DNA from: a bacterium
GTDB lineage: Bacteria > Hydrothermota > 32-111
Reading direction: 5' to 3'
Assembly (NCBI GenBank): GCA_050239825.1
Contig: JBFXGO010000006.1
Coordinates: forward strand, 4,690-68,689
Length of the DNA: 64,000 bases
Program-made: the position numbers and the translations under genes
Part shown: one piece after another, positions 1 through 64,000 of the stretch
Numbering within the stretch: position 1 is the first letter of the stretch
How the letters are laid out: each line of letters begins with the position of its first letter
Notes under the pieces: generated by a model
What the model saw: only the letters and a program-made list of their open reading frames with translations
Told to the model about the DNA's origin: nothing
Databases searched by the model: none

Positions 1-536
1 TGAAGCATGTTCTCAGGCAGGATCCGGATATAATTCTAATGGGAGAAATCAGAGATATGGACACTATGGATGTGGCTATAAAAGCCGCCGATACTGGGCA
101 TCTTGTGTTATCTACACTTCATACGCTCAATGCCTCTGAGACAATAAACAGAATCCTCTCCTTCTATCCTCCTCATCAGCAGCAGCATATAAGAGTGCTT
201 CTTGCAACAACTCTTGTCGGAGTTCTGTCGCTTCGTCTTCTTCCAAGAACGGACGGGAAGGGCAGAGTTCCGGCTACAGAGGTGATGATAAACACACCTA
301 CAATAAAAGAGTACCTGCTGGACCCGATAAAAACTCTTCTCATTCCCACGGCGATAGATGAGGGGCAGCAGTATCAGATGCATACATTTGATCAATCAGT
401 TATGAGATTGTATAAGTCGGGTATAATTACCTATGATGACGCCCTGCAGTCTGTGACCAATGTCGATGAGTTCAAATTGAAACTCAGAGGCATAGAATCA
501 AGCGAGGGCGATGCATTTAACACATTTAGGGACTGA
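1..536 (+). CDS. pilT: Type IV pilus retraction ATPase PilT/PilU family, C-terminal part (5' end upstream of window)
   Basis: Frame is open from the window edge. The translation [41 protein letters not shown] matches the conserved PilT Asp-box/His-box region. The tail is typical of PilT (GIITYDDAL). Confidence 0.85.
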
Positions 537-543
537 GGTATTT

Positions 544-1146
544 ATGTCATTAGTCAATTACGCGAAGAAAGAGATCATCTGCAAAGTGGTTTATTACGGT
601 CCCGGAAGGTCGGGAAAAACAACAAATCTGCAGTATATCTTCAGTAAAATACCAGTTGAAAAGCGAGGAGAGATGACATCTCTTGCCACTGAAATGGATA
701 GGACGCTATTCTTTGACTTTCTTCCGTTTGATGTGGGCAAAATCGGAAATTTCAATGCAAAATTTCAGCTCTACACGGTTCCCGGGCAGGTGTATTATGA
801 TTCAACAAGAAAACTTGTCCTTCAGGGTGCGGACGGAGTCGTCTTTGTCGCAGATTCACAGGTTGACAGAATGGAAGACAATATTGAGTCATTTGAAAAT
901 CTTGCCCTGAATCTGAAAGAGAATGGATTCAGCATTGACACGATGCCTCTGGTTGTTCAGTACAACAAGAGGGACCTTCCGAATGCGGTTGATATTCAGT
1001 CGATCAAAAGCGCGCTTCAGTTGAGGGATGACTGGAAGACATTTGAAGCTGTGGCAACAAAAGGTGTCGGAGTTATAGAGACCCTTAAAGATGCAATGTT
1101 TACGGTTATTAAGCAACTGACAAGAAGGTATGATAACAAAAGATGA
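544..1146 (+). CDS. mglA: MglA-type Ras-like small GTPase (motility/polarity switch)
   Basis: Read from the ATG at 544 (MSLVNYAKKEI...). P-loop is YYGPGRSGKTTNLQYI. The MglA-specific switch II is LYTVPGQVYY. NKRD guanine-specificity motif is present. By eye it is near-colinear with Myxococcus MglA over the full length. Confidence 0.9.
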   Translation: MSLVNYAKKEIICKVVYYGPGRSGKTTNLQYIFSKIPVEKRGEMTSLATEMDRTLFFDFLPFDVGKIGNFNAKFQLYTVPGQVYYDSTRKLVLQGADGVVFVADSQVDRMEDNIESFENLALNLKENGFSIDTMPLVVQYNKRDLPNAVDIQSIKSALQLRDDWKTFEAVATKGVGVIETLKDAMFTVIKQLTRRYDNKR

Positions 1147-2813
1147 ATGATAGCGACATTAAAGAGTTTCAGGAGATATTCGGTACAAGGCAGAGGCACA
1201 GAGATAACTCTGAGCTTCCCGAAAATCCTTTTCTGAAATCTGAGCTTTCCTACGCAGTCTCCACCGGAACTCTTACATCAAAAGTCATAGTGGTGCAGTC
1301 AGCCGACAGTTCTGCGGAAATATTTGCCGATAAAATGGCAGAATCCATCTCATCTTCATTTCCAGATTTTTATATTTTCAGAATAGACCTAAAAGAGATG
1401 GTCGAGCTGATGAAATTCAACGCACTTTCGAAATACAAAAAATTTCTTGTTTATTCAAATCTTCTGATAATCGAGAATCTTGAGCAGATAGAGAAGAATA
1501 AAGTAGTTTACGATGCCATTGTAGAAATCATAAACTCGCTTCACGCCACTTCATATCTGTTGGTAACTGCGAAAAAGAATCTTGAAGATATTGGCATGGA
1601 TATGAAGACAAGAAACTTCTTAATGACGGGTAAATTCTTTGCGCTCAAAGATGATTTGAAGAAGCAAGAAAACAGTCCGATCGAGGATTTTGCCGATTTT
1701 ATAAGTCAGGTCAAGCAGGAAGCCGGAGTGCAGGAGAATCTCAACGAGGGCGAGAAACGGGAGGAGTTCATCGAAAAACTCTATATATGGGAAATGAAAG
1801 GATTCAATGTAGACAGACTGAAGAATGTGATCAATAACAATGACATCTCCCTCATAAAAAAAGAATTCAGCGATTTCACCGGAAAAATAAGAGAGCTTGT
1901 GGAACTGCATAAAGATTACGGATTGCTTAACATCAGGGAGTTCAAGAAAGAATCTAGGGAAATCGAGGAGATTCTCTTTGATCCGGATAAGCTTGAAACA
2001 ATCAAGGCGAAAACGGAGGAATTGAAGGAAAAGATAAAATATCTCAGGATGTTCAGGAATAATGTGAAGCTTTCGATGACCTATGAAACATTTATAACGG
2101 ATGCGACGAACCGCTCAGCGTACAACAAAATAACCGAGGTAATCAACAATGAAAATGCCGAGAAGATAATTATTCTAACAGGGACAAACGGCACTGGAAA
2201 GACGCATCTGCTTAACAGCGTGTGCAATTACTTTCCGGATAACAGAATAATCTTCCTGGATAAAACCAATATTGATTTAGCGGTAAACTCTTCCTATGTG
2301 ATGAGATATATGGAAGACCTTTCGATGATACTGATAGATGATTTTGACATTCTCTTTGAGAACAAAGCGAACAAGGCGGTTCTTAAGAATGTTATTATGA
2401 ACAATGTGCCGAAAATTATATCTATGTATAGAAAATTCAGCATTGACGACAGGGAGCTTTTGAATTATCTGAACAAATTTCAATCATTCAACATTCAGCC
2501 GACATCTCTGTTTATAAAGAAAAATGTGTTCAAAACAATGTTTTCGCGTCTTGGAATCCAGACGAATGATTTCATAATGAATTACATGCTTGATACCATT
2601 GAATCTCCTCTTTCATCCATAGAGAAACAGTTCGCACAGCTCTCACAGAATTTATCCGAAGGAGTTCCGACTATAGAGGCGATTGACAGAATATTTCCCC
2701 CGGTTGAATCGAAGAAAGTAGCATCAAAGAAAAAAGGCGAATACGACACATCTCGGCTTATAAAAGAGTGGATAAATGAGCATGACAGGCTCTATGTCGA
2801 ATTTGAGGTCTAA
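1143..2813 (+). CDS. Uncharacterised 556-aa protein with two tandem DnaA/Hda-like AAA+ modules (N-terminal degenerate, C-terminal with intact Walker A/B) joined by a charged helical linker
   Basis: C-module: TYETFITDATNRSAY...IIILTGTNGTGKTHLLNSV...MILIDDFDILFENKANK parallels DnaA domain III (TFDNFV.G.SN..A, GG.GLGKTHLL, LLIDDIQF). N-module: VIVVQSADSSAEIFADKMAESI...LLIIENLEQIEKNKVVYDAIVEIINSLHATSYLLVTAKKNLEDIG has the same layout but lacks GKT and DD. It overlaps mglA by 4 nt. Confidence 0.6.
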   Translation: MNDSDIKEFQEIFGTRQRHRDNSELPENPFLKSELSYAVSTGTLTSKVIVVQSADSSAEIFADKMAESISSSFPDFYIFRIDLKEMVELMKFNALSKYKKFLVYSNLLIIENLEQIEKNKVVYDAIVEIINSLHATSYLLVTAKKNLEDIGMDMKTRNFLMTGKFFALKDDLKKQENSPIEDFADFISQVKQEAGVQENLNEGEKREEFIEKLYIWEMKGFNVDRLKNVINNNDISLIKKEFSDFTGKIRELVELHKDYGLLNIREFKKESREIEEILFDPDKLETIKAKTEELKEKIKYLRMFRNNVKLSMTYETFITDATNRSAYNKITEVINNENAEKIIILTGTNGTGKTHLLNSVCNYFPDNRIIFLDKTNIDLAVNSSYVMRYMEDLSMILIDDFDILFENKANKAVLKNVIMNNVPKIISMYRKFSIDDRELLNYLNKFQSFNIQPTSLFIKKNVFKTMFSRLGIQTNDFIMNYMLDTIESPLSSIEKQFAQLSQNLSEGVPTIEAIDRIFPPVESKKVASKKKGEYDTSRLIKEWINEHDRLYVEFEV

Positions 2814-4412
2814 ATGAGCATAAGGGGAAATCTTAAAGAGGCATCTCTTCCTGATGTAATTCAGCTTCTTTCACTCGGAAGAAAAACGGGAGTTCTAAGC
2901 GTATCCGACAAGAAAAATTTCGGAGACATTTTTTTTAAAGACGGTAAAATAATATATTGTTCGATAGTCAACAGAGAGGAGCGCATCGGCAATCTTCTTG
3001 TCAAGTATTCGGATATCACAAAGGAGCAGCTTGAAAAGGCTCTTGAAATCCAAGAAGAGATGAAAGGCATGAAGAGACTTGGAGATATACTTATTGAATC
3101 AGGGTACATAACGCAGGATATCCTTGTTGACAGAATAAAAAAACAGATAATCGACTCAATTTTCACACTGCTCACCTGGAAGGAAGGATTTTTCAATTTT
3201 GAACCGGATATCCCGCCCGTGTCTGAAACCATAACGGTTGAGCTTGAAGCAGATGATATTCTGCTTGAAGAGGCGCGCAAGATAGACGAATGGTCGATTA
3301 TAGAGAGTGAATTGCCGAGTGAAAAAGTCATACTCGTAAAAACAAGCATCAAAGATGAAAATACTCTCCAGGAAGAGAATGAAAAGTATGTTTATTCTCT
3401 TGTCAACAACAGGCTCTCCGTAAAGGAAATATTCGATAAGACTGTTTTGGGAAAATATGAAACGGGGAAGGCTATCTATACTCTTCTGAAAGTCGGCTAC
3501 ATCTATTCGGGAGAGGAGAAGCAGTTGGAAGTTTCAACAGATGTGCAGGCAAAGGTGACCGAACACCACAATCTCGGGCTTGCATTCCTTCTAACTGAAA
3601 TGTTTGAAGAGGCATTGCGCGAATTCAGACACATAATTCAAATTGACAAGACTAACATAAAGGCATATTTTTATATAGCGCTTATCTATTTCAGGCTTAA
3701 AGAGTATGAAAAAGCACTCTCTTCGTTTGAGGAGCTTTTAAAGCTGGGGGTTGCCAATGTTGCTCTCTTCAATAATATTGCGCTGACATTTGAGAGACTC
3801 AATAACTTTGAAAGAGCAGACGAATTCTACGAAAGAGCTCTCAAACTGGAGCCGGAAAATGCGAAGATACTCTCCAATTACGGAATTCTTTCATTTAAAA
3901 TGAATCTTTTTTCCGAAGCCGAAGAGAAGCTTAAAATGGCTCTGAAGATAGACCCGAACCTCAAGCATGCGTCATTCTTTCTTGCGCTAGTCTATTTTGA
4001 GAATGGCATGGTAAGCGAGTCAACAAACATTCTCTTCTCTCTCGTCAAGCAGGACAATACGATATGGCAGGTCTATTACAACATTGCCGAAATATACATG
4101 ATAAGCGGCAAATCAGAATCTGCGGAATCAATGTTCAAGAAGGCGGTTGAGACATCTAATTCAGATCCTATACCGTACAAAGCGCTTGTTGAGTATTATT
4201 TTACAGAGAAAAATTTTGATGCGGCAGAGAATGTGCTTGAAGAAATAATAAATCTGGGCAAGGCTGATTTTGAAATATTCTACAAGATGGGAAACCTGAA
4301 ATACAGAAAGGGAATCAAGAAGGATGCAGTAGAATACTGGGAAAGAGCGCTGGAGCTTCAGCCGACCAATGAAATAGTGAAACGCACTCTGGAGACTGTG
4401 AAAAATGGTTGA
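2814..4412 (+). CDS. PATAN (DUF4388) domain protein with C-terminal TPR repeats
   Basis: N-terminus GNLKEASLPDVIQLLSLGRKTGVLSVSDKKNFGDIFFKDGKIIYC is the typical DUF4388/PATAN signature. The C-terminal half holds multiple 34-aa TPR-like repeats (AYFYIALIYFRLKEYEKALSSFEELLKL etc.). It abuts the preceding stop codon. Confidence 0.8.
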   Translation: MSIRGNLKEASLPDVIQLLSLGRKTGVLSVSDKKNFGDIFFKDGKIIYCSIVNREERIGNLLVKYSDITKEQLEKALEIQEEMKGMKRLGDILIESGYITQDILVDRIKKQIIDSIFTLLTWKEGFFNFEPDIPPVSETITVELEADDILLEEARKIDEWSIIESELPSEKVILVKTSIKDENTLQEENEKYVYSLVNNRLSVKEIFDKTVLGKYETGKAIYTLLKVGYIYSGEEKQLEVSTDVQAKVTEHHNLGLAFLLTEMFEEALREFRHIIQIDKTNIKAYFYIALIYFRLKEYEKALSSFEELLKLGVANVALFNNIALTFERLNNFERADEFYERALKLEPENAKILSNYGILSFKMNLFSEAEEKLKMALKIDPNLKHASFFLALVYFENGMVSESTNILFSLVKQDNTIWQVYYNIAEIYMISGKSESAESMFKKAVETSNSDPIPYKALVEYYFTEKNFDAAENVLEEIINLGKADFEIFYKMGNLKYRKGIKKDAVEYWERALELQPTNEIVKRTLETVKNG

Positions 4413-5223
4413 TAATGATTATCAGATGCTTATTGACTATATAAGCAGGCATATAAGCATAGACGGAAATCTATACAAAGAGAAACCTTTCAAAAGAAGG
4501 CTGAATGTCAGAATGCGCCATAATAATATGACCGAATATCGCGAGTATCTTGATTTTTTAAGAACAAGCTCGGAGGAGCTTCGAAAATTAAAGGACACGT
4601 TAACAATAAATGTAACCCGATTCTACAGAAACAGAGAGACTTTTGAATATCTTGAACAGTTCATAATCAAAGATATTTTCAAAAAAAATCAAAGAATAAG
4701 GATATTAAGCGCGGGGTCCTCAACAGGAGAGGAGGCTTACACAATTTCCATGATAATAAACAACAACTTCAGGAATTCTTCCCAAAAGTGTGAAATTGTC
4801 GGTATTGATGTAGACACACTGTCCGTGGAGAGGGCGAAAATCGGAATATACAATGAATTTTCCTTCATGGAGTTGAAGGCGGAGGAGATTGATAAATATT
4901 TCAGAAAGAGCGGAGCTCATTTTGTTTTGAGTGAAGAATTGAAAAAAAATGTTGAGTTCATAATAATGGATATAAAAGAGAGTGATGCTCTTTTAAGGTT
5001 GGGAAAATTTGATATGATCGTCTGCAGAAATATTTTGATATATTTTTCAAAAGATTTTCAAGAGAAAATAATATCCGATTTTCATAAAATGCTAAAAAAT
5101 GACGGATACCTTGTTCTCGGAAAAGTGGAGATACTCACTGGACATGTGAAGGAACTTTTTGAAACAGTGAACAGAAAGGAAAGGGTTTTTAAAAAAATTG
5201 CTTATACACATACGAATAGCTGA
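4405..5223 (+). CDS. cheR: Chemotaxis protein methyltransferase CheR
   Basis: Carries the TINVTRFYRN motif and the SAM-binding motif RILSAGSSTGEEAYTISMII, plus CRNILIYF. Overlaps the upstream gene by 8 nt. Confidence 0.9.
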   Translation: MVDNDYQMLIDYISRHISIDGNLYKEKPFKRRLNVRMRHNNMTEYREYLDFLRTSSEELRKLKDTLTINVTRFYRNRETFEYLEQFIIKDIFKKNQRIRILSAGSSTGEEAYTISMIINNNFRNSSQKCEIVGIDVDTLSVERAKIGIYNEFSFMELKAEEIDKYFRKSGAHFVLSEELKKNVEFIIMDIKESDALLRLGKFDMIVCRNILIYFSKDFQEKIISDFHKMLKNDGYLVLGKVEILTGHVKELFETVNRKERVFKKIAYTHTNS

Positions 5224-5677
5224 CGCGAATATTGCATTTGAGGATGATGTATTGAAGACAATCGGTCTCGGTTCTTGCGTTGCGGTGACTCTTTATGACA
5301 GAGAAAAAAAAATAGGAGGAATGATCCATTTTATGCTACCCAGCAAGATATTTTCCAAAACATTCTTCAATCCTTACAAATACTGCGACACGGGGCTGAC
5401 AAATTTGATTATGGAGATGGAACAACTCGGAGCAAGAAAATACAGAATAGAGGCAAAACTTGTCGGAGGCGCCAATATGTTCTCCCTATTTATCAAGAAT
5501 ATAGAAGAATCAATAGGGTACAGAAATATTGAGATGGCTAAGAAAATTCTTCGAGAGAACAGAATTCCCGTGATCGCCGAGGATACGGGAAGCGACTACA
5601 GCAGGTCGGTTGAATTGACAGTGAAGACGGGCATAATAAAAGTCACTTCATATAAGAATGGGGAGATTCAGTATTGA
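5198..5677 (+). CDS. cheD: Chemoreceptor glutamine deamidase CheD
   Basis: Carries the TIGLGSCVAVTLYD active-site Cys motif, MIHFMLP and KLVGGANMF. TTG start overlaps cheR by 26 nt, so the exact start is uncertain. Confidence 0.85.
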   Translation: MLIHIRIADANIAFEDDVLKTIGLGSCVAVTLYDREKKIGGMIHFMLPSKIFSKTFFNPYKYCDTGLTNLIMEMEQLGARKYRIEAKLVGGANMFSLFIKNIEESIGYRNIEMAKKILRENRIPVIAEDTGSDYSRSVELTVKTGIIKVTSYKNGEIQY

Positions 5678-6717
5678 AGGTATACAGAGTACTTGTTGTT
5701 GATGATTCGCTCTTGATGCGGCAGATAATAAAGGACATAGTAAATTCCGAGAAGTCTTTCATTGTAGTCGGAGAAGCGGCAGACGGAGCCGAAGCAATAG
5801 AAAAATTCAAACAGCTTGATCCTGATATTGTCACTCTTGATATAGAGATGCCGAAAATAAACGGACTGATAAGCCTTCAGCAGATACTCAAAATAAAACC
5901 TGTTCCGGTTATCATAATAAGCGCATATTCCAAAGTCGGATCGAAGATCGCTCTTAAAGCTCTGGAATTCGGAGCATTTGACATTGTTGAAAAACCGTCC
6001 GGGTCTATTTCTATAGACATCGCGGTTAAAAAAGAAGAGATAATACAGAAGATGATCTGCGGAATAAAAGCGGACATAAGCAGGCTTTTACATGAATTCA
6101 CGGGACTATCTGACAAATCGGATAAAAAGATAAGGCAGACGGAGAAAGCATCTAATCTCATTGCTATAGCATCCTCGACGGGCGGTCCGAAGTCGCTGAT
6201 GGATATAATACCGAGAATTCAGTCAAACATCAATGCTGGAATCGCAGTGGTGCAGCACATGCCTGCAGGATTCACCCGTTCATTTTCCGAAAGAATGAAC
6301 TCAATGTCCAATCTGAATGTTTATGAATCTTTTGAAAATTGCGTGCTCAGGAACGGGGACTGCGTTATAGCACAGGGAGGAAAGCACACGGTTTTCGATG
6401 AAGACGGAATAATACACCTTTCCGATGACCCTCCATATCATTCCGTAAAACCTGCTGCTGATATAATGATGCTGTCTGCGGTAAAGCATTTCAAGGAAAG
6501 AATAATAGGTGTTGTGCTAACAGGTATGGGCAAGGACGGTTCTGAAGGCGTGTTCATAATAAACAAGATGGGCGGCACAAATATAGCGGAGTCAAAGGAG
6601 ACTTCCGTTGTTTTCGGAATGCCGAAAGCCGCAATAGAAACAGGCAAAGTCGATTTCATTCTTGATAGGGATAAAATCGCGCGAAAAATAGAGGAGTTGG
6701 CAAATGAAATGGCTTGA
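5674..6717 (+). CDS. cheB: Chemotaxis response regulator protein-glutamate methylesterase CheB
   Basis: N-terminal receiver (VLVVDDSLLMR...DIVTLDIEMPKINGL). C-terminal methylesterase motifs IASSTGGP, VQHMPAGFT and GMGKDGSEG. TTG start overlaps cheD by 4 nt. Confidence 0.9.
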   Translation: MKVYRVLVVDDSLLMRQIIKDIVNSEKSFIVVGEAADGAEAIEKFKQLDPDIVTLDIEMPKINGLISLQQILKIKPVPVIIISAYSKVGSKIALKALEFGAFDIVEKPSGSISIDIAVKKEEIIQKMICGIKADISRLLHEFTGLSDKSDKKIRQTEKASNLIAIASSTGGPKSLMDIIPRIQSNINAGIAVVQHMPAGFTRSFSERMNSMSNLNVYESFENCVLRNGDCVIAQGGKHTVFDEDGIIHLSDDPPYHSVKPAADIMMLSAVKHFKERIIGVVLTGMGKDGSEGVFIINKMGGTNIAESKETSVVFGMPKAAIETGKVDFILDRDKIARKIEELANEMA

Positions 6718-7549
6718 AGCAAAAAAAGAGATTGAAGCGCATCTTGAAAAACTTGAAAATATTGTTGCTACGGGAAAATACGGAGAAGAACATATCAAGA
6801 GCGAACTCATGGAAATATACAAACAGGTGATAGCCATAAACAATTTTGTCAAACATTCTGACGCGAGAATCAAAAATCTGGCTAAACACATAATGAACCC
6901 GTCGGTAAGCAAGGACGGCCTCAAGACATTTGTTCAGTCTATGAAGATAGCGCCTGTAGATCTGACAACTTATATCGACAAGGGCTGGAATTTTATGGTT
7001 GACGAACAGTATGATGATGCCGTTGAGATACTTGAGAAAGCGATAAGCCTGTCGCCGAATGATGTCAAATCTCTGGGGCTTCTGGGTTGGGCGTATATAC
7101 ATAAGGAAAGATACGATGATGCAATGAGCATTTTTCAAACGGTTCTTTCTCTTGATCCGGAGAATGCCATTGCAAAGAACAATCTTGGTTTTGTCTGCTT
7201 CAAAAAAGGCATTTTCGGAGAGGCGATAGAACATCTCACCTCTGTGATTAAATCCACGGAAGACAAGATGTCTCTCATATATGCACATTTTTACCTCGGT
7301 TTGATTTATCTTGACAGAGAGATGTATGAAGATGCAATACGATTCCTTCTGAAAACAATAGAACTGGGGCCCAATCACATGGAGGCATACTATTACCTTG
7401 GATTGGCTTATTTTGAGTCGGGAAAGGAGAGCAAGGGCATCAAAACATTGAAGGACCTTATCAAGAAAAACCGATACAACAGGTGGGCTCAGAAGGCAGA
7501 GGAAAAACTTAAAGAGTTAACCGGAGAAAAAAATGAAAAAGAAAATTGA
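6704..7549 (+). CDS. TPR repeat protein
   Basis: Repeated TPR consensus segments (YDDAVEILEKAISLSPNDVKSLGLLGWAY, YDDAMSIFQTVLSLDPENAIAKNNLGFV, YEDAIRFLLKTIELGPNHMEAYYYLGLAY). Overlaps cheB by 14 nt. Confidence 0.8.
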   Translation: MKWLEAKKEIEAHLEKLENIVATGKYGEEHIKSELMEIYKQVIAINNFVKHSDARIKNLAKHIMNPSVSKDGLKTFVQSMKIAPVDLTTYIDKGWNFMVDEQYDDAVEILEKAISLSPNDVKSLGLLGWAYIHKERYDDAMSIFQTVLSLDPENAIAKNNLGFVCFKKGIFGEAIEHLTSVIKSTEDKMSLIYAHFYLGLIYLDREMYEDAIRFLLKTIELGPNHMEAYYYLGLAYFESGKESKGIKTLKDLIKKNRYNRWAQKAEEKLKELTGEKNEKEN

Positions 7550-8270
7550 CCTTCAGGAGATTCTCGGCGGCGAAAAGCCGGAAAAAAAGCAGAGGCAGAA
7601 AAAAACGGAAAAGAGGGAGAACTCCAAAATAAATGCAACTGTCGAAAAGAAGATGGAAACTCCTATATTATTGACGGAAAAAAGAAATCCAGATCCTGTC
7701 GTCAATAAGGTTCAGAAAAAGGAAGACTCAAAAACAGTACAGCAGGAGCCGGTCAATATAAGACAGATGAAAGACATCTCGGAGAAGAAGGATGAATCTG
7801 ATATTGTGAAGGAGTATGTGACATTCCTGTTGAAGAAAGAAGAGTATGCAATTGACAGTGATTTTGTGAGACAGATTATAAAATACAAAAAAACTATAGA
7901 TATTGGATTGAAGAGCGACCTTTTCTTTGGCGTTACAAATATGAAAGACGGAGTCCTGCCTCTTGTTGACTTCAGAAAAAAATTCGGCATGTCGGAAGAG
8001 AGAAAAGAGGAAGGTTCGATAATTATTCTTCAGATTGATGATCTTAGAGTTGGAGTTTATGTGGATTATCTTGTGGGAATTGTGCGGTTCAAGGACTCTG
8101 ACATAAAACAAATCCCCCCTTTTCTTCCCGAAAGACAGCTTGCGTATGTGACGGGTATCGGAATAAAATCAGGTAAATTCAAAAAAATAATCATTATTCT
8201 TAATCATTTGAATCTCTTTACAAGGGATGATATAAGGGAAATGAAGAGGATTCCGGAGATGTATAAGTGA
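7533..8270 (+). CDS. CheW-like coupling protein with a ~95-aa Lys/Glu-rich N-terminal extension
   Basis: The C-terminal ~145 aa (EYVTFLLKKEEYAIDSDFVRQIIKY...GVLPLVDFRKKFG...IIILQIDDLRVGVYVDYLVGIV) follows the CheW domain pattern. The N-terminus is low-complexity K/E/Q-rich. Confidence 0.75.
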   Translation: MKKKIDLQEILGGEKPEKKQRQKKTEKRENSKINATVEKKMETPILLTEKRNPDPVVNKVQKKEDSKTVQQEPVNIRQMKDISEKKDESDIVKEYVTFLLKKEEYAIDSDFVRQIIKYKKTIDIGLKSDLFFGVTNMKDGVLPLVDFRKKFGMSEERKEEGSIIILQIDDLRVGVYVDYLVGIVRFKDSDIKQIPPFLPERQLAYVTGIGIKSGKFKKIIIILNHLNLFTRDDIREMKRIPEMYK

Positions 8271-8707
8271 TAATGCAGAGAGTTTTATACCTTATCCCTT
8301 CATGTTTTTTTATAGGCAATTTGAAAGGGGGAGGCACGATAGTTTCCGTTTTATTCTGCTTAACAGCATATTTTCTCAAAGCGAACGACCTGCAAATGTT
8401 CTTTGTTTTTTCCATATCGCTTTTTCTGACATCTCTTTCAATAGAAAAATCATTTCTTTTCAAGGGAGATGACAGCCGCATTGTAGCTGATGAATTGATA
8501 GGGATGGTGGTCTCTCTTCTTTTTTTGCCTCGGTCAATTTTGATTTATATTTCAGCTCTTGCAGTCTTCAGGTTTTTTGACATTTCAAAACCTTATCTCA
8601 TTAAACAATCAGAGTCCATTGGCGGTTCAACGGGAATCATCATGGATGATGTTCTGTCGGGAGTTGCATCCAATATTGTAATAAGGATTTTTCTGTGGAT
8701 GATATGA
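8267..8707 (+). CDS. pgpA: Phosphatidylglycerophosphatase A
   Basis: DDSRIVADELIGM...FRFFDISKP...GIIMDDVLSGVASNI matches the PgpA family pattern. It is an integral membrane protein. Confidence 0.8.
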   Translation: MIMQRVLYLIPSCFFIGNLKGGGTIVSVLFCLTAYFLKANDLQMFFVFSISLFLTSLSIEKSFLFKGDDSRIVADELIGMVVSLLFLPRSILIYISALAVFRFFDISKPYLIKQSESIGGSTGIIMDDVLSGVASNIVIRIFLWMI

Positions 8708-9885
8708 AATCAGCTTTACTATGCGTAGGCGATGAAATTCTAAACGGCGTAATTCTCAACACCAATTCAAGGCATCTCAATTCTTTTATGCACCAAAAAG
8801 GCTGGCAGGTGATAGAGGAGAGGGTTGTAAAAGACAGCATTGATGATATAGCCGAATCAGTCGCAGAACTCATCGGAAAATGCAATCTGCTTTTGGTGAC
8901 AGGCGGTCTGGGCCCCACATTTGACGATAAAACCGTGGATGGCGTTGCCAAAGCCCTTAAAAGAAGGGTTGTAGAAAGCAGAAAGATGAGAACAAGGGCA
9001 AAAAAGCATATGAAGAACAAAAACGAGCTGCTTCTCGCCAGACAGTCAAGAATGGTTGAAAAAGCAGTTTTAATAGATAATTCGGCAGGCATTGCAATGT
9101 GTCAAAAATTATCGGTGCAGGGATGCGATATATACCTGCTGCCCGGAGTTCCTTCGGAAGTGGAATGGATTGTTACGAATAAACTAAACAAAGAAATTCC
9201 TTCAGCTGATTTTAAAGAATACAAACTAAGACTTTTTGATGCAACAGAGACAGCGGTGCACATTAAGCTATGTGAAAAATTCGGAGAGGATAAGACAGGA
9301 GCTGTATCATTTCTGCCATCTACGGGAAGTTTGCTTCTTATTACAGCAGATAAAAACATCATACTGCATGCGCGAAAAGCTTTTCCCGAAAATTACGCCT
9401 TGTCAGGCGACAAGCCGATAGAGAGGATGCTTCTGGAAGAGATGAAGAGAAGAAATCTTTCTCTTGCTTTGGCTGAGTCGTGCACCGGGGGAGCCATCAG
9501 CTCTCTTATTACAAGTGTTGAAGGGAGTAGTAAAGTTTTTAAGGGATGCGCTGTCGTCTATTCAAATGAGGCAAAGGAGAAGATTCTTGGAATTAACAAA
9601 AGGATTATTGACAGATATGGAGCAGTGAGCAGAGAGACCGCGGAGAGAATGGCAGAGAGAGTTTGCTCTATATTTAAAACAGATGCTTCAATTGCGGTGA
9701 CTGGAATAGCCGGTCCGGGAGGCGGATCAAATAATAAACCAGTAGGACTTGTATATATATCCACCAATTATAAAAACAGAGTGGTTACATTGGAACGGAA
9801 ATTCAGCGGCGGCAGGAACTCTGTGAAAATGAAGAGTTCTGTCATAGCCCTTTTTAACCTTTTAAGGAGAGTGATTAATGAGTAA
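8704..9885 (+). CDS. cinA: CinA family protein (MoCF-like N-domain plus nicotinamide-nucleotide amidohydrolase PncC domain)
   Basis: Start MKSALLCVGDEILNG has an ATGA overlap with the pgpA stop. LLVTGGLGPT is present. The C-terminal part carries LALAESCTGGAISSLIT..GSS..FKG..VVYSNEAK..LG. Confidence 0.85.
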   Translation: MKSALLCVGDEILNGVILNTNSRHLNSFMHQKGWQVIEERVVKDSIDDIAESVAELIGKCNLLLVTGGLGPTFDDKTVDGVAKALKRRVVESRKMRTRAKKHMKNKNELLLARQSRMVEKAVLIDNSAGIAMCQKLSVQGCDIYLLPGVPSEVEWIVTNKLNKEIPSADFKEYKLRLFDATETAVHIKLCEKFGEDKTGAVSFLPSTGSLLLITADKNIILHARKAFPENYALSGDKPIERMLLEEMKRRNLSLALAESCTGGAISSLITSVEGSSKVFKGCAVVYSNEAKEKILGINKRIIDRYGAVSRETAERMAERVCSIFKTDASIAVTGIAGPGGGSNNKPVGLVYISTNYKNRVVTLERKFSGGRNSVKMKSSVIALFNLLRRVINE

Positions 9886-10444
9886 AAGGCTTTTTATTGC
9901 TTACAAAATTCCGACAGATTTAAGAAACGATCTGCTCGTGGCGCAACACAAGCTAAAGAACAATCTGCAGCTACAGGGCATTAGCTGGGTAAAACCTGAC
10001 AACATGCATATTACTGTTGCTTTTTTGGGGCAAGTCGAGGAAAGAATGATAAGTTCGCTTGAAGATATTGTGAGGACACAATCATTTTCAGTATGTACTG
10101 TAAGAGGAGACAAAATGTCCTTTTTTTTAAGGAATAATGTTCCTTCAATACTCTACTATAGCCTTGCAAATACTGCAGAGCTGGAAAGAACGGCCAATGA
10201 CATTAGGGGAAGGCTTGTGGATAAGAATATTGATTTCGACAGGAAGCTGTTTAATCCGCACATCACTATGGCGAGAATCAAGGATGAGGAGAGTGGAAAT
10301 TCACTAAAAGAGTATATACTTGGAAAACCCGAATCTGTACAGCAGACAACTTATAAAATATCATCAATCACATTGTATGAATCGCGTTTTTCGGAAAGCG
10401 GTCCGCAGTATGTTTCACTGTTTGAAAAAAATCAGGAGGTATAA
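9878..10444 (+). CDS. thpR: RNA 2',3'-cyclic phosphodiesterase / 2'-5' RNA ligase family (2H phosphoesterase)
   Basis: Two HxT motifs are present (HITVAFLG and HITMARI) at the spacing expected for the LigT/ThpR family. Confidence 0.8.
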   Translation: MSKRLFIAYKIPTDLRNDLLVAQHKLKNNLQLQGISWVKPDNMHITVAFLGQVEERMISSLEDIVRTQSFSVCTVRGDKMSFFLRNNVPSILYYSLANTAELERTANDIRGRLVDKNIDFDRKLFNPHITMARIKDEESGNSLKEYILGKPESVQQTTYKISSITLYESRFSESGPQYVSLFEKNQEV

Positions 10445-11470
10445 ATGGATAGCAACAAATTGAAGTCATTGGATCTTACGCTGAAGCAGATTGAAAAAGA
10501 GTATGGAAAAGGCTCAGTGATGAGACTTGGAGAGAGGCCGAATGTAGCCGGAGATATAATCTCCACAGGTTCTATTTCAATAGATGCGGCTCTGGGAATA
10601 GGCGGAGTGCCAAGGGGAAGAATTGTCGAAATATACGGGTCTGAAGCCAGCGGGAAAACAACTCTTGCGCTTCAGATTGCAGCTCAGGCACAGAAAGCGG
10701 GAGGCATAGCGGCATACATAGACGCAGAGCATGCTCTTGACCCTCAGTATGCGCAGAAGTTGGGTGTTGACATTGACAATCTTTACATCTCCCAACCGGA
10801 TACAGGAGAGCAGGCTTTGGAGATAACGGAAATGCTTGTAAGGAGCGGAAGCGTAGACATTGTTGTGATAGATTCTGTGGCGGCTCTCACGCCCAAGGCG
10901 GAGATAGAGGGAGATATGGGAGATTCCCACATGGGGCTTCAGGCAAGACTCATGTCGCAGGCATTGAGGAAACTCACTGCTGTGATAAACAGGTCAAAGA
11001 CCTCTGTGGTTTTCATAAATCAGGTAAGGTACAAAATAGGAGTTATGTTCGGCAATCCCATGACCACTCCGGGCGGACTCGCCTTGAAATTTCATTCTTC
11101 TATAAGGATGGAAGTGCGCAGGGTAACTTCAATAAAGTCGGGAGAGGAGGAGATAGGCAATATAGTAGAGGTCAAAGTGGTTAAAAACAAAGTTGCTCCT
11201 CCATTCAAGCGCGCGCAAGTGTCAATATATTTTGGAGAGGGTGTATCCAGAGAGGGAGAGATAGTCGATATGGCGACGAATCTGAACATAATAGAGAAGA
11301 CCGGAGCATGGTATGCTTACGGCAATAACAAACTTGGACAGGGAAGGGAGAATATAAGGCAGTTCCTAAAGGATAACAAACAGGTTGCTGATGAGATAGA
11401 GGGCAAAATAAGAAAAGCCATGGGAATAGCAATTGAAGATAACAAAAATAGAGAGAGCAAAGAAAAATAA
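10445..11470 (+). CDS. recA: Recombinase RecA
   Basis: [14 protein letters not shown], Walker [27 protein letters not shown] and VVIDSVAAL are canonical RecA motifs. Confidence 0.97.
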
Positions 11471-12038
11471 ATTTAAAGTTAACATCTTTATAGACGGAGA
11501 GTTCTCATTCTCCGTTTATGAGGATGTCTTTTTGAAGATGAAAATTCAGAAAGATATGGAAATTGACGGCAGTTTCATAGAAAAGGCGAAATCTGCAAGT
11601 GAATTTGAACGCAACAAACTCTACCTTCTGAATATACTTTCAAGGAAAAATTACACTGAAAGAGAGCTTCACACAAAGCTTATGCAGAGAAAGGTGGAGA
11701 GGGAGAGCGCCGAGTCATTGATAGAGAACATCAGAAGAATGGGGTTTCTTGACGATGACAAATACATCAAAGATTATATGAATTTTCTAATGGATTCAAA
11801 GAAGTATTCCAAGCAGGAAATATTTCAAAAAATGAGAATGAAATTTAATGATGAAGAAAAAATGAAAGAGTGTGAAGTCGCACTGAAAGAGTATGATGAA
11901 AAAGAGGTTTTAAAGAAACTGATGAAAAAAATAAAATCGGACATTGATAAAAATAAAATAATTTCACGCCTTATGAGAAAGGGTTTTAAATATGAAGATA
12001 TATCGGATATCATGAAAACAATCCAAAAGGAGGATTAA
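11433..12038 (+). CDS. recX: RecA regulator RecX
   Basis: Sits immediately downstream of and overlapping recA (TTG start, 38-nt overlap). Helical repeat protein ([13 protein letters not shown]...DDDKYIKDY...) typical of RecX. Start codon is uncertain. Confidence 0.7.
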
Positions 12039-12039
12039 A

Positions 12040-12945
12040 ATGGCGCTTTTTTTATTAATACTGGCTATAGCAATTATTATTGTCTGGACCAGGTTTTTCC
12101 CAAAATTCCACTTAAACAGAAAGACGATAATTGTGTGGGGTTCAATTGTGATTTTGTTTGTGATACTGGCTTCAACTGTAAGAGTTGTTCAGCCGGGAAC
12201 CGTCGGAGTGCAGGTGCTTTTCGGAAATGTCTATAAGAAAGTTCTCTCCAACGGGCTTCATTTTGTTTTTCCTTTTGTCGAAGTGAAGACCATGGATGTG
12301 AGAGTGCAGGATTATACAATGTCTGTGGCTCAGGAGGAGGGTGTTCGGAAGGGAGATGACGGAATTACTTCCCTTACAAAAGACGGCCTTCAGATAAATC
12401 TTGACATTACGGTTTGGTATCAGCTGAAGAGCGATAAAGCTGCCGAAGTTTATCAGAATATTGGAAAGGATTATGTGGAAAAAATTGTCCGCCCGGCTAT
12501 AAGGACTGCAATCAGGAATGCCACGGTTCTTTATAATGTAACTGAAATCTATTCTTTAAAGAGAGAGGAATTGACGGATATAATCTTCACAGAACTGCAT
12601 AAGAATCTTTCCGATAAGGGAATAATATGCGATAAAGTTCTTCTCAGAAACATTGACCTTCCGCAGAAGGTCAAGAATGCCATTGATGAGAAGATCGCCG
12701 CCGAGCAGGAGGCGCAGAAGATGGTTTATATACTTGAAAAGGAACAGCGCGAAAAAGAAAGAAAATTGATAGAAGCAGAGGGCATTGCAGTATCCCAGAA
12801 AAAGATTTCCGAATCGCTCAACAAACAGTATCTGCAGTGGTACTATATTCAGAATCTCAAAGAGGTTCTGAATTCAAACAATACAAAGGTCGTCATAATG
12901 CCTTATGACAAGACTCTCACTCCGCTTCTCAATATAGGCCAATGA
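12040..12945 (+). CDS. SPFH/band 7 (prohibitin/HflC-like) membrane protein
   Basis: N-terminal TM helix, then VVQPGTVGVQVLFG...LTKDGLQINLDITVWYQL...IVRPAIRTAIRN and a coiled-coil EQEAQK tail. This is the SPFH domain pattern. Confidence 0.85.
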   Translation: MALFLLILAIAIIIVWTRFFPKFHLNRKTIIVWGSIVILFVILASTVRVVQPGTVGVQVLFGNVYKKVLSNGLHFVFPFVEVKTMDVRVQDYTMSVAQEEGVRKGDDGITSLTKDGLQINLDITVWYQLKSDKAAEVYQNIGKDYVEKIVRPAIRTAIRNATVLYNVTEIYSLKREELTDIIFTELHKNLSDKGIICDKVLLRNIDLPQKVKNAIDEKIAAEQEAQKMVYILEKEQREKERKLIEAEGIAVSQKKISESLNKQYLQWYYIQNLKEVLNSNNTKVVIMPYDKTLTPLLNIGQ

Positions 12946-14150
12946 CAGAATATCTGAAACTGCTTTCGGTTTTGGCTCTTATAGTTGCCATGATGAGAAT
13001 TAAGATAGGCATGGGTATATCCCTTATAGTCTCATCTCTTCTTATAGGGTTTCTCTTCTTTGAATCTTTTCTCGAAATTCCTATAGTGTTTTATCAATCA
13101 GTCACTTCGTATACGACAATAAAGACTGTTCTCATTGTCTACGGAGTTCTTCTTCTCTCGTATGTGATGAAAGAGAGGCAGATAGACAGAATGATAGGCG
13201 GTCTTACACAGCTTTTCAGGAGCATTAAGTACGCCATTATAGTTCCGCCGATGCTTTTAGGTCTTCTTCCGATGCCGGGCGGCGCGATGCTGCCAGCCGC
13301 AATAATTGATTCTATGGGTACTCCGCTCAAGCTTACCCCTGAGCAAAAAACTTATATCAATTATTGGTTCAGGCATATTTGGGAATACTTCTGGCCTCTA
13401 TATCCCGGGCTTATTCTTACTGCTTCTATCATGCAGATTTCAATAAAAAGAATAATGGTCCACCAGTTTTATCTTACAATACTTGCTTTCGTTATAGGGC
13501 TGATTGTGATTTATCTCATAAAGGGCAATGCGTCAAATGAGGCAAGAAAAAATGCAAAGGACGGTTTAACTGCTCTTGTCAGGTCAATTCTGCCGATTCT
13601 CATAATGATACTTCTCATTATAGCCACTCCTGTCAGCGAAGAGATAATAGTTCTCGGAGTCACCTTCATTTATCTGATTGTAACTAAAATGCCTTTTAAG
13701 AAGAAAGTCGAATCATTGTTTAAAAGCGTCTCCGCAGAATCTATGCTTCTGATTCTCGGAGTGATGATCTTCAAGGACTTTCTGATTGCTTCCAAGTCGC
13801 TTGATTCAATCGCCGGCTCTATGAGCAGAGAAGTCTCCATATATGGTCTTCTCGTCATAATGCCTTTTCTGATGGGTTTTTTAACCGGAATAAATCAGGC
13901 TTATGTCGGAATAGCCCTCCCGATAGCGGCGCAGTTGATTTTGTCTCAGGGAGGAATTGATTTTACAAAGCTCACTCTCTTCTATGCGGCCGGTTTTGCC
14001 GGGGTGTTGCTATCTCCTGTTCATCTGTGTCTGTCACTTACAAAAGAGTATTACAAGGCTGAGTGGCCGAAGATATATAAAATGCTTATTCCCTCGGTTA
14101 TACCCATCTTGCTTATTCCTATTCTGATTTACATGTTTTTTGGCAAATAA
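12942..14150 (+). CDS. Polytopic integral membrane protein, DUF401-like (ion-transporter superfamily-like)
   Basis: About 10-12 hydrophobic segments. YINYWFRHIWEYFWPLYPG resembles the DUF401 family. Overlaps the SPFH gene by 4 nt. Family assignment is from memory only. Confidence 0.5.
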   Translation: MTEYLKLLSVLALIVAMMRIKIGMGISLIVSSLLIGFLFFESFLEIPIVFYQSVTSYTTIKTVLIVYGVLLLSYVMKERQIDRMIGGLTQLFRSIKYAIIVPPMLLGLLPMPGGAMLPAAIIDSMGTPLKLTPEQKTYINYWFRHIWEYFWPLYPGLILTASIMQISIKRIMVHQFYLTILAFVIGLIVIYLIKGNASNEARKNAKDGLTALVRSILPILIMILLIIATPVSEEIIVLGVTFIYLIVTKMPFKKKVESLFKSVSAESMLLILGVMIFKDFLIASKSLDSIAGSMSREVSIYGLLVIMPFLMGFLTGINQAYVGIALPIAAQLILSQGGIDFTKLTLFYAAGFAGVLLSPVHLCLSLTKEYYKAEWPKIYKMLIPSVIPILLIPILIYMFFGK

Positions 14151-14163
14151 AGAAGGAGAACAA

Positions 14164-14586
14164 ATGAAAAAATGGATTATTGGAGTTCTAATTTTTATCG
14201 CAACTGTTTCGATAGGTTGCTTCAAAAAGAATGACGAACAGGCTGTTAAAAATGTCATTATTGGAAACATCGAGGCGATGAACAGAGAAGATATCAAATG
14301 GTATATGTCAACAATTTATGATGACGGAACAGACAATTATGATTCACTTGAGGTGATGCTCACTGATATTTTTGCCAAGTTCAGCATTGAAATTGAAATA
14401 CTAAGCATTGAGATAGTTGAAATAGGAGATGATGTCGCAAAAGCGCGTGCAAAGACCTCAACCAAAGTGGATGGAAATTATCCCAACAAAAATAGCAAGG
14501 CGACATCGGTGCACTATCTTGTAAAAGACAATGGAGTATGGAAGATACAGAGCACTATAAATGAGGAAGTCAAATACTTTGATTAG
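14164..14586 (+). CDS. Lipoprotein with NTF2/SnoaL-like fold
   Basis: AAGGAG SD sits 6 nt upstream of the ATG at 14164. Signal peptide with lipobox is MKKWIIGVLIFIATVSIGC. AVKNVIIGNIEAMNREDIKWYMS...VHYLVKDNGVWKIQS resembles the NTF2-like pattern. Confidence 0.6.
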   Translation: MKKWIIGVLIFIATVSIGCFKKNDEQAVKNVIIGNIEAMNREDIKWYMSTIYDDGTDNYDSLEVMLTDIFAKFSIEIEILSIEIVEIGDDVAKARAKTSTKVDGNYPNKNSKATSVHYLVKDNGVWKIQSTINEEVKYFD

Positions 14587-15916
14587 AGTTGTCCTTTATT
14601 TTTTTGAATTCATCCTTTCCGCATAAATATCCGTACAAAAGAGGATATTTTGTTTTTGCCCTTGAAGCTATCAGATCGGATAATTTTCTTATCTCAAGCT
14701 GGGCATGCCTATCGGAACGCAATCTGACAAAATGATAGAGCTCTCTTGAGTTCATCTTTACAAGAACGGCTCTTTTTGATGCATTTAAAGCTGTGTACTG
14801 TAGAATCCCGCCATTCTGCCTTCTAATAATTTTGTCTGTCTTCATCGATAATTCGGCTATTGCATTCAATTTTTCTTCAAGAGGTGTATTGAGGAATGAT
14901 TCAGGGATATATGGTTTTTCTTTCAATGAGTATGCCTGAGGTATAATTGTCGACATCCTGTGTCTCTTCAGCTGTGCAAAACAAGAGGCGGAGCAGTAAA
15001 CGACAAATTTCACATCCGGCATCTCAAACTCCCTCGGGATGCGGTCATACTCATTGACCGAAAGAAGCAGTGATGCAATTCTTTCGTATGAATTCTCGGC
15101 AAGTCTCGCAGAATGCTTTAACTTTTCTCCGTTTCTGGAAAAGTTTAAAGTATTAATCAACTCCGCCTCCTGATTATTTGAGAAGACCAGCATCTCTACT
15201 GCATCAGCAGGAAACTTATGTTTCACCGAAGAATAAGATTTTTTCAAGAAATTTCTTTTATCTGTGTACTTGATTATAGAAGGAGCAATTCCTTCAACCT
15301 GTTTCAAAAGTGCGTCGCCGATATCCTTCAACTCGCATGAATCCTGAGACCTCAGGTCGGAAATAAGGTACTCAAGCTCTCTTCCGTTTATAGTGAGTCC
15401 GCATTGGGTGTTTGTCGAAAGCGGAAGAAAATATCTGGCATCCTCATTTGTCTCTGTCTTCGAAAGATTCATTTTTGAAAGATAATTTTTAGCATTGGAA
15501 TATTCATCAAAGCATCTTCCGCAGAAAGATTTATATGCCTTTATTGCTTTGCCGTCGCCTTCGATTTCAACCGGCAGATGATAACCTGTATCAAAAGAGA
15601 CATATCTTTGGGATTTTTCAGTATATGATGCAAGTCTGTGGCTCTGTATGTGTTCAATGGCAGCGCGGGAAATCTGCATCAGGTCAAAATTGAAGACGGA
15701 ATGTTCGGCAATTGATGCGTGGCCAAGGCCGAATACAATTGTTTCATTTGATTTTCTGGATTTTTCCACATCAACTCTAGCCTCGTTTCTTAAAATGGGA
15801 ATCTCCTTTTCCGACCTTGAAATTCTGGCATACGCGGCTGATATTGTTTCAGGTGTCAGAGATTTATCTGTAAGACCATCCGAATCCACATTGTATCCGG
15901 AAAGCATTATTTTCAT
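14570..15916 (-). CDS. thyX: FAD-dependent thymidylate synthase ThyX, fused tandem (double-domain) form, 448 aa
   Basis: N-half: ISRSEK...GHASIAEHSVFNF...SRAAIEHIQSHRLASYTEKSQRY. C-half: AQLKRHRMSTIIPQ...YHFVRLRSDRHAQLEIR. The ThyX motifs are split over two repeats. Confidence 0.8.
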   Translation of the reverse strand: MKIMLSGYNVDSDGLTDKSLTPETISAAYARISRSEKEIPILRNEARVDVEKSRKSNETIVFGLGHASIAEHSVFNFDLMQISRAAIEHIQSHRLASYTEKSQRYVSFDTGYHLPVEIEGDGKAIKAYKSFCGRCFDEYSNAKNYLSKMNLSKTETNEDARYFLPLSTNTQCGLTINGRELEYLISDLRSQDSCELKDIGDALLKQVEGIAPSIIKYTDKRNFLKKSYSSVKHKFPADAVEMLVFSNNQEAELINTLNFSRNGEKLKHSARLAENSYERIASLLLSVNEYDRIPREFEMPDVKFVVYCSASCFAQLKRHRMSTIIPQAYSLKEKPYIPESFLNTPLEEKLNAIAELSMKTDKIIRRQNGGILQYTALNASKRAVLVKMNSRELYHFVRLRSDRHAQLEIRKLSDLIASRAKTKYPLLYGYLCGKDEFKKIKDNSNQSI

Positions 15917-17880
15917 TTCTCCTCCGCCATTTTTAAGAGTTCATCCTCCGTAATAATTTTCACAGAGAACTTTTCAGCTTTTTTTAGTTTTGAACCCGGA
16001 CTCTCTCCTACAACAAGATAATCGGTCTTCAAAGAAACATCGCTTTGAACATTGCCGCCCTTTGATAATATGTATTCCTCTGCTTTCTCTCTTGTGAAAT
16101 TTTTTAAAACACCGGTAAGAACAAAAGAAATGCCCTTGAAAGCGCCATCGGCATCAGCGAACCTCATTGCAAGGCCGGCATCTTTGAGTCTCTCTATTTC
16201 ATCCCTGTTGGTTTTATTTTCAAAAAAGAGCAGTATCGCCCTTGCGGATTCCTCTCCGATACCCGGAACTTCAATGAGCTCTTCATAGGTTGAATTTACA
16301 AGGGAATCAATGTTTTTAAACCTTTCGGCGAGCTTTGATGCCGCAAACTCTCCGACATTTCTGATGCCAAATCCGTTTATCAGTTTGGCGAGCGGTCTGC
16401 TTTTTGAATTATCAATTGCATCAAGAAGATTCTGCGCTGTCTTTTCCCTTACTCTCTCAAGAGAGAGAAGGTCTGTTTTGGAAAGTCTGTAAATAGCCGA
16501 AATTGAATTCAGCAGATTGTTTTTAATCAGTCGCTCTACCATCGAAGGGCCCATATTTTCAATATTCATAGCCTTCTTAGAAGCAAAATGCGTCAGCGAG
16601 AGTTCTATTTGTTCGGGACAGCTTCTGTTGATGCATCTCACGGCGACTTCGTCCTCGTACTTAACAAGTTTCTCTCCGCATGAAGGGCATTGTTTTGGTA
16701 TTGATATTTCAGTTTCATTGCCTGACCGCATTTCAGAAACAACCCGCAGAACCTTTGGTATAATCTCGCCGCTCTTCTCTATCTCGACAAAATCCATATT
16801 TTTAAGTCCGAGTCTTGACATCTCTTCAAAATTATGAAGAGTCGCTCTTCTCACGACAGTTCCCGAAAGTCGGACAGGAGTTAAATTAGCCACCGGTGTT
16901 ATTACTCCCGTGCGCCCAACCTGAAAAGAGACACTCTCAAGTTTTGTTACGGCTCGTTTTGGAGTGAATTTGTAAGCGAAAGCCCATTTTGGGGATTTGC
17001 TTGTGAAGCCGACCTTTTCGCGAAGAGACAGCTGGTTGAGTTTTATTACAACCCCGTCAGTTTCGTAAGGAAGAGAGAATCTCTGTTTCTCAAAAGCATC
17101 TTTTGATTTGATAAGATCATCAATGCTCTCAGCCTCTGAAATTATCTGAACAACCGGGAGCTTGAGTTCGGAAAGTTTTTTTAATGTATTTATATGCGTA
17201 TCCGCAATTGGAGTCACGACAGTGTGAATGAGTATGGATAGCTTTCTTTTTGAGACCTCTTCAGCGCTTTGAAGCTTGAGGGTGCCTGATGCCGCATTGC
17301 GCGGATTGGAGAAAGAGTATGTTTCGCTGAGCTTCTCGAATCTTTTCTTTGTAAAAAAAACCTCTCCTCTGACAATTATGTCCCCTTTAATTATTTCGCT
17401 CAGTTTGAGAGGCAGGTCCCTTATAGTGCGGATATTTGATGTCACATCATCTCCCGTCTCTCCGTCTCCGCGCGTCAGAGCCATAAAAAGCTCCGAGTTC
17501 CTGTAAATTATGGAAATGGCAGTCCCGTCAATTTTCGGCTCTACCGAGTATGTAAATCTTTTATCAAGCGACTCCTTTATTCTTGAGTGAAATGATTTAA
17601 GCTCCTCGTCAGAGTATGTATTGTCAAGTGAGTACATTTTCGGCTGATGAATATGTTTTTCAAAATGTTTCAGATTTTTTTCGGATACCCTTTTTGTCGG
17701 AGAATCGGATGCATCAAATTCCGGATGCCTCTCTTCAAGGTCCTTCAACTCTCTGTAAAGAATGTCATATTGATAGTCATCAATCAAAGGGTCATCGAGA
17801 ACATAGTAGTTGTAATCGTATTCCGTTAGGAGTTTTCTTAACTCCAAAATTCGCTTTTCCGCTTCTTCTTTTTCCTTCAT
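15913..17880 (-). CDS. ligA: NAD-dependent DNA ligase LigA
   Basis: Adenylation motif EPKIDGTAISI, Zn finger CPSCGEKLVKYEDEVAVRCINRSCPEQ, HhH region and C-terminal BRCT (ISFVLTGVL...). Start taken at MKEKEE (17880), giving an ATGA overlap with the secA stop. The track ORF extends to 17931. Confidence 0.92.
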   Translation of the reverse strand: MKEKEEAEKRILELRKLLTEYDYNYYVLDDPLIDDYQYDILYRELKDLEERHPEFDASDSPTKRVSEKNLKHFEKHIHQPKMYSLDNTYSDEELKSFHSRIKESLDKRFTYSVEPKIDGTAISIIYRNSELFMALTRGDGETGDDVTSNIRTIRDLPLKLSEIIKGDIIVRGEVFFTKKRFEKLSETYSFSNPRNAASGTLKLQSAEEVSKRKLSILIHTVVTPIADTHINTLKKLSELKLPVVQIISEAESIDDLIKSKDAFEKQRFSLPYETDGVVIKLNQLSLREKVGFTSKSPKWAFAYKFTPKRAVTKLESVSFQVGRTGVITPVANLTPVRLSGTVVRRATLHNFEEMSRLGLKNMDFVEIEKSGEIIPKVLRVVSEMRSGNETEISIPKQCPSCGEKLVKYEDEVAVRCINRSCPEQIELSLTHFASKKAMNIENMGPSMVERLIKNNLLNSISAIYRLSKTDLLSLERVREKTAQNLLDAIDNSKSRPLAKLINGFGIRNVGEFAASKLAERFKNIDSLVNSTYEELIEVPGIGEESARAILLFFENKTNRDEIERLKDAGLAMRFADADGAFKGISFVLTGVLKNFTREKAEEYILSKGGNVQSDVSLKTDYLVVGESPGSKLKKAEKFSVKIITEDELLKMAEEK

Positions 17881-20800
17881 ACATTTTTGCCGTGGCAGTT
17901 TTTGTATTTTTTCCCGCTGCCGCACCAGCATGGGTCGTTTCTTCCTATTTTTCTATCCTCTCTTGTGACAGGCTTCTGTTTTGATGAAGACTCTTCAGGC
18001 GTGTTCGCGGCTATCTCCCGTTTCACGGTGTCGATTCTTCTCGGTTTGTTTTCCTGCTTTGTCTGCATGCTCCTAACGGCGGAGAAAAATTTTTCGCAGA
18101 AATCCTTGTGAATATTGTCCATTAAATCATTGAACAGCAGATACGCCTCCTTCTTGAATTCAACAAGCGGGTCCCTCTGAGCGTATCCCCTGAGAGAGAT
18201 TCCCTCTTTAATTGCGTCAAGTTCGTAAAGCTGTTCAATCCAAAGTTTGTCGATTGACATTATGAACATATTGCATAGATTAAAAAGCAGAAGTTCCTTG
18301 TTTGAGAAGAGAGCAAGCTTTTCACTGAGTATGCCGCCTATAAGCTTTTCAGTATCCTCTAAAAACTGCTTCTTTGTAATTTCATTGCTTTGCTTCTTTA
18401 AATTTATCCTGAAATAATGCATGAACCATTCATTCATTCTATCCATATCCCACTCCTCATATGGAAGCTGGTCCGGGATCTCTCCGCTGATGAAATCTGA
18501 TGCCAGGGGAGGGATGTTTTCAGAGATGTATGAGACGACCTCTTCATAGTTTGAATCAAATCCAAAGGATATCTGCCGGGAGACAATCTCCTCAATGTCT
18601 GTTCTTGATGCGTCCTTAAAGTCCAATGAAATTGAGTTGGAATTCATTATTGCAGCAAACCTCCGCACTTCGCTTTCGAACAAACTGCGGTCATTCAGTG
18701 ATGCGGCGGCATCAAGTTTCTGTCTGAAAGAGGCGATATACTGGGAGAAAGCGTCCCTGTCCACAAATTCAAGAGGAGGTTTTCTGTCAAGAAAGAAATT
18801 TCTCAATTGATAAACTATCTCCCTCTGTTTGTTGATTACATCATCATACTCAAGCAGATATTTTCTTCTTTCAAAATTTAAATTTTCTATTCTCTTCTGG
18901 GCGCTCTCAATAGAGGATGTCAAAAGTCTGTGAGAAACGGAAGTTTCATTAGACGAAATCGCTTCAAGGCGCTTTATCATATCGCTCATTTTTTCATTAC
19001 CGAATACTCTCATCAAGTCATCTTCAAGAGATACAGTAAACATGGAAGCCCCGGGGTCCCCCTGTCTTCCGCTTCTGCCTCTCAGCTGTCTGTCGATTCT
19101 TCTGGACTCATGTTTTTCGGTTCCGAGAACGAAGAGTCCTGCAGGCACATGTTCCGAGCATGACCCGTCAGGGGCGTATGAAATGCAGACAAACCTCTTG
19201 GATGGTTCAGCAGGTGAGGAGACTCTGACCTCAAATGCTGAATTGCCCTGCTCTTGTCGGAGAGCGACAAGAATCAACTCATTCTTTTTATCTTCATCAA
19301 AGGTGAAATAGATTGCCTTCTCTTTCAGATATGGGTCGCTTTGAAGCAGTTCCCTTATATAATTCATGCTTGTTTCATCATCAAGCAAAACCGCAGCGTT
19401 TTTCTTGAGATTGTTTTTTACATGCAGTGCCTGCAGCAGAGCGCTTCTCTCCGGAAGCATTTTGATGGTCTCTCCGAGTTTTATGTCGGTTCCTCTTCCC
19501 GCCATGTTTGTCGCGATGGTCACTGCTCCCTGCAATCCCGCCTCAGCGATAATGTTAGCCTCCTGTTCATGATGCCTTGCATTCAAGATATTATACTTGA
19601 TATTCTTTCCGGATAAATCCTTTTTCGTTTTCAAGGTTGTGTCAAGGTATTCGCTTGACTGAACGGATGCTGTTCCCACAAGAAGCGGAACTCCGGCATT
19701 GTGTATTTTCAATATTTTTTCTATTATATGCTTTGTCTTCTCCTCTTTTCTTATGAACAGAAGGTCATTGTAGTCTTTTCTTACTACATCCCTGTTTGTA
19801 GGTATAACCAAAACCGGAAGCTTGTAGATATGCATGAATTCGCCTGCCTCTGTTTCTGCTGTTCCGGTCATTCCCGATAGTTTTGAAAACATTCTAAAGA
19901 GATTCTGAAGAGTTATTGTCGCGAGAGTTTTTGTCTCCTCCTGAATGGAGACATTCTCTTTTGCTTCTATCGCAGAATGCAGTCCCTCGGAAAAGCGTCT
20001 GCTGGGCATAAGCCTTCCTGTGTGTTCATCCACAATAACTATTTTCCCGTTTTGCACTATGTATTCCACATCCCTTTCAAACAGTGTGTGCGCTTTTAAA
20101 AGCTGATGAAGAGCATGTATATACTCTGATCTCTCGGCATACTTTTGTATTACCTCTGCTTTCTTTTTGGACCTCTCATCCAGATTATCAATTTCATCTT
20201 CAAGTTTTTTAAACTCCAGCGACAGTTCCGGAGTGGAGAAGAATTCCGTATCAGAATGAATTTTCTCAAAATAATCTTCGCCTTTGTCGGTTATCGTAAC
20301 CGCTCCGCTTCTCTCTTCAATGGTATATAGAAGTTCGGTGTCAAGAGTGTGCACCATCTTGTCTCTTATGAGAACATTCTCCATTTTTTCCATTTTTGAA
20401 AGAATGTCGGAGTTCTGCATCACCTCAACTATCTCCTTCATTTTTGGAAATGCCCGTTTTACCGACAAAAAGCCGGTTATAGCTTCATCAAATTTACCTT
20501 CGTCATAGAGTTTTTTCGATTTTTCAAAAATCTTTCTTGCCGTCTCTTTCTGCGTTCTTACGAATTGGTTAACGGAAGATGAGAGTGAGCGGTACTGCAT
20601 TTCAGTGCGTTTCTCTTCGACTCCGCCGAGAGGCATTCCTGATATAATCAGCGGGGTTCGGGCTTCATCAATCAGAACAGAGTCCACCTCATCTATGATT
20701 GCAAAATTAAAATTGTCTCTGTGCACCTTCTCGGATTTTTGATAAGCCATGTTGTCTCTCAGGTAATCAAAACCAAACTCATTATTTGTAACATAAGTAA

Positions 20801-21359
20801 TGTCGCAGGAATAGTTGGCTCTTCTCTCCGACGGGTTCATCCCCATCTGTATCAATCCGACAGAGACTCCGAGTCTTTCATAAACCGGTTTCATCCATGC
20901 TCTGTCTCTTCTAGCAAGATAATCATTGACAGTGACAAGGCAGGAGCCTTTACCATCAAGAGAATTAAGATAGAGAGGCATTACTGCCACCAAAGTTTTA
21001 CCTTCACCGGTTGCCATTTCAACAATATTGCCGCGGTGAAGGCCTATTGATCCGATAATCTGCACATCATAAGGAATCATCTCCCACTTGAACTTCATGT
21101 CGGAATCCTGATATTCATACTTCTCATCGGCAAGTTGTTTCATGACATATTTTACGAGAGCGAATGCATCGATGAGCACATCATCGGGACTCTCGTTATT
21201 CTTTATCCTGCCTTTAAGCTCCAAAGTGGCTTTCTCCGGATTTATAACTCCCGATGACAAGAGGTTTTCATATTTTTCGTTTATTTGATTGACTATCTTC
21301 TCTATCTCAGAGATCCGTCTCTGATTGTAAGAAGGGAAAAGTCTGGTTAAAAAATTCAT
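17877..21359 (-). CDS. secA: Preprotein translocase ATPase SecA (long form, 1160 aa)
   Basis: DEAD motor motifs (MATGEGKTLVA, IIDEVDSVLIDEARTPLIISG, TNMAGRGTDIKLG, RIDRQLRGRSGRQGDPG). C-terminal zinc motif CWCGSGKKYKNCHG. Confidence 0.97.
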   Translation of the reverse strand: MNFLTRLFPSYNQRRISEIEKIVNQINEKYENLLSSGVINPEKATLELKGRIKNNESPDDVLIDAFALVKYVMKQLADEKYEYQDSDMKFKWEMIPYDVQIIGSIGLHRGNIVEMATGEGKTLVAVMPLYLNSLDGKGSCLVTVNDYLARRDRAWMKPVYERLGVSVGLIQMGMNPSERRANYSCDITYVTNNEFGFDYLRDNMAYQKSEKVHRDNFNFAIIDEVDSVLIDEARTPLIISGMPLGGVEEKRTEMQYRSLSSSVNQFVRTQKETARKIFEKSKKLYDEGKFDEAITGFLSVKRAFPKMKEIVEVMQNSDILSKMEKMENVLIRDKMVHTLDTELLYTIEERSGAVTITDKGEDYFEKIHSDTEFFSTPELSLEFKKLEDEIDNLDERSKKKAEVIQKYAERSEYIHALHQLLKAHTLFERDVEYIVQNGKIVIVDEHTGRLMPSRRFSEGLHSAIEAKENVSIQEETKTLATITLQNLFRMFSKLSGMTGTAETEAGEFMHIYKLPVLVIPTNRDVVRKDYNDLLFIRKEEKTKHIIEKILKIHNAGVPLLVGTASVQSSEYLDTTLKTKKDLSGKNIKYNILNARHHEQEANIIAEAGLQGAVTIATNMAGRGTDIKLGETIKMLPERSALLQALHVKNNLKKNAAVLLDDETSMNYIRELLQSDPYLKEKAIYFTFDEDKKNELILVALRQEQGNSAFEVRVSSPAEPSKRFVCISYAPDGSCSEHVPAGLFVLGTEKHESRRIDRQLRGRSGRQGDPGASMFTVSLEDDLMRVFGNEKMSDMIKRLEAISSNETSVSHRLLTSSIESAQKRIENLNFERRKYLLEYDDVINKQREIVYQLRNFFLDRKPPLEFVDRDAFSQYIASFRQKLDAAASLNDRSLFESEVRRFAAIMNSNSISLDFKDASRTDIEEIVSRQISFGFDSNYEEVVSYISENIPPLASDFISGEIPDQLPYEEWDMDRMNEWFMHYFRINLKKQSNEITKKQFLEDTEKLIGGILSEKLALFSNKELLLFNLCNMFIMSIDKLWIEQLYELDAIKEGISLRGYAQRDPLVEFKKEAYLLFNDLMDNIHKDFCEKFFSAVRSMQTKQENKPRRIDTVKREIAANTPEESSSKQKPVTREDRKIGRNDPCWCGSGKKYKNCHGKNV

Positions 21360-23236
21360 TTTAGAAGTTCTCCGGCTTTTACAAATATTCCATCTTCGTC
21401 AAGTCCAAGGATGTTTCTCAGCTTCTTCTGGCTTCCTGCTTCAACGAAAGAATCGCCTGCGGAAAGGCACGCAACCCTTAATTTTGAATTTTTCTCTCCT
21501 ATCATTCTTTCTACATATTCACCGTACCCTCCTGAAAGAATGTTCTCCTCGACAGTGAGCAGAAGAGAGTGATTCTTTTCAATGGAGATTATCGTTTCAA
21601 CATCAAGCGGTTTTACAAATCTTGCGTTTATTACTGTCGGGGTGAATCCGTACACCTCTTTAATCCTGTCAGCCGCCCTCATGGCTGGATACACCATATT
21701 GCCCAAGGCGCATATTATAAGTTTTTCTCCGCGAACAAGTATCTCCGATTTTCCAAGCGGGATATCTTTTATCTCTTTAGAGATGTCCACTCCGATGCCT
21801 TCGCCTCTCGGATACCTCAGCGCTATCGGTCCGTCATTATACTCGATTCCGAGTTTCACCATGCTTCTCAGTTCATCTTCATCCTTAGGCGACATTATAA
21901 CCATATCAGGCACGGTTCTCAGGTAAGAGATGTCGAATAACCCGTGATGAGTCGGTCCGTCATCTCCGACAATTCCGGCTCTGTCAAGGACGAAGAATAT
22001 ATTCCTCTTCATAAGAGCCGCATCATGTATCAGTTGGTCATAAGACCTCTGCAGGAATGTCGAATAAATTGCGCACACGGGTTTTTTTCCTGAGAGAGAG
22101 AGCCCCGCGGCAAATAAAACAGCATGTCCCTCGGCAATTCCTACATCGAAAAATCTTTCGTTTATTTCATCTCTGAAATATGAAAGTCCGGTTCCATCAG
22201 GCATCGCGGCTGTTATTGCCACAACATTTTTATTTTCTTTGGATAAACTCACGAGGGTTTTCCCGAAAACATCAGTGTATTTTACTTTGGCATCCTCCGC
22301 AATCTCAGTCTTGCCTGTCTCTTTGTTGAATTTTCCGAGTCCGTGGAATTTTGTCGGGTCATTCTCTGCGTGAACATATCCTCTTCCTTTCTGGGTGATT
22401 GCATGTATCAGAATAGGACCTTCATAGTTCTTGGCATACTTCAATGTTGAAATCATATCTTCAAGCGAATGACCGTCGAGAGGACCTATGTATCTTATGC
22501 CGAACTCTTCAAAGAAAATTGTTGGAATGAAGAAATTCTTAAGGGATTCTTTCATTCTTCTCGCAAGGTCGCGGGTTTTTTGCCCCATCCTATCAGGAAG
22601 CTTTCCCATAAGCTCCCACATGTCATTCTTGATTGAAGTGTAGACAGGCGTAGTCTGAAGCTTTCTCAGATATTGGGAAATTCCTCCGACATTTTCTGAA
22701 ATGGACATATTGTTATCATTGAGGATTATTATCATCTTGCTTTTAGTGTGGGCGAGGTTGTTCAATGCTTCATATACAAGTCCGTTCGTCATCGCACCGT
22801 CGCCGATAACCGAAATAATCTGATACTTCTCTTTGGAAAGGTCGCGTCCGACAGCCATGCCGAGTGAAGCCGAGAGGGATGTGGCGGCATGTCCGACGGT
22901 AAGAGCGTCATGCTCGCTTTCAAAAATATTGTTGAATCCGCTTATTCCGCCGAATGTGCGGAGCGTAGAGAATCTATCCTTTCTGCCTGTGATTATTTTG
23001 TGAGCGTATGACTGATGTCCGACATCAAAGACTATTTTGTCCTTCGGCGAATCAAATACATAATGTATTGCGAGAATTATTTCGACTGACCCGAGGGATG
23101 GAGCGACATGACCCCCCGTCCTTGATGTATTTCCAATAATGAAATATCTTATTTCGCTTGCCAGCTGGTACAGTTGGTTTATTGAGAGATGTTTTATATC
23201 TTCAGGTGAATTCACTCTGTCAAGTATTGTATCCAT
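21356..23236 (-). CDS. dxs: 1-deoxy-D-xylulose-5-phosphate synthase
   Basis: GGHVAPSLGSVEIILAIHYVF, DVGHQSYAHKIITGR and the TPP motif GDGAMTNGLVYEALN. Confidence 0.95.
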   Translation of the reverse strand: MDTILDRVNSPEDIKHLSINQLYQLASEIRYFIIGNTSRTGGHVAPSLGSVEIILAIHYVFDSPKDKIVFDVGHQSYAHKIITGRKDRFSTLRTFGGISGFNNIFESEHDALTVGHAATSLSASLGMAVGRDLSKEKYQIISVIGDGAMTNGLVYEALNNLAHTKSKMIIILNDNNMSISENVGGISQYLRKLQTTPVYTSIKNDMWELMGKLPDRMGQKTRDLARRMKESLKNFFIPTIFFEEFGIRYIGPLDGHSLEDMISTLKYAKNYEGPILIHAITQKGRGYVHAENDPTKFHGLGKFNKETGKTEIAEDAKVKYTDVFGKTLVSLSKENKNVVAITAAMPDGTGLSYFRDEINERFFDVGIAEGHAVLFAAGLSLSGKKPVCAIYSTFLQRSYDQLIHDAALMKRNIFFVLDRAGIVGDDGPTHHGLFDISYLRTVPDMVIMSPKDEDELRSMVKLGIEYNDGPIALRYPRGEGIGVDISKEIKDIPLGKSEILVRGEKLIICALGNMVYPAMRAADRIKEVYGFTPTVINARFVKPLDVETIISIEKNHSLLLTVEENILSGGYGEYVERMIGEKNSKLRVACLSAGDSFVEAGSQKKLRNILGLDEDGIFVKAGELLK

Positions 23237-23244
23237 TTTTCCTC

Positions 23245-23670
23245 TTATTTGAAAATAAAGGCAATTACCAATCCAAGCAGGGCTCCGAAGAAAACTTCAA
23301 TGGGAGTGTGTCCCAAAAGCTCCATCAGCCGTTCCTCCTTTAATTGGTGGGTCTGTTTGAATTCGTCTACTATCTTATTTATTACAGCCGCCTGTTTTCC
23401 CGCGGCTCTCCTGAGTCCTGCCGCATCGTACATAATGACAAAAGCAAAGAATGCCGAAGAAGCGAATACAGGAGAGTTGAATCCTGTCCAAAATCCGAGC
23501 ATAAATGTCAATGTTGTGGCTGTTGAAGCGTGAGAACTTGGCATGCCTCCGGTTTCAAAGAATTTTTTGAAATTTATCTTTTTATACTGAAGAAAGTATG
23601 AAAAAACTTTAATAAACTGCGCAAGAGCTCCGCTAAAAATAGTTACGCTTAAAATTTTGATTGTCTCCAT
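23245..23670 (-). CDS. Divergent PAP2 / DUF212 family membrane protein
   Basis: GGMPSSHASTATTL and YDAAGLRR...LGHTPIEV match the DUF212 (acid phosphatase/vanadium haloperoxidase-related) pattern. Confidence 0.75.
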   Translation of the reverse strand: METIKILSVTIFSGALAQFIKVFSYFLQYKKINFKKFFETGGMPSSHASTATTLTFMLGFWTGFNSPVFASSAFFAFVIMYDAAGLRRAAGKQAAVINKIVDEFKQTHQLKEERLMELLGHTPIEVFFGALLGLVIAFIFK

Positions 23671-24566
23671 TATTTAATCCTTTTGTGAAAATAATCAATC
23701 ATGATTTCTACAGAGTCGGATTTGAAATCAAGAGCACGTGATGCTCTCAATGCTTTATCCGCCTCTTTTTCCGCCATTCTCTTTGCCTCTTCAAGTCCGA
23801 AGAGAGAAACATATGTCAGCTTGTTCTGCTTTAAATCCTTTCTGGCGGTCTTGCCGAGGACTTTTGATGTCTGAGTGACATCTATGATGTCATCGACAAT
23901 CTGGAACAACATTCCTGCGGCGGCTCCGAGCTTTGAAAGTTTTTTTACTGTATTTTCACCCTTTCCGAGCAGTATCGCCGGAAGAGTAAACGAGGCTCTT
24001 ATAAGGGAAGCGGTCTTCTTCATATGTATGTATTTCAAAGTGTCGAAATTTCTTTCAAACAAAGACGCCTTAGTGTCGACAAACTGTCCGGCTACCATAC
24101 CCCCTGTTCCAATCGCCGACATGAGTTCTGAAATGCCTTTTAGCAGGTTTTCTTTTTTAAAGTTGTCTGCATTCAGAAATGTCTCAATTGCAAGAGAAAA
24201 GAGAGCATCTCCGGCAAGTATTGCGGTTGCCTCATCATATTTTTTATGAAGAGTAGGCAATCCTCTTCTGAAATCATCATTATCCATTGCGGGCAGGTCA
24301 TCGTGTATCAGAGAGTATGTGTGTATCATCTCTACAGAACAAGCCGCGGTGAGAAGACCTCTGTGGTTCTTTACTGCGAAAAGGTCATCTCCTATGAGAA
24401 GCATTATTGCAGGGCGAAGCCTTTTGCCTCCGGCAGAGACTGAATAATGCATGGCTTCATAGAGGTTTTTTGCAAAATAATCTTTAGTTTTGAGAATCTT
24501 CTCAAGATGATTATCTATCCGACTCTTTCTTGAGGATAGCAGGGAATCAAGATTTTTTCTTGTCAT
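23670..24566 (-). CDS. ispA: Polyprenyl (farnesyl/geranylgeranyl) diphosphate synthase
   Basis: First Asp-rich motif LIHDDLPAMDNDDFRRG and second FQIVDDIIDV. Conserved xseB-ispA-dxs neighbourhood. Confidence 0.9.
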   Translation of the reverse strand: MTRKNLDSLLSSRKSRIDNHLEKILKTKDYFAKNLYEAMHYSVSAGGKRLRPAIMLLIGDDLFAVKNHRGLLTAACSVEMIHTYSLIHDDLPAMDNDDFRRGLPTLHKKYDEATAILAGDALFSLAIETFLNADNFKKENLLKGISELMSAIGTGGMVAGQFVDTKASLFERNFDTLKYIHMKKTASLIRASFTLPAILLGKGENTVKKLSKLGAAAGMLFQIVDDIIDVTQTSKVLGKTARKDLKQNKLTYVSLFGLEEAKRMAEKEADKALRASRALDFKSDSVEIMIDYFHKRIK

Positions 24567-24753
24567 TATTTTCCTCTAAAATGTTCTTTATTCTCTCCTC
24601 ATACGTTCCGATTATGGTTTCCGCCTCTTTTATAAGTTTTATTCCCCGCTCGTACATTTCAATTGATTTTCCTATGTCAACGCCTTCCCCCTTGAGCTCT
24701 TTTACTATCTTCTCAATCTCGTTTATCTTCTCTTCAAGATTTTCCTCTTTCAT
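24547..24753 (-). CDS. xseB: Exodeoxyribonuclease VII small subunit
   Basis: 68-aa helical protein (LEEKINEIEKIVKELK...IEMYERGIKLIKEAE) directly downstream of xseA with a 4-nt overlap. Confidence 0.85.
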   Translation of the reverse strand: MKEENLEEKINEIEKIVKELKGEGVDIGKSIEMYERGIKLIKEAETIIGTYEERIKNILEENNDKKKS

Positions 24754-26078
24754 TTTTCCTCCTCTATGCCTGTTACTTTGGAGCTGAATGACCCGTCCTT
24801 CAATTTTATCTTTACCGAATCTCCCGAATTAACCATCGATTTGCTTGTAATAACCTTGTTTTCATTTGAATAAACAAGGGCATAACCTCTCCTGATAACA
24901 TTTGTCGGGTTTAATGCCTCCATGGAGTGGGTTGATGAGTTCAAGCGTGATTTTGTTTCATTTAGCAGATTGTTCAAGCCGTTTTTCATGTATGACCTAT
25001 ATGAGGATATGATAGAGAGCCGTCTCTCAAGCTCTCTCTCCGGATTCATCCTTTCAATTGATATTGTGCTTTCCGATATGAAGTTTTTTATTTTTTTTAA
25101 TTTTGAATCTAAAATGTCGCTCATCTCTTTTTCCATGAATGATATCAAGTCCCTTTTTCTGCTTATCGGCGCGAGAGCGGAGATGTAAAAGCTCTGTTTC
25201 AGATTGGTTATCTCCTTCCTGACTCTCTCTCTCTGCAGTTTTACTGCTTCAGCGAGCATTCTTTGCGAATCCGACAGGAAGAGGGATATTTCCCTGACAT
25301 CCTTTGAAGCTATTTCTGCGGCGGCGGAAGGAGTGGGCGCTCTTACGGAAGCAGTGAAGTCTGCAATAGTGAAATCGGTTTCATGACCCACGGCCGAAAT
25401 CACAGGTATTTTCGATTTGAATATGGAATATGCCAGTTGTTCGCTATTGAAAGGCCAGAGGTCCTCTATGGAACCTCCGCCCCTTGCTATGATTATCAGA
25501 TCCACTCTGTGTTTGTTGAAATATTCAATTCCCGCTGACAGCTGCGCCGCGGCATTCTCTCCCTGAACTGAAGCAGGATAGAGCAGTTTTTTCACATAAG
25601 GAGCCCTTCTGTTTAAAACATTTTCAATGTCCTGAATCACCGAGCCGGTCGGACTTGTTATGATGCCTATCGACAGAGGATATAAAGGGAGCTTCTTTTT
25701 TTTATTCGCATCAAAGAGCCCTTCTTTTTCAAGTTTTTCTTTTATTTTGAGGAACTGAGCATACAATTCTCCCTGTCCTGAAATTTCCATCGAACGGACT
25801 ATTATCTGGTATGAACCCTGAGGCTCATAAAGGGAGATGTGTCCTGTCAGTATCACCTTTTCTCCATCTCTGAATTCTCTCTTCAGCTGAGTTGACTTCC
25901 AAACTGCGCATTTTATAAGAGCCGTCTCATCTTTAAGGGAGAAGTATGTATGTCCGCTGCTGCTTCTGACCCAATTTGAAATCTCCCCCGTAACTTTTAA
26001 AGTCGAGGGAAGGGAGGTTTCAAGAGTCTTTTTTATCTCTCTTGTTAGCTGTGTAACGGTCAAAATATTTTCAGGCAT
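24750..26078 (-). CDS. xseA: Exodeoxyribonuclease VII large subunit
   Basis: N-terminal OB fold (LTVTQLTREIK...VTGEISNW...SGHTYFSLKD). Catalytic region IITSPTGSVIQDI...IIARGGGSIEDLW.FN...VISAVGHETD. Confidence 0.93.
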   Translation of the reverse strand: MPENILTVTQLTREIKKTLETSLPSTLKVTGEISNWVRSSSGHTYFSLKDETALIKCAVWKSTQLKREFRDGEKVILTGHISLYEPQGSYQIIVRSMEISGQGELYAQFLKIKEKLEKEGLFDANKKKKLPLYPLSIGIITSPTGSVIQDIENVLNRRAPYVKKLLYPASVQGENAAAQLSAGIEYFNKHRVDLIIIARGGGSIEDLWPFNSEQLAYSIFKSKIPVISAVGHETDFTIADFTASVRAPTPSAAAEIASKDVREISLFLSDSQRMLAEAVKLQRERVRKEITNLKQSFYISALAPISRKRDLISFMEKEMSDILDSKLKKIKNFISESTISIERMNPERELERRLSIISSYRSYMKNGLNNLLNETKSRLNSSTHSMEALNPTNVIRRGYALVYSNENKVITSKSMVNSGDSVKIKLKDGSFSSKVTGIEEEK

Positions 26079-26904
26079 AATTTTTTTTCAGCTTGATTAA
26101 ATTCTCAAAAAGAGTAGCAACGGTCACAGGGCCTACGCCTCCCGGAACAGGAGTGTATGCCGAAGATAATTCGTAGCACTCTTTATCTATATCGCCTGTC
26201 AAACTTCCGTTATAGTAATTGATGCCGACATCTATCAGAACCGGCGAGTTTGAACCTATGTATGACCTCTTTAAGAAATTCGCTTTTCCGATTGCGGCAA
26301 TGATAATATCGGCTCTCCTCGTCTCCTCTTCAGGATTTATGCTCTTTGAGTGAAGAACAGTCACAGTGGCATTCCCAGTCTGTTTTGACAGCAGAAGCAT
26401 GGAGAGGGGTTTCCCGACTATCTCCGACCTGCCTATTATTACTGCGTGTTTGCCTTCATAATCTATTCCTGCGCGCCTGAGAATGTTTATAACCGCCATT
26501 GCCGTAGAGGGCGCGATTATGAAATCATCCGTTATGAGTCGCCCGTTGTTTTGAAAGCTGAGGCAATCTATGTCTTTGGAAGGGGATATTTTTGCAGCTG
26601 CTTTTTTAATGTTCAGATGAGCTGGAAGGGGCTTCTCAACTATGATTCCGTCTATTGAAGAATCTGAAGAGAGTTCGTCAATCCTTGAAAGGAAATCATC
26701 CTCTGAAACATTTGAATCCATGTTCACGAGTGTTATCTTTATTCCGAATTTTTCGCCCTTCTTTATTTTTGACTTTATGTATGAAATTGTGGAAGGGTCG
26801 CTACCCGCATATAAAGCCGCTATTGAAGGCTTTATCCTGTCAATATCCGGCTTCAGCTCTTCAAGCATCAGATTTGATATTTCATTTCCGTCAATCTTTC
26901 GCAT
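26071..26904 (-). CDS. folD: Bifunctional methylenetetrahydrofolate dehydrogenase/cyclohydrolase
   Basis: SYIKSKIK..., IIGRSEIVGKPLSMLL and YTPVPGGVGPVTVATL. Confidence 0.93.
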   Translation of the reverse strand: MRKIDGNEISNLMLEELKPDIDRIKPSIAALYAGSDPSTISYIKSKIKKGEKFGIKITLVNMDSNVSEDDFLSRIDELSSDSSIDGIIVEKPLPAHLNIKKAAAKISPSKDIDCLSFQNNGRLITDDFIIAPSTAMAVINILRRAGIDYEGKHAVIIGRSEIVGKPLSMLLLSKQTGNATVTVLHSKSINPEEETRRADIIIAAIGKANFLKRSYIGSNSPVLIDVGINYYNGSLTGDIDKECYELSSAYTPVPGGVGPVTVATLFENLIKLKKNYA

Positions 26905-27676
26905 ATTTGAAAATCCTCTCTATCGAGACTGCTTCACCTGTTTCAGCATTCACTTCAAAAAAGAGTGCGTTGACCGCGGTCATCTCTTTCGCAACCTCAA
27001 ATCTCTGCGAAACCTGAAGCAATGTGCGCCGTATGGCTCCCTCAGGTTCAAATCCGATTATAGAATCTATGCTTCCTGTAAGACCCACATCAGTTATGAA
27101 TGCGGTCTTGTTCTTTAAAATTCTCTCATCAGCAGTCTGGCAGTGAGTATGGGTTCCTATAACGGCGCTGACTCTGCCGTCAAGATAGTATGCAAAGGCT
27201 TGTTTCTCTGCAGTTGCCTCCGCGTGGAAATCAGCTATAATGACCTTTGCTTCAATCTTCTCAAGAAGTTCATCCATCTTTCTGAAGGGGCAGTCAAGAG
27301 GCTGCATAAAGATTCTGCCGCACAGATTTGTCACGCACACATCCACATTCTTTATTTTGTAAATGTAAAATCCTCTTCCGGGAAGAGACGGATGATAGTT
27401 CATAGGCCGAAGTATTCTTTCATCCTTTAGAAGCTCTGAAAATTCCTTATTGTCCCAAATATGATTTCCGCTTGTCAAAACATCAACCCCCGACGCAAAT
27501 ACTGCATCGACGGTTGATTTTGTCATGCCGAATCCCCCGGCAAGATTCTCGCCGTTGGCTATTATCATGTCAGGGGAATATTTTTCCTTCAAATCCTTCA
27601 TCTCTCTTGCAAGGGCGTTTCTGCCTGCCTTGCCGATGATATCGCCTATGAAGAGGAATGAGAGTTTATTTAGCAT
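26891..27676 (-). CDS. ymdB: YmdB-family metallophosphoesterase (2',3'-cyclic-nucleotide phosphodiesterase, TIGR00282-like)
   Basis: LFIGDIIGKAGR, ANGENLAGGFG, TSGNHIWD, DFHAEATAEK and IGTHTHCQTAD. Conserved rny-ymdB pairing. Confidence 0.9.
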   Translation of the reverse strand: MLNKLSFLFIGDIIGKAGRNALAREMKDLKEKYSPDMIIANGENLAGGFGMTKSTVDAVFASGVDVLTSGNHIWDNKEFSELLKDERILRPMNYHPSLPGRGFYIYKIKNVDVCVTNLCGRIFMQPLDCPFRKMDELLEKIEAKVIIADFHAEATAEKQAFAYYLDGRVSAVIGTHTHCQTADERILKNKTAFITDVGLTGSIDSIIGFEPEGAIRRTLLQVSQRFEVAKEMTAVNALFFEVNAETGEAVSIERIFKYAKD

Positions 27677-29243
27677 AGTCTATAGACCTTGTCTCTCTTA
27701 TTACGGTTACCTTTATCTGGCCCGGGTATTTAAGCTCCTGTTCTATTTTTCTTGCTATCTGTTGCGAGAGTTCGTCCGCTTCGGCGTCAGAAATCTGCTC
27801 CGGAACGGCTATAACCCTTATCTCTCTTCCTGCCTGTATTGCGTAGGCCTTTTCGACGCCGTTGAATCCATTGGCTATCTCTTCAAGGTTCTCAAGCCTC
27901 TCGATGTACGCTTCAAGAGTCTCTCTTCTCGCACCGGGTCTTGCACCTGAAATGGAGTCAGCCGCCGCTACAAGAATGGATACAAGAGTCTCTGCCTGTA
28001 CATCTTCATGATGACTTTCAATTGAATTTATTACGATCTCATTCTCTCCGTATTTCTTGGCTATTTCAGCGCCTATTTTCGTGTGCGTTCCCTCAAAATT
28101 CTGATCAACCGCCTTTCCTATATCATGCAGGAGTCCTGCTCTCTTGGCAAGATGCGCATTGTCTATTTCAAGTTCGTCGGCCATCATTTGGGCGAGGTAT
28201 GCAACCTCTTTTGAGTGCTGGAGAACATTCTGCCCGTAGCTGGTGCGGTATTTCAAACGACCGAGCATCTTGACTATTTCAGGATGCATATTCGGAATGT
28301 TCAATTCAACGAGAGTATCCTCTCCTATATTCTTTATAGTCTCTTCCATCTGCTCCTGCGTCTTCTTGACTACTTCTTCGATTCTTGTCGGATGTATTCT
28401 GCCGTCGGAAACAAGTTTTGAAAGAGCAAGACGGGCTATCTCTCTTCTTATGGGGTCAAATCCTGAAATTGTGACAGCATCCGGAGTGTCGTCGATTATC
28501 ACTTCGACTCCGGTTGCATTTTCAAATGTGCGTATGTTGCGCCCCTCTCTTCCGATAATTCTTCCCTTCATTTCATCTGAAGGCAGAGAGACTACCGAGA
28601 CGGTGGATTCCACAACATGGTCTGTGGCTGAACGTTGAATAGCCATCGTCACTATCTCTTTTGCCTCTTTTGACGCCTTCTGAAGAGCGTCTTCCTTCAT
28701 CTGCTTTATCATGTTTGCCGCAGACAGCTTCGCCTCAGTTTCAAGGTTGAGCATTAAAATCTTCAATGCTTCGTCCTTTGAAAGCTGAGCCATCTGTTCA
28801 AGTTTGGCATTCTGGTCCTCAATGAGTTTTGTCAGACGGTCATTCTTCGCCTTGATTGTTTTTTCTTTCAAAAGAAGCTCTCTCTCTCTCTGAAGAAGCG
28901 AGGTCTCCTTTTTTCTGACCATATCATTCTTCTTCTCAAGGTTCTTCTCTTTTTCTTCGTATGCCTGTTCGGAATTCCTCAGTTCGCTTCTTCTGTCGCG
29001 CACCTGCTTTTCGAACTGCTCCTGCTTCTTTGCTATCTCTTCCTTTGTCTCCAAGAGAGATACGCGTTTTAATGCTTCCGCCTCCCTCTTAGCCTCGTCC
29101 AGAAGCTTTCCAGACCTTTCATCGGCCTCCTTCAGCTTTGCGCCTACGGATTTTTTAGCAAGGGCGTATCCAATGATATACCCGAGAATGCCGAGAAGTA
29201 TGGTCGACAGGACTGCTATAAGTGTCCAAATCTGTGCATTCAT
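27666..29243 (-). CDS. rny: Ribonuclease Y
   Basis: N-terminal TM helix, long coiled coil, KH domain (GRIIGREGRNIRTFE) and HD domain (LLHDIGKA). Start taken at the ATG (MNAQIW...) preceded by a GAAGGAG SD. The GTG at 29276 in the ORF track lies inside the upstream RNA structure. Confidence 0.93.
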   Translation of the reverse strand: MNAQIWTLIAVLSTILLGILGYIIGYALAKKSVGAKLKEADERSGKLLDEAKREAEALKRVSLLETKEEIAKKQEQFEKQVRDRRSELRNSEQAYEEKEKNLEKKNDMVRKKETSLLQRERELLLKEKTIKAKNDRLTKLIEDQNAKLEQMAQLSKDEALKILMLNLETEAKLSAANMIKQMKEDALQKASKEAKEIVTMAIQRSATDHVVESTVSVVSLPSDEMKGRIIGREGRNIRTFENATGVEVIIDDTPDAVTISGFDPIRREIARLALSKLVSDGRIHPTRIEEVVKKTQEQMEETIKNIGEDTLVELNIPNMHPEIVKMLGRLKYRTSYGQNVLQHSKEVAYLAQMMADELEIDNAHLAKRAGLLHDIGKAVDQNFEGTHTKIGAEIAKKYGENEIVINSIESHHEDVQAETLVSILVAAADSISGARPGARRETLEAYIERLENLEEIANGFNGVEKAYAIQAGREIRVIAVPEQISDAEADELSQQIARKIEQELKYPGQIKVTVIRETRSIDYAK

Positions 29244-29255
29244 ACAATCTCCTTC

Positions 29256-29436
29256 AAAAAAAATCCCCGCACACACCGTGTGAAAGATTTGCTTGAGCCC
29301 TTAAAGTAAAGTGGGAGTCTGTCGCCTTTGTTCTGTTACCCTAAAAAGGATTCCAATTAAAGAGGCGAACCGTCAACTCCCTTGATTAAGGTGTTGGTTC
29401 AGCAAACGCCGTCATCACGAATGCCGCAGGGATGTA
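29256..29436 (-). ncRNA. Candidate structured ncRNA (~180 nt rod-like fold ending in a U8 run), 6S RNA-like by shape and position downstream of zapA
   Basis: Minus-strand nested helices: AUCCCUGC/GCGGGGAU (closing, followed by UUUUUUUU), UUUGCUGAACC/GGCUCAAGCAAA, CCUUAA/UUAAGG, GGGAGU/ACUCCC and UCGCCUCUUU/AAAGGCGA, separated by internal loops. It fills the whole zapA-rny spacer. Ends are approximate (+/-3 nt). Confidence 0.5.
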
Positions 29437-29440
29437 TAAA

Positions 29441-29713
29441 CTATTTTATCTTATCAAGAATATCGCTCAGACGCTTCTCCATTTCCTTGTACTGCTTCTC
29501 AAGGGTAAGGTACTTGTCTACAACATTCATCGCCGCAATCACGGCAATTTTTTCGTACCTCTCTGCGCCCGCGTTTCTTGCAATGTTCTTCATTTCATCG
29601 GATAGATGTCTGGCAATGTTTTTCGTGTATTCCTCATCCATGTCCGTCTGGATGAAAAAATCCTTTCCGAAGATATGTAATGTGACCTCTTTTATTTCCT
29701 TTTTCTCTTCCAT
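29441..29713 (-). CDS. zapA: Cell division protein ZapA
   Basis: 90-aa protein. VTLHIFGKDFFIQTDMDEEYTKNIARHLSDEM...IAVIAAMNV matches the ZapA pattern, with a coiled-coil tail. Confidence 0.8.
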   Translation of the reverse strand: MEEKKEIKEVTLHIFGKDFFIQTDMDEEYTKNIARHLSDEMKNIARNAGAERYEKIAVIAAMNVVDKYLTLEKQYKEMEKRLSDILDKIK

Positions 29714-29733
29714 AGTTTAAACATCCCGAAAAA

Positions 29734-29916
29734 TCAAAGATCCTTAACTTTTACGAGAAGTTCTTCCAGTTTTTTTATCGCAGTTTCGTCATTCTTTTCT
29801 TTGGTGGATATGGCTTTCTTGAGCTCCGAGTTTTCAGATTCAAGCTTCTCTATACGGTTTTTCAATTCAGTTACATATTGATTCAATTTTTCCAGCTTTT
29901 CAAGTATATCTGCCAT
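29734..29916 (-). CDS. Short coiled-coil protein (ZapB-like)
   Basis: 60-aa heptad-repeat protein (LEKLEKLNQYVTELKNRIEKLESENSELKK). GGAGG SD upstream. Sits directly upstream of zapA. Confidence 0.55.
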   Translation of the reverse strand: MADILEKLEKLNQYVTELKNRIEKLESENSELKKAISTKEKNDETAIKKLEELLVKVKDL

Positions 29917-29940
29917 AATACCTCCACTCTTAATAGTAAA

Positions 29941-30621
29941 TCATTTTTGCAAATTGTCAAGATTCAGATACTTTCTGAAGTTCTCGGGGAGTTCGCTCCC
30001 GGCTACAACTCTTTCCGCATCTGATGTGAACATCGACACAGCGCCCTTGTTGCCGTAATTATATACCTGCATGTGTTCGCCGTTGACGAACATCTTAGCA
30101 ATGTTGAATATGGGTATGTCGGCGCAGTAAAGAATTGTGTCTTCATTTACCGATGTGATGAAGACATTGTACTGCCTATTATTCAATATGATTGTCTTCC
30201 AATCTGTTGTGTCAATCTGCTCCGCCCACATAAAGAGGTTGGAAATAGGTGACTCAAAGATGAAGTTGCCACTCTGAGGAATGAATTTGAATGGAATCTC
30301 CGAATTGAACTGCACAACAAATGTGTCAATGAGGTAGTTTTTTTCAAGTTTGTGAAATGTTTTAACCTTGAGCGTCTCCTCAGATGATACATAATCCGTC
30401 TCAAGAAGCATTCCTTCGGAATTCAGATTGAGAATGGAAAACTTTACATGGAATGAATCATACGGGGTAGAATCTTTTACATACTCCACATATTGCCCTC
30501 TAAGAAGAGGCATTGGAGTGAAAGACAGCCCTCCGCGGTTTGAATCAAAACAGCCGGAAAGAGCCGCGAGAAGAAACAGGCTATACAGTCCTGCTGATTT
30601 CAACAAGCTGTTTGAATGCAT
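29941..30621 (-). CDS. Hypothetical lipoprotein
   Basis: Signal peptide with lipobox LFLLAALSGC. I recognised no family. The start overlaps the rplT 3' end by 41 nt. Confidence 0.55.
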   Translation of the reverse strand: MHSNSLLKSAGLYSLFLLAALSGCFDSNRGGLSFTPMPLLRGQYVEYVKDSTPYDSFHVKFSILNLNSEGMLLETDYVSSEETLKVKTFHKLEKNYLIDTFVVQFNSEIPFKFIPQSGNFIFESPISNLFMWAEQIDTTDWKTIILNNRQYNVFITSVNEDTILYCADIPIFNIAKMFVNGEHMQVYNYGNKGAVSMFTSDAERVVAGSELPENFRKYLNLDNLQK

Positions 30622-30931
30622 CTGGCTGATGTATAGCTATTTCTGAAAGCTGTTTTCTGTCAAGAAGAACATTTGCCTTCTTGAGACCATTGATGAACTT
30701 TGAGTATGATATGTCATGCTCTCTGCATGCTATATTTATTCTTGTTATCCACAGAGACCTGTACTCGCTCTTATTCTTCTTTCTGTCTCTAAAAGCGTAA
30801 ACGAGCGCTTTAGTTGCTGCGGAGCGGGCTGATTTATAACAATTGGATTTTTTCCCGAATGAGCCTTTTGCCCTTTCAATCCATTTTTTTCTCTTTGCCC
30901 TTGTCTGCACTGAACCTTTAACTCTTGGCAT
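30581..30931 (-). CDS. rplT: 50S ribosomal protein L20
   Basis: MPRVKGSVQTRAKRKK...YAFRDRK..KSEYRSLWITRINIA. Confidence 0.95.
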   Translation of the reverse strand: MPRVKGSVQTRAKRKKWIERAKGSFGKKSNCYKSARSAATKALVYAFRDRKKNKSEYRSLWITRINIACREHDISYSKFINGLKKANVLLDRKQLSEIAIHQPDAFKQLVEISRTV

Positions 30932-30943
30932 AGTTCCTCCTAT

Positions 30944-31138
30944 TTATGCTTGAAGCAATTCTTTAATTGTCTTGCTCTGTGTATCGCTCACAAGGCCTGA
31001 TTTTCTCAGTTTTCTCTTTCTCTTATGAGTCTTTGAGGTCAGAATGTGCGATTTATACGCTTTTGCTCTCTTGACCTTTCCTGTGCCTGTAAGTTTAAAT
31101 CTCTTCGCTGCTGTCTTCTTCGTCTTGCGTTTTGGCAT
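30944..31138 (-). CDS. rpmI: 50S ribosomal protein L35
   Basis: [24 protein letters not shown]... Conserved infC-rpmI-rplT order. Confidence 0.95.
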
Positions 31139-31688
31139 TTGTGCCCTCCTCGTTATTTGTCTTTTTTCTTGATGCGCCTTTTACGAAGGTGAATATTTGG
31201 AATATCCTTTTTCCTTCAATTTTGGCTTCAGTGTCCGGAGCGGCCACGTCGCTCAGGTTTTCCTTTATGTCACTGAGGATTTTCATTCCATCCTCTGCAT
31301 GCTGACTTTCGCGGCCCCTAAATTTTATTACGAACTTGACCTTGTGTTTCATCTCAAAGAACTTGCGCGCCTGATTCAGCTTTATCTCAAGGTCATGAAC
31401 GAAGATATTCGGTCTTATTTGTATCTCCTTTAATTCCGTCTGGTGCTGCTTCTTTTTGGCTGTCTTTTCCTTCTTTGTCATCTCGTACATATACTTGCCG
31501 AAGTCCATGATTCTTGCTACCGGAGGAACGGCATTCGGAGCTATTTCCACCAAGTCAAGCTGAGCCTCCTGAGCCATCCTCAAAGCTACATCCGAACTCA
31601 CAACTCCGAGCTGATTTCCTTCTTCGCCTAGAAGCCTCACTTCGCGGGCTCTTATCTGATTGTTGATGCGCACACTCTTAGCGTTGAT
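31095..31688 (-). CDS. infC: Translation initiation factor IF-3 (non-ATG start, proposed ATC)
   Basis: [31 protein letters not shown]... is the canonical IF-3 N-terminus. GGAGGTG lies 5 nt upstream of the ATC at 31688. The in-frame ATG at 31733 would add a hydrophobic non-IF3 leader. The acidic C-terminal tail overlaps rpmI by 44 nt. Confidence 0.8.
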
Positions 31689-31796
31689 GGGTACACCTCC
31701 TGTAAAAATAAAAAAAGTGGCATAAACCACCATACTTCTCTTTAGATTTAGCCTCTTTGCTTACGCTAAAGGCGAGAAGCGGCAGTCTGCTTCTTC

Positions 31797-33755
31797 TTAA
31801 TTTATGAGCGTATCATTGAAGAGCTTCAAAAAGTCTTCAACGCTCATAGAACCTATGTCACCTTCGCCCTTCTTTCTTAAACTCAATCGTCTCTCATCCT
31901 TCTCTTTTTTGCCGAGGATGAGCATAAAGGGCGTCTGGTTATTCTCCGCTTCGCGGATTTTGTATCCGATCTTTTCATTTCTAAAATCTTCGGTTACACG
32001 GATTTTATTATCCTTCAATATTTTACATATTTCTTTGGAATAGTCAACAGTCTCGTCAGTCACGCTCAGCACAGTGACCTGAACCGGCGCAAGCCACAGG
32101 GGGAATTTGCCCGCATAATGTTCGATGAGGCCGCCTATGAATCTCTCCAATGACCCCAAGAGCGCTCTGTGAACCATATAAACATAATGCTCTTTGTTAT
32201 CCTCTCCCACATAGGTAACATTGAATCTTCTCGGAAGATTGAAATCAAACTGAACCGTGGGACCCTGCCATTTTCTGCCGAGCGCGTCTTCAAGCTTTAT
32301 GTCAATTTTCGGTCCGTAGAAAACGGCCTCTCCCGGCATCTCTATATAAGGTATATTCTTCTTAATAAGGATATTCTTAAGAACATTCTGAGCTGTTTCC
32401 CATTCCTCTGGAGTACCGGCATATTTCGCGGGATTTTTCGGGTCGCGCATTGAAAGCTCTACAGAGTATTTTTCATAACCGAACTTTTTTATCATGAATA
32501 TTGCAAAATCATAAACCTTCTCCACCTCTTCCGGCAGCTGTTCGGGTGTGCAGAAGACATGGCCGTCATCCTGAGTGAATCCACGCACTCTAAGAAGACC
32601 GTGAAGAGCTCCGCTCCTCTCATATCTGTAAACTGTGCCCAGCTCTGCATATTTTATGGGAAGGTCTCTGTAGGAATGAATCTTTGTTTTGTAAATCATC
32701 ACATGACCGGGGCAGTTCATCGGCTTCAAAACATACTCTTCCTCATCAATTTTGAAAATATACATATTCTCTTTATAGAAATCATAGTGTCCGCTCGTCT
32801 TCCAAAGCTCAGCCCGTGCTATATGAGGCGTTAGGACAAGGTCGTATCCTCTGTTAATGTGTTCATCCTTCCAGAATCTCTCGATGGTGTCGCGTATAAT
32901 GCCCCCGTGAGGGTGCCAGTAAACGAGGCCGGAGCCGGTCTCTTCAAAGATTGAGAATATCTCCAGTTTTTTCCCAAGTATTCTGTGGTCGCGTTTTTTC
33001 GCCTCTTCTATTTTGTCCGTGTACTCTTTGAGCATCTGCTTGTCTGGGAATGAAATTCCGTATATTCTCGCAAGCATCTCTCTCTTCTCGTCTCCGCGCC
33101 AGTAAGCGCCTGCAAGGGAGAGCAGTTTAAATGACTTTATGTATCCAGTCGAAGGTATATGTGGTCCGCGGCACATATCAAAAAATTCAACATTGAATTT
33201 TTTTGATATGTTTGTATATATGGAGAATTGCTTCTCATCTTTATACTGCTCAATAATTTCAATTTTGTATTTTTCTTTGGATGAATTGTACTTAGAAAGA
33301 ATCTCTTCCCGGGTCATTGAAGATTTGACAAAAGGTATGTTCTCTTCGATGAGATCCTTCATGATATTTTCTATCTCTCTCAGATTATCTTCTTTGAGTT
33401 CAACGCCGCAGAGGTCAAAATCATAGTAGAATCCGCTGTCAATTGAGGGACCGATTGCGAGCTTCACATTCTCTTCGGAAGAGTGGTTTTTCAAAAAATA
33501 AATCTTTACAGCCATTGCAAGAATATGGGAAGTTGAGTGCCAATAGGCGTCGCGCCCTTTTTCCGAATAAAAATCATGCAGAATTATGTTTGAATTATCT
33601 TTTACTTCAAAGGTCTTTATATCATAAAAAGAATTATTCTCCTCAACTATGAGGAACTTCTTTCCGGAGAATTCTTTCTGCTCCTTGATGTAATCAAAGA
33701 GCTTTGTGTTCTCTCTGTAATCCGTCTGAATATTGTTTATCTTAATCATATTCAT
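31797..33755 (-). CDS. thrS: Threonine--tRNA ligase
   Basis: TGS/editing N-terminus (HSTSHILAMAV), class II motifs (FRDLPIKYAELGTVYRYE, GFTQDDGH, HRALLGSLERFIG) and an anticodon-binding C-terminus. Confidence 0.96.
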   Translation of the reverse strand: MNMIKINNIQTDYRENTKLFDYIKEQKEFSGKKFLIVEENNSFYDIKTFEVKDNSNIILHDFYSEKGRDAYWHSTSHILAMAVKIYFLKNHSSEENVKLAIGPSIDSGFYYDFDLCGVELKEDNLREIENIMKDLIEENIPFVKSSMTREEILSKYNSSKEKYKIEIIEQYKDEKQFSIYTNISKKFNVEFFDMCRGPHIPSTGYIKSFKLLSLAGAYWRGDEKREMLARIYGISFPDKQMLKEYTDKIEEAKKRDHRILGKKLEIFSIFEETGSGLVYWHPHGGIIRDTIERFWKDEHINRGYDLVLTPHIARAELWKTSGHYDFYKENMYIFKIDEEEYVLKPMNCPGHVMIYKTKIHSYRDLPIKYAELGTVYRYERSGALHGLLRVRGFTQDDGHVFCTPEQLPEEVEKVYDFAIFMIKKFGYEKYSVELSMRDPKNPAKYAGTPEEWETAQNVLKNILIKKNIPYIEMPGEAVFYGPKIDIKLEDALGRKWQGPTVQFDFNLPRRFNVTYVGEDNKEHYVYMVHRALLGSLERFIGGLIEHYAGKFPLWLAPVQVTVLSVTDETVDYSKEICKILKDNKIRVTEDFRNEKIGYKIREAENNQTPFMLILGKKEKDERRLSLRKKGEGDIGSMSVEDFLKLFNDTLIN

Positions 33756-33759
33756 TAAA

Positions 33760-33836
33760 TGGTGGGCGGTACTGGATTCGAACCAGTGACCCCCTGCATG
33801 TCAAGCAGGTACTCTAACCAACTGAGCTAACCGCCC
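33760..33836 (-). tRNA. tRNA-Val (anticodon GAC), CCA encoded
   Basis: Minus-strand read GGGCGGT TA GCTC AGTTGGTTA GAGT A CCTGC TTGACAT GCAGG GGGTC ACTGG TTCGAAT CCAGT ACCGCCC A CCA folds as a cloverleaf. Confidence 0.93.
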
Positions 33837-33842
33837 GTAAAA

Positions 33843-33914
33843 CGTCTCCAACGGGAGTCGAACCCGTGTCGCAGCCTTGAAAGGGCTGTGTCCTGACCAC
33901 TGGACGATGGAGAC
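33843..33914 (-). tRNA. tRNA-Glu (anticodon UUC), CCA not encoded
   Basis: GTCTCCA TC GTCC AGTGGTCA GGAC A CAGCC CTTTCAA GGCTG CGAC ACGGG TTCGACT CCCGT TGGAGAC G folds as a cloverleaf. Confidence 0.9.
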
Positions 33915-33916
33915 AG

Positions 33917-34405
33917 CTATTTTTTGTGCGTTTTGAAATAAAGATGTCTGAACTGTTCATTTTCAACGAGAGCATCATTGATAAGAAACCAGTTTTCGAC
34001 CTCTTTATTTGTCGTAGCAATTCGCTCTGCGAGAACCTCGGAAAGATTCAGAAGAAACTTTGCCGCAAGGTCGCCGGAGCGTTCTATGATTGCCGCTATG
34101 TCGGAGCGAGTGAGTACAAAAAGTGAAACATTGTCCATCGCCTGCAGAGTAGCGGACCGCGTATTGTTTCTCAGAATGCCCATCTCTCCGAAAAAATCTC
34201 CGGAAGTGAGCTTGGCGAGAGAAATACGCTTCTCCTTTCTTTCGATGAAAACCTCTACTTCTCCTTTTTCTATGAGGTACATTTCATTGCCCTCCTCTCC
34301 CTCTTTAAAAATGAAGGAGGATGGAGAGTAATGTCTTGTCTCCATAAAGGAGAGTATTTTTTTTGCTTCATCGCCAGACAAATCTGTAAAGAGCCGAGAT
34401 TCCAT
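33917..34405 (-). CDS. Stand-alone cyclic nucleotide-binding (cNMP/CAP-effector) domain protein, 162 aa
   Basis: IFKEGEEGNEMYLIEKGEVEVF...GDFFGEMGIL...RSATLQA is the phosphate-binding cassette pattern. No HTH or other output domain follows. AGGAG SD precedes the ATG at 34405. The track ORF extension to 34618 runs through tRNA-Lys. Confidence 0.8.
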   Translation of the reverse strand: MESRLFTDLSGDEAKKILSFMETRHYSPSSFIFKEGEEGNEMYLIEKGEVEVFIERKEKRISLAKLTSGDFFGEMGILRNNTRSATLQAMDNVSLFVLTRSDIAAIIERSGDLAAKFLLNLSEVLAERIATTNKEVENWFLINDALVENEQFRHLYFKTHKK

Positions 34406-34425
34406 ACATCTCCTCTTTTTAGTTA

Positions 34426-34498
34426 TGAGCCGTACTGGATTCGAACCAGTGACCCTCTCATTAAAAATGAGATGCTCTGCCAACTGAGCTAACGGCCC
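34426..34498 (-). tRNA. tRNA-Lys (anticodon UUU), CCA not encoded
   Basis: GGGCCGT TA GCTC AGTTGGCA GAGC A TCTCA TTTTTAA TGAGA GGGTC ACTGG TTCGAAT CCAGT ACGGCTC A folds as a cloverleaf. Confidence 0.9.
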
Positions 34499-34517
34499 AA
34501 TAAATAATGAATTTATT

Positions 34518-34546
34518 ATTATATAAAAAACATAATATTTTGTCAA
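34518..34546 (-). promoter_or_regulatory. Consensus sigma70-type promoter for the tRNA-Lys/thrS/ribosomal-protein transcription unit
   Basis: Minus strand reads TTGACA (34546-34541), a 17-nt spacer, then TATAAT (34523-34518). It lies about 20 nt upstream of the tRNA-Lys 5' end. Confidence 0.7.
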
Positions 34547-34922
34547 GCAAAATCTTATAAATAAAGCCCTTGAAGATGAATAAGAATAACAAAGGAATTT
34601 TTTTGTCTGCATCAGCAAAAAAAAATGAATAAAATAATCAGGAGAAGAATTTATTGAAGAGTAAGGGGAGTCATAAATAACAAGAATTTAAGAACTTGAA
34701 AATATATTTTTTAATGAATCGGGTAAGGATAATATTAAGAAACACAGTTTGAAGGCAAAGGCAAAATTGTAAGTATTATATTTGACAGAGTTTATCTGGG
34801 GTGCTTTCTATTTTAGTTTGATTGTGAATATTATAACTTAGATAATTTGACAAAAAATATGCGAAAATACCGATACTTAAAGGATTTTCAATATTTGCAT
34901 ATCCGGTTTCTCTTGACAAAAA

Positions 34923-34950
34923 CAAAAATATCATTATATTGTTCGTAAAT
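34923..34950 (+). promoter_or_regulatory. Near-consensus sigma70-type promoter (TTGACA-N16-TATATT) driving a very short transcript
   Basis: TTGACA at 34923-34928 and TATATT at 34945-34950. No ORF follows. An intrinsic terminator lies ~35 nt downstream. Confidence 0.55.
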
Positions 34951-34956
34951 ACCAAT

Positions 34957-35018
34957 CTCATATTCCCTCCCTAAACCGGTTGGCCTCGCTTCCAACCGGG
35001 TTTTTTTTATATACCCTC
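34957..35018 (+). ncRNA. Candidate ~60-nt sRNA (promoter plus intrinsic terminator, C-rich anti-SD-like motif)
   Basis: The predicted TSS ~7 nt after the -10 gives AAAUACCAAUCUCAUAUUCCCUCCCUAAA followed by a terminator hairpin. There is no start codon in the transcript. Confidence 0.45.
34986..35018 (+). terminator. Rho-independent terminator
   Basis: CCGGTTGG (34986-34993), loop CCTCGCTT, CCAACCGG (35002-35009), then G plus T8 (35011-35018). Confidence 0.75.
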
Positions 35019-35219
35019 TAGTCGTTTCACATTTTTAACTTCCCCCTGTCTTTGAGAACTCGGAGATGCTGGAACTTTCCCGCATCATCTCGACTATTAT
35101 TGAATAGGTTGTGCAAATCTGACTGCATTTTCAATTACCTGTTTCAGCATACTTTTTTTAATTAGCTTGCGATCTGTTTGAATTTATTCGACTAAATTGC
35201 ATTAAATTGCAAATTAGTC

Positions 35220-35247
35220 TTGACTTTTTTGAAAAATAGTGTAAATT
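35220..35247 (+). promoter_or_regulatory. Sigma70-type promoter (TTGACT-N16-TAAATT) positioned for a leaderless mRNA of the downstream ATPase gene
   Basis: -35 at 35220-35225 and -10 at 35242-35247. The ATG at 35254 lies 6 nt after the -10, with no SD between them. Confidence 0.5.
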
Positions 35248-35253
35248 AGAAGT

Positions 35254-36381
35254 ATGAAAAGATACTTGTATAATTCGGTTGTCAAAGACCTTAAGAAAAA
35301 GATGGTTTTAATTACAGGTCCGAGACAGGTCGGAAAGACATATCTCGCGAAAGAGATTTTAAACGAATTTAAATCATCCATATATTTGAATTATGATGAC
35401 ATTAAAGACGCGAAAATTATAAGAGAAAAAGAGTGGCCGATAAAAACCAACCTTGTCGTTCTTGATGAAATACAAAAAATGGAAAAATGGAAAACCTTTT
35501 TGAAGGGGGCCTTTGATACGAAGAACGAAGAGCAGTCATTTCTGATAACAGGCAGTTCCAGGCTTGATTTACATATGCAGGCGGGTGATTCCCTTGCCGG
35601 CAGGTACTTTCTTTTTAACCTTTTACCGATTTCGGTTAAGGAGTCCGCAGGTTTTCTTGCTCCCTACGATGCGGTCGAAAGATTGAATAAATTCGGCGGA
35701 TTCCCGGAGCCCTTTCTTTCGGATTCAGAATCGGATTCTTCAAGATGGAGGAGAGAGTATTTCTCTGACATAGTGAATGCCGACATTCTTGATTTCGGCA
35801 GAATTATGGAGTTGAAATCTGTGAGGATTCTCCTTAATATGCTTAAAACACGCGTTGGCTCAACATTGTCATTTTCATCTCTTGCACAGGATTTACAGAT
35901 ATCTGTTAATACAGTGAAAAAATATATAGGCATACTCGAGAGTCTGAATGTCATTTTTCTGATAAGACCGTTTCACAGAAACATAGCCCGTTCAATACTG
36001 AAAGAACCGAAAGTTTACTTTTATGATACAGGAGCTGTGGAGAGAGATGATGGGATAAAACTTGAAAATACGGTTGCAGTATGTCTTTTGAAGCATTGTC
36101 AGTATCTTCAGGATGTCGAGGGAAAAAATGTCAGTCTGAATTATTTAAGAACAAAGGAGAAAAAAGAGGTGGATTTTGCAATAATCGAAAATGACAGAAT
36201 AACTGATTTGATAGAGGTGAAGCTTTCCGATTCAAATCCTGACAGGAATTTGGTGTATTTTAAGGAAAGATTACCGGCAACAAATGCGATTCAGATAGTA
36301 CACAACATAAAGTACGACATTGAAAAAAACGGAGTGAGCGTTTTTCGGGCGGGAGAATGGTTATCCAATCTCAAAGCATAG
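35254..36381 (+). CDS. AAA+ ATPase of the COG1373 type (AAA_14 plus DUF4143) with a C-terminal PD-(D/E)xK-like motif
   Basis: Walker A LITGPRQVGKTYLA and Walker B LVVLDEIQ. C-terminal KKEVDFAIIEN...DLIEVKLS resembles a D...ExK nuclease-fold motif. Confidence 0.8.
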   Translation: MKRYLYNSVVKDLKKKMVLITGPRQVGKTYLAKEILNEFKSSIYLNYDDIKDAKIIREKEWPIKTNLVVLDEIQKMEKWKTFLKGAFDTKNEEQSFLITGSSRLDLHMQAGDSLAGRYFLFNLLPISVKESAGFLAPYDAVERLNKFGGFPEPFLSDSESDSSRWRREYFSDIVNADILDFGRIMELKSVRILLNMLKTRVGSTLSFSSLAQDLQISVNTVKKYIGILESLNVIFLIRPFHRNIARSILKEPKVYFYDTGAVERDDGIKLENTVAVCLLKHCQYLQDVEGKNVSLNYLRTKEKKEVDFAIIENDRITDLIEVKLSDSNPDRNLVYFKERLPATNAIQIVHNIKYDIEKNGVSVFRAGEWLSNLKA

Positions 36382-36454
36382 GGGTATCATTTTTCTGCAA
36401 ATGCTTATTTAATAAAGAAGCGGATTGTTGATTTTTTTATTACAGCAGGATATA

Positions 36455-38020
36455 ATGAAAAAAGCAATAAAAACGGAGGAAATACTGAACGAAAAGAAGA
36501 ATGGAAGCAAGGAAAAGTATTCTGAAAAGATAATAACAAATAAAATCGCTATTCTGACAATTGTTTTAATGTCTGCTTATGCTCTTCTTTCATTTAATCC
36601 TCTTTTAAGCACCGGAGGAGACAGCGCAACCTACATTCTTCTTGCAGACTCATTCAGAGAGGGCAGACCGATGCAGTACAGCTTAGACGGATCTTCTCTG
36701 AATCCAACATACCCACCGATATATCCTTTTCTTTTGTTTCTTGTTTCATTGGTCTTCGGAGCGAGAAACATAATTGCATTTAAAGCTCTTTCTTTTGTCG
36801 CATTTGTTTCTCAAATATGCATCTTTTACCTGCTGACAGAGTATTTCACTAAGAATAATCTAAAAAGACTGCTCGGGCTTATGCTCTTTGCATCTCTGTC
36901 TGTGCAGATACAGCTTTCAAGCGACATTCTTTCCGAGTCAGTCTTCATGGCATTTCTTCTCGCTTCAATTTATTTTTACATTAAGCAAATCCATGACAAA
37001 AGCAATAATTCACTTATCATTTCGCTTATCTTTGCTCTTCTTGCTTCTTACACAAGAGAAGCCGGAGTTATATTGTTTCCTATCTATTTTATTAATGAAT
37101 TATTTGCAAAGAACATAAAAAATCTTTTACTTATAGCATCAGCTTTCATTCTCAGTCGGGTATGGTCTCTTGTGCTTATATTAAATGGAGTAGAAAGTGT
37201 CTATTTAAAACAGATTATTTATAAAGATTGGTATAATATTTCAGAGGGAGCTCATACTCCCTTCAGCTTAGTAATTCGTTATTTGAATTCGTTGTTCCAA
37301 CATACAATGAATATTTTCAATCAACTTTTTAGAACATCAAGCAGGTTCATGAACATTATTGTCTCTTTAGTAATATTAGCTTTTATGTCGGCAAAACAAA
37401 ATATGAGAAAGTTTCCTGAATTTGAGATGATATATTTTGTGTTGTCAGTCTTAAGTATCCCTATTTTTCCATATCTCGACATAAGATATACCGTTGTTTC
37501 ACTTTTTTCTGTTATACTTATTCTTATAAAAGATCGCGAGTTTGAAAAAAAGCGTAAGCTAACTATATATATATATGCATTTATGTTAATTGCAATGATT
37601 ATAAATAACATATATATTCAAATGAAATACTTTATTCCAGATAATTTAAAAGTTGTGAAAGAAAGCAATTTAATGGATTTTAAAAGCAATACACATTTGT
37701 ATCCTTACGAGTATCAGGTCTATTTTGATTTGGCAAAACAAGCCGAGAACGAGTTTGATGAATCGGCTCTGTTCATAACAAGAAAACCCTCTCTCTTTAC
37801 TCTCTTTGGCAACAGGGATGCGATAATATTTCCATTTACGAACGAAGAGGAGGTTCTTGACACATTCTTTTCTAAACATATAGGTGATTATCTCGTTTAT
37901 GATCAAAAAAGCAAAGAGATGAGGATACTTGAAGATTATATTGCTTTAAAACCCGAAAAGTTTTCCATGATATTCGTATCATACGAGGATGAAATTGTCA
38001 TCTTTGAAATATTGCCGTAA
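36455..38020 (+). CDS. Polytopic membrane protein, GT-C (ArnT/PMT_2-like) glycosyltransferase candidate; paralogue of 51686-53215
   Basis: More than 10 predicted TM segments. The first loop holds an acidic motif STGGDSATY. It shares [10 protein letters not shown] and SSDIL segments with the 51686 gene product. The start could also be the TTG at 36425. Confidence 0.55.
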   Translation: MKKAIKTEEILNEKKNGSKEKYSEKIITNKIAILTIVLMSAYALLSFNPLLSTGGDSATYILLADSFREGRPMQYSLDGSSLNPTYPPIYPFLLFLVSLVFGARNIIAFKALSFVAFVSQICIFYLLTEYFTKNNLKRLLGLMLFASLSVQIQLSSDILSESVFMAFLLASIYFYIKQIHDKSNNSLIISLIFALLASYTREAGVILFPIYFINELFAKNIKNLLLIASAFILSRVWSLVLILNGVESVYLKQIIYKDWYNISEGAHTPFSLVIRYLNSLFQHTMNIFNQLFRTSSRFMNIIVSLVILAFMSAKQNMRKFPEFEMIYFVLSVLSIPIFPYLDIRYTVVSLFSVILILIKDREFEKKRKLTIYIYAFMLIAMIINNIYIQMKYFIPDNLKVVKESNLMDFKSNTHLYPYEYQVYFDLAKQAENEFDESALFITRKPSLFTLFGNRDAIIFPFTNEEEVLDTFFSKHIGDYLVYDQKSKEMRILEDYIALKPEKFSMIFVSYEDEIVIFEILP

Positions 38021-38314
38021 CCTTTAAAAAGTAAATAATTTGAAAATCAATTCAGCGATGGGGACGGAGCGGGACAGTTTTTGGCAAAATAAAAGCAAAC
38101 CATTAGTTTACATTCTGCTTTTTACAGTAAAAGAACCAAATCACCGACAAAAGACCCGATAATAATATAAAATTTTGAATGCTTCTTTTGACTGCTTAAG
38201 TTATACAGTACCCTTAGATGGTCAAAACTACTTGGGAATGTGGGACGGGTATGTATGAATAAATAACTATTTATCAACTTTACATAATATTTATCTTTTA
38301 CCACCAATTAAGAC

Positions 38315-38342
38315 TTGACAATCATTGTCTTATATATATAAT
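38315..38342 (+). promoter_or_regulatory. Perfect consensus sigma70 promoter (TTGACA-N16-TATAAT) for the yceD-rpmF-plsX-fab unit
   Basis: TTGACA at 38315-38320 and TATAAT at 38337-38342. The yceD ATG at 38351 lies 8 nt after the -10, with no SD. Confidence 0.7.
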
Positions 38343-38350
38343 TATGCACT

Positions 38351-38800
38351 ATGATAATTTTGCATCTGTCTGCTCTTGACAAAGTTTCGACTCAGGAGTT
38401 TGAGTGGGAGCTCACTCCGGAAGAACTTGGAGAGGGAGGCGATGAATCATTATTAATTAAAGCGATCTTTGAAGTTAATGCGATGAAAAACAGGCAGTAT
38501 GATTTCAAAGGGAAATTATACTTCAATATACAACTTATATGTGATAGATGCCTTGAGAGTTTCAGCAGGCTTATTGAGGAGAACATTCACTTCATTCTCA
38601 AAAAAGAGTATGAGGGTGATGAACTCGATATTATAAGGTTCAATGACCTTACCTGCGATGTTACCGAATACATAAGGGACATTGTTCTTACTTCGATTCC
38701 AATGAAGCGCCTCTGCCGCGATGACTGCAGGGGACTCTGCGATAAGTGCGGTAAGAATCTGAATAAAGGCGCATGCAACTGCAAAAAACAGGAGGAATAA
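38351..38800 (+). CDS. yceD: YceD/DUF177 family protein (large-subunit rRNA accumulation protein)
   Basis: CDRCLESF...CRDDCRGLCDKCGKNLNKGACNC is the Cys-rich pattern. It holds the conserved position directly upstream of rpmF. Confidence 0.85.
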   Translation: MIILHLSALDKVSTQEFEWELTPEELGEGGDESLLIKAIFEVNAMKNRQYDFKGKLYFNIQLICDRCLESFSRLIEENIHFILKKEYEGDELDIIRFNDLTCDVTEYIRDIVLTSIPMKRLCRDDCRGLCDKCGKNLNKGACNCKKQEE

Positions 38801-38986
38801 ATGGCAGTACCAAAACGGAGACACTCGAGAGCGAGAGGCAGAAAGAGAAGAACACATTGGAAACTCTTCAAGCCGACACTCACTGCGTGCTCACATTGCG
38901 GCGCAATGACGAGAAGCCACAGCATTTGCCCGACATGCGGATATTATAACGGTAAGGAATATATAACGATTAAAAAAGAGGTCTAA
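38801..38986 (+). CDS. rpmF: 50S ribosomal protein L32
   Basis: MAVPKRRHSRARGRKRRTHWKL plus a CxxC...CxxC zinc ribbon. Confidence 0.95.
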   Translation: MAVPKRRHSRARGRKRRTHWKLFKPTLTACSHCGAMTRSHSICPTCGYYNGKEYITIKKEV

Positions 38987-40033
38987 TTGAAAATAGTGCT
39001 TGACGCGATGGGCGGAGATATAGGACTCTCCGTCAATCTCGAAGGCGCCCTTATGGCGTCAAGGTCATTTTCATCTGAAGATACTATAATTCTTACAGGC
39101 ATCAAATCGGAGATTGAAAGGCATATCAAACACAAAAGAATGTCTTTCGGTTGCAAGATTGAAATAGTAGATTCTGTTAATAATGTCGGAATGGGCGATT
39201 CTCCCACAAAGGCATTGCAGGAAAAGACGGAATCGTCGATTGCAAGGGGTTTGGATCTTGTGAAGAGAGGAGAGGCGGATGCATTCTTCTCTCCCGGAAA
39301 CACCGGCGTAATACTCGCATTCTCGCTTGTCAAGCTCGGCAGACTCAAAGGGGTCAACAGGCCTGCTTTGGGAATAATATTCCCTGTGAGAAAGCACCCA
39401 CTTATGCTTGATGTCGGAGCCACTCCCGATACTAAACCCGAAAACCTCTACCAGTTTGCTCTGCTTGGCCATGAATACATGAAGATAATGAGAAACCTTG
39501 AAAGGCCGGTGGTCGGACTGCTTTCAATAGGCGAGGAGAATTCAAAGGGTTCGGTGGTCTATCAAAGCGCCTTTGACCTTATAAAGCAGGATAAAAAGCT
39601 AAACTTTTTCGGCAATATTGAAGGGGATGATTTTTTCAAGGACAAAGTCGATGTGATTGTCACTGACGGTTTCACGGGAAACATACTTTTAAAATTCGCC
39701 GAGGGTATGGTAAAATGGCTTAAAGAGAGTTTTAAAACTTCAGTAAAGCCTCTTCCCATAGCAGTGCTCGGAGTTATTCTTTCAATACCGGGATTTTTGG
39801 GAATTCCTTTCTTTTTATTTTCCATAAAAAAACTTCTTAAAAAAGTATCATACGACGAAATAGGCGGAGCGCCTCTTCTCGGAGTAGACGGAGTCGTGCT
39901 CATAGGCCACGGCAAATCAAATCCCAAAGCAGTGAAGAGCGGGCTTTTAAATGCCAAGAAACTTGTGGAAAATAATTTTATCAAAGAACTCAGGACAATT
40001 TTTGAAAATAGGAGTGCAAGTGAAACGGATTAA
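38987..40033 (+). CDS. plsX: Phosphate acyltransferase PlsX
   Basis: MKIVLDAMGGD, ADAFFSPGNTG, VTDGFTGNILLK and LLGVDGVVLIGHG. Confidence 0.95.
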   Translation: MKIVLDAMGGDIGLSVNLEGALMASRSFSSEDTIILTGIKSEIERHIKHKRMSFGCKIEIVDSVNNVGMGDSPTKALQEKTESSIARGLDLVKRGEADAFFSPGNTGVILAFSLVKLGRLKGVNRPALGIIFPVRKHPLMLDVGATPDTKPENLYQFALLGHEYMKIMRNLERPVVGLLSIGEENSKGSVVYQSAFDLIKQDKKLNFFGNIEGDDFFKDKVDVIVTDGFTGNILLKFAEGMVKWLKESFKTSVKPLPIAVLGVILSIPGFLGIPFFLFSIKKLLKKVSYDEIGGAPLLGVDGVVLIGHGKSNPKAVKSGLLNAKKLVENNFIKELRTIFENRSASETD

Positions 40034-41000
40034 AATCATAGGAACAGGTTCCTACCTTCCTGAAAAAATTCTGACAAACAAAGACCTTGAAAAAATGGTT
40101 GATACAACCGATGATTGGATTACCAAGAGATCTGGAATAAAAGAACGGCATATAGCTTCAGAGAAGGAGGCGACAAGCGATCTCGGAATTGAAGCGGCAA
40201 GGCGAGCCATTGAAAATGCAAAAATAGACAAGAGCACAATCGACTGCATAATATTCGGCACAGTGACTCCGGACACTCTCTTTCCCTCGACATCCATTTA
40301 TGTGCAGAAGGCGCTGGGAATACCCGGAGTGCCGGCTTTTGATGTTTCAGCCGCATGCTCCGGATTCATCTATGGACTTGCTCTGGCACAGGGTTTTATA
40401 AATAGCGGACCATACAAAAGAATTCTTGTTCTCGGCGGAGAGACTCTGTCAAAAGTTACGAACTGGGAAGACCGCTCAACATGCGTGCTCTTCGGAGACG
40501 GTGTGGGCGCGGCAATTGTAGAGGAATCAAATGACGAATCAGGAATAGTGTCAATTTATCTCGGAGCTGACGGAAATATGGAAAATCTTCTCTGCCAGCC
40601 TGCGGGCGGATCCCGTATACCTGCAACCGAAGAGAGCGTAAAGAACAAACTCCACACAATTCATATGGAAGGAAACGAAGTTTACAAGCATGCTGTAAAT
40701 ACTATGGCGGAAGCGGCAAACAAGGCATTGGAACTTGCAGGAATCAAGGGCGACGATGTGACATATTTCATACCCCACCAGGCAAATATAAGAATAATGG
40801 AGACAACAGCAAAATTTGTGAATATTCCAAGAGAGAAGGTTTTTGTAAATATCGACAGAACAGCCAACACTTCGGCAGGGTCTATAGCAATAGCTCTTGA
40901 CGAGATGAACAGAAAGGGAATGCTTAAGAAAAACGACATAATACTCATAGATGCATTCGGAGCGGGCTTCACTTGGGGCTCCGCAGTAATAAGGTGGTAA
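40020..41000 (+). CDS. fabH: 3-oxoacyl-ACP synthase III
   Basis: GTG start after an AGGAG SD. IIGTGSYLPEKILTN, TSDDWI..RSGIKERH, active-site FDVSAACSGFIYGL, and HQAN / GAGFTWG. Confidence 0.95.
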   Translation: MKRIKIIGTGSYLPEKILTNKDLEKMVDTTDDWITKRSGIKERHIASEKEATSDLGIEAARRAIENAKIDKSTIDCIIFGTVTPDTLFPSTSIYVQKALGIPGVPAFDVSAACSGFIYGLALAQGFINSGPYKRILVLGGETLSKVTNWEDRSTCVLFGDGVGAAIVEESNDESGIVSIYLGADGNMENLLCQPAGGSRIPATEESVKNKLHTIHMEGNEVYKHAVNTMAEAANKALELAGIKGDDVTYFIPHQANIRIMETTAKFVNIPREKVFVNIDRTANTSAGSIAIALDEMNRKGMLKKNDIILIDAFGAGFTWGSAVIRW

Positions 41001-41001
41001 T

Positions 41002-41898
41002 GTGAAGGCATCCCTTCTTTTCCCCGGACAGGGTTCCCAATATGTAGGAATGTGCAAGGATCTCTACGCCAATACCGAAATAAAAAACTTTTTTGATGCG
41101 GTAAGCGCAATCATAAATGACGACATAGCGGATATAATGTTCAACGGACCGGACAGCAGGCTCACTGAGAGCAAAAATGCTCAGGTGGCGATACTTCTTC
41201 ATTCATATTCGGCATACACTTTGATAAAAAATAAAATTGATGCAGAAGCTGTATGCGGACATTCTCTCGGAGAATACACTGCTCTTTTAACTGCCGATGT
41301 TTTTGATTTTGAGACAGCTGTTAAGCTTGTGAGAAGGAGAGGAGAATTGATGAGCGAAGCAGGAGAGAGGGCGAAGGGGGCTATGGCGGCGGTCATAGGT
41401 CTTGAAGTCTTGAAAATTGAAGAGACTGTCAAGTCCATAGAGGGTGTGGTTATTGCAAATTACAACGGAGTGGGACAGACCGTTATTTCCGGAACTGTTG
41501 AAGGCATAGATTCCGCAATAAAAGTTCTTTCGGATATGGGAGCGCGCAGAGTGCTGAAGCTTAATGTTTCGGGAGCTTTTCATTCGCCTCTTATGAATTA
41601 TGCTTACAGTGAATTTTCTTCATTCATAGATAATTTTGAATTCAGAAATCCAAAGATTCCGGTTATAATGAATGTATCCGCAGAATATTCAACCGATGCG
41701 GCGGAAATAAAAAATCTGTTAAAAAGACAGATTGTAAGTCCGGTAAAATGGACGCAGATAATGAATCTTCTTTTAAAAGACGGAAGAAAAAATCTTGTTG
41801 AAGCGGGTCCTTCAAAAGTGTTAAGCGGGATGGCAAAAAAGACGAGTGGCGACTTTTCAGTCATTTCGGTCGAAAAACTTGAAGATATAAATTTTTAA
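41002..41898 (+). CDS. fabD: Malonyl CoA-ACP transacylase
   Basis: LLFPGQGSQYVGM, GHSLGEYTAL and VSGAFHSPLM. Confidence 0.95.
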   Translation: MKASLLFPGQGSQYVGMCKDLYANTEIKNFFDAVSAIINDDIADIMFNGPDSRLTESKNAQVAILLHSYSAYTLIKNKIDAEAVCGHSLGEYTALLTADVFDFETAVKLVRRRGELMSEAGERAKGAMAAVIGLEVLKIEETVKSIEGVVIANYNGVGQTVISGTVEGIDSAIKVLSDMGARRVLKLNVSGAFHSPLMNYAYSEFSSFIDNFEFRNPKIPVIMNVSAEYSTDAAEIKNLLKRQIVSPVKWTQIMNLLLKDGRKNLVEAGPSKVLSGMAKKTSGDFSVISVEKLEDINF

Positions 41899-41907
41899 GG
41901 AGTGTGA

Positions 41908-42642
41908 ATGGAAAAGAAGAATGCTCTTGTCACAGGCGCCCTTCGTGGAATAGGGAATGCCATTGCAAAGGAGTATGCAAAAAACAAATTTAATATAATT
42001 ATTTGGGATATATTTGAAGAAGGAAAAGATTCTGTAATTGAAGAGATTAAGAGTATGGGAGTAGATTGCGAATTTGACAAGGTGAATGTGTCGGACCTTG
42101 CGCAGGTCTCTTCCTCGATTGATGCTATTATTTCAAAGCACGGATATCTTGATGTTCTTGTCAACAATGCGGGAATAACAAAGGATAATCTTCTGATAAG
42201 CATGACCGAAGAGGAGTTTGACAGAGTGATATCCGTAAATCTTAAGGGAACATTCAACTGCTCGAAGGCGGCGGTTAAATATATGATAAAGAGACGCTCG
42301 GGTTCTATAATAAACATCTCATCTGTGATAGGGATTATGGGCAACAAAGGGCAGGCAAATTATGCGGCTTCAAAAGCAGGCATAATCGGACTGACAAAAT
42401 CCCTTGCAAAAGAGGTTGGCTCAAGAGGGGTTAGGGTAAATGCAATTGCCCCGGGATTCATCGAAACTGAGATGACAAAAAAGCTTCCTCCGGAAGTTAT
42501 TGCAGAGTATGCCAAGCTGATACCCTTGGGAAAAATGGGAAGTGTGGAAGATGTCGCAAGGGTGTGTTATTTTCTTTCATCAGAAAACGCAAATTATATA
42601 ACAGGACAAGTCATCCACTGTGATGGCGGAATGTTGATGTAA
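41908..42642 (+). CDS. fabG: 3-oxoacyl-ACP reductase
   Basis: ALVTGALRGIG, NNAGITKDN, YAASKAG and ITGQVIHCDGGM. Confidence 0.95.
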   Translation: MEKKNALVTGALRGIGNAIAKEYAKNKFNIIIWDIFEEGKDSVIEEIKSMGVDCEFDKVNVSDLAQVSSSIDAIISKHGYLDVLVNNAGITKDNLLISMTEEEFDRVISVNLKGTFNCSKAAVKYMIKRRSGSIINISSVIGIMGNKGQANYAASKAGIIGLTKSLAKEVGSRGVRVNAIAPGFIETEMTKKLPPEVIAEYAKLIPLGKMGSVEDVARVCYFLSSENANYITGQVIHCDGGMLM

Positions 42643-42663
42643 AACCAAACCAAGGAGGTTTTG

Positions 42664-42903
42664 ATGTCTCAGGTTTATGACACAATTAAAAAGATGCTCG
42701 TACAGGAGCTCAAATTTGACGAAGCAAAGATCAATCCGAATGCGACAATCATGCAGGACTTGGGAGCCGATTCTCTTGACCTTATGGACCTTGTCAATGA
42801 GCTTGAGAAGGTTTATGAGATAAAGATACCTCAGGAAGATTATGCAAAGCTGAAGACCGTGGGTGATGTGGCTACTTACATAGAGGGTAAAATAGCAAAG
42901 TAA
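42664..42903 (+). CDS. acpP: Acyl carrier protein
   Basis: DLGADSLDLMDLV phosphopantetheine-attachment motif. The ATG at 42664 lies one codon inside the TTG-initiated track ORF. Confidence 0.95.
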   Translation: MSQVYDTIKKMLVQELKFDEAKINPNATIMQDLGADSLDLMDLVNELEKVYEIKIPQEDYAKLKTVGDVATYIEGKIAK

Positions 42904-42940
42904 ACAGCGGGGGAATCCCGCTAAAAAAATAGGAGTTTTG

Positions 42941-44179
42941 ATGAAGAGGGTCGTAATAACCGGTATGGGAGTTGTATCCTCAATAGGCAACAATGTAGAT
43001 GATTTCGCAAAAAACCTCTTTGCCGGAAAATCCGGCATAGGCAACATAACAAAGTTTGATGTTTCATCGTACCGCACTAAGATAGCCGGAGAAGTCAAAG
43101 ACTTTAATCCGGAGCCTGTAATTAACAGGAAAGATACAAGGCGCATAGATACTGTCGCCCAGTATACTCTTGTGGCGGCTGATTCCGCCATAAGAATGGC
43201 CGGATTAGACCTTGCCTCCGCAAACAAGGAAAGATGCGGAGCAATAATAGGCAGTGGAACAGGCGGAGTGGAGACATGGGAGAAACAGCACACAGTTTTG
43301 ATGAATGACGGCCCGGAAAGACTCAGTCCGTTCTTTGTTCCAATGATGATTGTCAACTCTCCGTCCGGCCAGACAGCGATAAAATTCGGATTCAAGGGTC
43401 CCAATTTTGCAGTTGTATCAGCATGCGCTTCAAGCGGACATGCGATTGCTGATGCATACAATCAGATAATTTTGGATAACGCCGATGTTATGCTCTGCGG
43501 AGGGGGAGAGGCGGCAATAACTCCACTCTCCATTGCAGGGTTCATAGCACTTCAGGCATTGTCCACAAGAAATGATCAGCCGGAGAAGGCATCCCGGCCG
43601 TTTGATGCAGATAGGGACGGATTCATAATGGCTGAAGGAGCCGGAATCCTTCTTCTTGAAAGCTATGAACATGCAAAGAAGAGGGGCGCTCCTATACTTG
43701 CAGAGCTTACAGGTTACGGTTACAATGACGATGCATATCATATAACTGCTCCGGACGAAACAGGAGAGAGCGCGGCAAAGTGTATGGAACTGGCAATAAA
43801 GAGAAGCAACAGAAAAATTCAGGATGTTGATTATTTGAATGCACATGGCACATCGACGAAACTTAATGACCAGATGGAGACTCTTGCGGTGAAAAAATGT
43901 TTCGGCGAACATGCATACAGTATCAACATATCCTCCACAAAATCTATGCACGGACACATGCTGGGAGCGGCATCTGCTGTTGAAGCCGTAGCCACAATTC
44001 TCGCCATAAAGAATTCAGTTGTTCCTCCGACAATAAATCAGGAGAAGAAAGACCCGGAATGCGACCTCAATTACACTCCAAACAGCGCAGTGAAGAGGGA
44101 GATAAAATTTGCACTCTCCAACTCCTTCGGTTTTGGAGGACACAATGTAACACTGGCTTTTGCTAAATTTGATGAATGA
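42941..44179 (+). CDS. fabF: 3-oxoacyl-ACP synthase II
   Basis: RVVITGMG, SACASSGHAI, HGTSTKLND and GHMLGAAS. Confidence 0.95.
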   Translation: MKRVVITGMGVVSSIGNNVDDFAKNLFAGKSGIGNITKFDVSSYRTKIAGEVKDFNPEPVINRKDTRRIDTVAQYTLVAADSAIRMAGLDLASANKERCGAIIGSGTGGVETWEKQHTVLMNDGPERLSPFFVPMMIVNSPSGQTAIKFGFKGPNFAVVSACASSGHAIADAYNQIILDNADVMLCGGGEAAITPLSIAGFIALQALSTRNDQPEKASRPFDADRDGFIMAEGAGILLLESYEHAKKRGAPILAELTGYGYNDDAYHITAPDETGESAAKCMELAIKRSNRKIQDVDYLNAHGTSTKLNDQMETLAVKKCFGEHAYSINISSTKSMHGHMLGAASAVEAVATILAIKNSVVPPTINQEKKDPECDLNYTPNSAVKREIKFALSNSFGFGGHNVTLAFAKFDE

Positions 44180-44834
44180 AAAAGAGAATCTTTCGGCGAA
44201 ATTCAGGAAACTGACAGGAATTGAATTTAAAAACGCGGATCTTCTTGTAGAGGCGGTCTCCCACAGGTCTTTTAAAAAGGATGTTTCCTACCAAAGACTT
44301 GAGTTTTTGGGAGATTCGCTTCTCTCGTTTTTCACTTCAGAATATTTTTATAAGAAATACAATCTGTTCACGGAAGGCGAACTGTCCAAGTTCCGCACCA
44401 GCATTGTGAACAGGGATAATCTGTCTCATGTATTCACTCAGCTGAAGCTTTCAGAAATAGTATTTATAGACAGAAAATCATTTAAGAATGACATACCTCC
44501 CTCGATAAAAGAGGATGTCATTGAATCAATTCTTGCGGCAGTATATCTTGATGGCGGAATCAGAAGCGCAAAAAAGATGTTTAAAATGATAATAAAGAAC
44601 TCTCACTCTGTCTCCGAGGAATTTTTTGCAAAAAATCAACTGCAGGAGCTCTCTTTAGCCCGCTATAAGGTTCTTCCCGAGTTTTTGACTGAAGAGTGCG
44701 GAGCGGAGACATTCAATTGCAGATTATATGTAAACGGCAAATATTACTCTGAAGCGCAGGGCCGCAACAAAAAAGAGTGCGAAAAGAAGGCGGCTCTTCT
44801 TGCTCTTAGAAAACTGGAAAAGGAGCTTTTATGA
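44172..44834 (+). CDS. rnc: Ribonuclease III
   Basis: HRSF...YQRLEFLGDSLL signature, EDVIESILAAVYLDGG and a C-terminal dsRBD. The ATG at 44172 overlaps fabF by 8 nt. Confidence 0.92.
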   Translation: MNEKENLSAKFRKLTGIEFKNADLLVEAVSHRSFKKDVSYQRLEFLGDSLLSFFTSEYFYKKYNLFTEGELSKFRTSIVNRDNLSHVFTQLKLSEIVFIDRKSFKNDIPPSIKEDVIESILAAVYLDGGIRSAKKMFKMIIKNSHSVSEEFFAKNQLQELSLARYKVLPEFLTEECGAETFNCRLYVNGKYYSEAQGRNKKECEKKAALLALRKLEKELL

Positions 44835-45622
44835 ATATCATTGTGTGCGTCAAGCAGGTGCCTGACACAAGTCAGATGAAATTTGATCCCGAGACAAAGA
44901 CTATTGTAAGGGAGAATGTGGAGAATATTGTCAATCCGTTTGACCTTTACGCGGTCGAAGAGGCATTGCGCATAAAGGAAAAGTTCCCCGACTCAAAAGT
45001 CACAGCAGTGTGCATGGGGCCGAAGCAGGCAGAGAATGCGCTGAGAGAGGTTATTTCAATGGGCGCGGATTCCGCTGTTCTCGTTTCGGATAAATCATTT
45101 GCGGCATCGGACACATTGGCTACCAGTTATATTCTTTCAGAGGCAGTGAAAAAGATAGGCTCTTATGACATTATTCTTTTCGGAAAGATGGCAATAGACG
45201 GAGACACTGCTCAGGTGGGTCCCGGAGTTGCATCTCTGCTGAATATTCCCCAGATAACTTTCGTAAGAAAAATAGAAGAGATAACTGAGACGAAAATAAT
45301 TGCTGAGAGGGCTTTGGAGACAGGGTACGAAACTCTTGAAGTGGAGCTACCCTGCGTTCTCACATGCATCAAAGAGCTCAATGAACCGAGACTTCCCTCC
45401 CTCAGAGGGAAAATGAAGGCGAAGAAAGAGGAGATTCCTGTGTGGAGCGCCGAGTTTCTCGGAATTGACCTTGCAAGATGCGGATTCAAAGGTTCTCCCA
45501 CTTGGGTTGTAAAGGCATTCTCTCCCACAATAACAAAAGAAAACATGATCTTTAAATCTGAAAACCAGAGGGAGAATGTGGAAAATCTTGTGGCGAAACT
45601 CAAAGAGAAGGCAGTAATATAA
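44831..45622 (+). CDS. etfB: Electron transfer flavoprotein beta subunit
   Basis: MNIIVCVKQVPDT...VNPFDLYAVEEALR...ILFGKMAIDGDTAQVG. Confidence 0.92.
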   Translation: MNIIVCVKQVPDTSQMKFDPETKTIVRENVENIVNPFDLYAVEEALRIKEKFPDSKVTAVCMGPKQAENALREVISMGADSAVLVSDKSFAASDTLATSYILSEAVKKIGSYDIILFGKMAIDGDTAQVGPGVASLLNIPQITFVRKIEEITETKIIAERALETGYETLEVELPCVLTCIKELNEPRLPSLRGKMKAKKEEIPVWSAEFLGIDLARCGFKGSPTWVVKAFSPTITKENMIFKSENQRENVENLVAKLKEKAVI

Positions 45623-45631
45623 GGAGAAAAT

Positions 45632-46642
45632 ATGAATGAAAATATAAATGATTACAAGGGAGTTCTTGTATTTGCTGAGCAGAGAAATGGTCAAGTTGAA
45701 AGCGTCACTTATGAACTTTTAAACAAAGCTATCGAATTGGCAGGCAAGAGAAAAACATTTGTGATGGCCGCTATTCTCGGGCATGAACAGAAGAATAATG
45801 CGGAGATGCTTATAAAGAGGGGAGCAGATAAGGTTATACTCGCAGATTCTATGGACCTTTTGAATTTTACGGATACTACATACGCAAATGTTCTGTCAGA
45901 CATTATTTTGAAGCACAAGCCGGAGATAGTTCTTGCAGGCTCCACAAACTTGGGAAGATCGCTTCTTCCGCGCGTGGCGGCAAAGCTTAAAACAGGGCTT
46001 ACTGCCGACTGCACCGAGCTTGACATTGATCCGGCAGACGGCAAACTCCTGCAGACGCGTCCTGCGGCGGGTGGATCGATCATGGCAACGATAGTGACTC
46101 CCAATTCAAGGCCGCAGATGTCAACTGTAAGACATAAAGTATTCAAGGAGACTTCCATTGACGAACAGAGAAAGGGAGAGATAGAAAATTTTGAAGTAAA
46201 GGAAGAGCATATAGACAGAAAGACAAAATATCTGGGATTCAAGAAGGACGAAACACAAACCGTCAATCTCTCCGATGCTGATGTAATAGTATCAGGAGGA
46301 AGAGGGCTCAAACAGCCGGAAAACTTCAAACTTGTGCAGTCGCTTGCAGATGTCCTTAACGGAGCGGTTGGAGCATCACGACCGGTAATCGACGACGGCT
46401 GGATGCCATTCTCGCATCAGGTGGGACAGACAGGAAAGACTGTCTCTCCCAAAATATATGTTGCCTTGGGAATCTCGGGGGCAATACAGCATATAGCAGG
46501 CATGAAGTCATCGGATGTAATTATAGCTATAAACAAAGACGAAAATGCGCCCATATTCCAAATAGCTGATTACGGAATAGTGGGAGATTTGTTTGAGGTT
46601 GTGCCCATTCTTTCGGAGAAATTAAAGGAACTTGGCAGATAA
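45632..46642 (+). CDS. etfA: Electron transfer flavoprotein alpha subunit
   Basis: VIVSGGRGL, GASRPVIDDGWMP...QVGQTGKTVSPKIYVALGISGAIQH and INKDENAPIF. Confidence 0.92.
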   Translation: MNENINDYKGVLVFAEQRNGQVESVTYELLNKAIELAGKRKTFVMAAILGHEQKNNAEMLIKRGADKVILADSMDLLNFTDTTYANVLSDIILKHKPEIVLAGSTNLGRSLLPRVAAKLKTGLTADCTELDIDPADGKLLQTRPAAGGSIMATIVTPNSRPQMSTVRHKVFKETSIDEQRKGEIENFEVKEEHIDRKTKYLGFKKDETQTVNLSDADVIVSGGRGLKQPENFKLVQSLADVLNGAVGASRPVIDDGWMPFSHQVGQTGKTVSPKIYVALGISGAIQHIAGMKSSDVIIAINKDENAPIFQIADYGIVGDLFEVVPILSEKLKELGR

Positions 46643-47342
46643 TCTCAAAATCAGCGCCATGTTTCCCTGTTATAATGACAGCGGAACAATCATCTCTCTT
46701 GTGAAAGATATTTCAAGAGAGCTTGAAAAGCATTGTTCTGATTTTGAAGTGATTGTGGTTGATGACTGTTCAAAAGACAATTCGAGGGAACTTCTGCTGA
46801 AAGAAAAAGAAGCCAATAAAAAACTTGTGCTTGTTTTTCATGAAAAGAACAAAGGATACGGAGAGACGATTCTTGACGGAATGAATACTGCAAAGTTTCC
46901 ATATTTCTTTTATACGGACGGAGACGGACAATATTCGGTGAAGGACATTGGAATTCTTATAAAATCAATGAATGAAGACACTATTCTTGCAAACGGATAC
47001 AAGATAACGAGAAACGACCCGTTATACAGGATAATAATAGGGAGAATGTACAATCTCTTTATGAAATTTTTCTTCGGCATAAAACTTAAAGATATAGACT
47101 GCGATTTCAGGATAATAAAGAAGGATATTTTTGACGGTGAAGAGTTTTTTTCAAAGTCGGGCACTATATGCGTCGAGATGGTGAAGAGAATAGAGCTGAA
47201 GACAAAAAAAATCAAAGAGGCGCCGGTCAGTCATTTCGAAAGAGAGTACGGAACTTCGCAATTCTTCAATTTTAGCAGGCTCTTCTTTGTATTTTTTCAT
47301 GTGCTGAAGCTGTGGCATCTTCTAATAGCCAAAAGAAAGTAG
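46632..47342 (+). CDS. Family 2 glycosyltransferase (polyprenyl-phosphate sugar synthase, ArnC/DPM1-like)
   Basis: FPCYNDSGTI...FEVIVVDDCSKDNS, YTDGDGQY (DxD) and a C-terminal hydrophobic helix. The start is either TTG at 46632 or ATG at 46659. Confidence 0.85.
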   Translation: MADNLKISAMFPCYNDSGTIISLVKDISRELEKHCSDFEVIVVDDCSKDNSRELLLKEKEANKKLVLVFHEKNKGYGETILDGMNTAKFPYFFYTDGDGQYSVKDIGILIKSMNEDTILANGYKITRNDPLYRIIIGRMYNLFMKFFFGIKLKDIDCDFRIIKKDIFDGEEFFSKSGTICVEMVKRIELKTKKIKEAPVSHFEREYGTSQFFNFSRLFFVFFHVLKLWHLLIAKRK

Positions 47343-47350
47343 AGGTGTGA

Positions 47351-48331
47351 ATGAACAAGTCAAAGAAGATTGTTTCCGTGCTGGTAGCGGGTGGTGAGGG
47401 CTTTATCGGCTACAACCTGTCGAGACATCTTTCGGAGAGGGGATACGAAGTCACTGTGATTGACTCGGAGAATCCGATGAGCGGATTTAACAGATTTCAC
47501 AGGTCCTCTCTCGAAAAAATTAATGTCAGGATAATCAAAGATACAATAGGGAATATTTCAAAGTATGAAGATGCGGTGAAAAAAGCCGATGCTATTTTCA
47601 ACTGCGCCGCTCTGATAAGCCATCTGGATTCAATCAAGAATCCCATACTTGACATAGAGAATAACACCATTGAACAGATACGATTCATTGACTTTATAAA
47701 GCAGTATCCGAAGAAAAGAATAATTTACACTTCAACCCGACAGGTTTACGGAAGACAGGAGAAATTTCCGGTGAGAGAGGATGCGCCTGTAAATCCGGTT
47801 GATTCAAACGGAATTAACAAATATACAACGGAACTCTATTATACTCTGTATTCAAAACTCTACTCTCTCAACTCAGCAGTGCTGAGATTGACAAACATTT
47901 ACGGTCCGGGGATGCACATTCGAGACAAGAGATTGTCTTTCATCGGTTGGTTCATGAACAGATGTGTCACCAACAATCCGATAGAGCTTTACGGCGAGGG
48001 AAGGCAGATGAGGGATATGCTCTACATAGATGATTTGTGCGCGACTCTTGCATCGGCAATGGAGAGCGACTGTAAGGGAATAGTAAATGTGGGGAGCGAT
48101 AATTCTGTATCTTTGAGGGAGATTGCAGAAATTTTGAAGGAGAATAATCCCAAGATTTCTATTCTGAACATCAATTTTCCCGAAGAGATAAAGAAGATTG
48201 ACATAGGAGATTTCAGCACCGACAATACTCTTGCCAAGAAGTTTTTCAATCATGCCGAAAAAATCTCTTTGAGGGAAGGGTTGAATAAAACAGTCGAATA
48301 TTATAACAAACATAAAGGATACTATCTATGA
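47351..48331 (+). CDS. NAD-dependent sugar-nucleotide epimerase/dehydratase (extended SDR)
   Basis: Rossmann motif VLVAGGEGFIGYNL. YTSTRQVYG and LRLTNIYGPG are typical of GalE/UXS-type SDRs. Substrate is not assignable. Confidence 0.8.
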   Translation: MNKSKKIVSVLVAGGEGFIGYNLSRHLSERGYEVTVIDSENPMSGFNRFHRSSLEKINVRIIKDTIGNISKYEDAVKKADAIFNCAALISHLDSIKNPILDIENNTIEQIRFIDFIKQYPKKRIIYTSTRQVYGRQEKFPVREDAPVNPVDSNGINKYTTELYYTLYSKLYSLNSAVLRLTNIYGPGMHIRDKRLSFIGWFMNRCVTNNPIELYGEGRQMRDMLYIDDLCATLASAMESDCKGIVNVGSDNSVSLREIAEILKENNPKISILNINFPEEIKKIDIGDFSTDNTLAKKFFNHAEKISLREGLNKTVEYYNKHKGYYL

Positions 48332-49395
48332 TACCGTTTTCATGCCTTAACAGGGACATTGAAGAGCTTGATGAAATATCAAAACACCTTGATCTGTTTA
48401 TAAGGAAAGGAAAGTATATCCTCGGCGACATCCTGCTTTCATTTGAGAAGTCATTTGCGGAATTTACGGGGCACAGATATGCTGTAGGAACAGGCAATGC
48501 CACGGATGCTCTCTATCTCATTTTCCGAGTTCTTAATCTTAAGAGAATAGGCATTTGTGCGGCAAGTCCGCTTCCCTGCGGACAGGCCATAAAGATGGCT
48601 GATGCGGAGATGGTTCTCTTTGATGCGGAGAATGAAGGAGGTCTTTTAGACATTAAGAAATTCAAAGAAGACAAGAGAAAGATTGATTCTCTTCTTGCAG
48701 TTCACCTGTATGGTCAGGCAGAGAGGACTGACGAACTCAAGAAAATATGCGAAGAAAAAAAAATCTCTCTGATAGAAGACTGTTCTCAGTCAGTTGGCAC
48801 ATATATCGGCGGAAAGCACACTGGAAAATTCAGTATTCTCTCTGCATTCTCATTCTATCCGACAAAAAATCTTGGCGGATTCGGCGACGGAGGGATGATA
48901 ATGACTGATGACAAAGATATGTATGATAAACTTGTGAAGATGCGCAATTATGGACAGATTTCAGTTTATTCAGCGCAAACTGAGGGTATAAATTCCCGCC
49001 TTGATGATATTCAGGCAGTGATACTCCTTGTAAAAATGAAGAGCATAATAAGAAAGAATGAAAGAAGAAGAGCCATACTTGAAAGATATAAAAACGAAAT
49101 AGAAAATAAAAAAATACTTCTTCCTCCCAAGAGATACTTTGAAACTTCAAATGGACACTTGATGCCTATATTTACAGAGAACAGAGAGATACTGAAGGAG
49201 CATCTTTTGAAGATGAATGTTTCAACAGCGGTTCATTACCCGCATCCTCTTCACAAACAGGAGTATTTCAAGCAGGATGTATCGCTTCCGGTATCCGAAT
49301 CATTATCGCAGAGAGAGCTTACAATTCCTTCATTCAGCGAACTTACCGATGAGGAAGTGAGTCAAATTATCAAAGCATTAAACTCTTATGAATGA
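48328..49395 (+). CDS. DegT/DnrJ/EryC1/StrS (ArnB-like) sugar aminotransferase
   Basis: GKYILGD...FEKSFAEFTG..YAVGTGNATDAL. PLP lysine context SFYPTKNLGGFGDGGMIMTDD. Confidence 0.88.
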   Translation: MIPFSCLNRDIEELDEISKHLDLFIRKGKYILGDILLSFEKSFAEFTGHRYAVGTGNATDALYLIFRVLNLKRIGICAASPLPCGQAIKMADAEMVLFDAENEGGLLDIKKFKEDKRKIDSLLAVHLYGQAERTDELKKICEEKKISLIEDCSQSVGTYIGGKHTGKFSILSAFSFYPTKNLGGFGDGGMIMTDDKDMYDKLVKMRNYGQISVYSAQTEGINSRLDDIQAVILLVKMKSIIRKNERRRAILERYKNEIENKKILLPPKRYFETSNGHLMPIFTENREILKEHLLKMNVSTAVHYPHPLHKQEYFKQDVSLPVSESLSQRELTIPSFSELTDEEVSQIIKALNSYE

Positions 49396-50116
49396 CAGAG
49401 AATTCATCTCGATGAAGAAAACAGAGGACAAGCACTTTTGGTTTGTCCACAAGAGGCGTCTGATAAACCATTTCATAGGCAAATATGCGAAAACAGATTC
49501 ATTGAAGGTCTTCGATTCGGGGTGCGGCACAGGCAGGGACATCTATGATTTCAAAGATGGAATAGGAATGGACATAAGCTTCAACGGGCTAATGCTCTGC
49601 GGTGAAAACTGCAGAATGAAGGTCTGCGGAAGCGTTAATGAAATTCCTTTTAAAAGCTCTTCGTTTGATGTGCTTCTCTCAATGGATGTTCTTCAGCATG
49701 AAGGGGTTGATGAAAAAAATGCCGTAAGGGAATATTCAAGAGTTTTGAAAAAAAACGGTATAGTTATACTCAATCTGCCTGCTATAGATTCGATATACTC
49801 ATACCATGATTTTTCAGTCGAGACAAGGCACCGATACTCCCGCATGGAGATAAAGAGGCTTTTGAAAAGCGATTTTGAAATAATGGAGATGGTGTTCTGG
49901 AACGGAATATTCTTTTTACCCGGAGTATTCTCACGCACTATTATCTCAAAACTTGACAGTTATGTGCAGAAGTCGGATGTTTCTGAGGTTTCGAAAACGA
50001 CAAATCTGGCAGGGGATATAGGATTGAGAATTGAATCAATTTTTACCCTTTCGGGCATATTGCCAGTCGGCTTCTCCCTTCTCACTGTCGGAAAAAAAAG
50101 AAACAAAAGGGCATAG
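49388..50116 (+). CDS. Class I SAM-dependent methyltransferase
   Basis: Motif [12 protein letters not shown], followed by [12 protein letters not shown] and [10 protein letters not shown]. Confidence 0.8.
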
Positions 50117-50124
50117 GTGATTTA

Positions 50125-51699
50125 ATGGACAAGAAAAGAGTTGTGATAATAGGCGGAGGTCCTGCCGGACTAACTGCCGCGAATCTTCTTTCAAAAAATG
50201 AAAATTACGATATAATTATTTTTGAAAAAGAAAACTTGCTGGGGGGCATAGCCAAAACTGTTGTATACAAGGGTAACAGGATAGACATTGGCGGACACAG
50301 ATTCTTTTCGAAATCCGATTGGGTGATGGATTTCTGGAAATCAAAATTCCCGATACAAGGCAGACCTTCCAAGGATGACATTATTCTGAATAGGGATGTC
50401 AATCTGTCGAAGGAGGCGGGTGCGCCCGACCCTGAAAAAGAGAGCAAAACCATGCTTGTGAGAAACAGGCTTTCAAGAATCTTTTACCTCAGATCTTTTT
50501 TTGATTATCCTGTTTCTCTTAATCTGAACACGATAAAAAATCTTGGTTTTATAAGAATGTTAAGAATAGGTGTTAGTTACTTGGCAATAAAAGCTAATCC
50601 GATAAAAAATGAAAAATCTTTAGAAGATTTTTTCATTAACCGATTCGGAAAGGAACTTTATAAGACATTCTTTAAGGATTATACTGAAAAAGTTTGGGGA
50701 ATGAAATGCACTGAAATTGAACCCGAGTGGGGAGCCCAAAGGGTAAAAGGCCTTGATATTACAAAGACGATACTCCATGCAGTCAAAAAAGTTTTTGCGA
50801 GGGAGCATGATATAAGTCAGAAATCCACAGAGACGAGTTTGATAGAGCAGTTTCTTTACCCAAAACTCGGACCCGGTCAGTTATGGGAGTATGTGGCGGA
50901 AGAGGCAATAAAAAACAATGTTAAAATAATCTTGAATGCAGAAATTGTCTCCATAGGAAGTTCGGACCACATCATCAAAAATGTGAGAGTAAAAGATGCA
51001 TCTTCAAATCAGGAGAAGGATTACGAATGCGACATTCTTATCTCAACAATGCCGATAAAAAATCTGGTAGAGGCAATGGGAGAGGCGGCGGAAGAAGATG
51101 TCAAGAGAGTTGCTTCCGGACTTCAATACAGGGACTTTCTCACTGTCGGACTGCTAATGAAAAAACTCAAAATTGAGAATAAAACAAACAAGCGCACTAT
51201 GAACAATATTATCCCGGACAACTGGATTTATATACAGGAGAGAGATGTGAAGGTCGGCAGGGTGCAGATATTCAACAACTGGTCTCCGTATCTTGTCAAG
51301 GATTTAGACAATATCTGGATGGGTCTTGAATACTTTGTCTCTGAGAATGACGAATTGAGTTCGAAATCAGATGCAGAGATGATAAATTTCGCTGTGAATG
51401 AGATGGAGAAGATAGGTTTTTTAAACAGAGAGGATGTCATAGATTCGACAATATTAAGGATGGAGAAGGCGTATCCTGCTTACTTCGGCACATATGCCTA
51501 TCTTGATAAAGTGAAGGATTGGTCACTGAGATTTGAAAATCTTTACCTTATAGGAAGAAACGGAATGCACAGATACAACAATATGGACCATTCCATGCTC
51601 TCTGCAAAGGCGGCTGTCGAGTCCATACTGAATGGATTTACAAAAAAAGCGGATATCTGGAGCATAAATACAGAGGAGGAGTATCATGAAAAGAAGTGA
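50125..51699 (+). CDS. FAD/NAD(P)-binding oxidoreductase (amine oxidase / UDP-galactopyranose mutase-like superfamily)
   Basis: N-terminal dinucleotide fold [14 protein letters not shown]...FEKE...GG and a C-terminal [15 protein letters not shown]. Exact activity unknown. Confidence 0.75.
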
Positions 51700-53215
51700 A
51701 AAAATCCTTTTGACGGCGATAAATCTGTCTTATTTTCTTTTATTTATAATTCTCCTTCCTTTTTACAGGCATCAGATAAATCCGGATTCAATATCTCTGA
51801 TAAACATAGCAAACAAGTATTTAAGCGGCGAATTTATGCTTGCTGTCAACGGATACTGGCCTCCTCTTATTTCATGGCTTCTATCCTTTTTTATGCTCGT
51901 TTTCAAAAATCCGATAATTGCTTTCAAAGCCCTCTCTTTCTTTGTCGGTCTCTTTGCCCTGTTTTCTTTTAACAGGCTTTTATCGGCGTTGAAAACAAGC
52001 TTTACGGCGAAGACTCTCTCTCTTGCGGCTTCTGTGGCGGGTGTCCTCTATTTTTCTCTCACGGTAGCGTCTTCCGACCTTCTTGCCGCATCCCTGATGC
52101 TCTATTATCTCTCTCTTATCATTGAAGAAAACTCTTTCAAAAACAGATTTTTTTTTCTGAAAGTGGGTATTGTGGGAGTTCTTCTCTACTTTTCTAAAAC
52201 CTACGGATTCTATTTTTTCATCTTTCACTTTTTATTCGCGGCTCTGATGGAAGCTCTTTCGGGAAAGGAGAAGGTGAGGACAGTGAGAGTCTCTGTATTT
52301 GCCCTTCTCGTTTTTTCCCTTTTGTCCGCCGCCTGGATTGCGCCTATAAGCATTAAATACGGTGTTTTCACTATCGGCACTACAGGAAAGTTCAATTATG
52401 CGTCATTCGGACCCGATGCGGCGGCTGTGCGTAGGCCTTACATTCATGCAATGGCGATTCCAGATTCAATGAGCACAAGCAATTGGGATGACCCTTCAAA
52501 TGTTTATGAAGAAGCATGGAGCCCCTTCTCTTCCAAAGAGAATATTCTGCATCAGGCAAAGCTTCTGAAAAAAAACATACCATGGATGATTGACCTGTAC
52601 AATTCATTCTCATATCTCTCCCTTCTGATTATAGCGGCGTCCCTTCTGTTGCTCTTCATGGGCAGGAGGAGAGAGCAGATTCTGATTCTTCTTTCTGCCT
52701 CACTGCTCTCATCGGCTGGATATTTAATGATTGCATTTGAGCAGAGGTATCTTTGGGTCAATTTTTTCATACTGATACTTCTGTCGGTTATAATACTTGA
52801 TGAATTGAAAATGAAGGAGAGAGCCAAGACTGTTGCGCTTGCATTGATTCTGTTGACTTTCTTGATAATGCCCTTGAGAAATCTTTACTCCGACCTAAAT
52901 GTAAACAAAGACATTTATGATTCGTACATGAGTCTTGACAAAAAAGATGTGAAGGGGAATACTGCTTCGGATTCAAACAGGGCATTCATGACAATACTCT
53001 CTTTCTATCTGAAAAATCACTATTATGGCGCATTCGGAAAGGAGATAGACCAAGAGACATTTCAAAAGGAACTGAATGATAATAAAATAGAATACTATTA
53101 TCTTTTTGACAGGAAAGACACTGCTCTGATAGATGTACTGAAAGAAAATTGGGAAATACATCATGAGTCGGAGAGGTTCACCGTACTGAAAAGAACAGAT
53201 GCCAAAAAAGAATGA
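51686..53215 (+). CDS. Polytopic membrane protein, GT-C (ArnT/PMT_2-like) glycosyltransferase candidate
   Basis: More than 10 TM segments. The first loop is [27 protein letters not shown] and SSDLL segments are shared with the 36455 gene product. It is embedded in the aminosugar cluster. Confidence 0.6.
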
Positions 53216-54053
53216 TTCAATTCTTTTGGAGGTTCCCGACCTCCTGCTTCGCTCAAAACTCATACTGAAGGGATACCTTTCCGGGATTCACTCAGTGCCT
53301 TACAAGGGCGCATCTGCCGAATTTTCTCAGTATAGAGAATATGTTCTCGGAGATGATTATGACAGAATTGATTGGAAGGCTTACATGAGAAGCGGCAGAT
53401 ACTATGTCAAAGAGAGTGATAATGAGTCGAATACCGGAATGTCATTTCTTCTTGATGCAAGCGCTTCAATGGCATTTGCGGGAAAATTTGAGTATGCGAA
53501 GACACTTGCATTTCTTTTCTCTTACATCTGCGCAAAACAGAATGATTCATTTTCCTATGCGGTTTTTTCTGATAAACTGCACATTTACAGAAAAGCTGGC
53601 ACTGGAAGAAAAGCTATTTATGACGCAGGACGGGATATCTCATTGCGGACTCCGGGAGGAGAGACAAATTTAGCTCCGATTCTTGAGAAAATTTTTGAGA
53701 AGATAAAAGAATCATCATTTCTTATACTTATTTCAGATTTGGGGGACAATGAAGAGAAGCTTATTGAATTGATGGCGCGGATGAGAGTGAAAAAACACGA
53801 TTCAATAATCTTCCATCTTTCAAGCAGGCTTGAAGAGAGCCGGGAAATACTTGACAAAGAATCTCTCAGGGATATTGAGACCGGGTCTCTCTCGCAAGGC
53901 GGAGGATATCGTGAGAGGATAGATGCAATAAAGGAGAGAAATAAAAAAATAAATGACTTATCTTTGGAGAGAGGCATAGATTACAATCATGTTTATGTAG
54001 AGGACGGATTCAATGCTCCTCTTTCAAAATTTTTTAGCAGAAGGAATCAATGA
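53199..54053 (+). CDS. DUF58 domain protein (vWA-like fold, MoxR-system-associated family)
   Basis: EFSQYREYVLGDDYDRIDWKAYMRSGRYYVKE...LLDASASM is the DUF58 signature. Confidence 0.85.
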   Translation: MPKKNDSILLEVPDLLLRSKLILKGYLSGIHSVPYKGASAEFSQYREYVLGDDYDRIDWKAYMRSGRYYVKESDNESNTGMSFLLDASASMAFAGKFEYAKTLAFLFSYICAKQNDSFSYAVFSDKLHIYRKAGTGRKAIYDAGRDISLRTPGGETNLAPILEKIFEKIKESSFLILISDLGDNEEKLIELMARMRVKKHDSIIFHLSSRLEESREILDKESLRDIETGSLSQGGGYRERIDAIKERNKKINDLSLERGIDYNHVYVEDGFNAPLSKFFSRRNQ

Positions 54054-55411
54054 CATTCTTTGCAAAAGAATCGCTTCTGCTTCTTCTTTTAATACCAATA
54101 CTCATAATCATTCTTCTCTTCATGAGAAAAAAAAGCGAGGACTCCGAATACCCGTTCGTAAAAATATTTAGCTCAAAGAGCACAAGAAAAAATTCATTCA
54201 GGTCATTTCTTGCTAAAATCCTCAGAATTCTTCTTTTTGTATCAACCCTCATATCCCTGATTTTTTCCCTTTCCGGAATTAATTTAGTTTCAGACAAAGT
54301 TGAACATCTTATAATCTATGTGGATTACACTCCGCTTATGAAATTGTCAGAATCGGATATCAATGCATTCATCGATTCTTTGCGGGGAGATGAAGGTTAT
54401 AGGCAGATTCATCTGTATATAAACAACGAGAAAATAAAATATCCTGTACCTGATGGAGCAATACCCGATCCTGCATTGATTGAAAAGGAGACAGTGGCAA
54501 GAAGAACAGCAGATTTGATTTTCAGTTTAAGGTCCAATTCCGTGAAATCAGTCATAATATCAGACAGGCAGTTCGAGAGATTCAATTTAGAGACAGATTT
54601 GATTGTGAAAAGGAGCATTCCCAAGGTTTTGATTGTGCAGGTGGCTCCCGCTGTACTGCTATACAGCTCCGTAAAGATGCCTGTCGAAATAAAATTCAAA
54701 GACAAGACAGGAAGAACTTCAAAAATAATTGCAAAGGCAGAACCCGGATTTAACAGAGTGTATCCTCCTGAAAAAAAATTTTTGGCGGTGAGTTGCCTAT
54801 ATGATTCAGTTATTCTTGAAAAAGAGATTTCCATTTCGGAAAAAAGAGTAAATGATAGGACAGAAAATGAATTTGTAAAAAAACTTTTAAAGGCTCTTGA
54901 AATAAAAGATGATAGGAATTCTGAAATAGGAATATCTTTTGACATGGACATTGAAAAGGGCATTGTTTTTTCACTCAAAAATGAAAAGGAGTGCAAAAAA
55001 AACACTCTCTTGTCGGATGACAGAAATTTAGACATCTCAGTTGACGAATTGAACAGGAATCTTGAATACTCATCTCTTTACGAGATTCCCGGAAAACCTT
55101 TGATTTTCACAGCTAACGGTGAAAAAGTATTATCCAAAGAGGGTGATTTATATTTTGTTGCCTTGCCTCTCGATACGTTAAAATCGAATTTTGTCTTTAC
55201 CCCCTCATTTGTTTTTCTTATGAATAAAATGCTTGAAGAGATGTATGACGGGGGCAGTTCAAATTCGGATGCAGATTTAAAGTACCGCAGAGAGCTGACC
55301 GAACCTTATTACGACCGCCTCTCTGATTATTCACCTCCCAAGGAAAGGGACATATCATTTGTATTTATTCTGCTTTCTGTTATACTATTAATGATTTTGA
55401 TATTTACTTAA
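54050..55411 (+). CDS. Membrane-anchored protein with a BatA-type N-terminal double-TM region and a C-terminal TM anchor
   Basis: The N-terminus FFAKESLLLLLLIPILIIILLFMRKK resembles the aerotolerance-regulator N-terminal domain. I recognised no vWA motif in the large central region. The C-terminal helix is FVFILLSVILLMILIF. Confidence 0.5.
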   Translation: MTFFAKESLLLLLLIPILIIILLFMRKKSEDSEYPFVKIFSSKSTRKNSFRSFLAKILRILLFVSTLISLIFSLSGINLVSDKVEHLIIYVDYTPLMKLSESDINAFIDSLRGDEGYRQIHLYINNEKIKYPVPDGAIPDPALIEKETVARRTADLIFSLRSNSVKSVIISDRQFERFNLETDLIVKRSIPKVLIVQVAPAVLLYSSVKMPVEIKFKDKTGRTSKIIAKAEPGFNRVYPPEKKFLAVSCLYDSVILEKEISISEKRVNDRTENEFVKKLLKALEIKDDRNSEIGISFDMDIEKGIVFSLKNEKECKKNTLLSDDRNLDISVDELNRNLEYSSLYEIPGKPLIFTANGEKVLSKEGDLYFVALPLDTLKSNFVFTPSFVFLMNKMLEEMYDGGSSNSDADLKYRRELTEPYYDRLSDYSPPKERDISFVFILLSVILLMILIFT

Positions 55412-55442
55412 AAGACATTTAATTCAGTTAAAGGAGTTTAAG

Positions 55443-55568
55443 ATGCCAAGAAAAGGAACCGTAAAACCGTCATCACACAGAAGTTCAATCACTGAAAAAT
55501 TCGCAAGTCCGAAATTCGGAAAACAGAAGCAGAAACCGTCCGAAAAGAAGTCAGACAAGAGAAAATAG
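55443..55568 (+). CDS. Candidate small basic protein (41 aa), absent from the ORF track
   Basis: AAAGGAG SD lies 7 nt upstream of the ATG. MPRKGTVKPSSHRSSITEKFASPKFGKQKQKPSEKKSDKRK is very Lys/Ser-rich. It fills an otherwise empty 247-nt gap. Confidence 0.4.
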   Translation: MPRKGTVKPSSHRSSITEKFASPKFGKQKQKPSEKKSDKRK

Positions 55569-55597
55569 GATTTGTTGTTTGTTCTCACACAAGACTC

Positions 55598-55626
55598 TTG
55601 AAAAAAGGTGCGTAATATGGTATATT
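55598..55626 (+). promoter_or_regulatory. Sigma70-type promoter (TTGAAA-N17-TATATT) upstream of ppiD
   Basis: -35 at 55598-55603 and -10 at 55621-55626. An AAAGGAG SD and the ATG at 55659 follow. Confidence 0.5.
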
Positions 55627-55658
55627 AAACATCTTTATAATACAAAGGAGATGCCTTT

Positions 55659-57443
55659 ATGATGACGAAACTAAGAAAAAACATGACAGTTATCTTTGTG
55701 ATAGTTATAGTTGCATTTGTACTGCTGATGTTCTTCCAGTGGGGAATGGACATTTCAAGCTCAAGCAATCCGGAACGCGGCGACTATGTGGGCACTGTCA
55801 ACAAAACAAAGATATCGTCAAACACTCTTAACAGCGTCTACCTCGACATGAGGAAAAATTATCTTGAGGGCAACAACAAGACAAATATTGATGCAAGAAC
55901 CGAAAAAATGCTTCTCGACCAGGCTTTTGACAAGATTGTCAGCGAAATAATGTTTGAAGAGATACAGAACAAATACGGATACAACTCGACAGATGAAGAG
56001 ATTACAAACATTGTCAGCAATATTCCGCCTCAAGAGCTCAGGGAAGACAAGAGATTCTACAAAGAGGACGGCACATTTGACTTTGATCTTTACAAACAGA
56101 TGATATCCGACCCGCAGAACAGGCAGTTCTTTGTGAGCTACTACATGCAGATAAAGGAGCAGCTTCCCAAGATTAAGATACAGACGGATTTGCTCTCGGG
56201 AATAAAGGTTCAGAGCGATGAAGTGGGACGAGCTTTAAGATTCAATGAATCAAAGTTTCAGGTAGAGTATATGGTTGTTCCGACAGTGGTTGAATCACCC
56301 ATATCAGTCTCTGATGAAGAGGCAAAATCATACTTTGACAACAACAGGTATCAGTTTGTCAGGAATCCGGAGGCGGTGATTTCTCTCGTCGCAATACCTA
56401 AAACCCCATCTTCACAGGATATTCTAACATCAAAGGAGAACATTGACGGTCTCAGAACTGATATAATCAATGGCAATATAACATTTGAAAAAGCGGCAGA
56501 GCTTTACTCAGAAGATTACGGAAGCGCAGTTCAGGGCGGTTCTCTCGGCTGGTTTAAAAAGAATGCAATGGTAAAAGAGTTCAATGACGCAGTATTTGCA
56601 ATGAAGAAAGGAGAGGTCTCTGCTCCAGTAAGAACTCAGTTTGGATGGCACATAATAAAGTGCGATGACAGACGCGCTGATTCCGTCAAAGCAAGCCATA
56701 TTCTTATTTCAATAGCTCCTTCGATGGAGACTGTTGATGCTATAAAGAAGAACGCAGAATTGATACAGAGCAGGATGAAGAGTGAGGGATTTGAATCTGT
56801 GGCCTCCGCAGAATCTTTGGAGATAATAACGACAATGCCCTTTAATCCAAAAAAGAATCAGATAGCAGAGCTTGGCAGTAATGCTCCAAAGCTTATTAAC
56901 TTCTCATTAAGTGCAAAAGTGCAGGACCTGAGTCCCGTGGTTGAACTCTCTGATTATTTTGTGATTGCCCGCCTTGATGCAAAAGTAGAGGGCGGCATGC
57001 CCGAATATGAAGAGGCAAAAGAGACAGTGAAGAATGTTATTATTACAAAGAAAAGGAAGATACTCTCCGCAGTTAACCTTTCATCTATGGTGAAGAGCAT
57101 TGAACAGAGCAAGACATCTCTTGAAGGCTTCGCGGCGAAGAATAAAATGAATTATTACAAAACAGGTCTTGTAACTGCAAAGGATAGACTGTCAGAGGTT
57201 TCTGCCAATTCACCGCTTTTCGGCGCAATTTTTGCTGCTGAACAGAACAAGTACTTCTATGTCACCGGCGAAAATACAGGTTATGTTTTCAGAGTCCTGA
57301 AGACCGAGGAGATAGCACAGGAGAATGTCCAGAAACTCTTTGAAACATACTATCAAACAATAATGCAGAAAAAACAGCAGGCGATTGCTACGGATTGGAT
57401 GAGAAACCTTAAGAGCAAGTACACAGTCAAAGATTACAGATAA
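55659..57443 (+). CDS. ppiD: Periplasmic chaperone / peptidyl-prolyl isomerase PpiD (SurA-N plus parvulin)
   Basis: N-terminal TM anchor. Parvulin core GGSLGWFKKNAMVKEFNDAVFAMKKGEVSAPVRTQFGWHIIK. Confidence 0.85.
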   Translation: MMTKLRKNMTVIFVIVIVAFVLLMFFQWGMDISSSSNPERGDYVGTVNKTKISSNTLNSVYLDMRKNYLEGNNKTNIDARTEKMLLDQAFDKIVSEIMFEEIQNKYGYNSTDEEITNIVSNIPPQELREDKRFYKEDGTFDFDLYKQMISDPQNRQFFVSYYMQIKEQLPKIKIQTDLLSGIKVQSDEVGRALRFNESKFQVEYMVVPTVVESPISVSDEEAKSYFDNNRYQFVRNPEAVISLVAIPKTPSSQDILTSKENIDGLRTDIINGNITFEKAAELYSEDYGSAVQGGSLGWFKKNAMVKEFNDAVFAMKKGEVSAPVRTQFGWHIIKCDDRRADSVKASHILISIAPSMETVDAIKKNAELIQSRMKSEGFESVASAESLEIITTMPFNPKKNQIAELGSNAPKLINFSLSAKVQDLSPVVELSDYFVIARLDAKVEGGMPEYEEAKETVKNVIITKKRKILSAVNLSSMVKSIEQSKTSLEGFAAKNKMNYYKTGLVTAKDRLSEVSANSPLFGAIFAAEQNKYFYVTGENTGYVFRVLKTEEIAQENVQKLFETYYQTIMQKKQQAIATDWMRNLKSKYTVKDYR

Positions 57444-57452
57444 AGGATAAAT

Positions 57453-57525
57453 GGCGGCATAGCTCAGCCGGTAGAGCAGTGGAATCATAATCCACGTGTC
57501 CGGGGTTCGAATCCCTGTGCCGTCA
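57453..57525 (+). tRNA. tRNA with CAU anticodon, elongator type (Met or lysidine-modified Ile2), CCA not encoded
   Basis: GGCGGCA TA GCTC AGCCGGTA GAGC A GTGGA ATCATAA TCCAC GTGTC CGGGG TTCGAAT CCCTG TGCCGTC A. The 1:72 position is paired and the anticodon stem lacks the GGG/CCC run, so it is not an initiator. Confidence 0.88.
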
Positions 57526-57541
57526 TTTTTTTAAAGAGAAT

Positions 57542-58741
57542 ATGGACATACAAAAACAGATAGAGCTTCTTTCACAGGGAACGGTGGATATACTTCCTGA
57601 AAACGGATTGAAGGAGAAGCTTCTAAAATCTCAAAAAACAAACATTCCGCTGAGAGTCAAGCTCGGCATTGACGCATCGGGACCCGATATTCATCTTGGA
57701 TTTGCAATACCTTTGAGAAAACTGAGATTGTTTCAGGATATGGGACACACGGCTGTATTGATATTCGGCGATTTTACAGGAAAGATAGGAGACCCCACCG
57801 GAAAGAATAAGACAAGACCTCAGCTTACAGACGAAGAGGTAATTAGGAATCTTGAGAATTATAAAGAGCAGGTATTCGGGATTCTCAAAGAAAATAAAAC
57901 TGAGATAAGATTAAACGGTGAATGGTCTGATGCTTTGAAGCCGACGGACATTGTCAAACTTGCATCCAAATTTACTGTTGCGAGGATGCTTGAAAGAGAC
58001 TATTTTTCCGAAAGATACAAGAGCGGGGTTCCGATTTCCATCCATGAATTTTTGTATCCGCTGTTTCAGGCCTATGATTCAGTGGCCGTAAAGGCGGATA
58101 TTGAACTTGGAGGCACTGACCAGAAGTTCAATCTGCTCCTCGGAAGGGAGATTCAGGAATCTTATGGAGTCGAGCAGCAGATAATTATGACTATGCCTCT
58201 TCTTGAAGGCATTGACGGCGTGAGAAAGATGTCAAAAAGCTACGGAAATTACATCGGCATTAAGGAATCACCTAAGGAGATGTTCGGAAAAACAATGTCA
58301 ATACCTGACAATCTCATTGTGAAATATATGACTCTAACCACAAACATGTCTTTGAGTGATATAAAGAGTGTTGAAGATAGTTTGAAAGCAGGGGATAATC
58401 CGAGGAATTTCAAAGTGATGCTCGCAAAAGAGATAATAAAATTGTATCATTCTGAAAAATCCGCAGAAGAGGCCGAGGAGGAGTTCAACCGAATATTCAA
58501 GGAGAAAGGGCTTCCGGATGAAATAGAGGAGAGAGCGGTAAACAAGGATATGGATTACAAACTCTCCAATCTTTTAAAGGATCTGAAGCTTGTAGAATCA
58601 ACCTCAGAGGCGGGCAGAATTATAAAACAGGGCGGTGTGAAGATAAATTCGGTGTCAGTTGCTGACTTCAACTATATGTACAAACCTAAGAGCGGCGATA
58701 TCCTTCAAGTGGGAAAAAAGCGCTTTGTCAAAATCATATAG
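57542..58741 (+). CDS. tyrS: Tyrosine--tRNA ligase (type 2, with C-terminal S4 domain)
   Basis: HIGH-region variant PDIHLGF, KMSKS present (RKMSKSYGNYI) and an S4-like C-terminus (EAGRIIKQGGVKIN). Confidence 0.93.
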   Translation: MDIQKQIELLSQGTVDILPENGLKEKLLKSQKTNIPLRVKLGIDASGPDIHLGFAIPLRKLRLFQDMGHTAVLIFGDFTGKIGDPTGKNKTRPQLTDEEVIRNLENYKEQVFGILKENKTEIRLNGEWSDALKPTDIVKLASKFTVARMLERDYFSERYKSGVPISIHEFLYPLFQAYDSVAVKADIELGGTDQKFNLLLGREIQESYGVEQQIIMTMPLLEGIDGVRKMSKSYGNYIGIKESPKEMFGKTMSIPDNLIVKYMTLTTNMSLSDIKSVEDSLKAGDNPRNFKVMLAKEIIKLYHSEKSAEEAEEEFNRIFKEKGLPDEIEERAVNKDMDYKLSNLLKDLKLVESTSEAGRIIKQGGVKINSVSVADFNYMYKPKSGDILQVGKKRFVKII

Positions 58742-59303
58742 CCTGCTTATACTGCTTATTTTCTGTTTAGGTATAGATTCAAAGACTTTTGAGGGATTGT
58801 ATTCTGTCAAGATATTTCCCTACTCGGGTTCTTCGGAGATTTACTCCTACATTAACAATGATACTCTAATGGTTGAATATGAGACCAAGGTGGCATTCAA
58901 TACAGTTAAAGCGAAGAACAGAGCCAAGATTCTGCTTGAACCTTTAAAAGTCATTTCCATACACTCTGAATACAGTAAAATCGGAGTTAAGAGCACGGGC
59001 TATATTATTTTTGAGGATTCAATTATTAAAACATACATGTCGGATGCAAAAAACAAAACAAAAAGATACAAAGCAGATAAACAACCCAATGACTGGCTTA
59101 CGCTTCCTTTTTTTCTAAAACTTTACGGCGATGAGTATTATTCATGCTCCATGATACACGGAGATTTTGATTTACAGAAGAAAATAAATGCAGGCGCAGT
59201 TGAATGGACGACAGATGCCGGAGATCTGATTGTCAGGTTTGAAGATGGAGTCTTCACATATCTGAAGGCGGGAAAAATCGAGATGAAAAGAGTGGGGAGA
59301 TAA
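58659..59303 (+). CDS. Hypothetical secreted or membrane-anchored protein (start uncertain)
   Basis: Hydrophobic N-terminal segment SLLILLIFCLG. No family recognised. The track ORF overlaps tyrS by 83 nt. An internal TTG (SALSKS) could be the real start. Confidence 0.4.
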   Translation: MLTSTICTNLRAAISFKWEKSALSKSYSLLILLIFCLGIDSKTFEGLYSVKIFPYSGSSEIYSYINNDTLMVEYETKVAFNTVKAKNRAKILLEPLKVISIHSEYSKIGVKSTGYIIFEDSIIKTYMSDAKNKTKRYKADKQPNDWLTLPFFLKLYGDEYYSCSMIHGDFDLQKKINAGAVEWTTDAGDLIVRFEDGVFTYLKAGKIEMKRVGR

Positions 59304-60206
59304 ATGGAGCTTGATAGTATAATAAAACTTAAGAAAGAAAAGAATTTTACTGTGCTTGCTCATAATTATCAGCTTGGAGAGGTTCAGGAGATTGCAGATT
59401 TTGTCGGGGACTCTCTTGAACTGTCGCGCATCGCCCGCGAAGTTAAGACTGAAAAGATACTCTTTGCAGGAGTGAGATTCATGGCTGAGACAGCGAAACT
59501 GCTCTCTCCTGAAAAAAAGGTTGTCTTTCCCGTGATGGATGCGGGATGCGAAATGGCCGACATGGTGAGCGCCAATCTGCTTAAAAAAATGAAGAGCGAG
59601 CATCCCAATGCGGCTGTAGTCGCCTATGTGAATACAACTGCCGAGATTAAATCCCTTTCCGATATCTGCTGTACATCTTCAAATGCAGTTAAAATAGTGA
59701 ATTCTCTTGAAAACGAAGAGATTATATTCATTCCTGATAAAAACCTTGCGGCGTTTGTTCAGAGACAGACGAAGAAAAGGATTTTTCCTTACAATGGCTG
59801 GTGCTATGTGCACAATCAGATAAAGATAAAAGATGTGTTGAGAGCGAGAGACCTTCACCCCGGAGCAAAACTTATGATACATCCGGAGGCTCCCGAGGAA
59901 GTGCAGCTTTTGGCTGACTATGTCCTTTCAACAGGCGGAATGCAAAAGACAGCCGGAGAGGATAATGCAAATGAATTCATAGTTGGAACGGAGAGAGGCA
60001 TGGTTTACCGGCTGAAAAAACTTTATCCCCACAAAATATTTCATCTTTTGAGGGAAGAGATGCCTCTTACCTGCTACAATATGAAGAAGACCCGTCTGAA
60101 TGATGTCAAGAGGGCTTTAACCGATGAAGAGAATGAGATAGTTATTGACGATGCAGTGAAGGAAAAAGCTCTCAGTGCTATTGAAAGAATGCTTCAAATA
60201 AAATAG
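59304..60206 (+). CDS. nadA: Quinolinate synthase NadA
   Basis: LAHNYQLGEVQEIADFVGDSLELS, VRFMAETAK, VAYVNTTAEIK and HPE...TGG. Confidence 0.92.
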   Translation: MELDSIIKLKKEKNFTVLAHNYQLGEVQEIADFVGDSLELSRIAREVKTEKILFAGVRFMAETAKLLSPEKKVVFPVMDAGCEMADMVSANLLKKMKSEHPNAAVVAYVNTTAEIKSLSDICCTSSNAVKIVNSLENEEIIFIPDKNLAAFVQRQTKKRIFPYNGWCYVHNQIKIKDVLRARDLHPGAKLMIHPEAPEEVQLLADYVLSTGGMQKTAGEDNANEFIVGTERGMVYRLKKLYPHKIFHLLREEMPLTCYNMKKTRLNDVKRALTDEENEIVIDDAVKEKALSAIERMLQIK

Positions 60207-60215
60207 GGAGTTTAT

Positions 60216-61334
60216 ATGCATATTGAAGCGGTGAAGAACAAGAAAGACCTTAAAGAGTTCATTCAATTTCAGTATGACCATTATAAGGGCAACAGATACT
60301 TTGTGCCGCAATTCTTTTTTGACACGATGAATACTCTATCTGAGGATAAGAACCCTGCCTTCAAATTCTGCAGAATGAAGATGTTCACCGTAAGGGATGA
60401 CAATAATAAAATTTTAGGCAGAATTGCCGGCATAATAAATTCAAAAGAGATAGAAATCTGGAAAAAATCAATAGGCAGGTTCGGCTGGCTTGAGTTTGTC
60501 GATGATGAGAGAGTTTCAAAGATGCTCTTTGATGTTTATGAAGACTGGCTCAGAGAGAATAAAATAGAGTATAGCCATGGACCTATGGGATTTACAGATC
60601 TTGATCAGGAGGGGATGCTGATAGAGGGGTTCAACGAGCTTGGAACTCTTCCAATGATTTACAATTATGATTATTATCCGAAGCATCTCGAAAAACTCGG
60701 TTATGTGAAGGATGTTGACTGGGTCGAATATGAGATAAAGGTGCCGCAAGTGATACCTGAAAAAATAGAAAGAGTAAACAGAATAGTTATGGAAAAACTT
60801 GACCTTCATGTCTTTAAAGCAAAGAGAGCGAATGATTTGAAGAAGTATGCAAAGGATATATTCATAATCCAGAATGAAGCATATGCGCATCTTTACGGAT
60901 TTGTTCCGCAGGATGAAGAACAGATGGATGTTTATACCGAGCAGTATTTCGGATTCATAAATCCCGATTATGTCAAGATAGTCATGGATAAGGAGAACCA
61001 TCCCGTCGGATTCGGAATAGCAATGCCCTCTTTGTCAAAGGCGTTGCAGAAGTCGCAGGGAAGACTCTTTCCATTCGGGTTTCTTCATATTCTTTATGCT
61101 CTTAAATTTCCAAAAACAATAGACCTATACATTATCGGAGTGAGAAAAGAGTATCAGGACCTTGGAGTCACTGCTCTGTTGATTTCAGAGATAGCCAAAT
61201 CATGCATTAAAAACAAAATAGTATCCGCGGAGACAAGCGGAGAGCTTGAATCAAACAGCAAAATTCAATCTTTCTGGAAATATTTTGACAGGCGTCTTCA
61301 CAAAAGAAGAAGATGTTTCATAAAGAATATGTAA
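60216..61334 (+). CDS. Uncharacterised protein, probable GNAT-fold N-acyltransferase
   Basis: The C-terminal IIGVRKEYQDLGVTALL resembles the acetyl-CoA binding motif A (Q/RxxGxG/A). The N-terminus is of a conserved hypothetical type. Assignment is weak. Confidence 0.45.
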   Translation: MHIEAVKNKKDLKEFIQFQYDHYKGNRYFVPQFFFDTMNTLSEDKNPAFKFCRMKMFTVRDDNNKILGRIAGIINSKEIEIWKKSIGRFGWLEFVDDERVSKMLFDVYEDWLRENKIEYSHGPMGFTDLDQEGMLIEGFNELGTLPMIYNYDYYPKHLEKLGYVKDVDWVEYEIKVPQVIPEKIERVNRIVMEKLDLHVFKAKRANDLKKYAKDIFIIQNEAYAHLYGFVPQDEEQMDVYTEQYFGFINPDYVKIVMDKENHPVGFGIAMPSLSKALQKSQGRLFPFGFLHILYALKFPKTIDLYIIGVRKEYQDLGVTALLISEIAKSCIKNKIVSAETSGELESNSKIQSFWKYFDRRLHKRRRCFIKNM

Positions 61335-61973
61335 TCACCGGATTTTGTCGAAGATATTAAGGGACTCTGAGTATATATTCCAAATCTCCGAAGAGTTGAC
61401 TGAAAAATACTCTGTAATAACATCATTTTTTAACAGATGGCTCTGTATGAAAGAAACACTGAATATAAGTCCGATGTGAAAATAAAAGCCATTCTCCATT
61501 TTCTTATACTTTTCACTCATATCAACTTCTCTTCCTGAAATTATCTCTCTGTAAATATTTATCTCCTCAACATTCTGATTTCGTATTGAACTGTCAGCTA
61601 ATGAGTGGGCAAGGTGAATGAGAGTATGTCCGAACAGCGGAAGAAACCTTAGAGAATCGTCTTTTTTTAGGTGCTTGAGTATCGGCGATGTGCTTTCTTC
61701 CAGGAGTGCGTCAGACTCTATGCGGTATGATTCATTCTTTTTTCTTTCCTCTCCGGCATGCAGTATCTCGAGATGAAGTGCGGTAAGAAAATATCTCAAA
61801 GCGGCCTCATAGTCCTCAAGAAGATAATATAATTTGCCTGTCATTGAGTAAAATTCAGGGTCGTATCTGTCCTGCTGAAGAAGTTCGCCGCACACAACAA
61901 TAGCTTCATGAAGTCTCCCGCCGCTTTTCAGTGTTCCCGCCTCTTTTATAGCATCAGCCCTGTTTGCCGCCAT
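61335..61973 (-). CDS. Hypothetical protein with a TPR-like N-terminus
   Basis: The ORF is coupled to the upstream DUF2062 gene by a 20-nt overlap. The N-terminus (GRLHEAIVVCGELLQQDRYDPEFYSMTGKLYYLLEDYEAALRYFLTAL) is TPR-like. No other family recognised. Confidence 0.5.
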   Translation of the reverse strand: MAANRADAIKEAGTLKSGGRLHEAIVVCGELLQQDRYDPEFYSMTGKLYYLLEDYEAALRYFLTALHLEILHAGEERKKNESYRIESDALLEESTSPILKHLKKDDSLRFLPLFGHTLIHLAHSLADSSIRNQNVEEINIYREIISGREVDMSEKYKKMENGFYFHIGLIFSVSFIQSHLLKNDVITEYFSVNSSEIWNIYSESLNIFDKIR

Positions 61974-62388
61974 CCTGTCTCCTCTTTGCAGTTATGATGT
62001 TTTTAAGTATGAAACCGAGCAAAAAACCGAAAAGTATGCCATTGGGAATTGATCCCGCCAGTACCGGAAGAAAGTAAACAAACACCTCAGATATGTCGGT
62101 TATCTTGAATACTGCGATCCTCTGATACATAATCAAGGAGCCTGTAAAAAAATTGGCGGCAACAACGAAAGGGATTACAAAAGGCAAAAACAGTTGAGTG
62201 GCGAAAATAAGAGCCATCTTATTGGCTCTCTTTATTAAAGCGGCGGCCAGCACTGAAATAATGGTCTGAAACCCGTAGAAAGGAAGAAATCCAATGAAAA
62301 TTCCAATGCCGAAGCCGAAACCTATCTCACCGGGAGAAGAATCCGAAGAGATTATGTCTTTTACCGCGCTCTTTAACTTTTCTAGCAT
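61954..62388 (-). CDS. DUF2062 family membrane protein
   Basis: SPGEIGFGFGIGIFIGFLPFYGFQTIISVLAAALIKRANK matches the DUF2062 pattern. It has 3-4 TM helices. Confidence 0.7.
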   Translation of the reverse strand: MLEKLKSAVKDIISSDSSPGEIGFGFGIGIFIGFLPFYGFQTIISVLAAALIKRANKMALIFATQLFLPFVIPFVVAANFFTGSLIMYQRIAVFKITDISEVFVYFLPVLAGSIPNGILFGFLLGFILKNIITAKRRQDGGKQG

Positions 62389-63539
62389 TACATCCTTTCA
62401 TAAGGAAGGAAGAGACGGGCAAATTCATCCTGAGCATATCTGTCAGTCATACCTGCTATATAATCCGCAATGACGCGCTTTTCACCCTGTGACGAAACCT
62501 CAGAGAAGAATTTTGGAGGAAGTTGTCTTATATCCTCTTCATAAGCCTTGAAGAGCTTTTCAATGTACCTCTCAGCTTTATGCTGCATCTTCAGCACTTT
62601 ATAATTCTTGTACAGCTTTTCATAGAGGTATTTCTTGAGTTCAAGATTCTTCTTCTTCATTTCATGCGAGTAATCTACCATTATGCCGCCATTTCTAACA
62701 TCATCAAGGCTTGACACGCCCTTCTCTTTTATTCTGTTTATCGAGGAGACTATTGCGTCATTTATCTGAGCTCCAATAAGTTCTCGCACTATCTCAAGTC
62801 GCAGGATTTTATCATTTTTTGTCTTTTTTCTGCTCTTTTCATAGCATTCTCTGAAGAGAGGAATTTCAAGCAGCTCTTCGATTTTTATAAGGTCAGATTC
62901 AAGTCCGTCATCGATGTCATGGTTGTTGTATGCTATCTCGTCAGCTACATTAACTATCTGCGCTTCAAGAGATGATGATTTGCCGGGCAAGAAATCTTTG
63001 AGAAGCGACTTGTCGGGATTGTCATAGCTTGTGTGATGCTTGATTATTCCTTCCCGCACTTCCCATGTGAGGTTGAGGCCTCTGTATTCCGAGTATCTCT
63101 CTTCAAGATAATCGACAACCCTCAGGGACTGAGAATTGTGTTCAAATCCGCCGTACTTTTCCATCAGTTCATGCAGAGCCCTTTCCCCCGCATGACCGAA
63201 GGGTGTGTGCCCTATATCATGAGCCAATGCTATGGCCTCAGTCAAATCTTCATTTACTCTCAGTGATTTCGCCATCGAACGGCTTATCTGAGCCACTTCG
63301 ATTGTGTGAGTTAGCCGGGTTCTGTAATAATCAGCTTCGTGGTTTACAAAAACCTGAGTCTTGTATTCGAGTCTTCTGAAAGCGGATGAGTGAACGATTC
63401 TGTCCCTGTCCCTCTGGAACGCAGTTCTATGAGAGGACTCTTTTATATCATATTTTCTACCTCTGCTGTTTGAAGAGAGTGAGGCATACGAAGCGAGGTG
63501 ATTCTTTTCATCCTGCATTAACTGATTTACCGTTTTCAT
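62388..63539 (-). CDS. dgt: dGTPase-like HD-domain triphosphohydrolase
   Basis: FQRDRDRIVHSSAFRRLEYKTQVF, RLTHTIEVAQISR, HDIGHTPFGHAGE and DYIAGMTDRYA. Confidence 0.9.
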   Translation of the reverse strand: MKTVNQLMQDEKNHLASYASLSSNSRGRKYDIKESSHRTAFQRDRDRIVHSSAFRRLEYKTQVFVNHEADYYRTRLTHTIEVAQISRSMAKSLRVNEDLTEAIALAHDIGHTPFGHAGERALHELMEKYGGFEHNSQSLRVVDYLEERYSEYRGLNLTWEVREGIIKHHTSYDNPDKSLLKDFLPGKSSSLEAQIVNVADEIAYNNHDIDDGLESDLIKIEELLEIPLFRECYEKSRKKTKNDKILRLEIVRELIGAQINDAIVSSINRIKEKGVSSLDDVRNGGIMVDYSHEMKKKNLELKKYLYEKLYKNYKVLKMQHKAERYIEKLFKAYEEDIRQLPPKFFSEVSSQGEKRVIADYIAGMTDRYAQDEFARLFLPYERM

Positions 63540-63542
63540 ATT

Positions 63543-64000
63543 CTAATCCAGAAGTTTTGCGGAATCCTTTGCTCTGAAAGCAATTATGAATTCCTTTGTT
63601 TTCTGATACGTTTCATCGATAGCCGCATCAATGTATTTCTGGTCAATTGAATCTATCTCATTTTTGAATTCCTTTGTGGCAAATTTTATATCCTTGAAAT
63701 TGTCATCGCACCATTTAGTCATTTTATTCATAAGGTCATCGGGAAGATTCCTGAATGCAATATTCTGCCACTCTGTGCCCACATTGCCTTTTCTTATTCC
63801 GCAATCGGCAAACTGCCCCACTACATTAAGCGGTGTTCCGGTTATTCCGTGCTGGGCTACAGTGAGATTGTACTGCTTTATCGCGTTGTAAATCTCTTTT
63901 GTGCGGATAAGGTCAATGTGCACCTCTTCACCTTTTTTATAGTTTCCGTGCTTTGAGCCGTTGTTTATTGCGAGAAGCTGTGGGTGTATGTTGTTTGCAT
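63543..64000 (-). CDS. Class II (fructose/ketose)-bisphosphate aldolase family protein, C-terminal part (5' end beyond window)
   Basis: The frame stays open to the window edge (…LAINNGSKHGNYKKGEEVHIDL...AQHGITGTP...). The GxxHG.Y and HG..G patterns resemble class II aldolases. Subfamily is uncertain. Confidence 0.5.
   Translation of the reverse strand, partial: ANNIHPQLLAINNGSKHGNYKKGEEVHIDLIRTKEIYNAIKQYNLTVAQHGITGTPLNVVGQFADCGIRKGNVGTEWQNIAFRNLPDDLMNKMTKWCDDNFKDIKFATKEFKNEIDSIDQKYIDAAIDETYQKTKEFIIAFRAKDSAKLLD

Follow-up and report, generated by a model that had tools for sequence, protein, structure and literature searches.

The nine genes at positions 1–8270 of the window (the whole stretch of 64,000 nucleotides analyzed here) are one lineage's version of a module that is conserved in candidate division WOR-3 and its relatives (TA06, Stahlbacteria, and Hydrothermales) and probably forms part of a chemosensory/polarity pathway controlling type IV pili. 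The core of the module consists of a DnaA-derived AAA+ protein with a novel helical domain, a PATAN-TPR protein, CheR, CheD, and CheB; a TPR protein usually comes next. A small-GTPase polarity unit lies 5' of the core and is either MglA with MglB, MglB alone, or, as in the window, MglA alone beside pilT; 3' of the core, some lineages encode CheW, an MCP, and a second CheW. MglA and MglB genes are known as neighbors of PATAN genes (PMC4316618). A literature search found no published account of this module, so that the combination of MglA, an AAA ATPase, PATAN-TPR, and adaptation enzymes is apparently undescribed. The sequence-only reading of this DNA had proposed a distinct, undescribed, MglA-centered switch, of which the novelty apparently stands and the strict centering on MglA does not: the invariant core is AAA-PATAN/TPR-cheR-cheD-cheB.

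Gene content of the cluster

Pfam and NCBIfam agree on a series of nine close-packed genes, all on the plus strand, with coordinates that were reproduced by independent calls on an identical Logan contig (11,146 nt, 0 mismatches):

1..536, plus strand: 3' part of pilT, the gene starting 565 nt before the window (Pfam T2SSE, 5e-24)
544..1146, plus strand: mglA, Ras-like polarity GTPase, 200 aa (match to M. xanthus MglA structure; also called on the Logan contig)
1143..2813, plus strand: DnaA/Hda-derived tandem AAA+ protein, 556 aa (Pfam Bac_DnaA, 36 bits)
1683..2060, plus strand: helical middle domain of the AAA protein (invariant motifs across the family)
2814..4412, plus strand: PATAN (DUF4388) plus TPR repeats, 532 aa (Pfam DUF4388, 122 bits; many TPR families)
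2982..3146, plus strand: tandem MshEN-type motif in the PATAN helical insertion (NCBIfam NF053729)
4405..5223, plus strand: cheR, chemoreceptor methyltransferase (Pfam CheR, 168 bits, and CheR_N)
5198..5677, plus strand: cheD, chemoreceptor glutamine deamidase (Pfam CheD, 104 bits)
5674..6717, plus strand: cheB, REC plus methylesterase (Pfam CheB_methylest, 180 bits, and Response_reg, 86 bits)
6704..7549, plus strand: TPR protein, 281 aa, with an N-terminal helical region (Pfam TPR families)
7533..8270, plus strand: CheW-domain protein (Pfam CheW, 84 bits, residues 94–231)

The gene order given in the sequence-only reading was thereby confirmed, as were the junctions, which from pilT to cheW comprise a 7-nt gap and then overlaps of 4 (mglA and the AAA gene), 0, 8, 26, 4, 14, and 17 nt. 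Tight packing is not special to these nine genes; it goes on past position 8270, through pgpA, cinA, thpR, recA, and recX and then another four genes to ~14,586, and upstream it begins at TPR507-efp, so that coupling alone delimits no functional unit.

Full-length PilT (366 aa; L001:8893-9993 on the identical contig) scores 457.7 bits against the PilT/PilU model TIGR01420 (cut-off 319), and its predicted activity is that of a retraction-type ATPase of the type IV pilus. The GTPase is a true MglA, as had been claimed: it matches the M. xanthus MglA structures 6h17/5ymx at E 1.3e-72 and T. thermophilus 3t12 at 1e-66, and possesses the P-loop GPGRSGKTT, the intrinsic Arg finger TEMDRTLFF, and TVPGQ. 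CheB scores 348 bits against NCBIfam NF001965 (cut-off 293), with phospho-acceptor motifs (VVDDS, TLDIEMP, VEKP) and catalytic motifs (SSTGG, QHMPAGF, GMGKDG) that appear intact by eye; CheD matches the NCBIfam CheD models at 1e-40, under the equivalog cut-offs. The CheW-domain protein bears an N-terminal extension of ~90 aa rich in Lys and Glu.

Pfam searches of about 55 window ORFs, together with jackhmmer searches using CheY, CheB-REC, CheW, MCP, CheA, and MglB as queries, detected no Roadblock, REC-only, CheA, CheY, or MCP genes across the 64-kb window and the 9.4 kb before pilT, the latter taken from the identical Logan contig. The reported lack of a Roadblock gene flanking mglA and of CheA, CheY, and MCP genes in the window is therefore correct, and extension upstream revealed neither mglB nor a conventional Che operon. 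The sequences examined are contigs, and those from the window's own organism yielded no CheA, CheY, MglB, PilB, or PilC.

A DnaA-derived ATPase with a novel helical domain

The description of the 556-aa protein as a tandem AAA+ protein is half correct: the C-terminal domain (residues ~311–520) is intact (Walker A GTNGTGKTH, Walker B LIDDFD), and the N-terminal domain (residues ~25–170) is degenerate and Rossmann-like and has lost the P-loop. Between the two lies a helical "WEMKGFN" domain (residues ~181–306), and the tail carries a conserved DRLYVEFE. Aligning the N- with the C-terminal domain in hhalign (E 9e-4) brings the degenerate P-loop into register, and the AF2 model (pLDDT 78.5) has its best Foldseek matches among tandem AAA+ proteins such as p97/Cdc48. 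DnaA and Hda are the only database similarities of the protein (Pfam, NCBIfam), and a two-domain family member (P0190, representative search) reaches 202 bits with Pfam Bac_DnaA. The protein is a tandem ATPase of DnaA/Hda descent whose first domain has degenerated, and its AAA+ domains are recognizably DnaA domain III-like. Unlike DnaA, it lacks domains I/II and the DNA-binding domain IV; it further departs from DnaA and Hda in the tandem duplication with an inserted helical domain, in scores far under the curated NCBIfam cut-offs (Hda, 61 against 195; DnaA, 45 against 344), and in a gene context of signaling, not replication.

The helical middle domain, which is novel and non-DnaA, is the sole part that is invariant throughout the AAA family (alignments A1–A3), with conserved W-E-M-K-G-F and LF-P motifs. 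It matched no Pfam family, and at E<1 its AF2 model (pLDDT 86, pTM 0.72) resembled no fold in the PDB. A search with this domain yielded 125 representative matches, many of them proteins of 900–1500 aa with 6–10 tandem copies. Distant homologs of the AAA protein are fused to LptB, between lptA and rpoN (L024/L025/L089/L092/L098), or, in a Gemmatimonadetes MAG (L015), adjoin a TPR protein; neither context includes mglA, PATAN, or che genes, indicating that the AAA family is not exclusive to the module.

Conservation of the module

Across 81 non-redundant related loci from GTDB genomes and JGI metagenomes, homologs of the AAA gene show strong synteny with mglA and PATAN genes: the PATAN-TPR gene lies directly 3' in 64 of the 70 loci long enough to judge, and the gene directly 5' is mglA in 36 loci and an MglB-like Roadblock gene in 32. 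Sister WOR-3 lineages, of the same candidate phylum, display the order mglA-mglB-AAA-PATAN-cheR-cheD-cheB-TPR (nine loci with mglA-mglB-AAA-PATAN), and about 25 further loci have mglB-AAA-PATAN and no mglA closer than 10 kb, so that MglA may not be an obligatory hub. The MglB-like ORFs, from loci labeled WOR-3 or Hydrothermales in the source records, matched an approximate M. xanthus MglB query at 1e-9 to 1e-19, and three of the five scanned matched Pfam Robl_LC7 (E 4e-5 to 4e-4, one above the gathering score). The sequence-only reading had placed the AAA+ protein in the slot of MglB. Sister loci carry both, and the AAA protein is accordingly a regular partner in the module and not a stand-in; mglB was lost or moved in the window's branch, where its absence is a derived state.

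Close relatives are collinear over the whole 20-gene region, efp and recA included, so that part of the synteny is shared descent. The core is also kept amid other flanks, namely recR-yajC-def-fmt-rsmB 5' and an inositol monophosphatase family gene 3' in L058, and polysaccharide genes 3' in L016. The adaptation genes cheR, cheD, and cheB thus accompany the module even with different flanking genes, upholding the proposal that they are tied to it, and the 281-aa TPR protein is retained 3' of cheB in most loci of every branch.

Links to a wider chemosensory pathway

The cheW gene is followed by an MCP gene and a second cheW in sister lineages; L018/L020/L021 and many metagenome loci encode the MCP (HAMP plus MCPsignal), the second CheW, and an AAA_22 protein inside the cluster. 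A homologous 582-aa MCP adjoins rho on DYMB01000007, in the same assembly as a window-type locus (L009), and on a related contig (L029) the gene for this MCP has pilMNO-pilQ and a single-domain REC gene as neighbors. CheY-CheA-CheC-TPR-PATAN-Roadblock genes are directly 5' of mglB-AAA-PATAN-cheRDB in L070, and small REC genes occur near window-type clusters. The module is therefore probably not a self-contained system.

A candidate c-di-GMP-binding site in the PATAN-TPR protein

The PATAN helical insertion contains a pair of MshEN-type motifs (RIGNLLVKYSDITKEQLEKALEIQ ... RLGDILIESGYITQDILVDRIKKQ), and NF053729, the MshE-related c-di-GMP motif, scores 49.6 bits (cut-off 38) at residues 57–111. 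The insertion fits the pattern RLGxx(L/V/I)(L/V/I)xxG(L/V/I)(L/V/I)xxxxLxxxLxxQ (PMC5013675), but the first copy departs from the strict consensus, with Ser at the Gly position and a 7-residue spacer. Related tandem motifs are present in orthologs, some of which have only one (L016). Judged by its motifs, the insertion is a candidate c-di-GMP-binding site. It resembles the MshEN domains of the MshE/PilB/GspE ATPases in its two tandem 24-residue motifs of the RLGxxLLxxG...LxxxLxxQ type, whereas those domains occupy the N-terminus of a secretion ATPase.

Comparison with known systems

The cyanobacterial PatA-type (PATAN-REC) regulators of Tax/Pix/Hmp likewise have PATAN (DUF4388) encoded with chemotaxis-like genes in a type IV pilus context, and in Synechocystis PATAN is an output domain that binds PilB1 and PilC (bioRxiv 10.1101/2021.06.11.447907). 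In PatA-type proteins, PATAN is fused to a receiver domain, whereas here it is fused to TPR repeats, so that CheA phosphorylation cannot control it directly; it also bears the tandem MshEN-type motif and has MglA and the AAA+ protein as partner genes.

Features shared with Myxococcus include a true MglA with catalytic Arg and Gln, Roadblock-type MglB in the sister versions, TPR proteins that are likely effectors, CheR/CheB/CheW for adaptation and coupling, and, probably, output to type IV pili. The mglBA, frz, and sgmX loci of Myxococcus are unlinked, whereas here a single conserved cluster unites the GTPase with effector-like proteins and adaptation enzymes. The window's lineage lacks MglB at the locus and CheA or FrzZ-type regulators nearby, and the module adds an AAA+ protein derived from DnaA as well as a PATAN domain, for which no Myxococcus equivalent in such a role has been described. 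The MglA of Bdellovibrio has Ser at the Gly21 position, whereas that of the window keeps Gly21, with Arg adjoining (GPGRSGKT). B. bacteriovorus also has mglA without adjacent mglB, in a wholly different gene context, and its orphan MglA is tied to a pilus-related function with TPR/RomR partners (PMC4316618).

Alternative explanations

A self-contained MglA switch without MglB and CheA, in which the AAA+ protein replaces MglB as GAP or GEF, the adaptation enzymes act directly on the switch, and pilus retraction is the output, would be in keeping with several observations: 73 kb around the cluster without Roadblock, CheA, CheY, or MCP genes, the overlap of mglA and the AAA gene, and a distinctive P-loop, GPGR[SA]GKT, common to MglA of the MglB-less loci, suggesting an altered GTPase cycle. 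Functional orphan MglA proteins exist in Bdellovibrio (PMC4316618). We nevertheless consider such a switch quite unlikely, because a genuine MglB-like gene precedes the AAA gene in 32 sister loci, nine of them with mglA too, and the AAA protein is thus no MglB substitute by origin; moreover, the cognate MCP is present in the cluster or elsewhere, the REC domain of CheB is still phosphorylatable, L070 has CheY-CheA-CheC next to the module, and small REC genes are found near window-type clusters. It is very unlikely that the genes are functionally unrelated neighbors in compact, co-directional small genomes with inherited order, and that the DnaA/Hda-like protein serves replication control. Packing that runs into pgpA-cinA-thpR-recA-recX, the collinearity of close relatives, the exclusive database similarity to DnaA/Hda, and homologs in unrelated settings, the LptB fusion among them, are compatible with this reading, but the AAA-PATAN-cheR-cheD-cheB core outlasts full flank turnover in distant lineages, the scores fall far below the Hda and DnaA cut-offs with domain IV absent, and the invariant part of the AAA family is the non-DnaA helical domain.

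An output other than pili (gliding, division/polarity, or development, as in an "alternative cellular function" pathway), with pilT a mere neighbor, is unlikely, although many Che-like systems and MglA homologs govern non-motility functions (PMC4316618). The linkage to pilT is confined to the MglB-less branch, where pilT is within 2 kb of mglA in every locus of sufficient extent; MglB-containing versions lack pilT, and housekeeping genes (accC/thiE) are inserted between pilT and mglA in L018. The claim of pilus retraction control thus finds support in that branch and not elsewhere. Set against a non-pilus output are also the relocated MCP beside pilMNO-pilQ in L029 and the experimentally demonstrated link of PATAN to the pilus motor.

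Proposed pathway

For the preferred reading, a conserved chemosensory/polarity module controlling type IV pili, we infer that a signal would be sensed by a methylation-adapted chemoreceptor/CheW array, with the MCP encoded elsewhere in window-type genomes, and that c-di-GMP would be sensed through the MshEN-type motif within the PATAN domain. CheB would probably be phosphorylated by a CheA/CheY pair encoded elsewhere. The AAA+ protein, rather than replacing MglB, may be a dedicated accessory ATPase of the complex, acting as a scaffold, remodeler, or nucleotide-state regulator. The receptor and c-di-GMP inputs would meet at PATAN-TPR, a putative MglA effector/adaptor towards the type IV pilus motor, by analogy with the Myxococcus TPR protein SgmX, the effector via which MglA recruits PilB (PMC11580455), and with cyanobacterial PATAN binding PilB/PilC. 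The output of the pathway would be where or when pili extend or retract.

Organization of the gene cluster

The sequence-only reading had described nine consecutive plus-strand genes at the start of the window, all of which were confirmed by ORF listing, translation, and searches against Pfam and NCBIfam.

Genes of the cluster (window coordinates, strand, product; called by ORF listing, translation, Pfam, and NCBIfam, with selected scores)
to 536, plus strand, 3' end of pilT
544–1146, plus strand, mglA
1143–2813, plus strand, DnaA-like AAA protein, 556 aa
2814–4412, plus strand, PATAN/DUF4388-TPR protein
4405–5223, plus strand, cheR (CheR, 168 bits, Pfam)
5198–5677, plus strand, cheD (CheD, 104 bits, Pfam)
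5674–6717, plus strand, cheB (CheB_methylest, 180 bits, plus REC, Pfam; NF001965 above cut-off, NCBIfam)
6704–7549, plus strand, TPR protein, 281 aa
7533–8270, plus strand, CheW-domain protein (CheW, 84 bits, Pfam)

The junctions were likewise as described, with a 7-nt gap followed by overlaps of 4, 0, 8, 26, 4, 14, and 17 nt. A Logan contig (L001) that is identical to the window across 11,146 nt, with the same gene calls, carries the upstream gene order PolA, a RadC-N fragment, an MmeI-type restriction-modification enzyme, a 129-aa protein with no Pfam match, DUF2284, a nucleotidyltransferase, a short-chain dehydrogenase, a 507-aa TPR protein (hereafter TPR507), EF-P, and the full-length pilT. 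The product of the latter scores 457.7 bits against the PilT/PilU model TIGR01420 (cut-off 319.1), which does not distinguish PilT from PilU. The receiver and catalytic motifs of CheB look intact on reading. Overlaps of the same kind continue past 8270, through pgpA, cinA, thpR, recA, recX, and four further genes; therefore, translational coupling is a habit of the genome rather than a marker of the module. A promoter and terminator scan of positions 1–15,000 gave no usable operon boundary, the terminators not exceeding those in shuffled sequence.

The remainder of the window encodes housekeeping functions, including SecA, LigA, Dxs, RNase Y, ThrRS, IF3, L20, fatty-acid synthesis, ETF, NadA, TyrRS, and others. 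A low-GC stretch at 34000–38000 (0.34–0.37 vs about 0.41) carries an AAA_14/DUF4143 ATPase (35254–36381) and a 531-aa ORF with no Pfam match (36425–38020), and may be an acquired island. The minus-strand ThyX ORF (14570–15916) is 448 aa long and contains two Thy1 stretches, suggesting a tandem-duplicated flavin-dependent thymidylate synthase. Positions 50125–55411 encode an amine-oxidase-type flavoprotein, a 509-aa ORF with no Pfam match, a DUF58 protein, and a BatA-like protein; the DUF58 and BatA-like pair is reminiscent of a partial Bat (aerotolerance-type) operon. The restriction-modification enzyme, encoded about 5 kb before the window begins, is a 1024-aa fused MmeI/Eco57I-type protein (L001 1119–4193), and the 129-aa ORF that comes after it matches no family.

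Partners missing from the locus

In 390 of the 449 members of the MglA family, mglB is coupled to mglA within four genes (PMC4316618). The window mglA departs from this norm in having no coupled Roadblock/LC7 gene at its locus, whereas sister lineages have one. Extension of the contig bore out the reported absence of partner genes: no Roadblock, CheA, CheY, or MCP gene is present in the 9.4 kb before the window, and none was detected in the rest of the window by Pfam scans of the ORFs. Neither a Robl_LC7 match nor an MglB-like ORF was found across the window and the 9.4 kb upstream, a result that holds for the locus and not for the whole genome. Iterative searches with REC, CheW, MCP, CheA, and MglB probes added nothing in the window. 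None of the CheA-type domains Hpt, H-kinase_dim, and HATPase_c was detected in the window by Pfam, and the scanned window ORFs of at least 500 aa were housekeeping proteins or had no match, except for two cluster proteins; no MCP occurs in the window. Compared with a complete Che/Frz-like system, the window thus encodes CheW together with CheR and CheB, but the cluster has neither CheA nor an MCP.

Negatives obtained with the MglB, CheY, Tsr, and CheA query sequences are weaker than those of a curated-profile scan; a jackhmmer search with the CheA query found CheA in only one comparison locus, L070. The matches of these probes were confirmed by Pfam for the scanned CheA, REC, and MCP ORFs and, weakly, for the MglB-like ORFs.

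A conserved module in two branches

One scan of GTDB species representatives and one of JGI metagenome contigs yielded 93 loci (81 non-redundant), onto which the window proteins and several probes were mapped; the GTDB scan pattern, WEMK[GN]FN, misses the WEMKGFD variant of the branch carrying mglB, so that this branch is under-sampled among named genomes. The proposal of a real and conserved module withstood this comparison: the PATAN-TPR gene lies directly downstream of the AAA gene in 64 of the 70 loci extending far enough, and the gene directly upstream is either mglA (36 loci) or an MglB-like Roadblock gene (32 loci).

Loci of the window type, which are pilT-linked and lack mglB, encode AAA proteins with 41–82% identity to that of the window and share the order TPR507-efp-pilT-mglA-AAA-PATAN-cheR-cheD-cheB-TPR-cheW-pgpA-cinA-thpR-recA. 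They come from WOR-3 MAGs and from further MAGs, one labelled TA06, one labelled "Acetofilamentum," and others labelled differently, and this collinearity is partly shared ancestry. Elsewhere, the core is kept and the flanks have changed: accC and thiE lie between pilT and mglA in a divergent lineage, polysaccharide genes lie downstream in L016, and in L058 the core follows recR-yajC-def-fmt-rsmB and precedes an inositol monophosphatase family gene.

In L018, L020, L021, and many metagenome loci, the TPR gene is followed by genes for an AAA_22 protein and for a 560-aa HAMP-MCP flanked on either side by a CheW, before pgpA/cinA is reached; therefore, the in-cluster MCP looks ancestral. A search with this MCP retrieved a lineage-specific MCP group. 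One member, on contig DYMB01000007 of GCA_020721805.1, the assembly that contains the window-type locus L009, adjoins rho and rpmE, and on a related contig pilM-pilN-pilO-pilQ and a single-domain response regulator lie just before MCP-rho-rpmE. Thus, in this window-type assembly, the MCP is relocated rather than lost, which gives the adaptation enzymes a plausible substrate; pilus machinery is also present in these organisms.

The second branch comprises sister lineages with mglB-AAA-PATAN, which exact-sequence look-ups placed among "candidate division WOR-3" and "Candidatus Hydrothermales" MAGs. The order mglA-mglB-AAA-PATAN-cheR-cheD-cheB-TPR is found in nine loci. The MglB-like ORFs match the M. 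xanthus MglB query at 1e-9 to 1e-19, and Robl_LC7 was recognized by Pfam in three of the five scanned (E 4e-5 to 4e-4; above the gathering score in one only). L070 has, immediately upstream of mglB-AAA-PATAN-cheR-cheD-cheB, genes for CheY, a CheA with its full domain set (Hpt, dimerisation, HATPase_c, CheW-like), CheC, a large TPR protein, another PATAN-TPR protein, and two Roadblock proteins, one of which is a TPR-Roadblock fusion.

These comparisons leave the earlier interpretation partly supported. The AAA protein had been taken to occupy the place of MglB, but it is no replacement, because the two coexist in the sister lineages. The system is probably not self-contained, given that an MCP is present in the cluster or elsewhere in the genome and that CheY-CheA-CheC adjoin the module in L070, and it is not strictly MglA-centred either, since mglB-AAA-PATAN occurs with no mglA within 10 kb in about 25 loci.

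Two further observations concern the upstream flank. TPR507, encoded outside the window by the second gene before pilT (L001 6787–8310), is conserved ahead of efp-pilT in most window-type loci reaching that far, and the TPR repeats at its N-terminus share homology (E 9e-12) with those of the L070 TPR-Roadblock fusion; a hidden Roadblock domain in TPR507 was rejected, as only this N-terminal TPR part aligns. In window-type relatives with 46–48% identity, small receiver-domain genes (118–141 aa; about 5800–6200, minus strand, in L004–L010 and L035–L038) closely precede the TPR507 gene in divergent orientation; the corresponding place in the organism of the window has no small REC gene.

The AAA protein and its helical middle domain

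All 23 full-length homologues of the AAA protein come from WOR-3 or Stahlbacteria MAGs, where they are annotated as "DnaA/Hda family protein," "AAA family ATPase," or "chromosomal replication initiation ATPase." The structure predicted by AlphaFold from the alignment of these homologues (pLDDT 78.5) has three parts: a Rossmann-like domain with five strands at the N-terminus, a middle domain made of helices, and, at the C-terminus, an AAA+ domain with a lid. Using Foldseek, both halves were aligned to the tandem AAA+ proteins p97/Cdc48/NVL (E 1e-9, with a TM of only about 0.22). In type II (tandem) AAA+ ATPases such as p97/NSF, both AAA+ modules carry nucleotide-binding motifs, and the hexamers are stacked. 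The N-domain has no Walker A motif in the window protein and an intact one in TA06-type homologues, and profile-profile comparison places its degenerate loop in register with the C-domain motif GTNGTGKTH (E 9e-4). In TA06-type family members of 633 aa, the middle domain is flanked by two intact DnaA-like AAA+ domains, and Stahlbacteria/TA06-type members of about 385 aa combine a single AAA+ domain with the middle domain. Pfam Bac_DnaA scores 202 bits for one two-domain family member in the representative search and 74–112 bits for the MglB-linked versions scanned. These distant members settle the DnaA-like AAA+ origin of the protein. A third homologue search, with a diverse alignment and limited by its word index, returned only the window-type clade and ordinary DnaA/DnaC proteins; the MglB-linked branch was not reached.

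The protein itself is neither DnaA nor Hda, because its scores fall far below the curated cut-offs (61 bits vs 195 for the Hda model TIGR03420; 45 bits vs 344 for the DnaA model TIGR00362) and it lacks a Bac_DnaA_C match and a DNA-binding domain; only the AAA+ domain model PF00308 passes (36 bits vs 23). The "DnaA/Hda family" and "chromosomal replication initiation ATPase" annotations in WOR-3 genomes are probably misleading.

The middle domain (residues about 181–306; window 1683–2060) is the sole region invariant across the family of this protein, with the motifs K-L-Y-x-W-E-M-K-G-F, for which we refer to it as the WEMKGF domain, and L-F-x-P. Searched alone against 1.84 billion representative proteins, it retrieved 125 relatives, many of them proteins of 900–1500 aa with 6–10 tandem copies (e.g., P0178); another tandem-copy protein, P0179, has an N-terminal DUF835 domain. 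The domain is helical, spans about 100–125 residues, and is covered by no Pfam model in the relatives scanned. Modelled alone, it is predicted confidently (pLDDT 86, pTM 0.72), and the model has no match in the PDB that would assign it to a known fold.

The family is also found in an envelope-biogenesis context. In five loci (L024 9377–11206; L025 1948–3771; also L089, L092, and L098), a distant homologue, consisting of a DnaA-like AAA domain and a WEMKGF domain, is joined to a full LptB ABC-ATPase and located between lptA and rpoN, the fusion in L024 sitting between lptC/lptA and rpoN. In a Gemmatimonadetes MAG, a distant homologue adjoins a TPR protein. No GTPase, PATAN, or che genes were found near the five LptB-fusion loci or the Gemmatimonadetes homologue.

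A c-di-GMP-type motif in the PATAN-TPR protein

The PATAN domain of the 532-aa PATAN-TPR protein is clear-cut (PF14332, 122.3 bits vs cut-off 25, residues 4–161). Unlike PatA-type response regulators, in which PATAN is followed by REC, the protein has C-terminal TPR repeats and no Response_reg match. Within the domain, a helical insertion (residues 57–111; window 2982–3146) matches NF053729, the NCBIfam model of an MshE-related c-di-GMP-binding motif (49.6 bits vs cut-off 38). The 24-residue MshEN motif has been defined structurally, and MshEN motifs bind c-di-GMP (PMC5013675). The insertion reads as two tandem copies of this motif, RLGxx(L/V/I)(L/V/I)xxG(L/V/I)(L/V/I)xxxxLxxxLxxQ, the second exact and the first with Ser for Gly, separated by a spacer of 7 residues vs 5. 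Related tandem motifs are present in most, although not all, PATAN-TPR orthologues inspected. The insertion is thus a predicted tandem MshEN-type motif of the c-di-GMP-binding kind; no paper stating such a motif for PATAN domains was found in the literature.

Covariation of MglA with mglB

Judged by its sequence, the GTPase of the window is unambiguously an MglA, as had been proposed. It aligns over residues 1–193 with the M. xanthus MglA structures 6h17/5ymx (E 1.3e-72) and carries a GPGRSGKTT P-loop, the intrinsic arginine finger (TEMDRTLFF; Mx R53), and the switch-II glutamine (TVPGQ; Mx Q82). In all nine mglB-adjacent MglA proteins, the P-loop is Myxococcus-like, G[TP]GLCGKT (GPGLGGKT in L100), and the arginine finger is replaced by Gln (TELDQTLFF). 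Where mglB is missing from the locus, the P-loop of MglA reads GPGR[SA]GKT (GAGRSGKT in two), and the arginine finger is kept in all but one of the MglA proteins read (Lys in L091). With numbering taken from the alignment to the MglA structures, the extra P-loop Arg would adjoin the Ras-G12 equivalent. This pattern suggests that the GTPase cycle was re-tuned upon loss or gain of mglB.

Discussion

The cluster best fits a conserved signalling module that belongs to a larger pathway of chemosensing and polarity, with type IV pili as its most likely target. MCPs are modified by CheR, CheB, and CheD. The mechanism proposed here is based on the established properties of the component families. In M. 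xanthus, PilB is brought to the pilus machine by SgmX, an effector recruited by MglA-GTP (PMC11580455), and in Synechocystis PATAN is the output domain that binds PilB1 and PilC (bioRxiv 10.1101/2021.06.11.447907). Given these properties and those of MshEN motifs and Che proteins, the PATAN-TPR protein would be the likely adaptor linking the GTPase, c-di-GMP, and the pilus motor, sensory input would come from an MCP/CheW array and its adaptation enzymes, and the DnaA-derived AAA+ protein would act as an obligatory accessory.

Either CheA is encoded elsewhere in these genomes or the pathway is free of CheA. The former is more likely because the CheB receiver looks intact, CheY-CheA-CheC adjoin the module in L070, and small REC genes lie near window-type clusters. 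Under the CheA-independent alternative, which we consider improbable, the module would be a chemosensory output of a new kind. An MCP/CheW array adapted by methylation would address MglA and/or MglB via the PATAN-TPR protein and the AAA+ ATPase instead of CheA-CheY, with the WEMKGF domain binding the GTPase or Roadblock protein. The AAA+ protein would then represent a new class of MglA/MglB regulator, c-di-GMP would provide a second input, and the complementary MglA/MglB pattern would reflect two ways to run the GTPase cycle with this partner: MglB present and MglA without its arginine finger vs MglB absent, the finger kept, and a P-loop Arg added.

PATAN genes are known neighbours of MglA/MglB genes (PMC4316618), and both MglA/MglB with PATAN proteins and PATAN with Che-like systems are already known. 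No description of the module and no literature combining WOR-3 with MglA were found in searchable sources, and a survey of Geobacter che clusters makes no mention of MglA, GTPases, PATAN, or DnaA. What is new is the fixed architecture of eight to twelve genes, the tandem AAA+ partner of DnaA origin and its structurally unmatched helical domain, the MshEN-type motif within PATAN in the context of the module, and the MglB-dependent covariation in MglA.

MglA/MglB is the model system for the establishment and inversion of a front-rear axis in bacteria, and in Myxococcus the route by which chemosensory signals reach MglA/MglB is still debated. The WOR-3 cluster provides a candidate wiring diagram that includes a GTPase with its GAP, a PATAN-TPR adaptor with a c-di-GMP-type motif, receptor-adaptation enzymes, and a DnaA-derived ATPase, and a likely biological role can now be assigned to a protein annotated in WOR-3 as a replication-type ATPase. 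Lineages with and without MglB constitute a natural experiment, in which the matching changes of MglA catalytic residues bear on the running of the GTPase cycle. The cluster yields concrete, testable candidates for the connections still missing among chemoreceptor arrays, second messengers, polarity GTPases, and pilus motors.

Follow-up and report, generated by a model that had tools for sequence, protein, structure and literature searches.

The protein described here consists of DnaA-type modules without a DNA-binding part and is encoded within an MglA gene cluster, so it seems that an ATPase of the replication type has been put to new use in the control of movement. The gene lies in a 64-kb stretch of DNA, the whole of which was analysed and is called the window below, and the 556-aa product is a member of an uncharacterised family. 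On the basis of sequence and gene context, we propose with moderate confidence that the protein descends from DnaA domain III but no longer takes part in replication, and that it would be an adaptor or switch, dependent on ATP, within an MglA polarity module in control of type IV pili.

The boundaries of the open reading frame (Table 1) agree exactly with those of the initial annotation, which had read the protein as two DnaA/Hda-type AAA+ modules in tandem. That reading holds: with the halves analysed apart, profile searches (Pfam, NCBIfam) and structure searches (predicted structure, Foldseek) recovered the DnaA/Hda fold for each, and the chain can be laid out as an AAA+ N-module, a helical middle domain, an AAA+ C-module and a C-terminal tail. 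The whole protein passes the Bac_DnaA cut-off (PF00308; 36.4 bits vs 23), with the C-module as the driver. The proposed absence of DnaA domain IV was borne out as well, since Pfam matched neither this domain (Bac_DnaA_C) nor any other DNA-binding domain in the 556-aa protein; DnaA domain I was likewise not found there by Pfam. The protein does not belong to a known family with an unrelated function: its database labels are generic (only 'DnaA/Hda family protein', 'AAA family ATPase' or 'DUF815'), literature searches on combinations of MglA, PATAN, DnaA, WOR-3 and CheR returned no description of a tandem DnaA family, and the supplements of the 2014 small-GTPase survey do not describe one. The architecture, which had been called novel, is thus unstudied but not unique to the window, as a sizeable family shares it.

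Table 1. Features of the tandem DnaA-like gene and its neighbours, in positions of the window.
Feature	Position	Strand	Basis or remark
PilT-type type IV pilus ATPase gene, 3' part, cut at window edge	39..536	+	ORF, Pfam; complete in related loci
mglA, Ras-like polarity GTPase, TVPGQ motif; likely true start 544	511..1146	+	ORF, Pfam, 6h17 match
Whole gene, tandem DnaA-like AAA+ protein	1143..2813	+	ORF call, Pfam, NCBIfam
N-module, residues 1-170, degenerate DnaA/Hda-type AAA+ alpha/beta core, no lid	1143..1652	+	AF2, Foldseek, hhalign, HMM
Walker A remnant, V51-E59 VQSADSSAE, GK[ST] core missing	1293..1319	+	Motif alignment, hhalign
Walker B remnant, L107-N112 LLIIEN, acidic pair replaced by E/K/S and N	1461..1478	+	Bac_DnaA stretch 83-145, motif alignment
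Middle domain, residues 183-305, all-helical, signature EKLY[VI]WEMKGFNV..LK ... LFDPD	1689..2057	+	Conservation, repeats elsewhere
C-module, residues 311-517, DnaA domain III-like AAA+ core and lid	2073..2693	+	Pfam, NCBIfam, family profile
Walker A, GTNGTGKT (G347-T354)	2181..2204	+	K353 and T354 in 17/17 homologues
Walker B, MILIDD (M395-D400)	2325..2342	+	D399 in 17/17, D400 in 15/17 homologues
C-terminal tail, DTSRLIKEWINEHDRLYVEFEV, residues 535-556	2745..2810	+	Most conserved stretch, mean column identity 0.85
PATAN (DUF4388) and TPR protein, MshEN-like c-di-GMP-binding motif, residues 57-111	2814..4412	+	Pfam, NCBIfam
cheR 4405-5223, cheD 5198-5677, cheB 5674-6717, frames overlapping	4405..6717	+	ORF calls, domain scan
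TPR protein (281 aa) 6704-7549; CheW-domain protein with N-terminal extension 7533-8270	6704..8270	+	ORF calls, domain scan

The C-module has Hda (TIGR03420) as its best NCBIfam match, over residues 311-502 (E=1e-16). Its family profile, run against the sequences of the PDB, matched only DnaA and then DnaC, and the alignment with the best PDB sequence, 2z4r (DnaA; E=1.3e-9), spans both core and lid. The module carries a Walker A of the form GxxGxGK[ST] and a Walker B of the form hhhhDD, and across the 17 homologues in which residue conservation was counted, G347-T354 and L397-D400 are invariant or nearly so. The arginine finger and the sensor-2 Arg are replaced, as had been claimed, the aligned positions being non-basic across these homologues: position 442, which aligns with the DnaA arginine finger (Box VII), is Y/H/F/M/L/I, and the sensor-2 region (Box VIII) reads P-L-S, with S491 in 17/17 homologues. 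Nucleotide binding with poor hydrolysis would be consistent with the absence of these two arginines. Two basic residues do lie near the finger position, R437 (R/K in 16/17 homologues) and K445 (K/R in 14/17), and could still support hydrolysis.

For the N-module, the sequence evidence is marginal. The N half by itself scored 18.7 bits on Bac_DnaA (E=0.002), which is under the Pfam cut-off; hhalign placed the N profile in register with the C profile from the P-loop to Walker B (P=1e-3); and in a 176-sequence set the N profile picked up DnaA-type modules in distant members of the family (E=1e-5 to 1e-6). The same profile found no match among PDB sequences (best E=0.35, coatomer), nor did hhalign match it to the single N-module sequence of P0025. 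Since the module could not be placed from sequence alone, the route through structure was needed, and there the evidence for a DnaA/Hda-type module is clear at the level of a predicted model. Folded by itself, the N-module reaches an AF2 pLDDT of 87 and a pTM of 0.84, with five strands in the AAA+ order, and every one of the best 18 Foldseek matches in the PDB is either a DnaA domain III or an Hda structure (lowest E 1.5e-7; TMq 0.57-0.67, for a predicted and not a solved structure).

In the window's clade, the lid, the P-loop and the acids of Walker B are gone from this first module, and comparison of the sequence with its homologues agrees with the proposed replacement of GKT by S-S-A and of DD by E-N. 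The description of the first module as dead stands for this clade but not as a trait of the architecture, because 40/66 family members retain GK[ST] in both modules, as counted by seeking this core within the expected region of each. The dead N-module is a derived feature specific to the window's clade.

The family is present in 67 species-level MAGs from at least six candidate phyla (its taxa are WOR-3, Stahlbacteria, TA06, Cloacimonadota, Edwardsbacteria, Gemmatimonadota and UBP2), and every carrier is an uncultured MAG. The family goes back to a protein in which a complete DnaA domain III had been duplicated internally; the helical domain was inserted between the two copies, and a peptide was tethered at the C-terminus. 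In P0080 (Gemmatimonadota), a less eroded relative, the N and C modules share 38% identity over 260 aa (E=5e-65), and both keep all DnaA motifs, including RLRSRFEGGL and NIRELEG with both arginines. P0050, P0056 and P0064 also have two modules that score strongly on Bac_DnaA, as two stretches with E=1e-55 to 1e-60. Decay is reciprocal, with one module or the other affected in different clades. At two loci (L061 and L066), a family member fused to an LptB-like ATPase sits in an lpt-rpoN context, so the family is not tied exclusively to motility.

Between the two modules, the initial annotation had placed a charged, probably coiled-coil linker. This part of it has to be given up: the region (residues ~183-305) is instead a discrete, conserved helical domain of ~110 aa that recurs in other proteins. 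Its mean column identity is 0.74 vs 0.55 for the N-core, which makes it, with the C-terminal tail, one of the two best-conserved parts of the protein. Large proteins, at least one of them assigned by its source to Thermoplasmata, contain the domain as well, in 3-23 tandem repeats. Pfam matched it in none of 20 members, and no match was found among PDB sequences (best E=0.045, eIF5).

The tail has a signature common to the whole family, a W followed after a few residues by [DE]R[LI]-h-x-[DE]-[YFL], and reads …W…DRLYVEFEV in the window's protein. Chemoreceptors tether CheR/CheB enzymes via an NWETF pentapeptide. The rule for such tethers is xZxxZ (Z = F/W/Y) at the extreme C-terminus, with an unstructured linker before it (PMC7390727). 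A linker of this kind is predicted in the window's protein, from low pLDDT over residues 522-536. As a CheR/CheB pentapeptide, the tail was nevertheless rejected, for the xZxxZ pattern is lacking in the window's protein, which ends in VEFEV, and in 64/66 members; the 2/66 that have it end in VWEEY and TWEEY.

The recruitment of the protein into an MglA/Che context, also part of the initial annotation, is upheld by its neighbours. The gene upstream codes for a genuine orthologue of MglA (E=1.3e-72 against 6h17, the M. xanthus protein), its stop overlaps the start of the tandem DnaA-like gene by 4 nt, and the stop of the latter abuts the start of the PATAN/TPR gene. In a survey of 67 species-level loci, of which only those long enough are informative, most of the informative loci keep the order (PilT)-MglA-(MglB)-tandem DnaA gene-PATAN/TPR-CheR-CheD-CheB-TPR. 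Linkage to mglA is conserved, this gene being found upstream in ~40 related loci, and the PATAN protein is the most constant neighbour; one Gemmatimonadota locus (L043) keeps the PATAN link, and neither cheRDB nor mglA was detected within its ~14 kb. Of the family loci, 36 contain an MglB-type Roadblock gene; in 32 loci a Roadblock/MglB-type gene is immediately upstream, and in most of these it overlaps the start of the tandem DnaA gene by 4 nt. No such gene was found in the six frames of the 64-kb window or in the loci of its clade. In related loci, the type IV pilus genes pilN, pilO and secretin lie upstream. No chemoreceptor or CheA gene was found among the cluster genes or the 20 other largest ORFs of the window (these ORFs are all housekeeping or without a Pfam match), and within the cluster there was no sign of RomR/RomX, a FrzCD-type receptor or CheA.

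Gene linkage of this kind is evidence of a shared pathway and not of a molecular role. The association of MglA/MglB with PATAN genes has been published (PMC4316618, citing Makarova 2006), and a PATAN neighbour is what those systems share with the tandem DnaA clusters; neither that paper nor the supplements of the 2014 survey report a DnaA-like ATPase between the GTPase and PATAN genes.

Compared with DnaA, the tandem protein has the fold of domain III in both modules, the C-module aligning over core and lid and the N-module having DnaA as its nearest structural matches. It differs in that domains I, II and IV are missing, which leaves it without a DnaA-box binding domain; in having two modules per chain, an inserted helical domain and a putative C-terminal docking tail; in the non-basic residues at the positions of the finger and sensor-2 in the window's protein; and in a genomic context of motility, not replication. 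Hda supplies DnaA with an arginine finger. It is similar to the tandem protein in its DnaA domain III-like module, in its lack of a DNA-binding domain and in partnering another DnaA-type module, and Hda structures (3bos, 5x06) are among the best structural matches of the N-module. Hda is, however, a single module of ~230 aa, whereas the tandem protein has two modules in 556 aa, and any finger relation, in trans between Hda and DnaA, would here be a putative intramolecular one. The N-terminal clamp-binding motif of Hda is of the QL[SP]LPL type, and none was seen by eye in the first 30 residues of the 556-aa protein.

Two AAA+ modules per chain, one of them sometimes catalytically silent, are also the arrangement of the type II AAA+ proteins p97/Cdc48, NSF and NVL. 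With the whole model, Foldseek aligned ~600 columns to p97, Cdc48 and NVL at a TM of only ~0.2, because the domain arrangements differ, and we read this result as reflecting two tandem AAA+ modules and reject membership of the p97/Cdc48 type. The p97/NSF type belongs to the classic AAA+ clade, whereas the tandem DnaA protein belongs to the initiator clade; it scored 21.0 bits against the classic AAA cut-off of 21.2 (PF00004), its modules being nearer to DnaA/Hda, and it gives no sign of the hexameric rings and substrate threading of the p97/NSF type.

The polarity module of M. xanthus comprises MglA, MglB, RomR/RomX, the TPR effector SgmX and the Frz chemosensory system. The tandem DnaA clusters resemble it in their MglA, in the MglB-type Roadblock genes of the 36 loci mentioned above, in their TPR proteins, in the linked CheR/CheB-type enzymes and in the adjoining type IV pilus genes, and differ from it in that MglB is absent near the gene in the window's clade. 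To our knowledge, an AAA+ or DnaA-like component has not been described in the Myxococcus polarity system, and a literature search for one found none.

We expect that the C-module, as the live half of an adaptor or switch, would bind ATP and act as a slow switch, not as a processive motor. By analogy with other tandem AAA+ proteins and with the Hda-DnaA pair, the dead module may be its intramolecular partner; R157 of the dead module, R/K in 15/17 homologues, is a candidate for an Hda-like finger in cis. The middle domain and the C-terminal tail would be protein-docking elements, and our best guess is that the tail docks onto a neighbouring TPR domain. Through the assembly, the pilus motor could in this way be coupled to the nucleotide state of MglA and possibly also to c-di-GMP, with the PATAN/TPR protein as its sensor. 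PATAN-domain regulators are reported to interact with the pilus motor (bioRxiv 10.1101/2021.06.11.447907).

Other roles have been weighed against this one. The protein might regulate the MglA nucleotide cycle directly, as a GAP, a GEF or a GDI-like factor, and replace the MglB that is missing in the window's clade, which we consider unlikely. The 4-nt overlap of mglA with the gene start, the lack of a Roadblock gene in the window or near the gene in its clade, and the position of an MglB-type gene between mglA and the tandem DnaA gene in 32 other loci all speak for such a replacement. But loci with MglB carry the tandem DnaA gene too, which makes it an addition to MglB and not an alternative, and many members without an adjacent MglB have both modules intact, so that a dead module and a missing MglB do not go together; moreover, we know of no AAA+ protein that acts as a small-GTPase GAP or GEF. 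The che genes of the cluster have no obvious substrate, which leaves room for a different role, in which the tandem DnaA protein would be the substrate or scaffold of CheR/CheD/CheB: a receptor-less adaptation system in which a cytoplasmic AAA+ protein would be methylated and deamidated in place of a methyl-accepting chemoreceptor, and its tail would tether the enzymes. This is quite unlikely, in our estimate, even if cheR, cheD and cheB lie downstream of the gene in most of the 67 loci and the cluster and the 20 other large ORFs hold no chemoreceptor or CheA. The tail itself is suggestive, being acidic, with aromatic residues, and placed at the very C-terminal end after a flexible linker whose length varies, with LYVEF near the end of the window's protein and ends in two members that fit the rule of PMC7390727. 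Yet only those two obey it at the true C-terminus, and the window's ending does not; a methylation-site consensus could not be made out by eye in the sequence; the tail is kept in Gemmatimonadota loci without nearby che genes; and chemoreceptor and cheA genes may lie elsewhere in the same genomes. We regard it as very doubtful that the cluster is a self-contained polarity controller without chemoreceptor or CheA, in which the DnaA-derived ATPase would be the central signalling scaffold, MglA (and MglB) would read its ATP state, CheR/CheD/CheB would tune the ATPase covalently, and the conserved tail would recruit either those enzymes or TPR partners.

That the protein is a replication regulator of the Hda/DnaA type, standing beside motility genes by chance, is highly improbable. 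DnaA and Hda are its best profile and structure matches, and some sources label relatives 'chromosomal replication initiation ATPase DnaA', but the 556-aa protein falls far under the NCBIfam equivalog cut-offs, with 61.2 bits vs 194.8 for Hda (TIGR03420) and 44.7 bits vs 343.9 for DnaA (TIGR00362). DnaA domains I and IV and, as judged by eye, the clamp-binding motif are absent, and the order with mglA, PATAN/TPR and cheRDB is kept from phylum to phylum, the reading frames overlapping. A STAND or defence-type NTPase is barely credible: the faint Pfam matches to nSTAND3, nSTAND5 and the KAP P-loop that hint at it stay under the cut-offs and are confined to the P-loop region, and the context is one of housekeeping and motility, without defence-island features. 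PADLOC yielded only weak matches at the level of the P-loop, and a defence-system reading was rejected.

DnaA and Hda are seen as specialists of replication. A family built on two copies of their ATPase module, devoid of DNA-binding parts and fixed in a cluster with MglA, PATAN/TPR and CheRDB would be a clear example of how an AAA+ module of the initiator clade can be put to new use in cell polarity or motility. It would also give the MglA switch, so far understood only via GTPase regulators in Myxococcus, a component that depends on ATP. Were the scaffold reading true, a replication-initiator ATPase would have turned into the 'receptor' of a chemotaxis-like adaptation steering type IV pili. 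In several candidate phyla, the MAG label 'chromosomal replication initiator DnaA' is likely a systematic misannotation. The analysis also identifies an unnamed ~110-aa helical domain common to these bacterial proteins and to large repeat proteins, including at least one from Thermoplasmata archaea, and the reciprocal decay of the modules between clades offers a natural experiment on which nucleotide site matters.

The target protein carries, from N- to C-terminus, a dead DnaA-like module (N-module), a middle domain, a live DnaA-like module (C-module), and a C-terminal tail. Residues ~311-517 score 36.4 bits against Pfam Bac_DnaA, above the curated cut-off of 23; the NCBIfam Hda model aligns to residues 311-502 with E=1e-16, but at 61 bits this match falls far below the model's equivalog cut-off of 195. 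A C-module profile built from 11 homologues retrieved DnaA structures first from the PDB (2z4r at E=1.3e-9, with core and lid aligned), then DnaC, and no others. Among 17 homologues, K353 and T354 of the Walker A motif GTNGTGKT and D399 of the Walker B motif LIDD are invariant, and D400 is an aspartate in 15. Alignment to DnaA places residue 442 (Y/H/F/M/L/I) at the arginine-finger position and the sensor-2 arginine position within an invariant P-L-S, bearing out the initial annotation, which had read the module as keeping its Walker motifs and lacking both arginines. Basic residues near the finger position are conserved (R437 is R/K in 16/17, K445 is K/R in 14/17), and because they lie so close to it, a loss of ATP hydrolysis is plausible but unproven.

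Sequence by itself would make a weak case for a DnaA-type AAA+ fold in the N-module. This half of the protein reaches E=0.002 against Bac_DnaA, under the cut-off and over the Walker B region, and its profile matched nothing among PDB sequences. In hhalign, the N and C profiles align at P=1e-3 with the P-loop to Walker B in correct register, and, searched against a small database, the N profile picks up the DnaA-type modules of remote members of the family at E=1e-5 to 1e-6. The decisive evidence is the predicted structure: residues 1-182, modelled alone with 13 homologues in the input, are predicted to form five strands in AAA+ order (pLDDT 87, pTM 0.84), and DnaA domain III and Hda account for all of the best 18 Foldseek matches in the PDB (E down to 1.5e-7, TMq 0.57-0.67; among them 8btg, 8bv3, 2hcb, 3r8f, 1l8q, 3bos, 5x06, and 2z4r), with FtsH, IstB, Vps4, and DnaC ranking below. 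The P-loop reads S-S-A in place of GK[ST], the Walker B acids are replaced by E/K/S-N, and the lid is missing, unlike in its relatives. The model bears out the DnaA/Hda-type fold proposed earlier, and the alignment of homologues the change of GKT to SSA and of DD to EN; no DNA-binding domain was detected in the target, as had also been claimed.

The initial annotation went astray between the modules, where it saw a linker: residues ~183-305 form a conserved, all-helical domain that recurs in other proteins. Its mean column identity (0.74) exceeds that of the live (0.67) and dead (0.55) ATPase cores, and the tail alone is higher. No Pfam family covers the unit, and no PDB sequence matches it. 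An exhaustive profile search returned 257 cluster representatives at E<=1e-3 in two groups, one of proteins arranged like the window protein, the other of large proteins, the longest of 3,143 aa, that repeat a ~110-aa unit 3 to 23 times in tandem. These repeat proteins comprise P0026, P0029, P0034, and about 100 others; some carry a C-terminal zinc ribbon, a DnaA-like ATPase end, or a DUF835-like N-terminus, and the only one whose source names an organism comes from a Thermoplasmata archaeon.

Distant homologues, including P0024/25 (27% identity), P0045, P0050, P0056, P0064, and P0080, are built as [Bac_DnaA]-[middle domain]-[Bac_DnaA], often with strong Bac_DnaA matches to both modules (P0050, E=8e-60 in two stretches). 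In P0080, from Gemmatimonadota, each module has all DnaA motifs, and the two are 38% identical over 260 aa (E=5e-65); the tandem architecture is therefore, as judged from sequence, an internal duplication of DnaA domain III. Scanning species-representative genomes gave 67 loci, every one in a MAG, from candidate division WOR-3, Stahlbacteria, TA06, Cloacimonadota, Edwardsbacteria, Gemmatimonadota, and UBP2. Of the 66 distinct complete proteins that the fetched loci (L001-L072) yielded, 40 have GK[ST] in both modules, 11 have a dead N-module (the window's clade plus L037), seven have a degenerate C-module P-loop (e.g., K to R), and eight have no C-module. By this tally, the invariant core of the family is one DnaA-like module, the middle domain, and the C-terminal tail. 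In the short members (L020, L021, L038, and L044, 379-390 aa; L031, L067, L068, and L070, 448-495 aa), a single intact DnaA-like module accompanies the middle domain and the tail, and a second ATPase module is lacking. The tail, KEWINEHDRLYVEFEV in the window protein and …NWELESDRLIESL, …EWPLLEEKLMDEY, or …ELIEDNY in other members, follows a linker of highly variable length and is the best-conserved stretch within the window's clade (0.85).

The target and its neighbours form a series of genes that overlap or abut one another (table).

Coordinates of the target, its neighbours, and other open reading frames in the window
Feature	Coordinates	Strand	Length	Remark
PilT-type ATPase gene	39-536			3' end only
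mglA	511/544-1146			4-nt overlap with target start
Target	1143-2813	+	556 aa	
PATAN(DUF4388)/TPR gene	2814-4412			begins 1 base past target stop
cheR, cheD, cheB	4405-6717			
TPR gene	6704-7549			
CheW-domain gene	7533-8270			
ThyX (Thy1) family ORF	14570-15916	-	448 aa	family matched in two stretches
ORF	36425-38020	+	531 aa	no Pfam match at E<=1e-5
ORF	51686-53215	+	509 aa	no Pfam match at E<=1e-5

The upstream GTPase is, on sequence grounds, a true MglA orthologue, matching M. xanthus MglA over its full length (E=1.3e-72) with the TVPGQ motif present. Residues 57-111 of the PATAN/TPR protein, a helical insertion of the PATAN domain, match the NCBIfam MshE-related c-di-GMP-binding motif NF053729.1 (49.6 bits, cut-off 38; E=2.5e-13), so this partner may sense c-di-GMP. 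The remaining large ORFs scanned encode SecA, LigA, DXS, RNase Y, ThrRS, and other housekeeping proteins, or have no Pfam match. The ThyX-like ORF seems long for a ThyX protein and for that reason is possibly a tandem duplication.

When the window's neighbour genes were compared by tblastn with all family loci, the order target, PATAN/TPR, cheR, cheD, cheB, second TPR gene recurred in most loci of sufficient length. Upstream, about 40 loci have mglA and about 25 have pilT, and related loci have pilN, pilO, and a secretin gene. A Roadblock/LC7 (MglB-type) gene of 135-146 aa directly precedes the target in 32 loci (L014, L016-L019, L022, L024, L025, L028, L030, L032, L034, L035, L040-L042, L045-L056, L059, L060, L064, L072), with a gap of -7 to +4 nt and mostly a 4-nt overlap with the target start, and lies nearby in four more; none was found in the window or within reach in its clade. 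In the ~14-kb locus L043 (Gemmatimonadota), a stand-alone PATAN gene directly precedes the homologue, TPR, CheW-like, and CheC-like genes are close, and neither cheRDB nor mglA was detected. Exceptions are L061 (6371-8200) and L066 (1948-3771), from two MAGs, where the N-terminal DnaA-like module and middle domain are fused to an LptB-like ABC ATPase (GPNGAGKS … LYLGKKFKL), between lptC/lptA-like genes and rpoN, the usual place of LptB.

The conserved gene context, together with the scores and the architecture, contradicts a role in replication, and a function in defence finds no support. Direct action on MglA as a GAP or GEF is possible, but we know of no AAA+ protein with that activity. In the most interesting rival reading, the target would serve CheR/CheD/CheB as substrate or scaffold in a cluster that lacks a receptor. 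The window has cheR, cheD, cheB, and a cheW-domain gene at 4405-8270, and a scan of large ORFs in its 64 kb turned up neither a chemoreceptor nor cheA. The tail superficially resembles a chemoreceptor pentapeptide tether, but by the published rule such a tether ends the protein with xZxxZ (PMC7390727), a pattern present in just 2/66 members and absent from the window protein.

Databases label the family 'DnaA/Hda family protein', 'AAA family ATPase', 'DUF815', or even 'chromosomal replication initiator', and a full-text literature search returned no description of it or of any DnaA-like component of an MglA module. Only the fold is already known, not the architecture, middle domain, tail, or gene context. 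Every carrier is uncultured, and the mechanism is a proposal.

With genes so closely packed and their order so well conserved, the target can be placed in the MglA (and MglB) pathway, along with the PATAN/TPR protein. An MglA-PATAN gene association has been published, without an AAA+ partner (PMC4316618), and a preprint states in its title that PATAN regulators interact with the type IV pilus motor. From these and the gene order, we infer that the target may work as an ATP-dependent switch or adaptor within an MglA module that controls type IV pili. In this model, one DnaA-type site would act as nucleotide sensor, the other module as structural partner, and the middle domain and tail as docking elements. 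Decay of the N-module in some clades and of the C-module in others is what would be expected if a single functional nucleotide site were enough.
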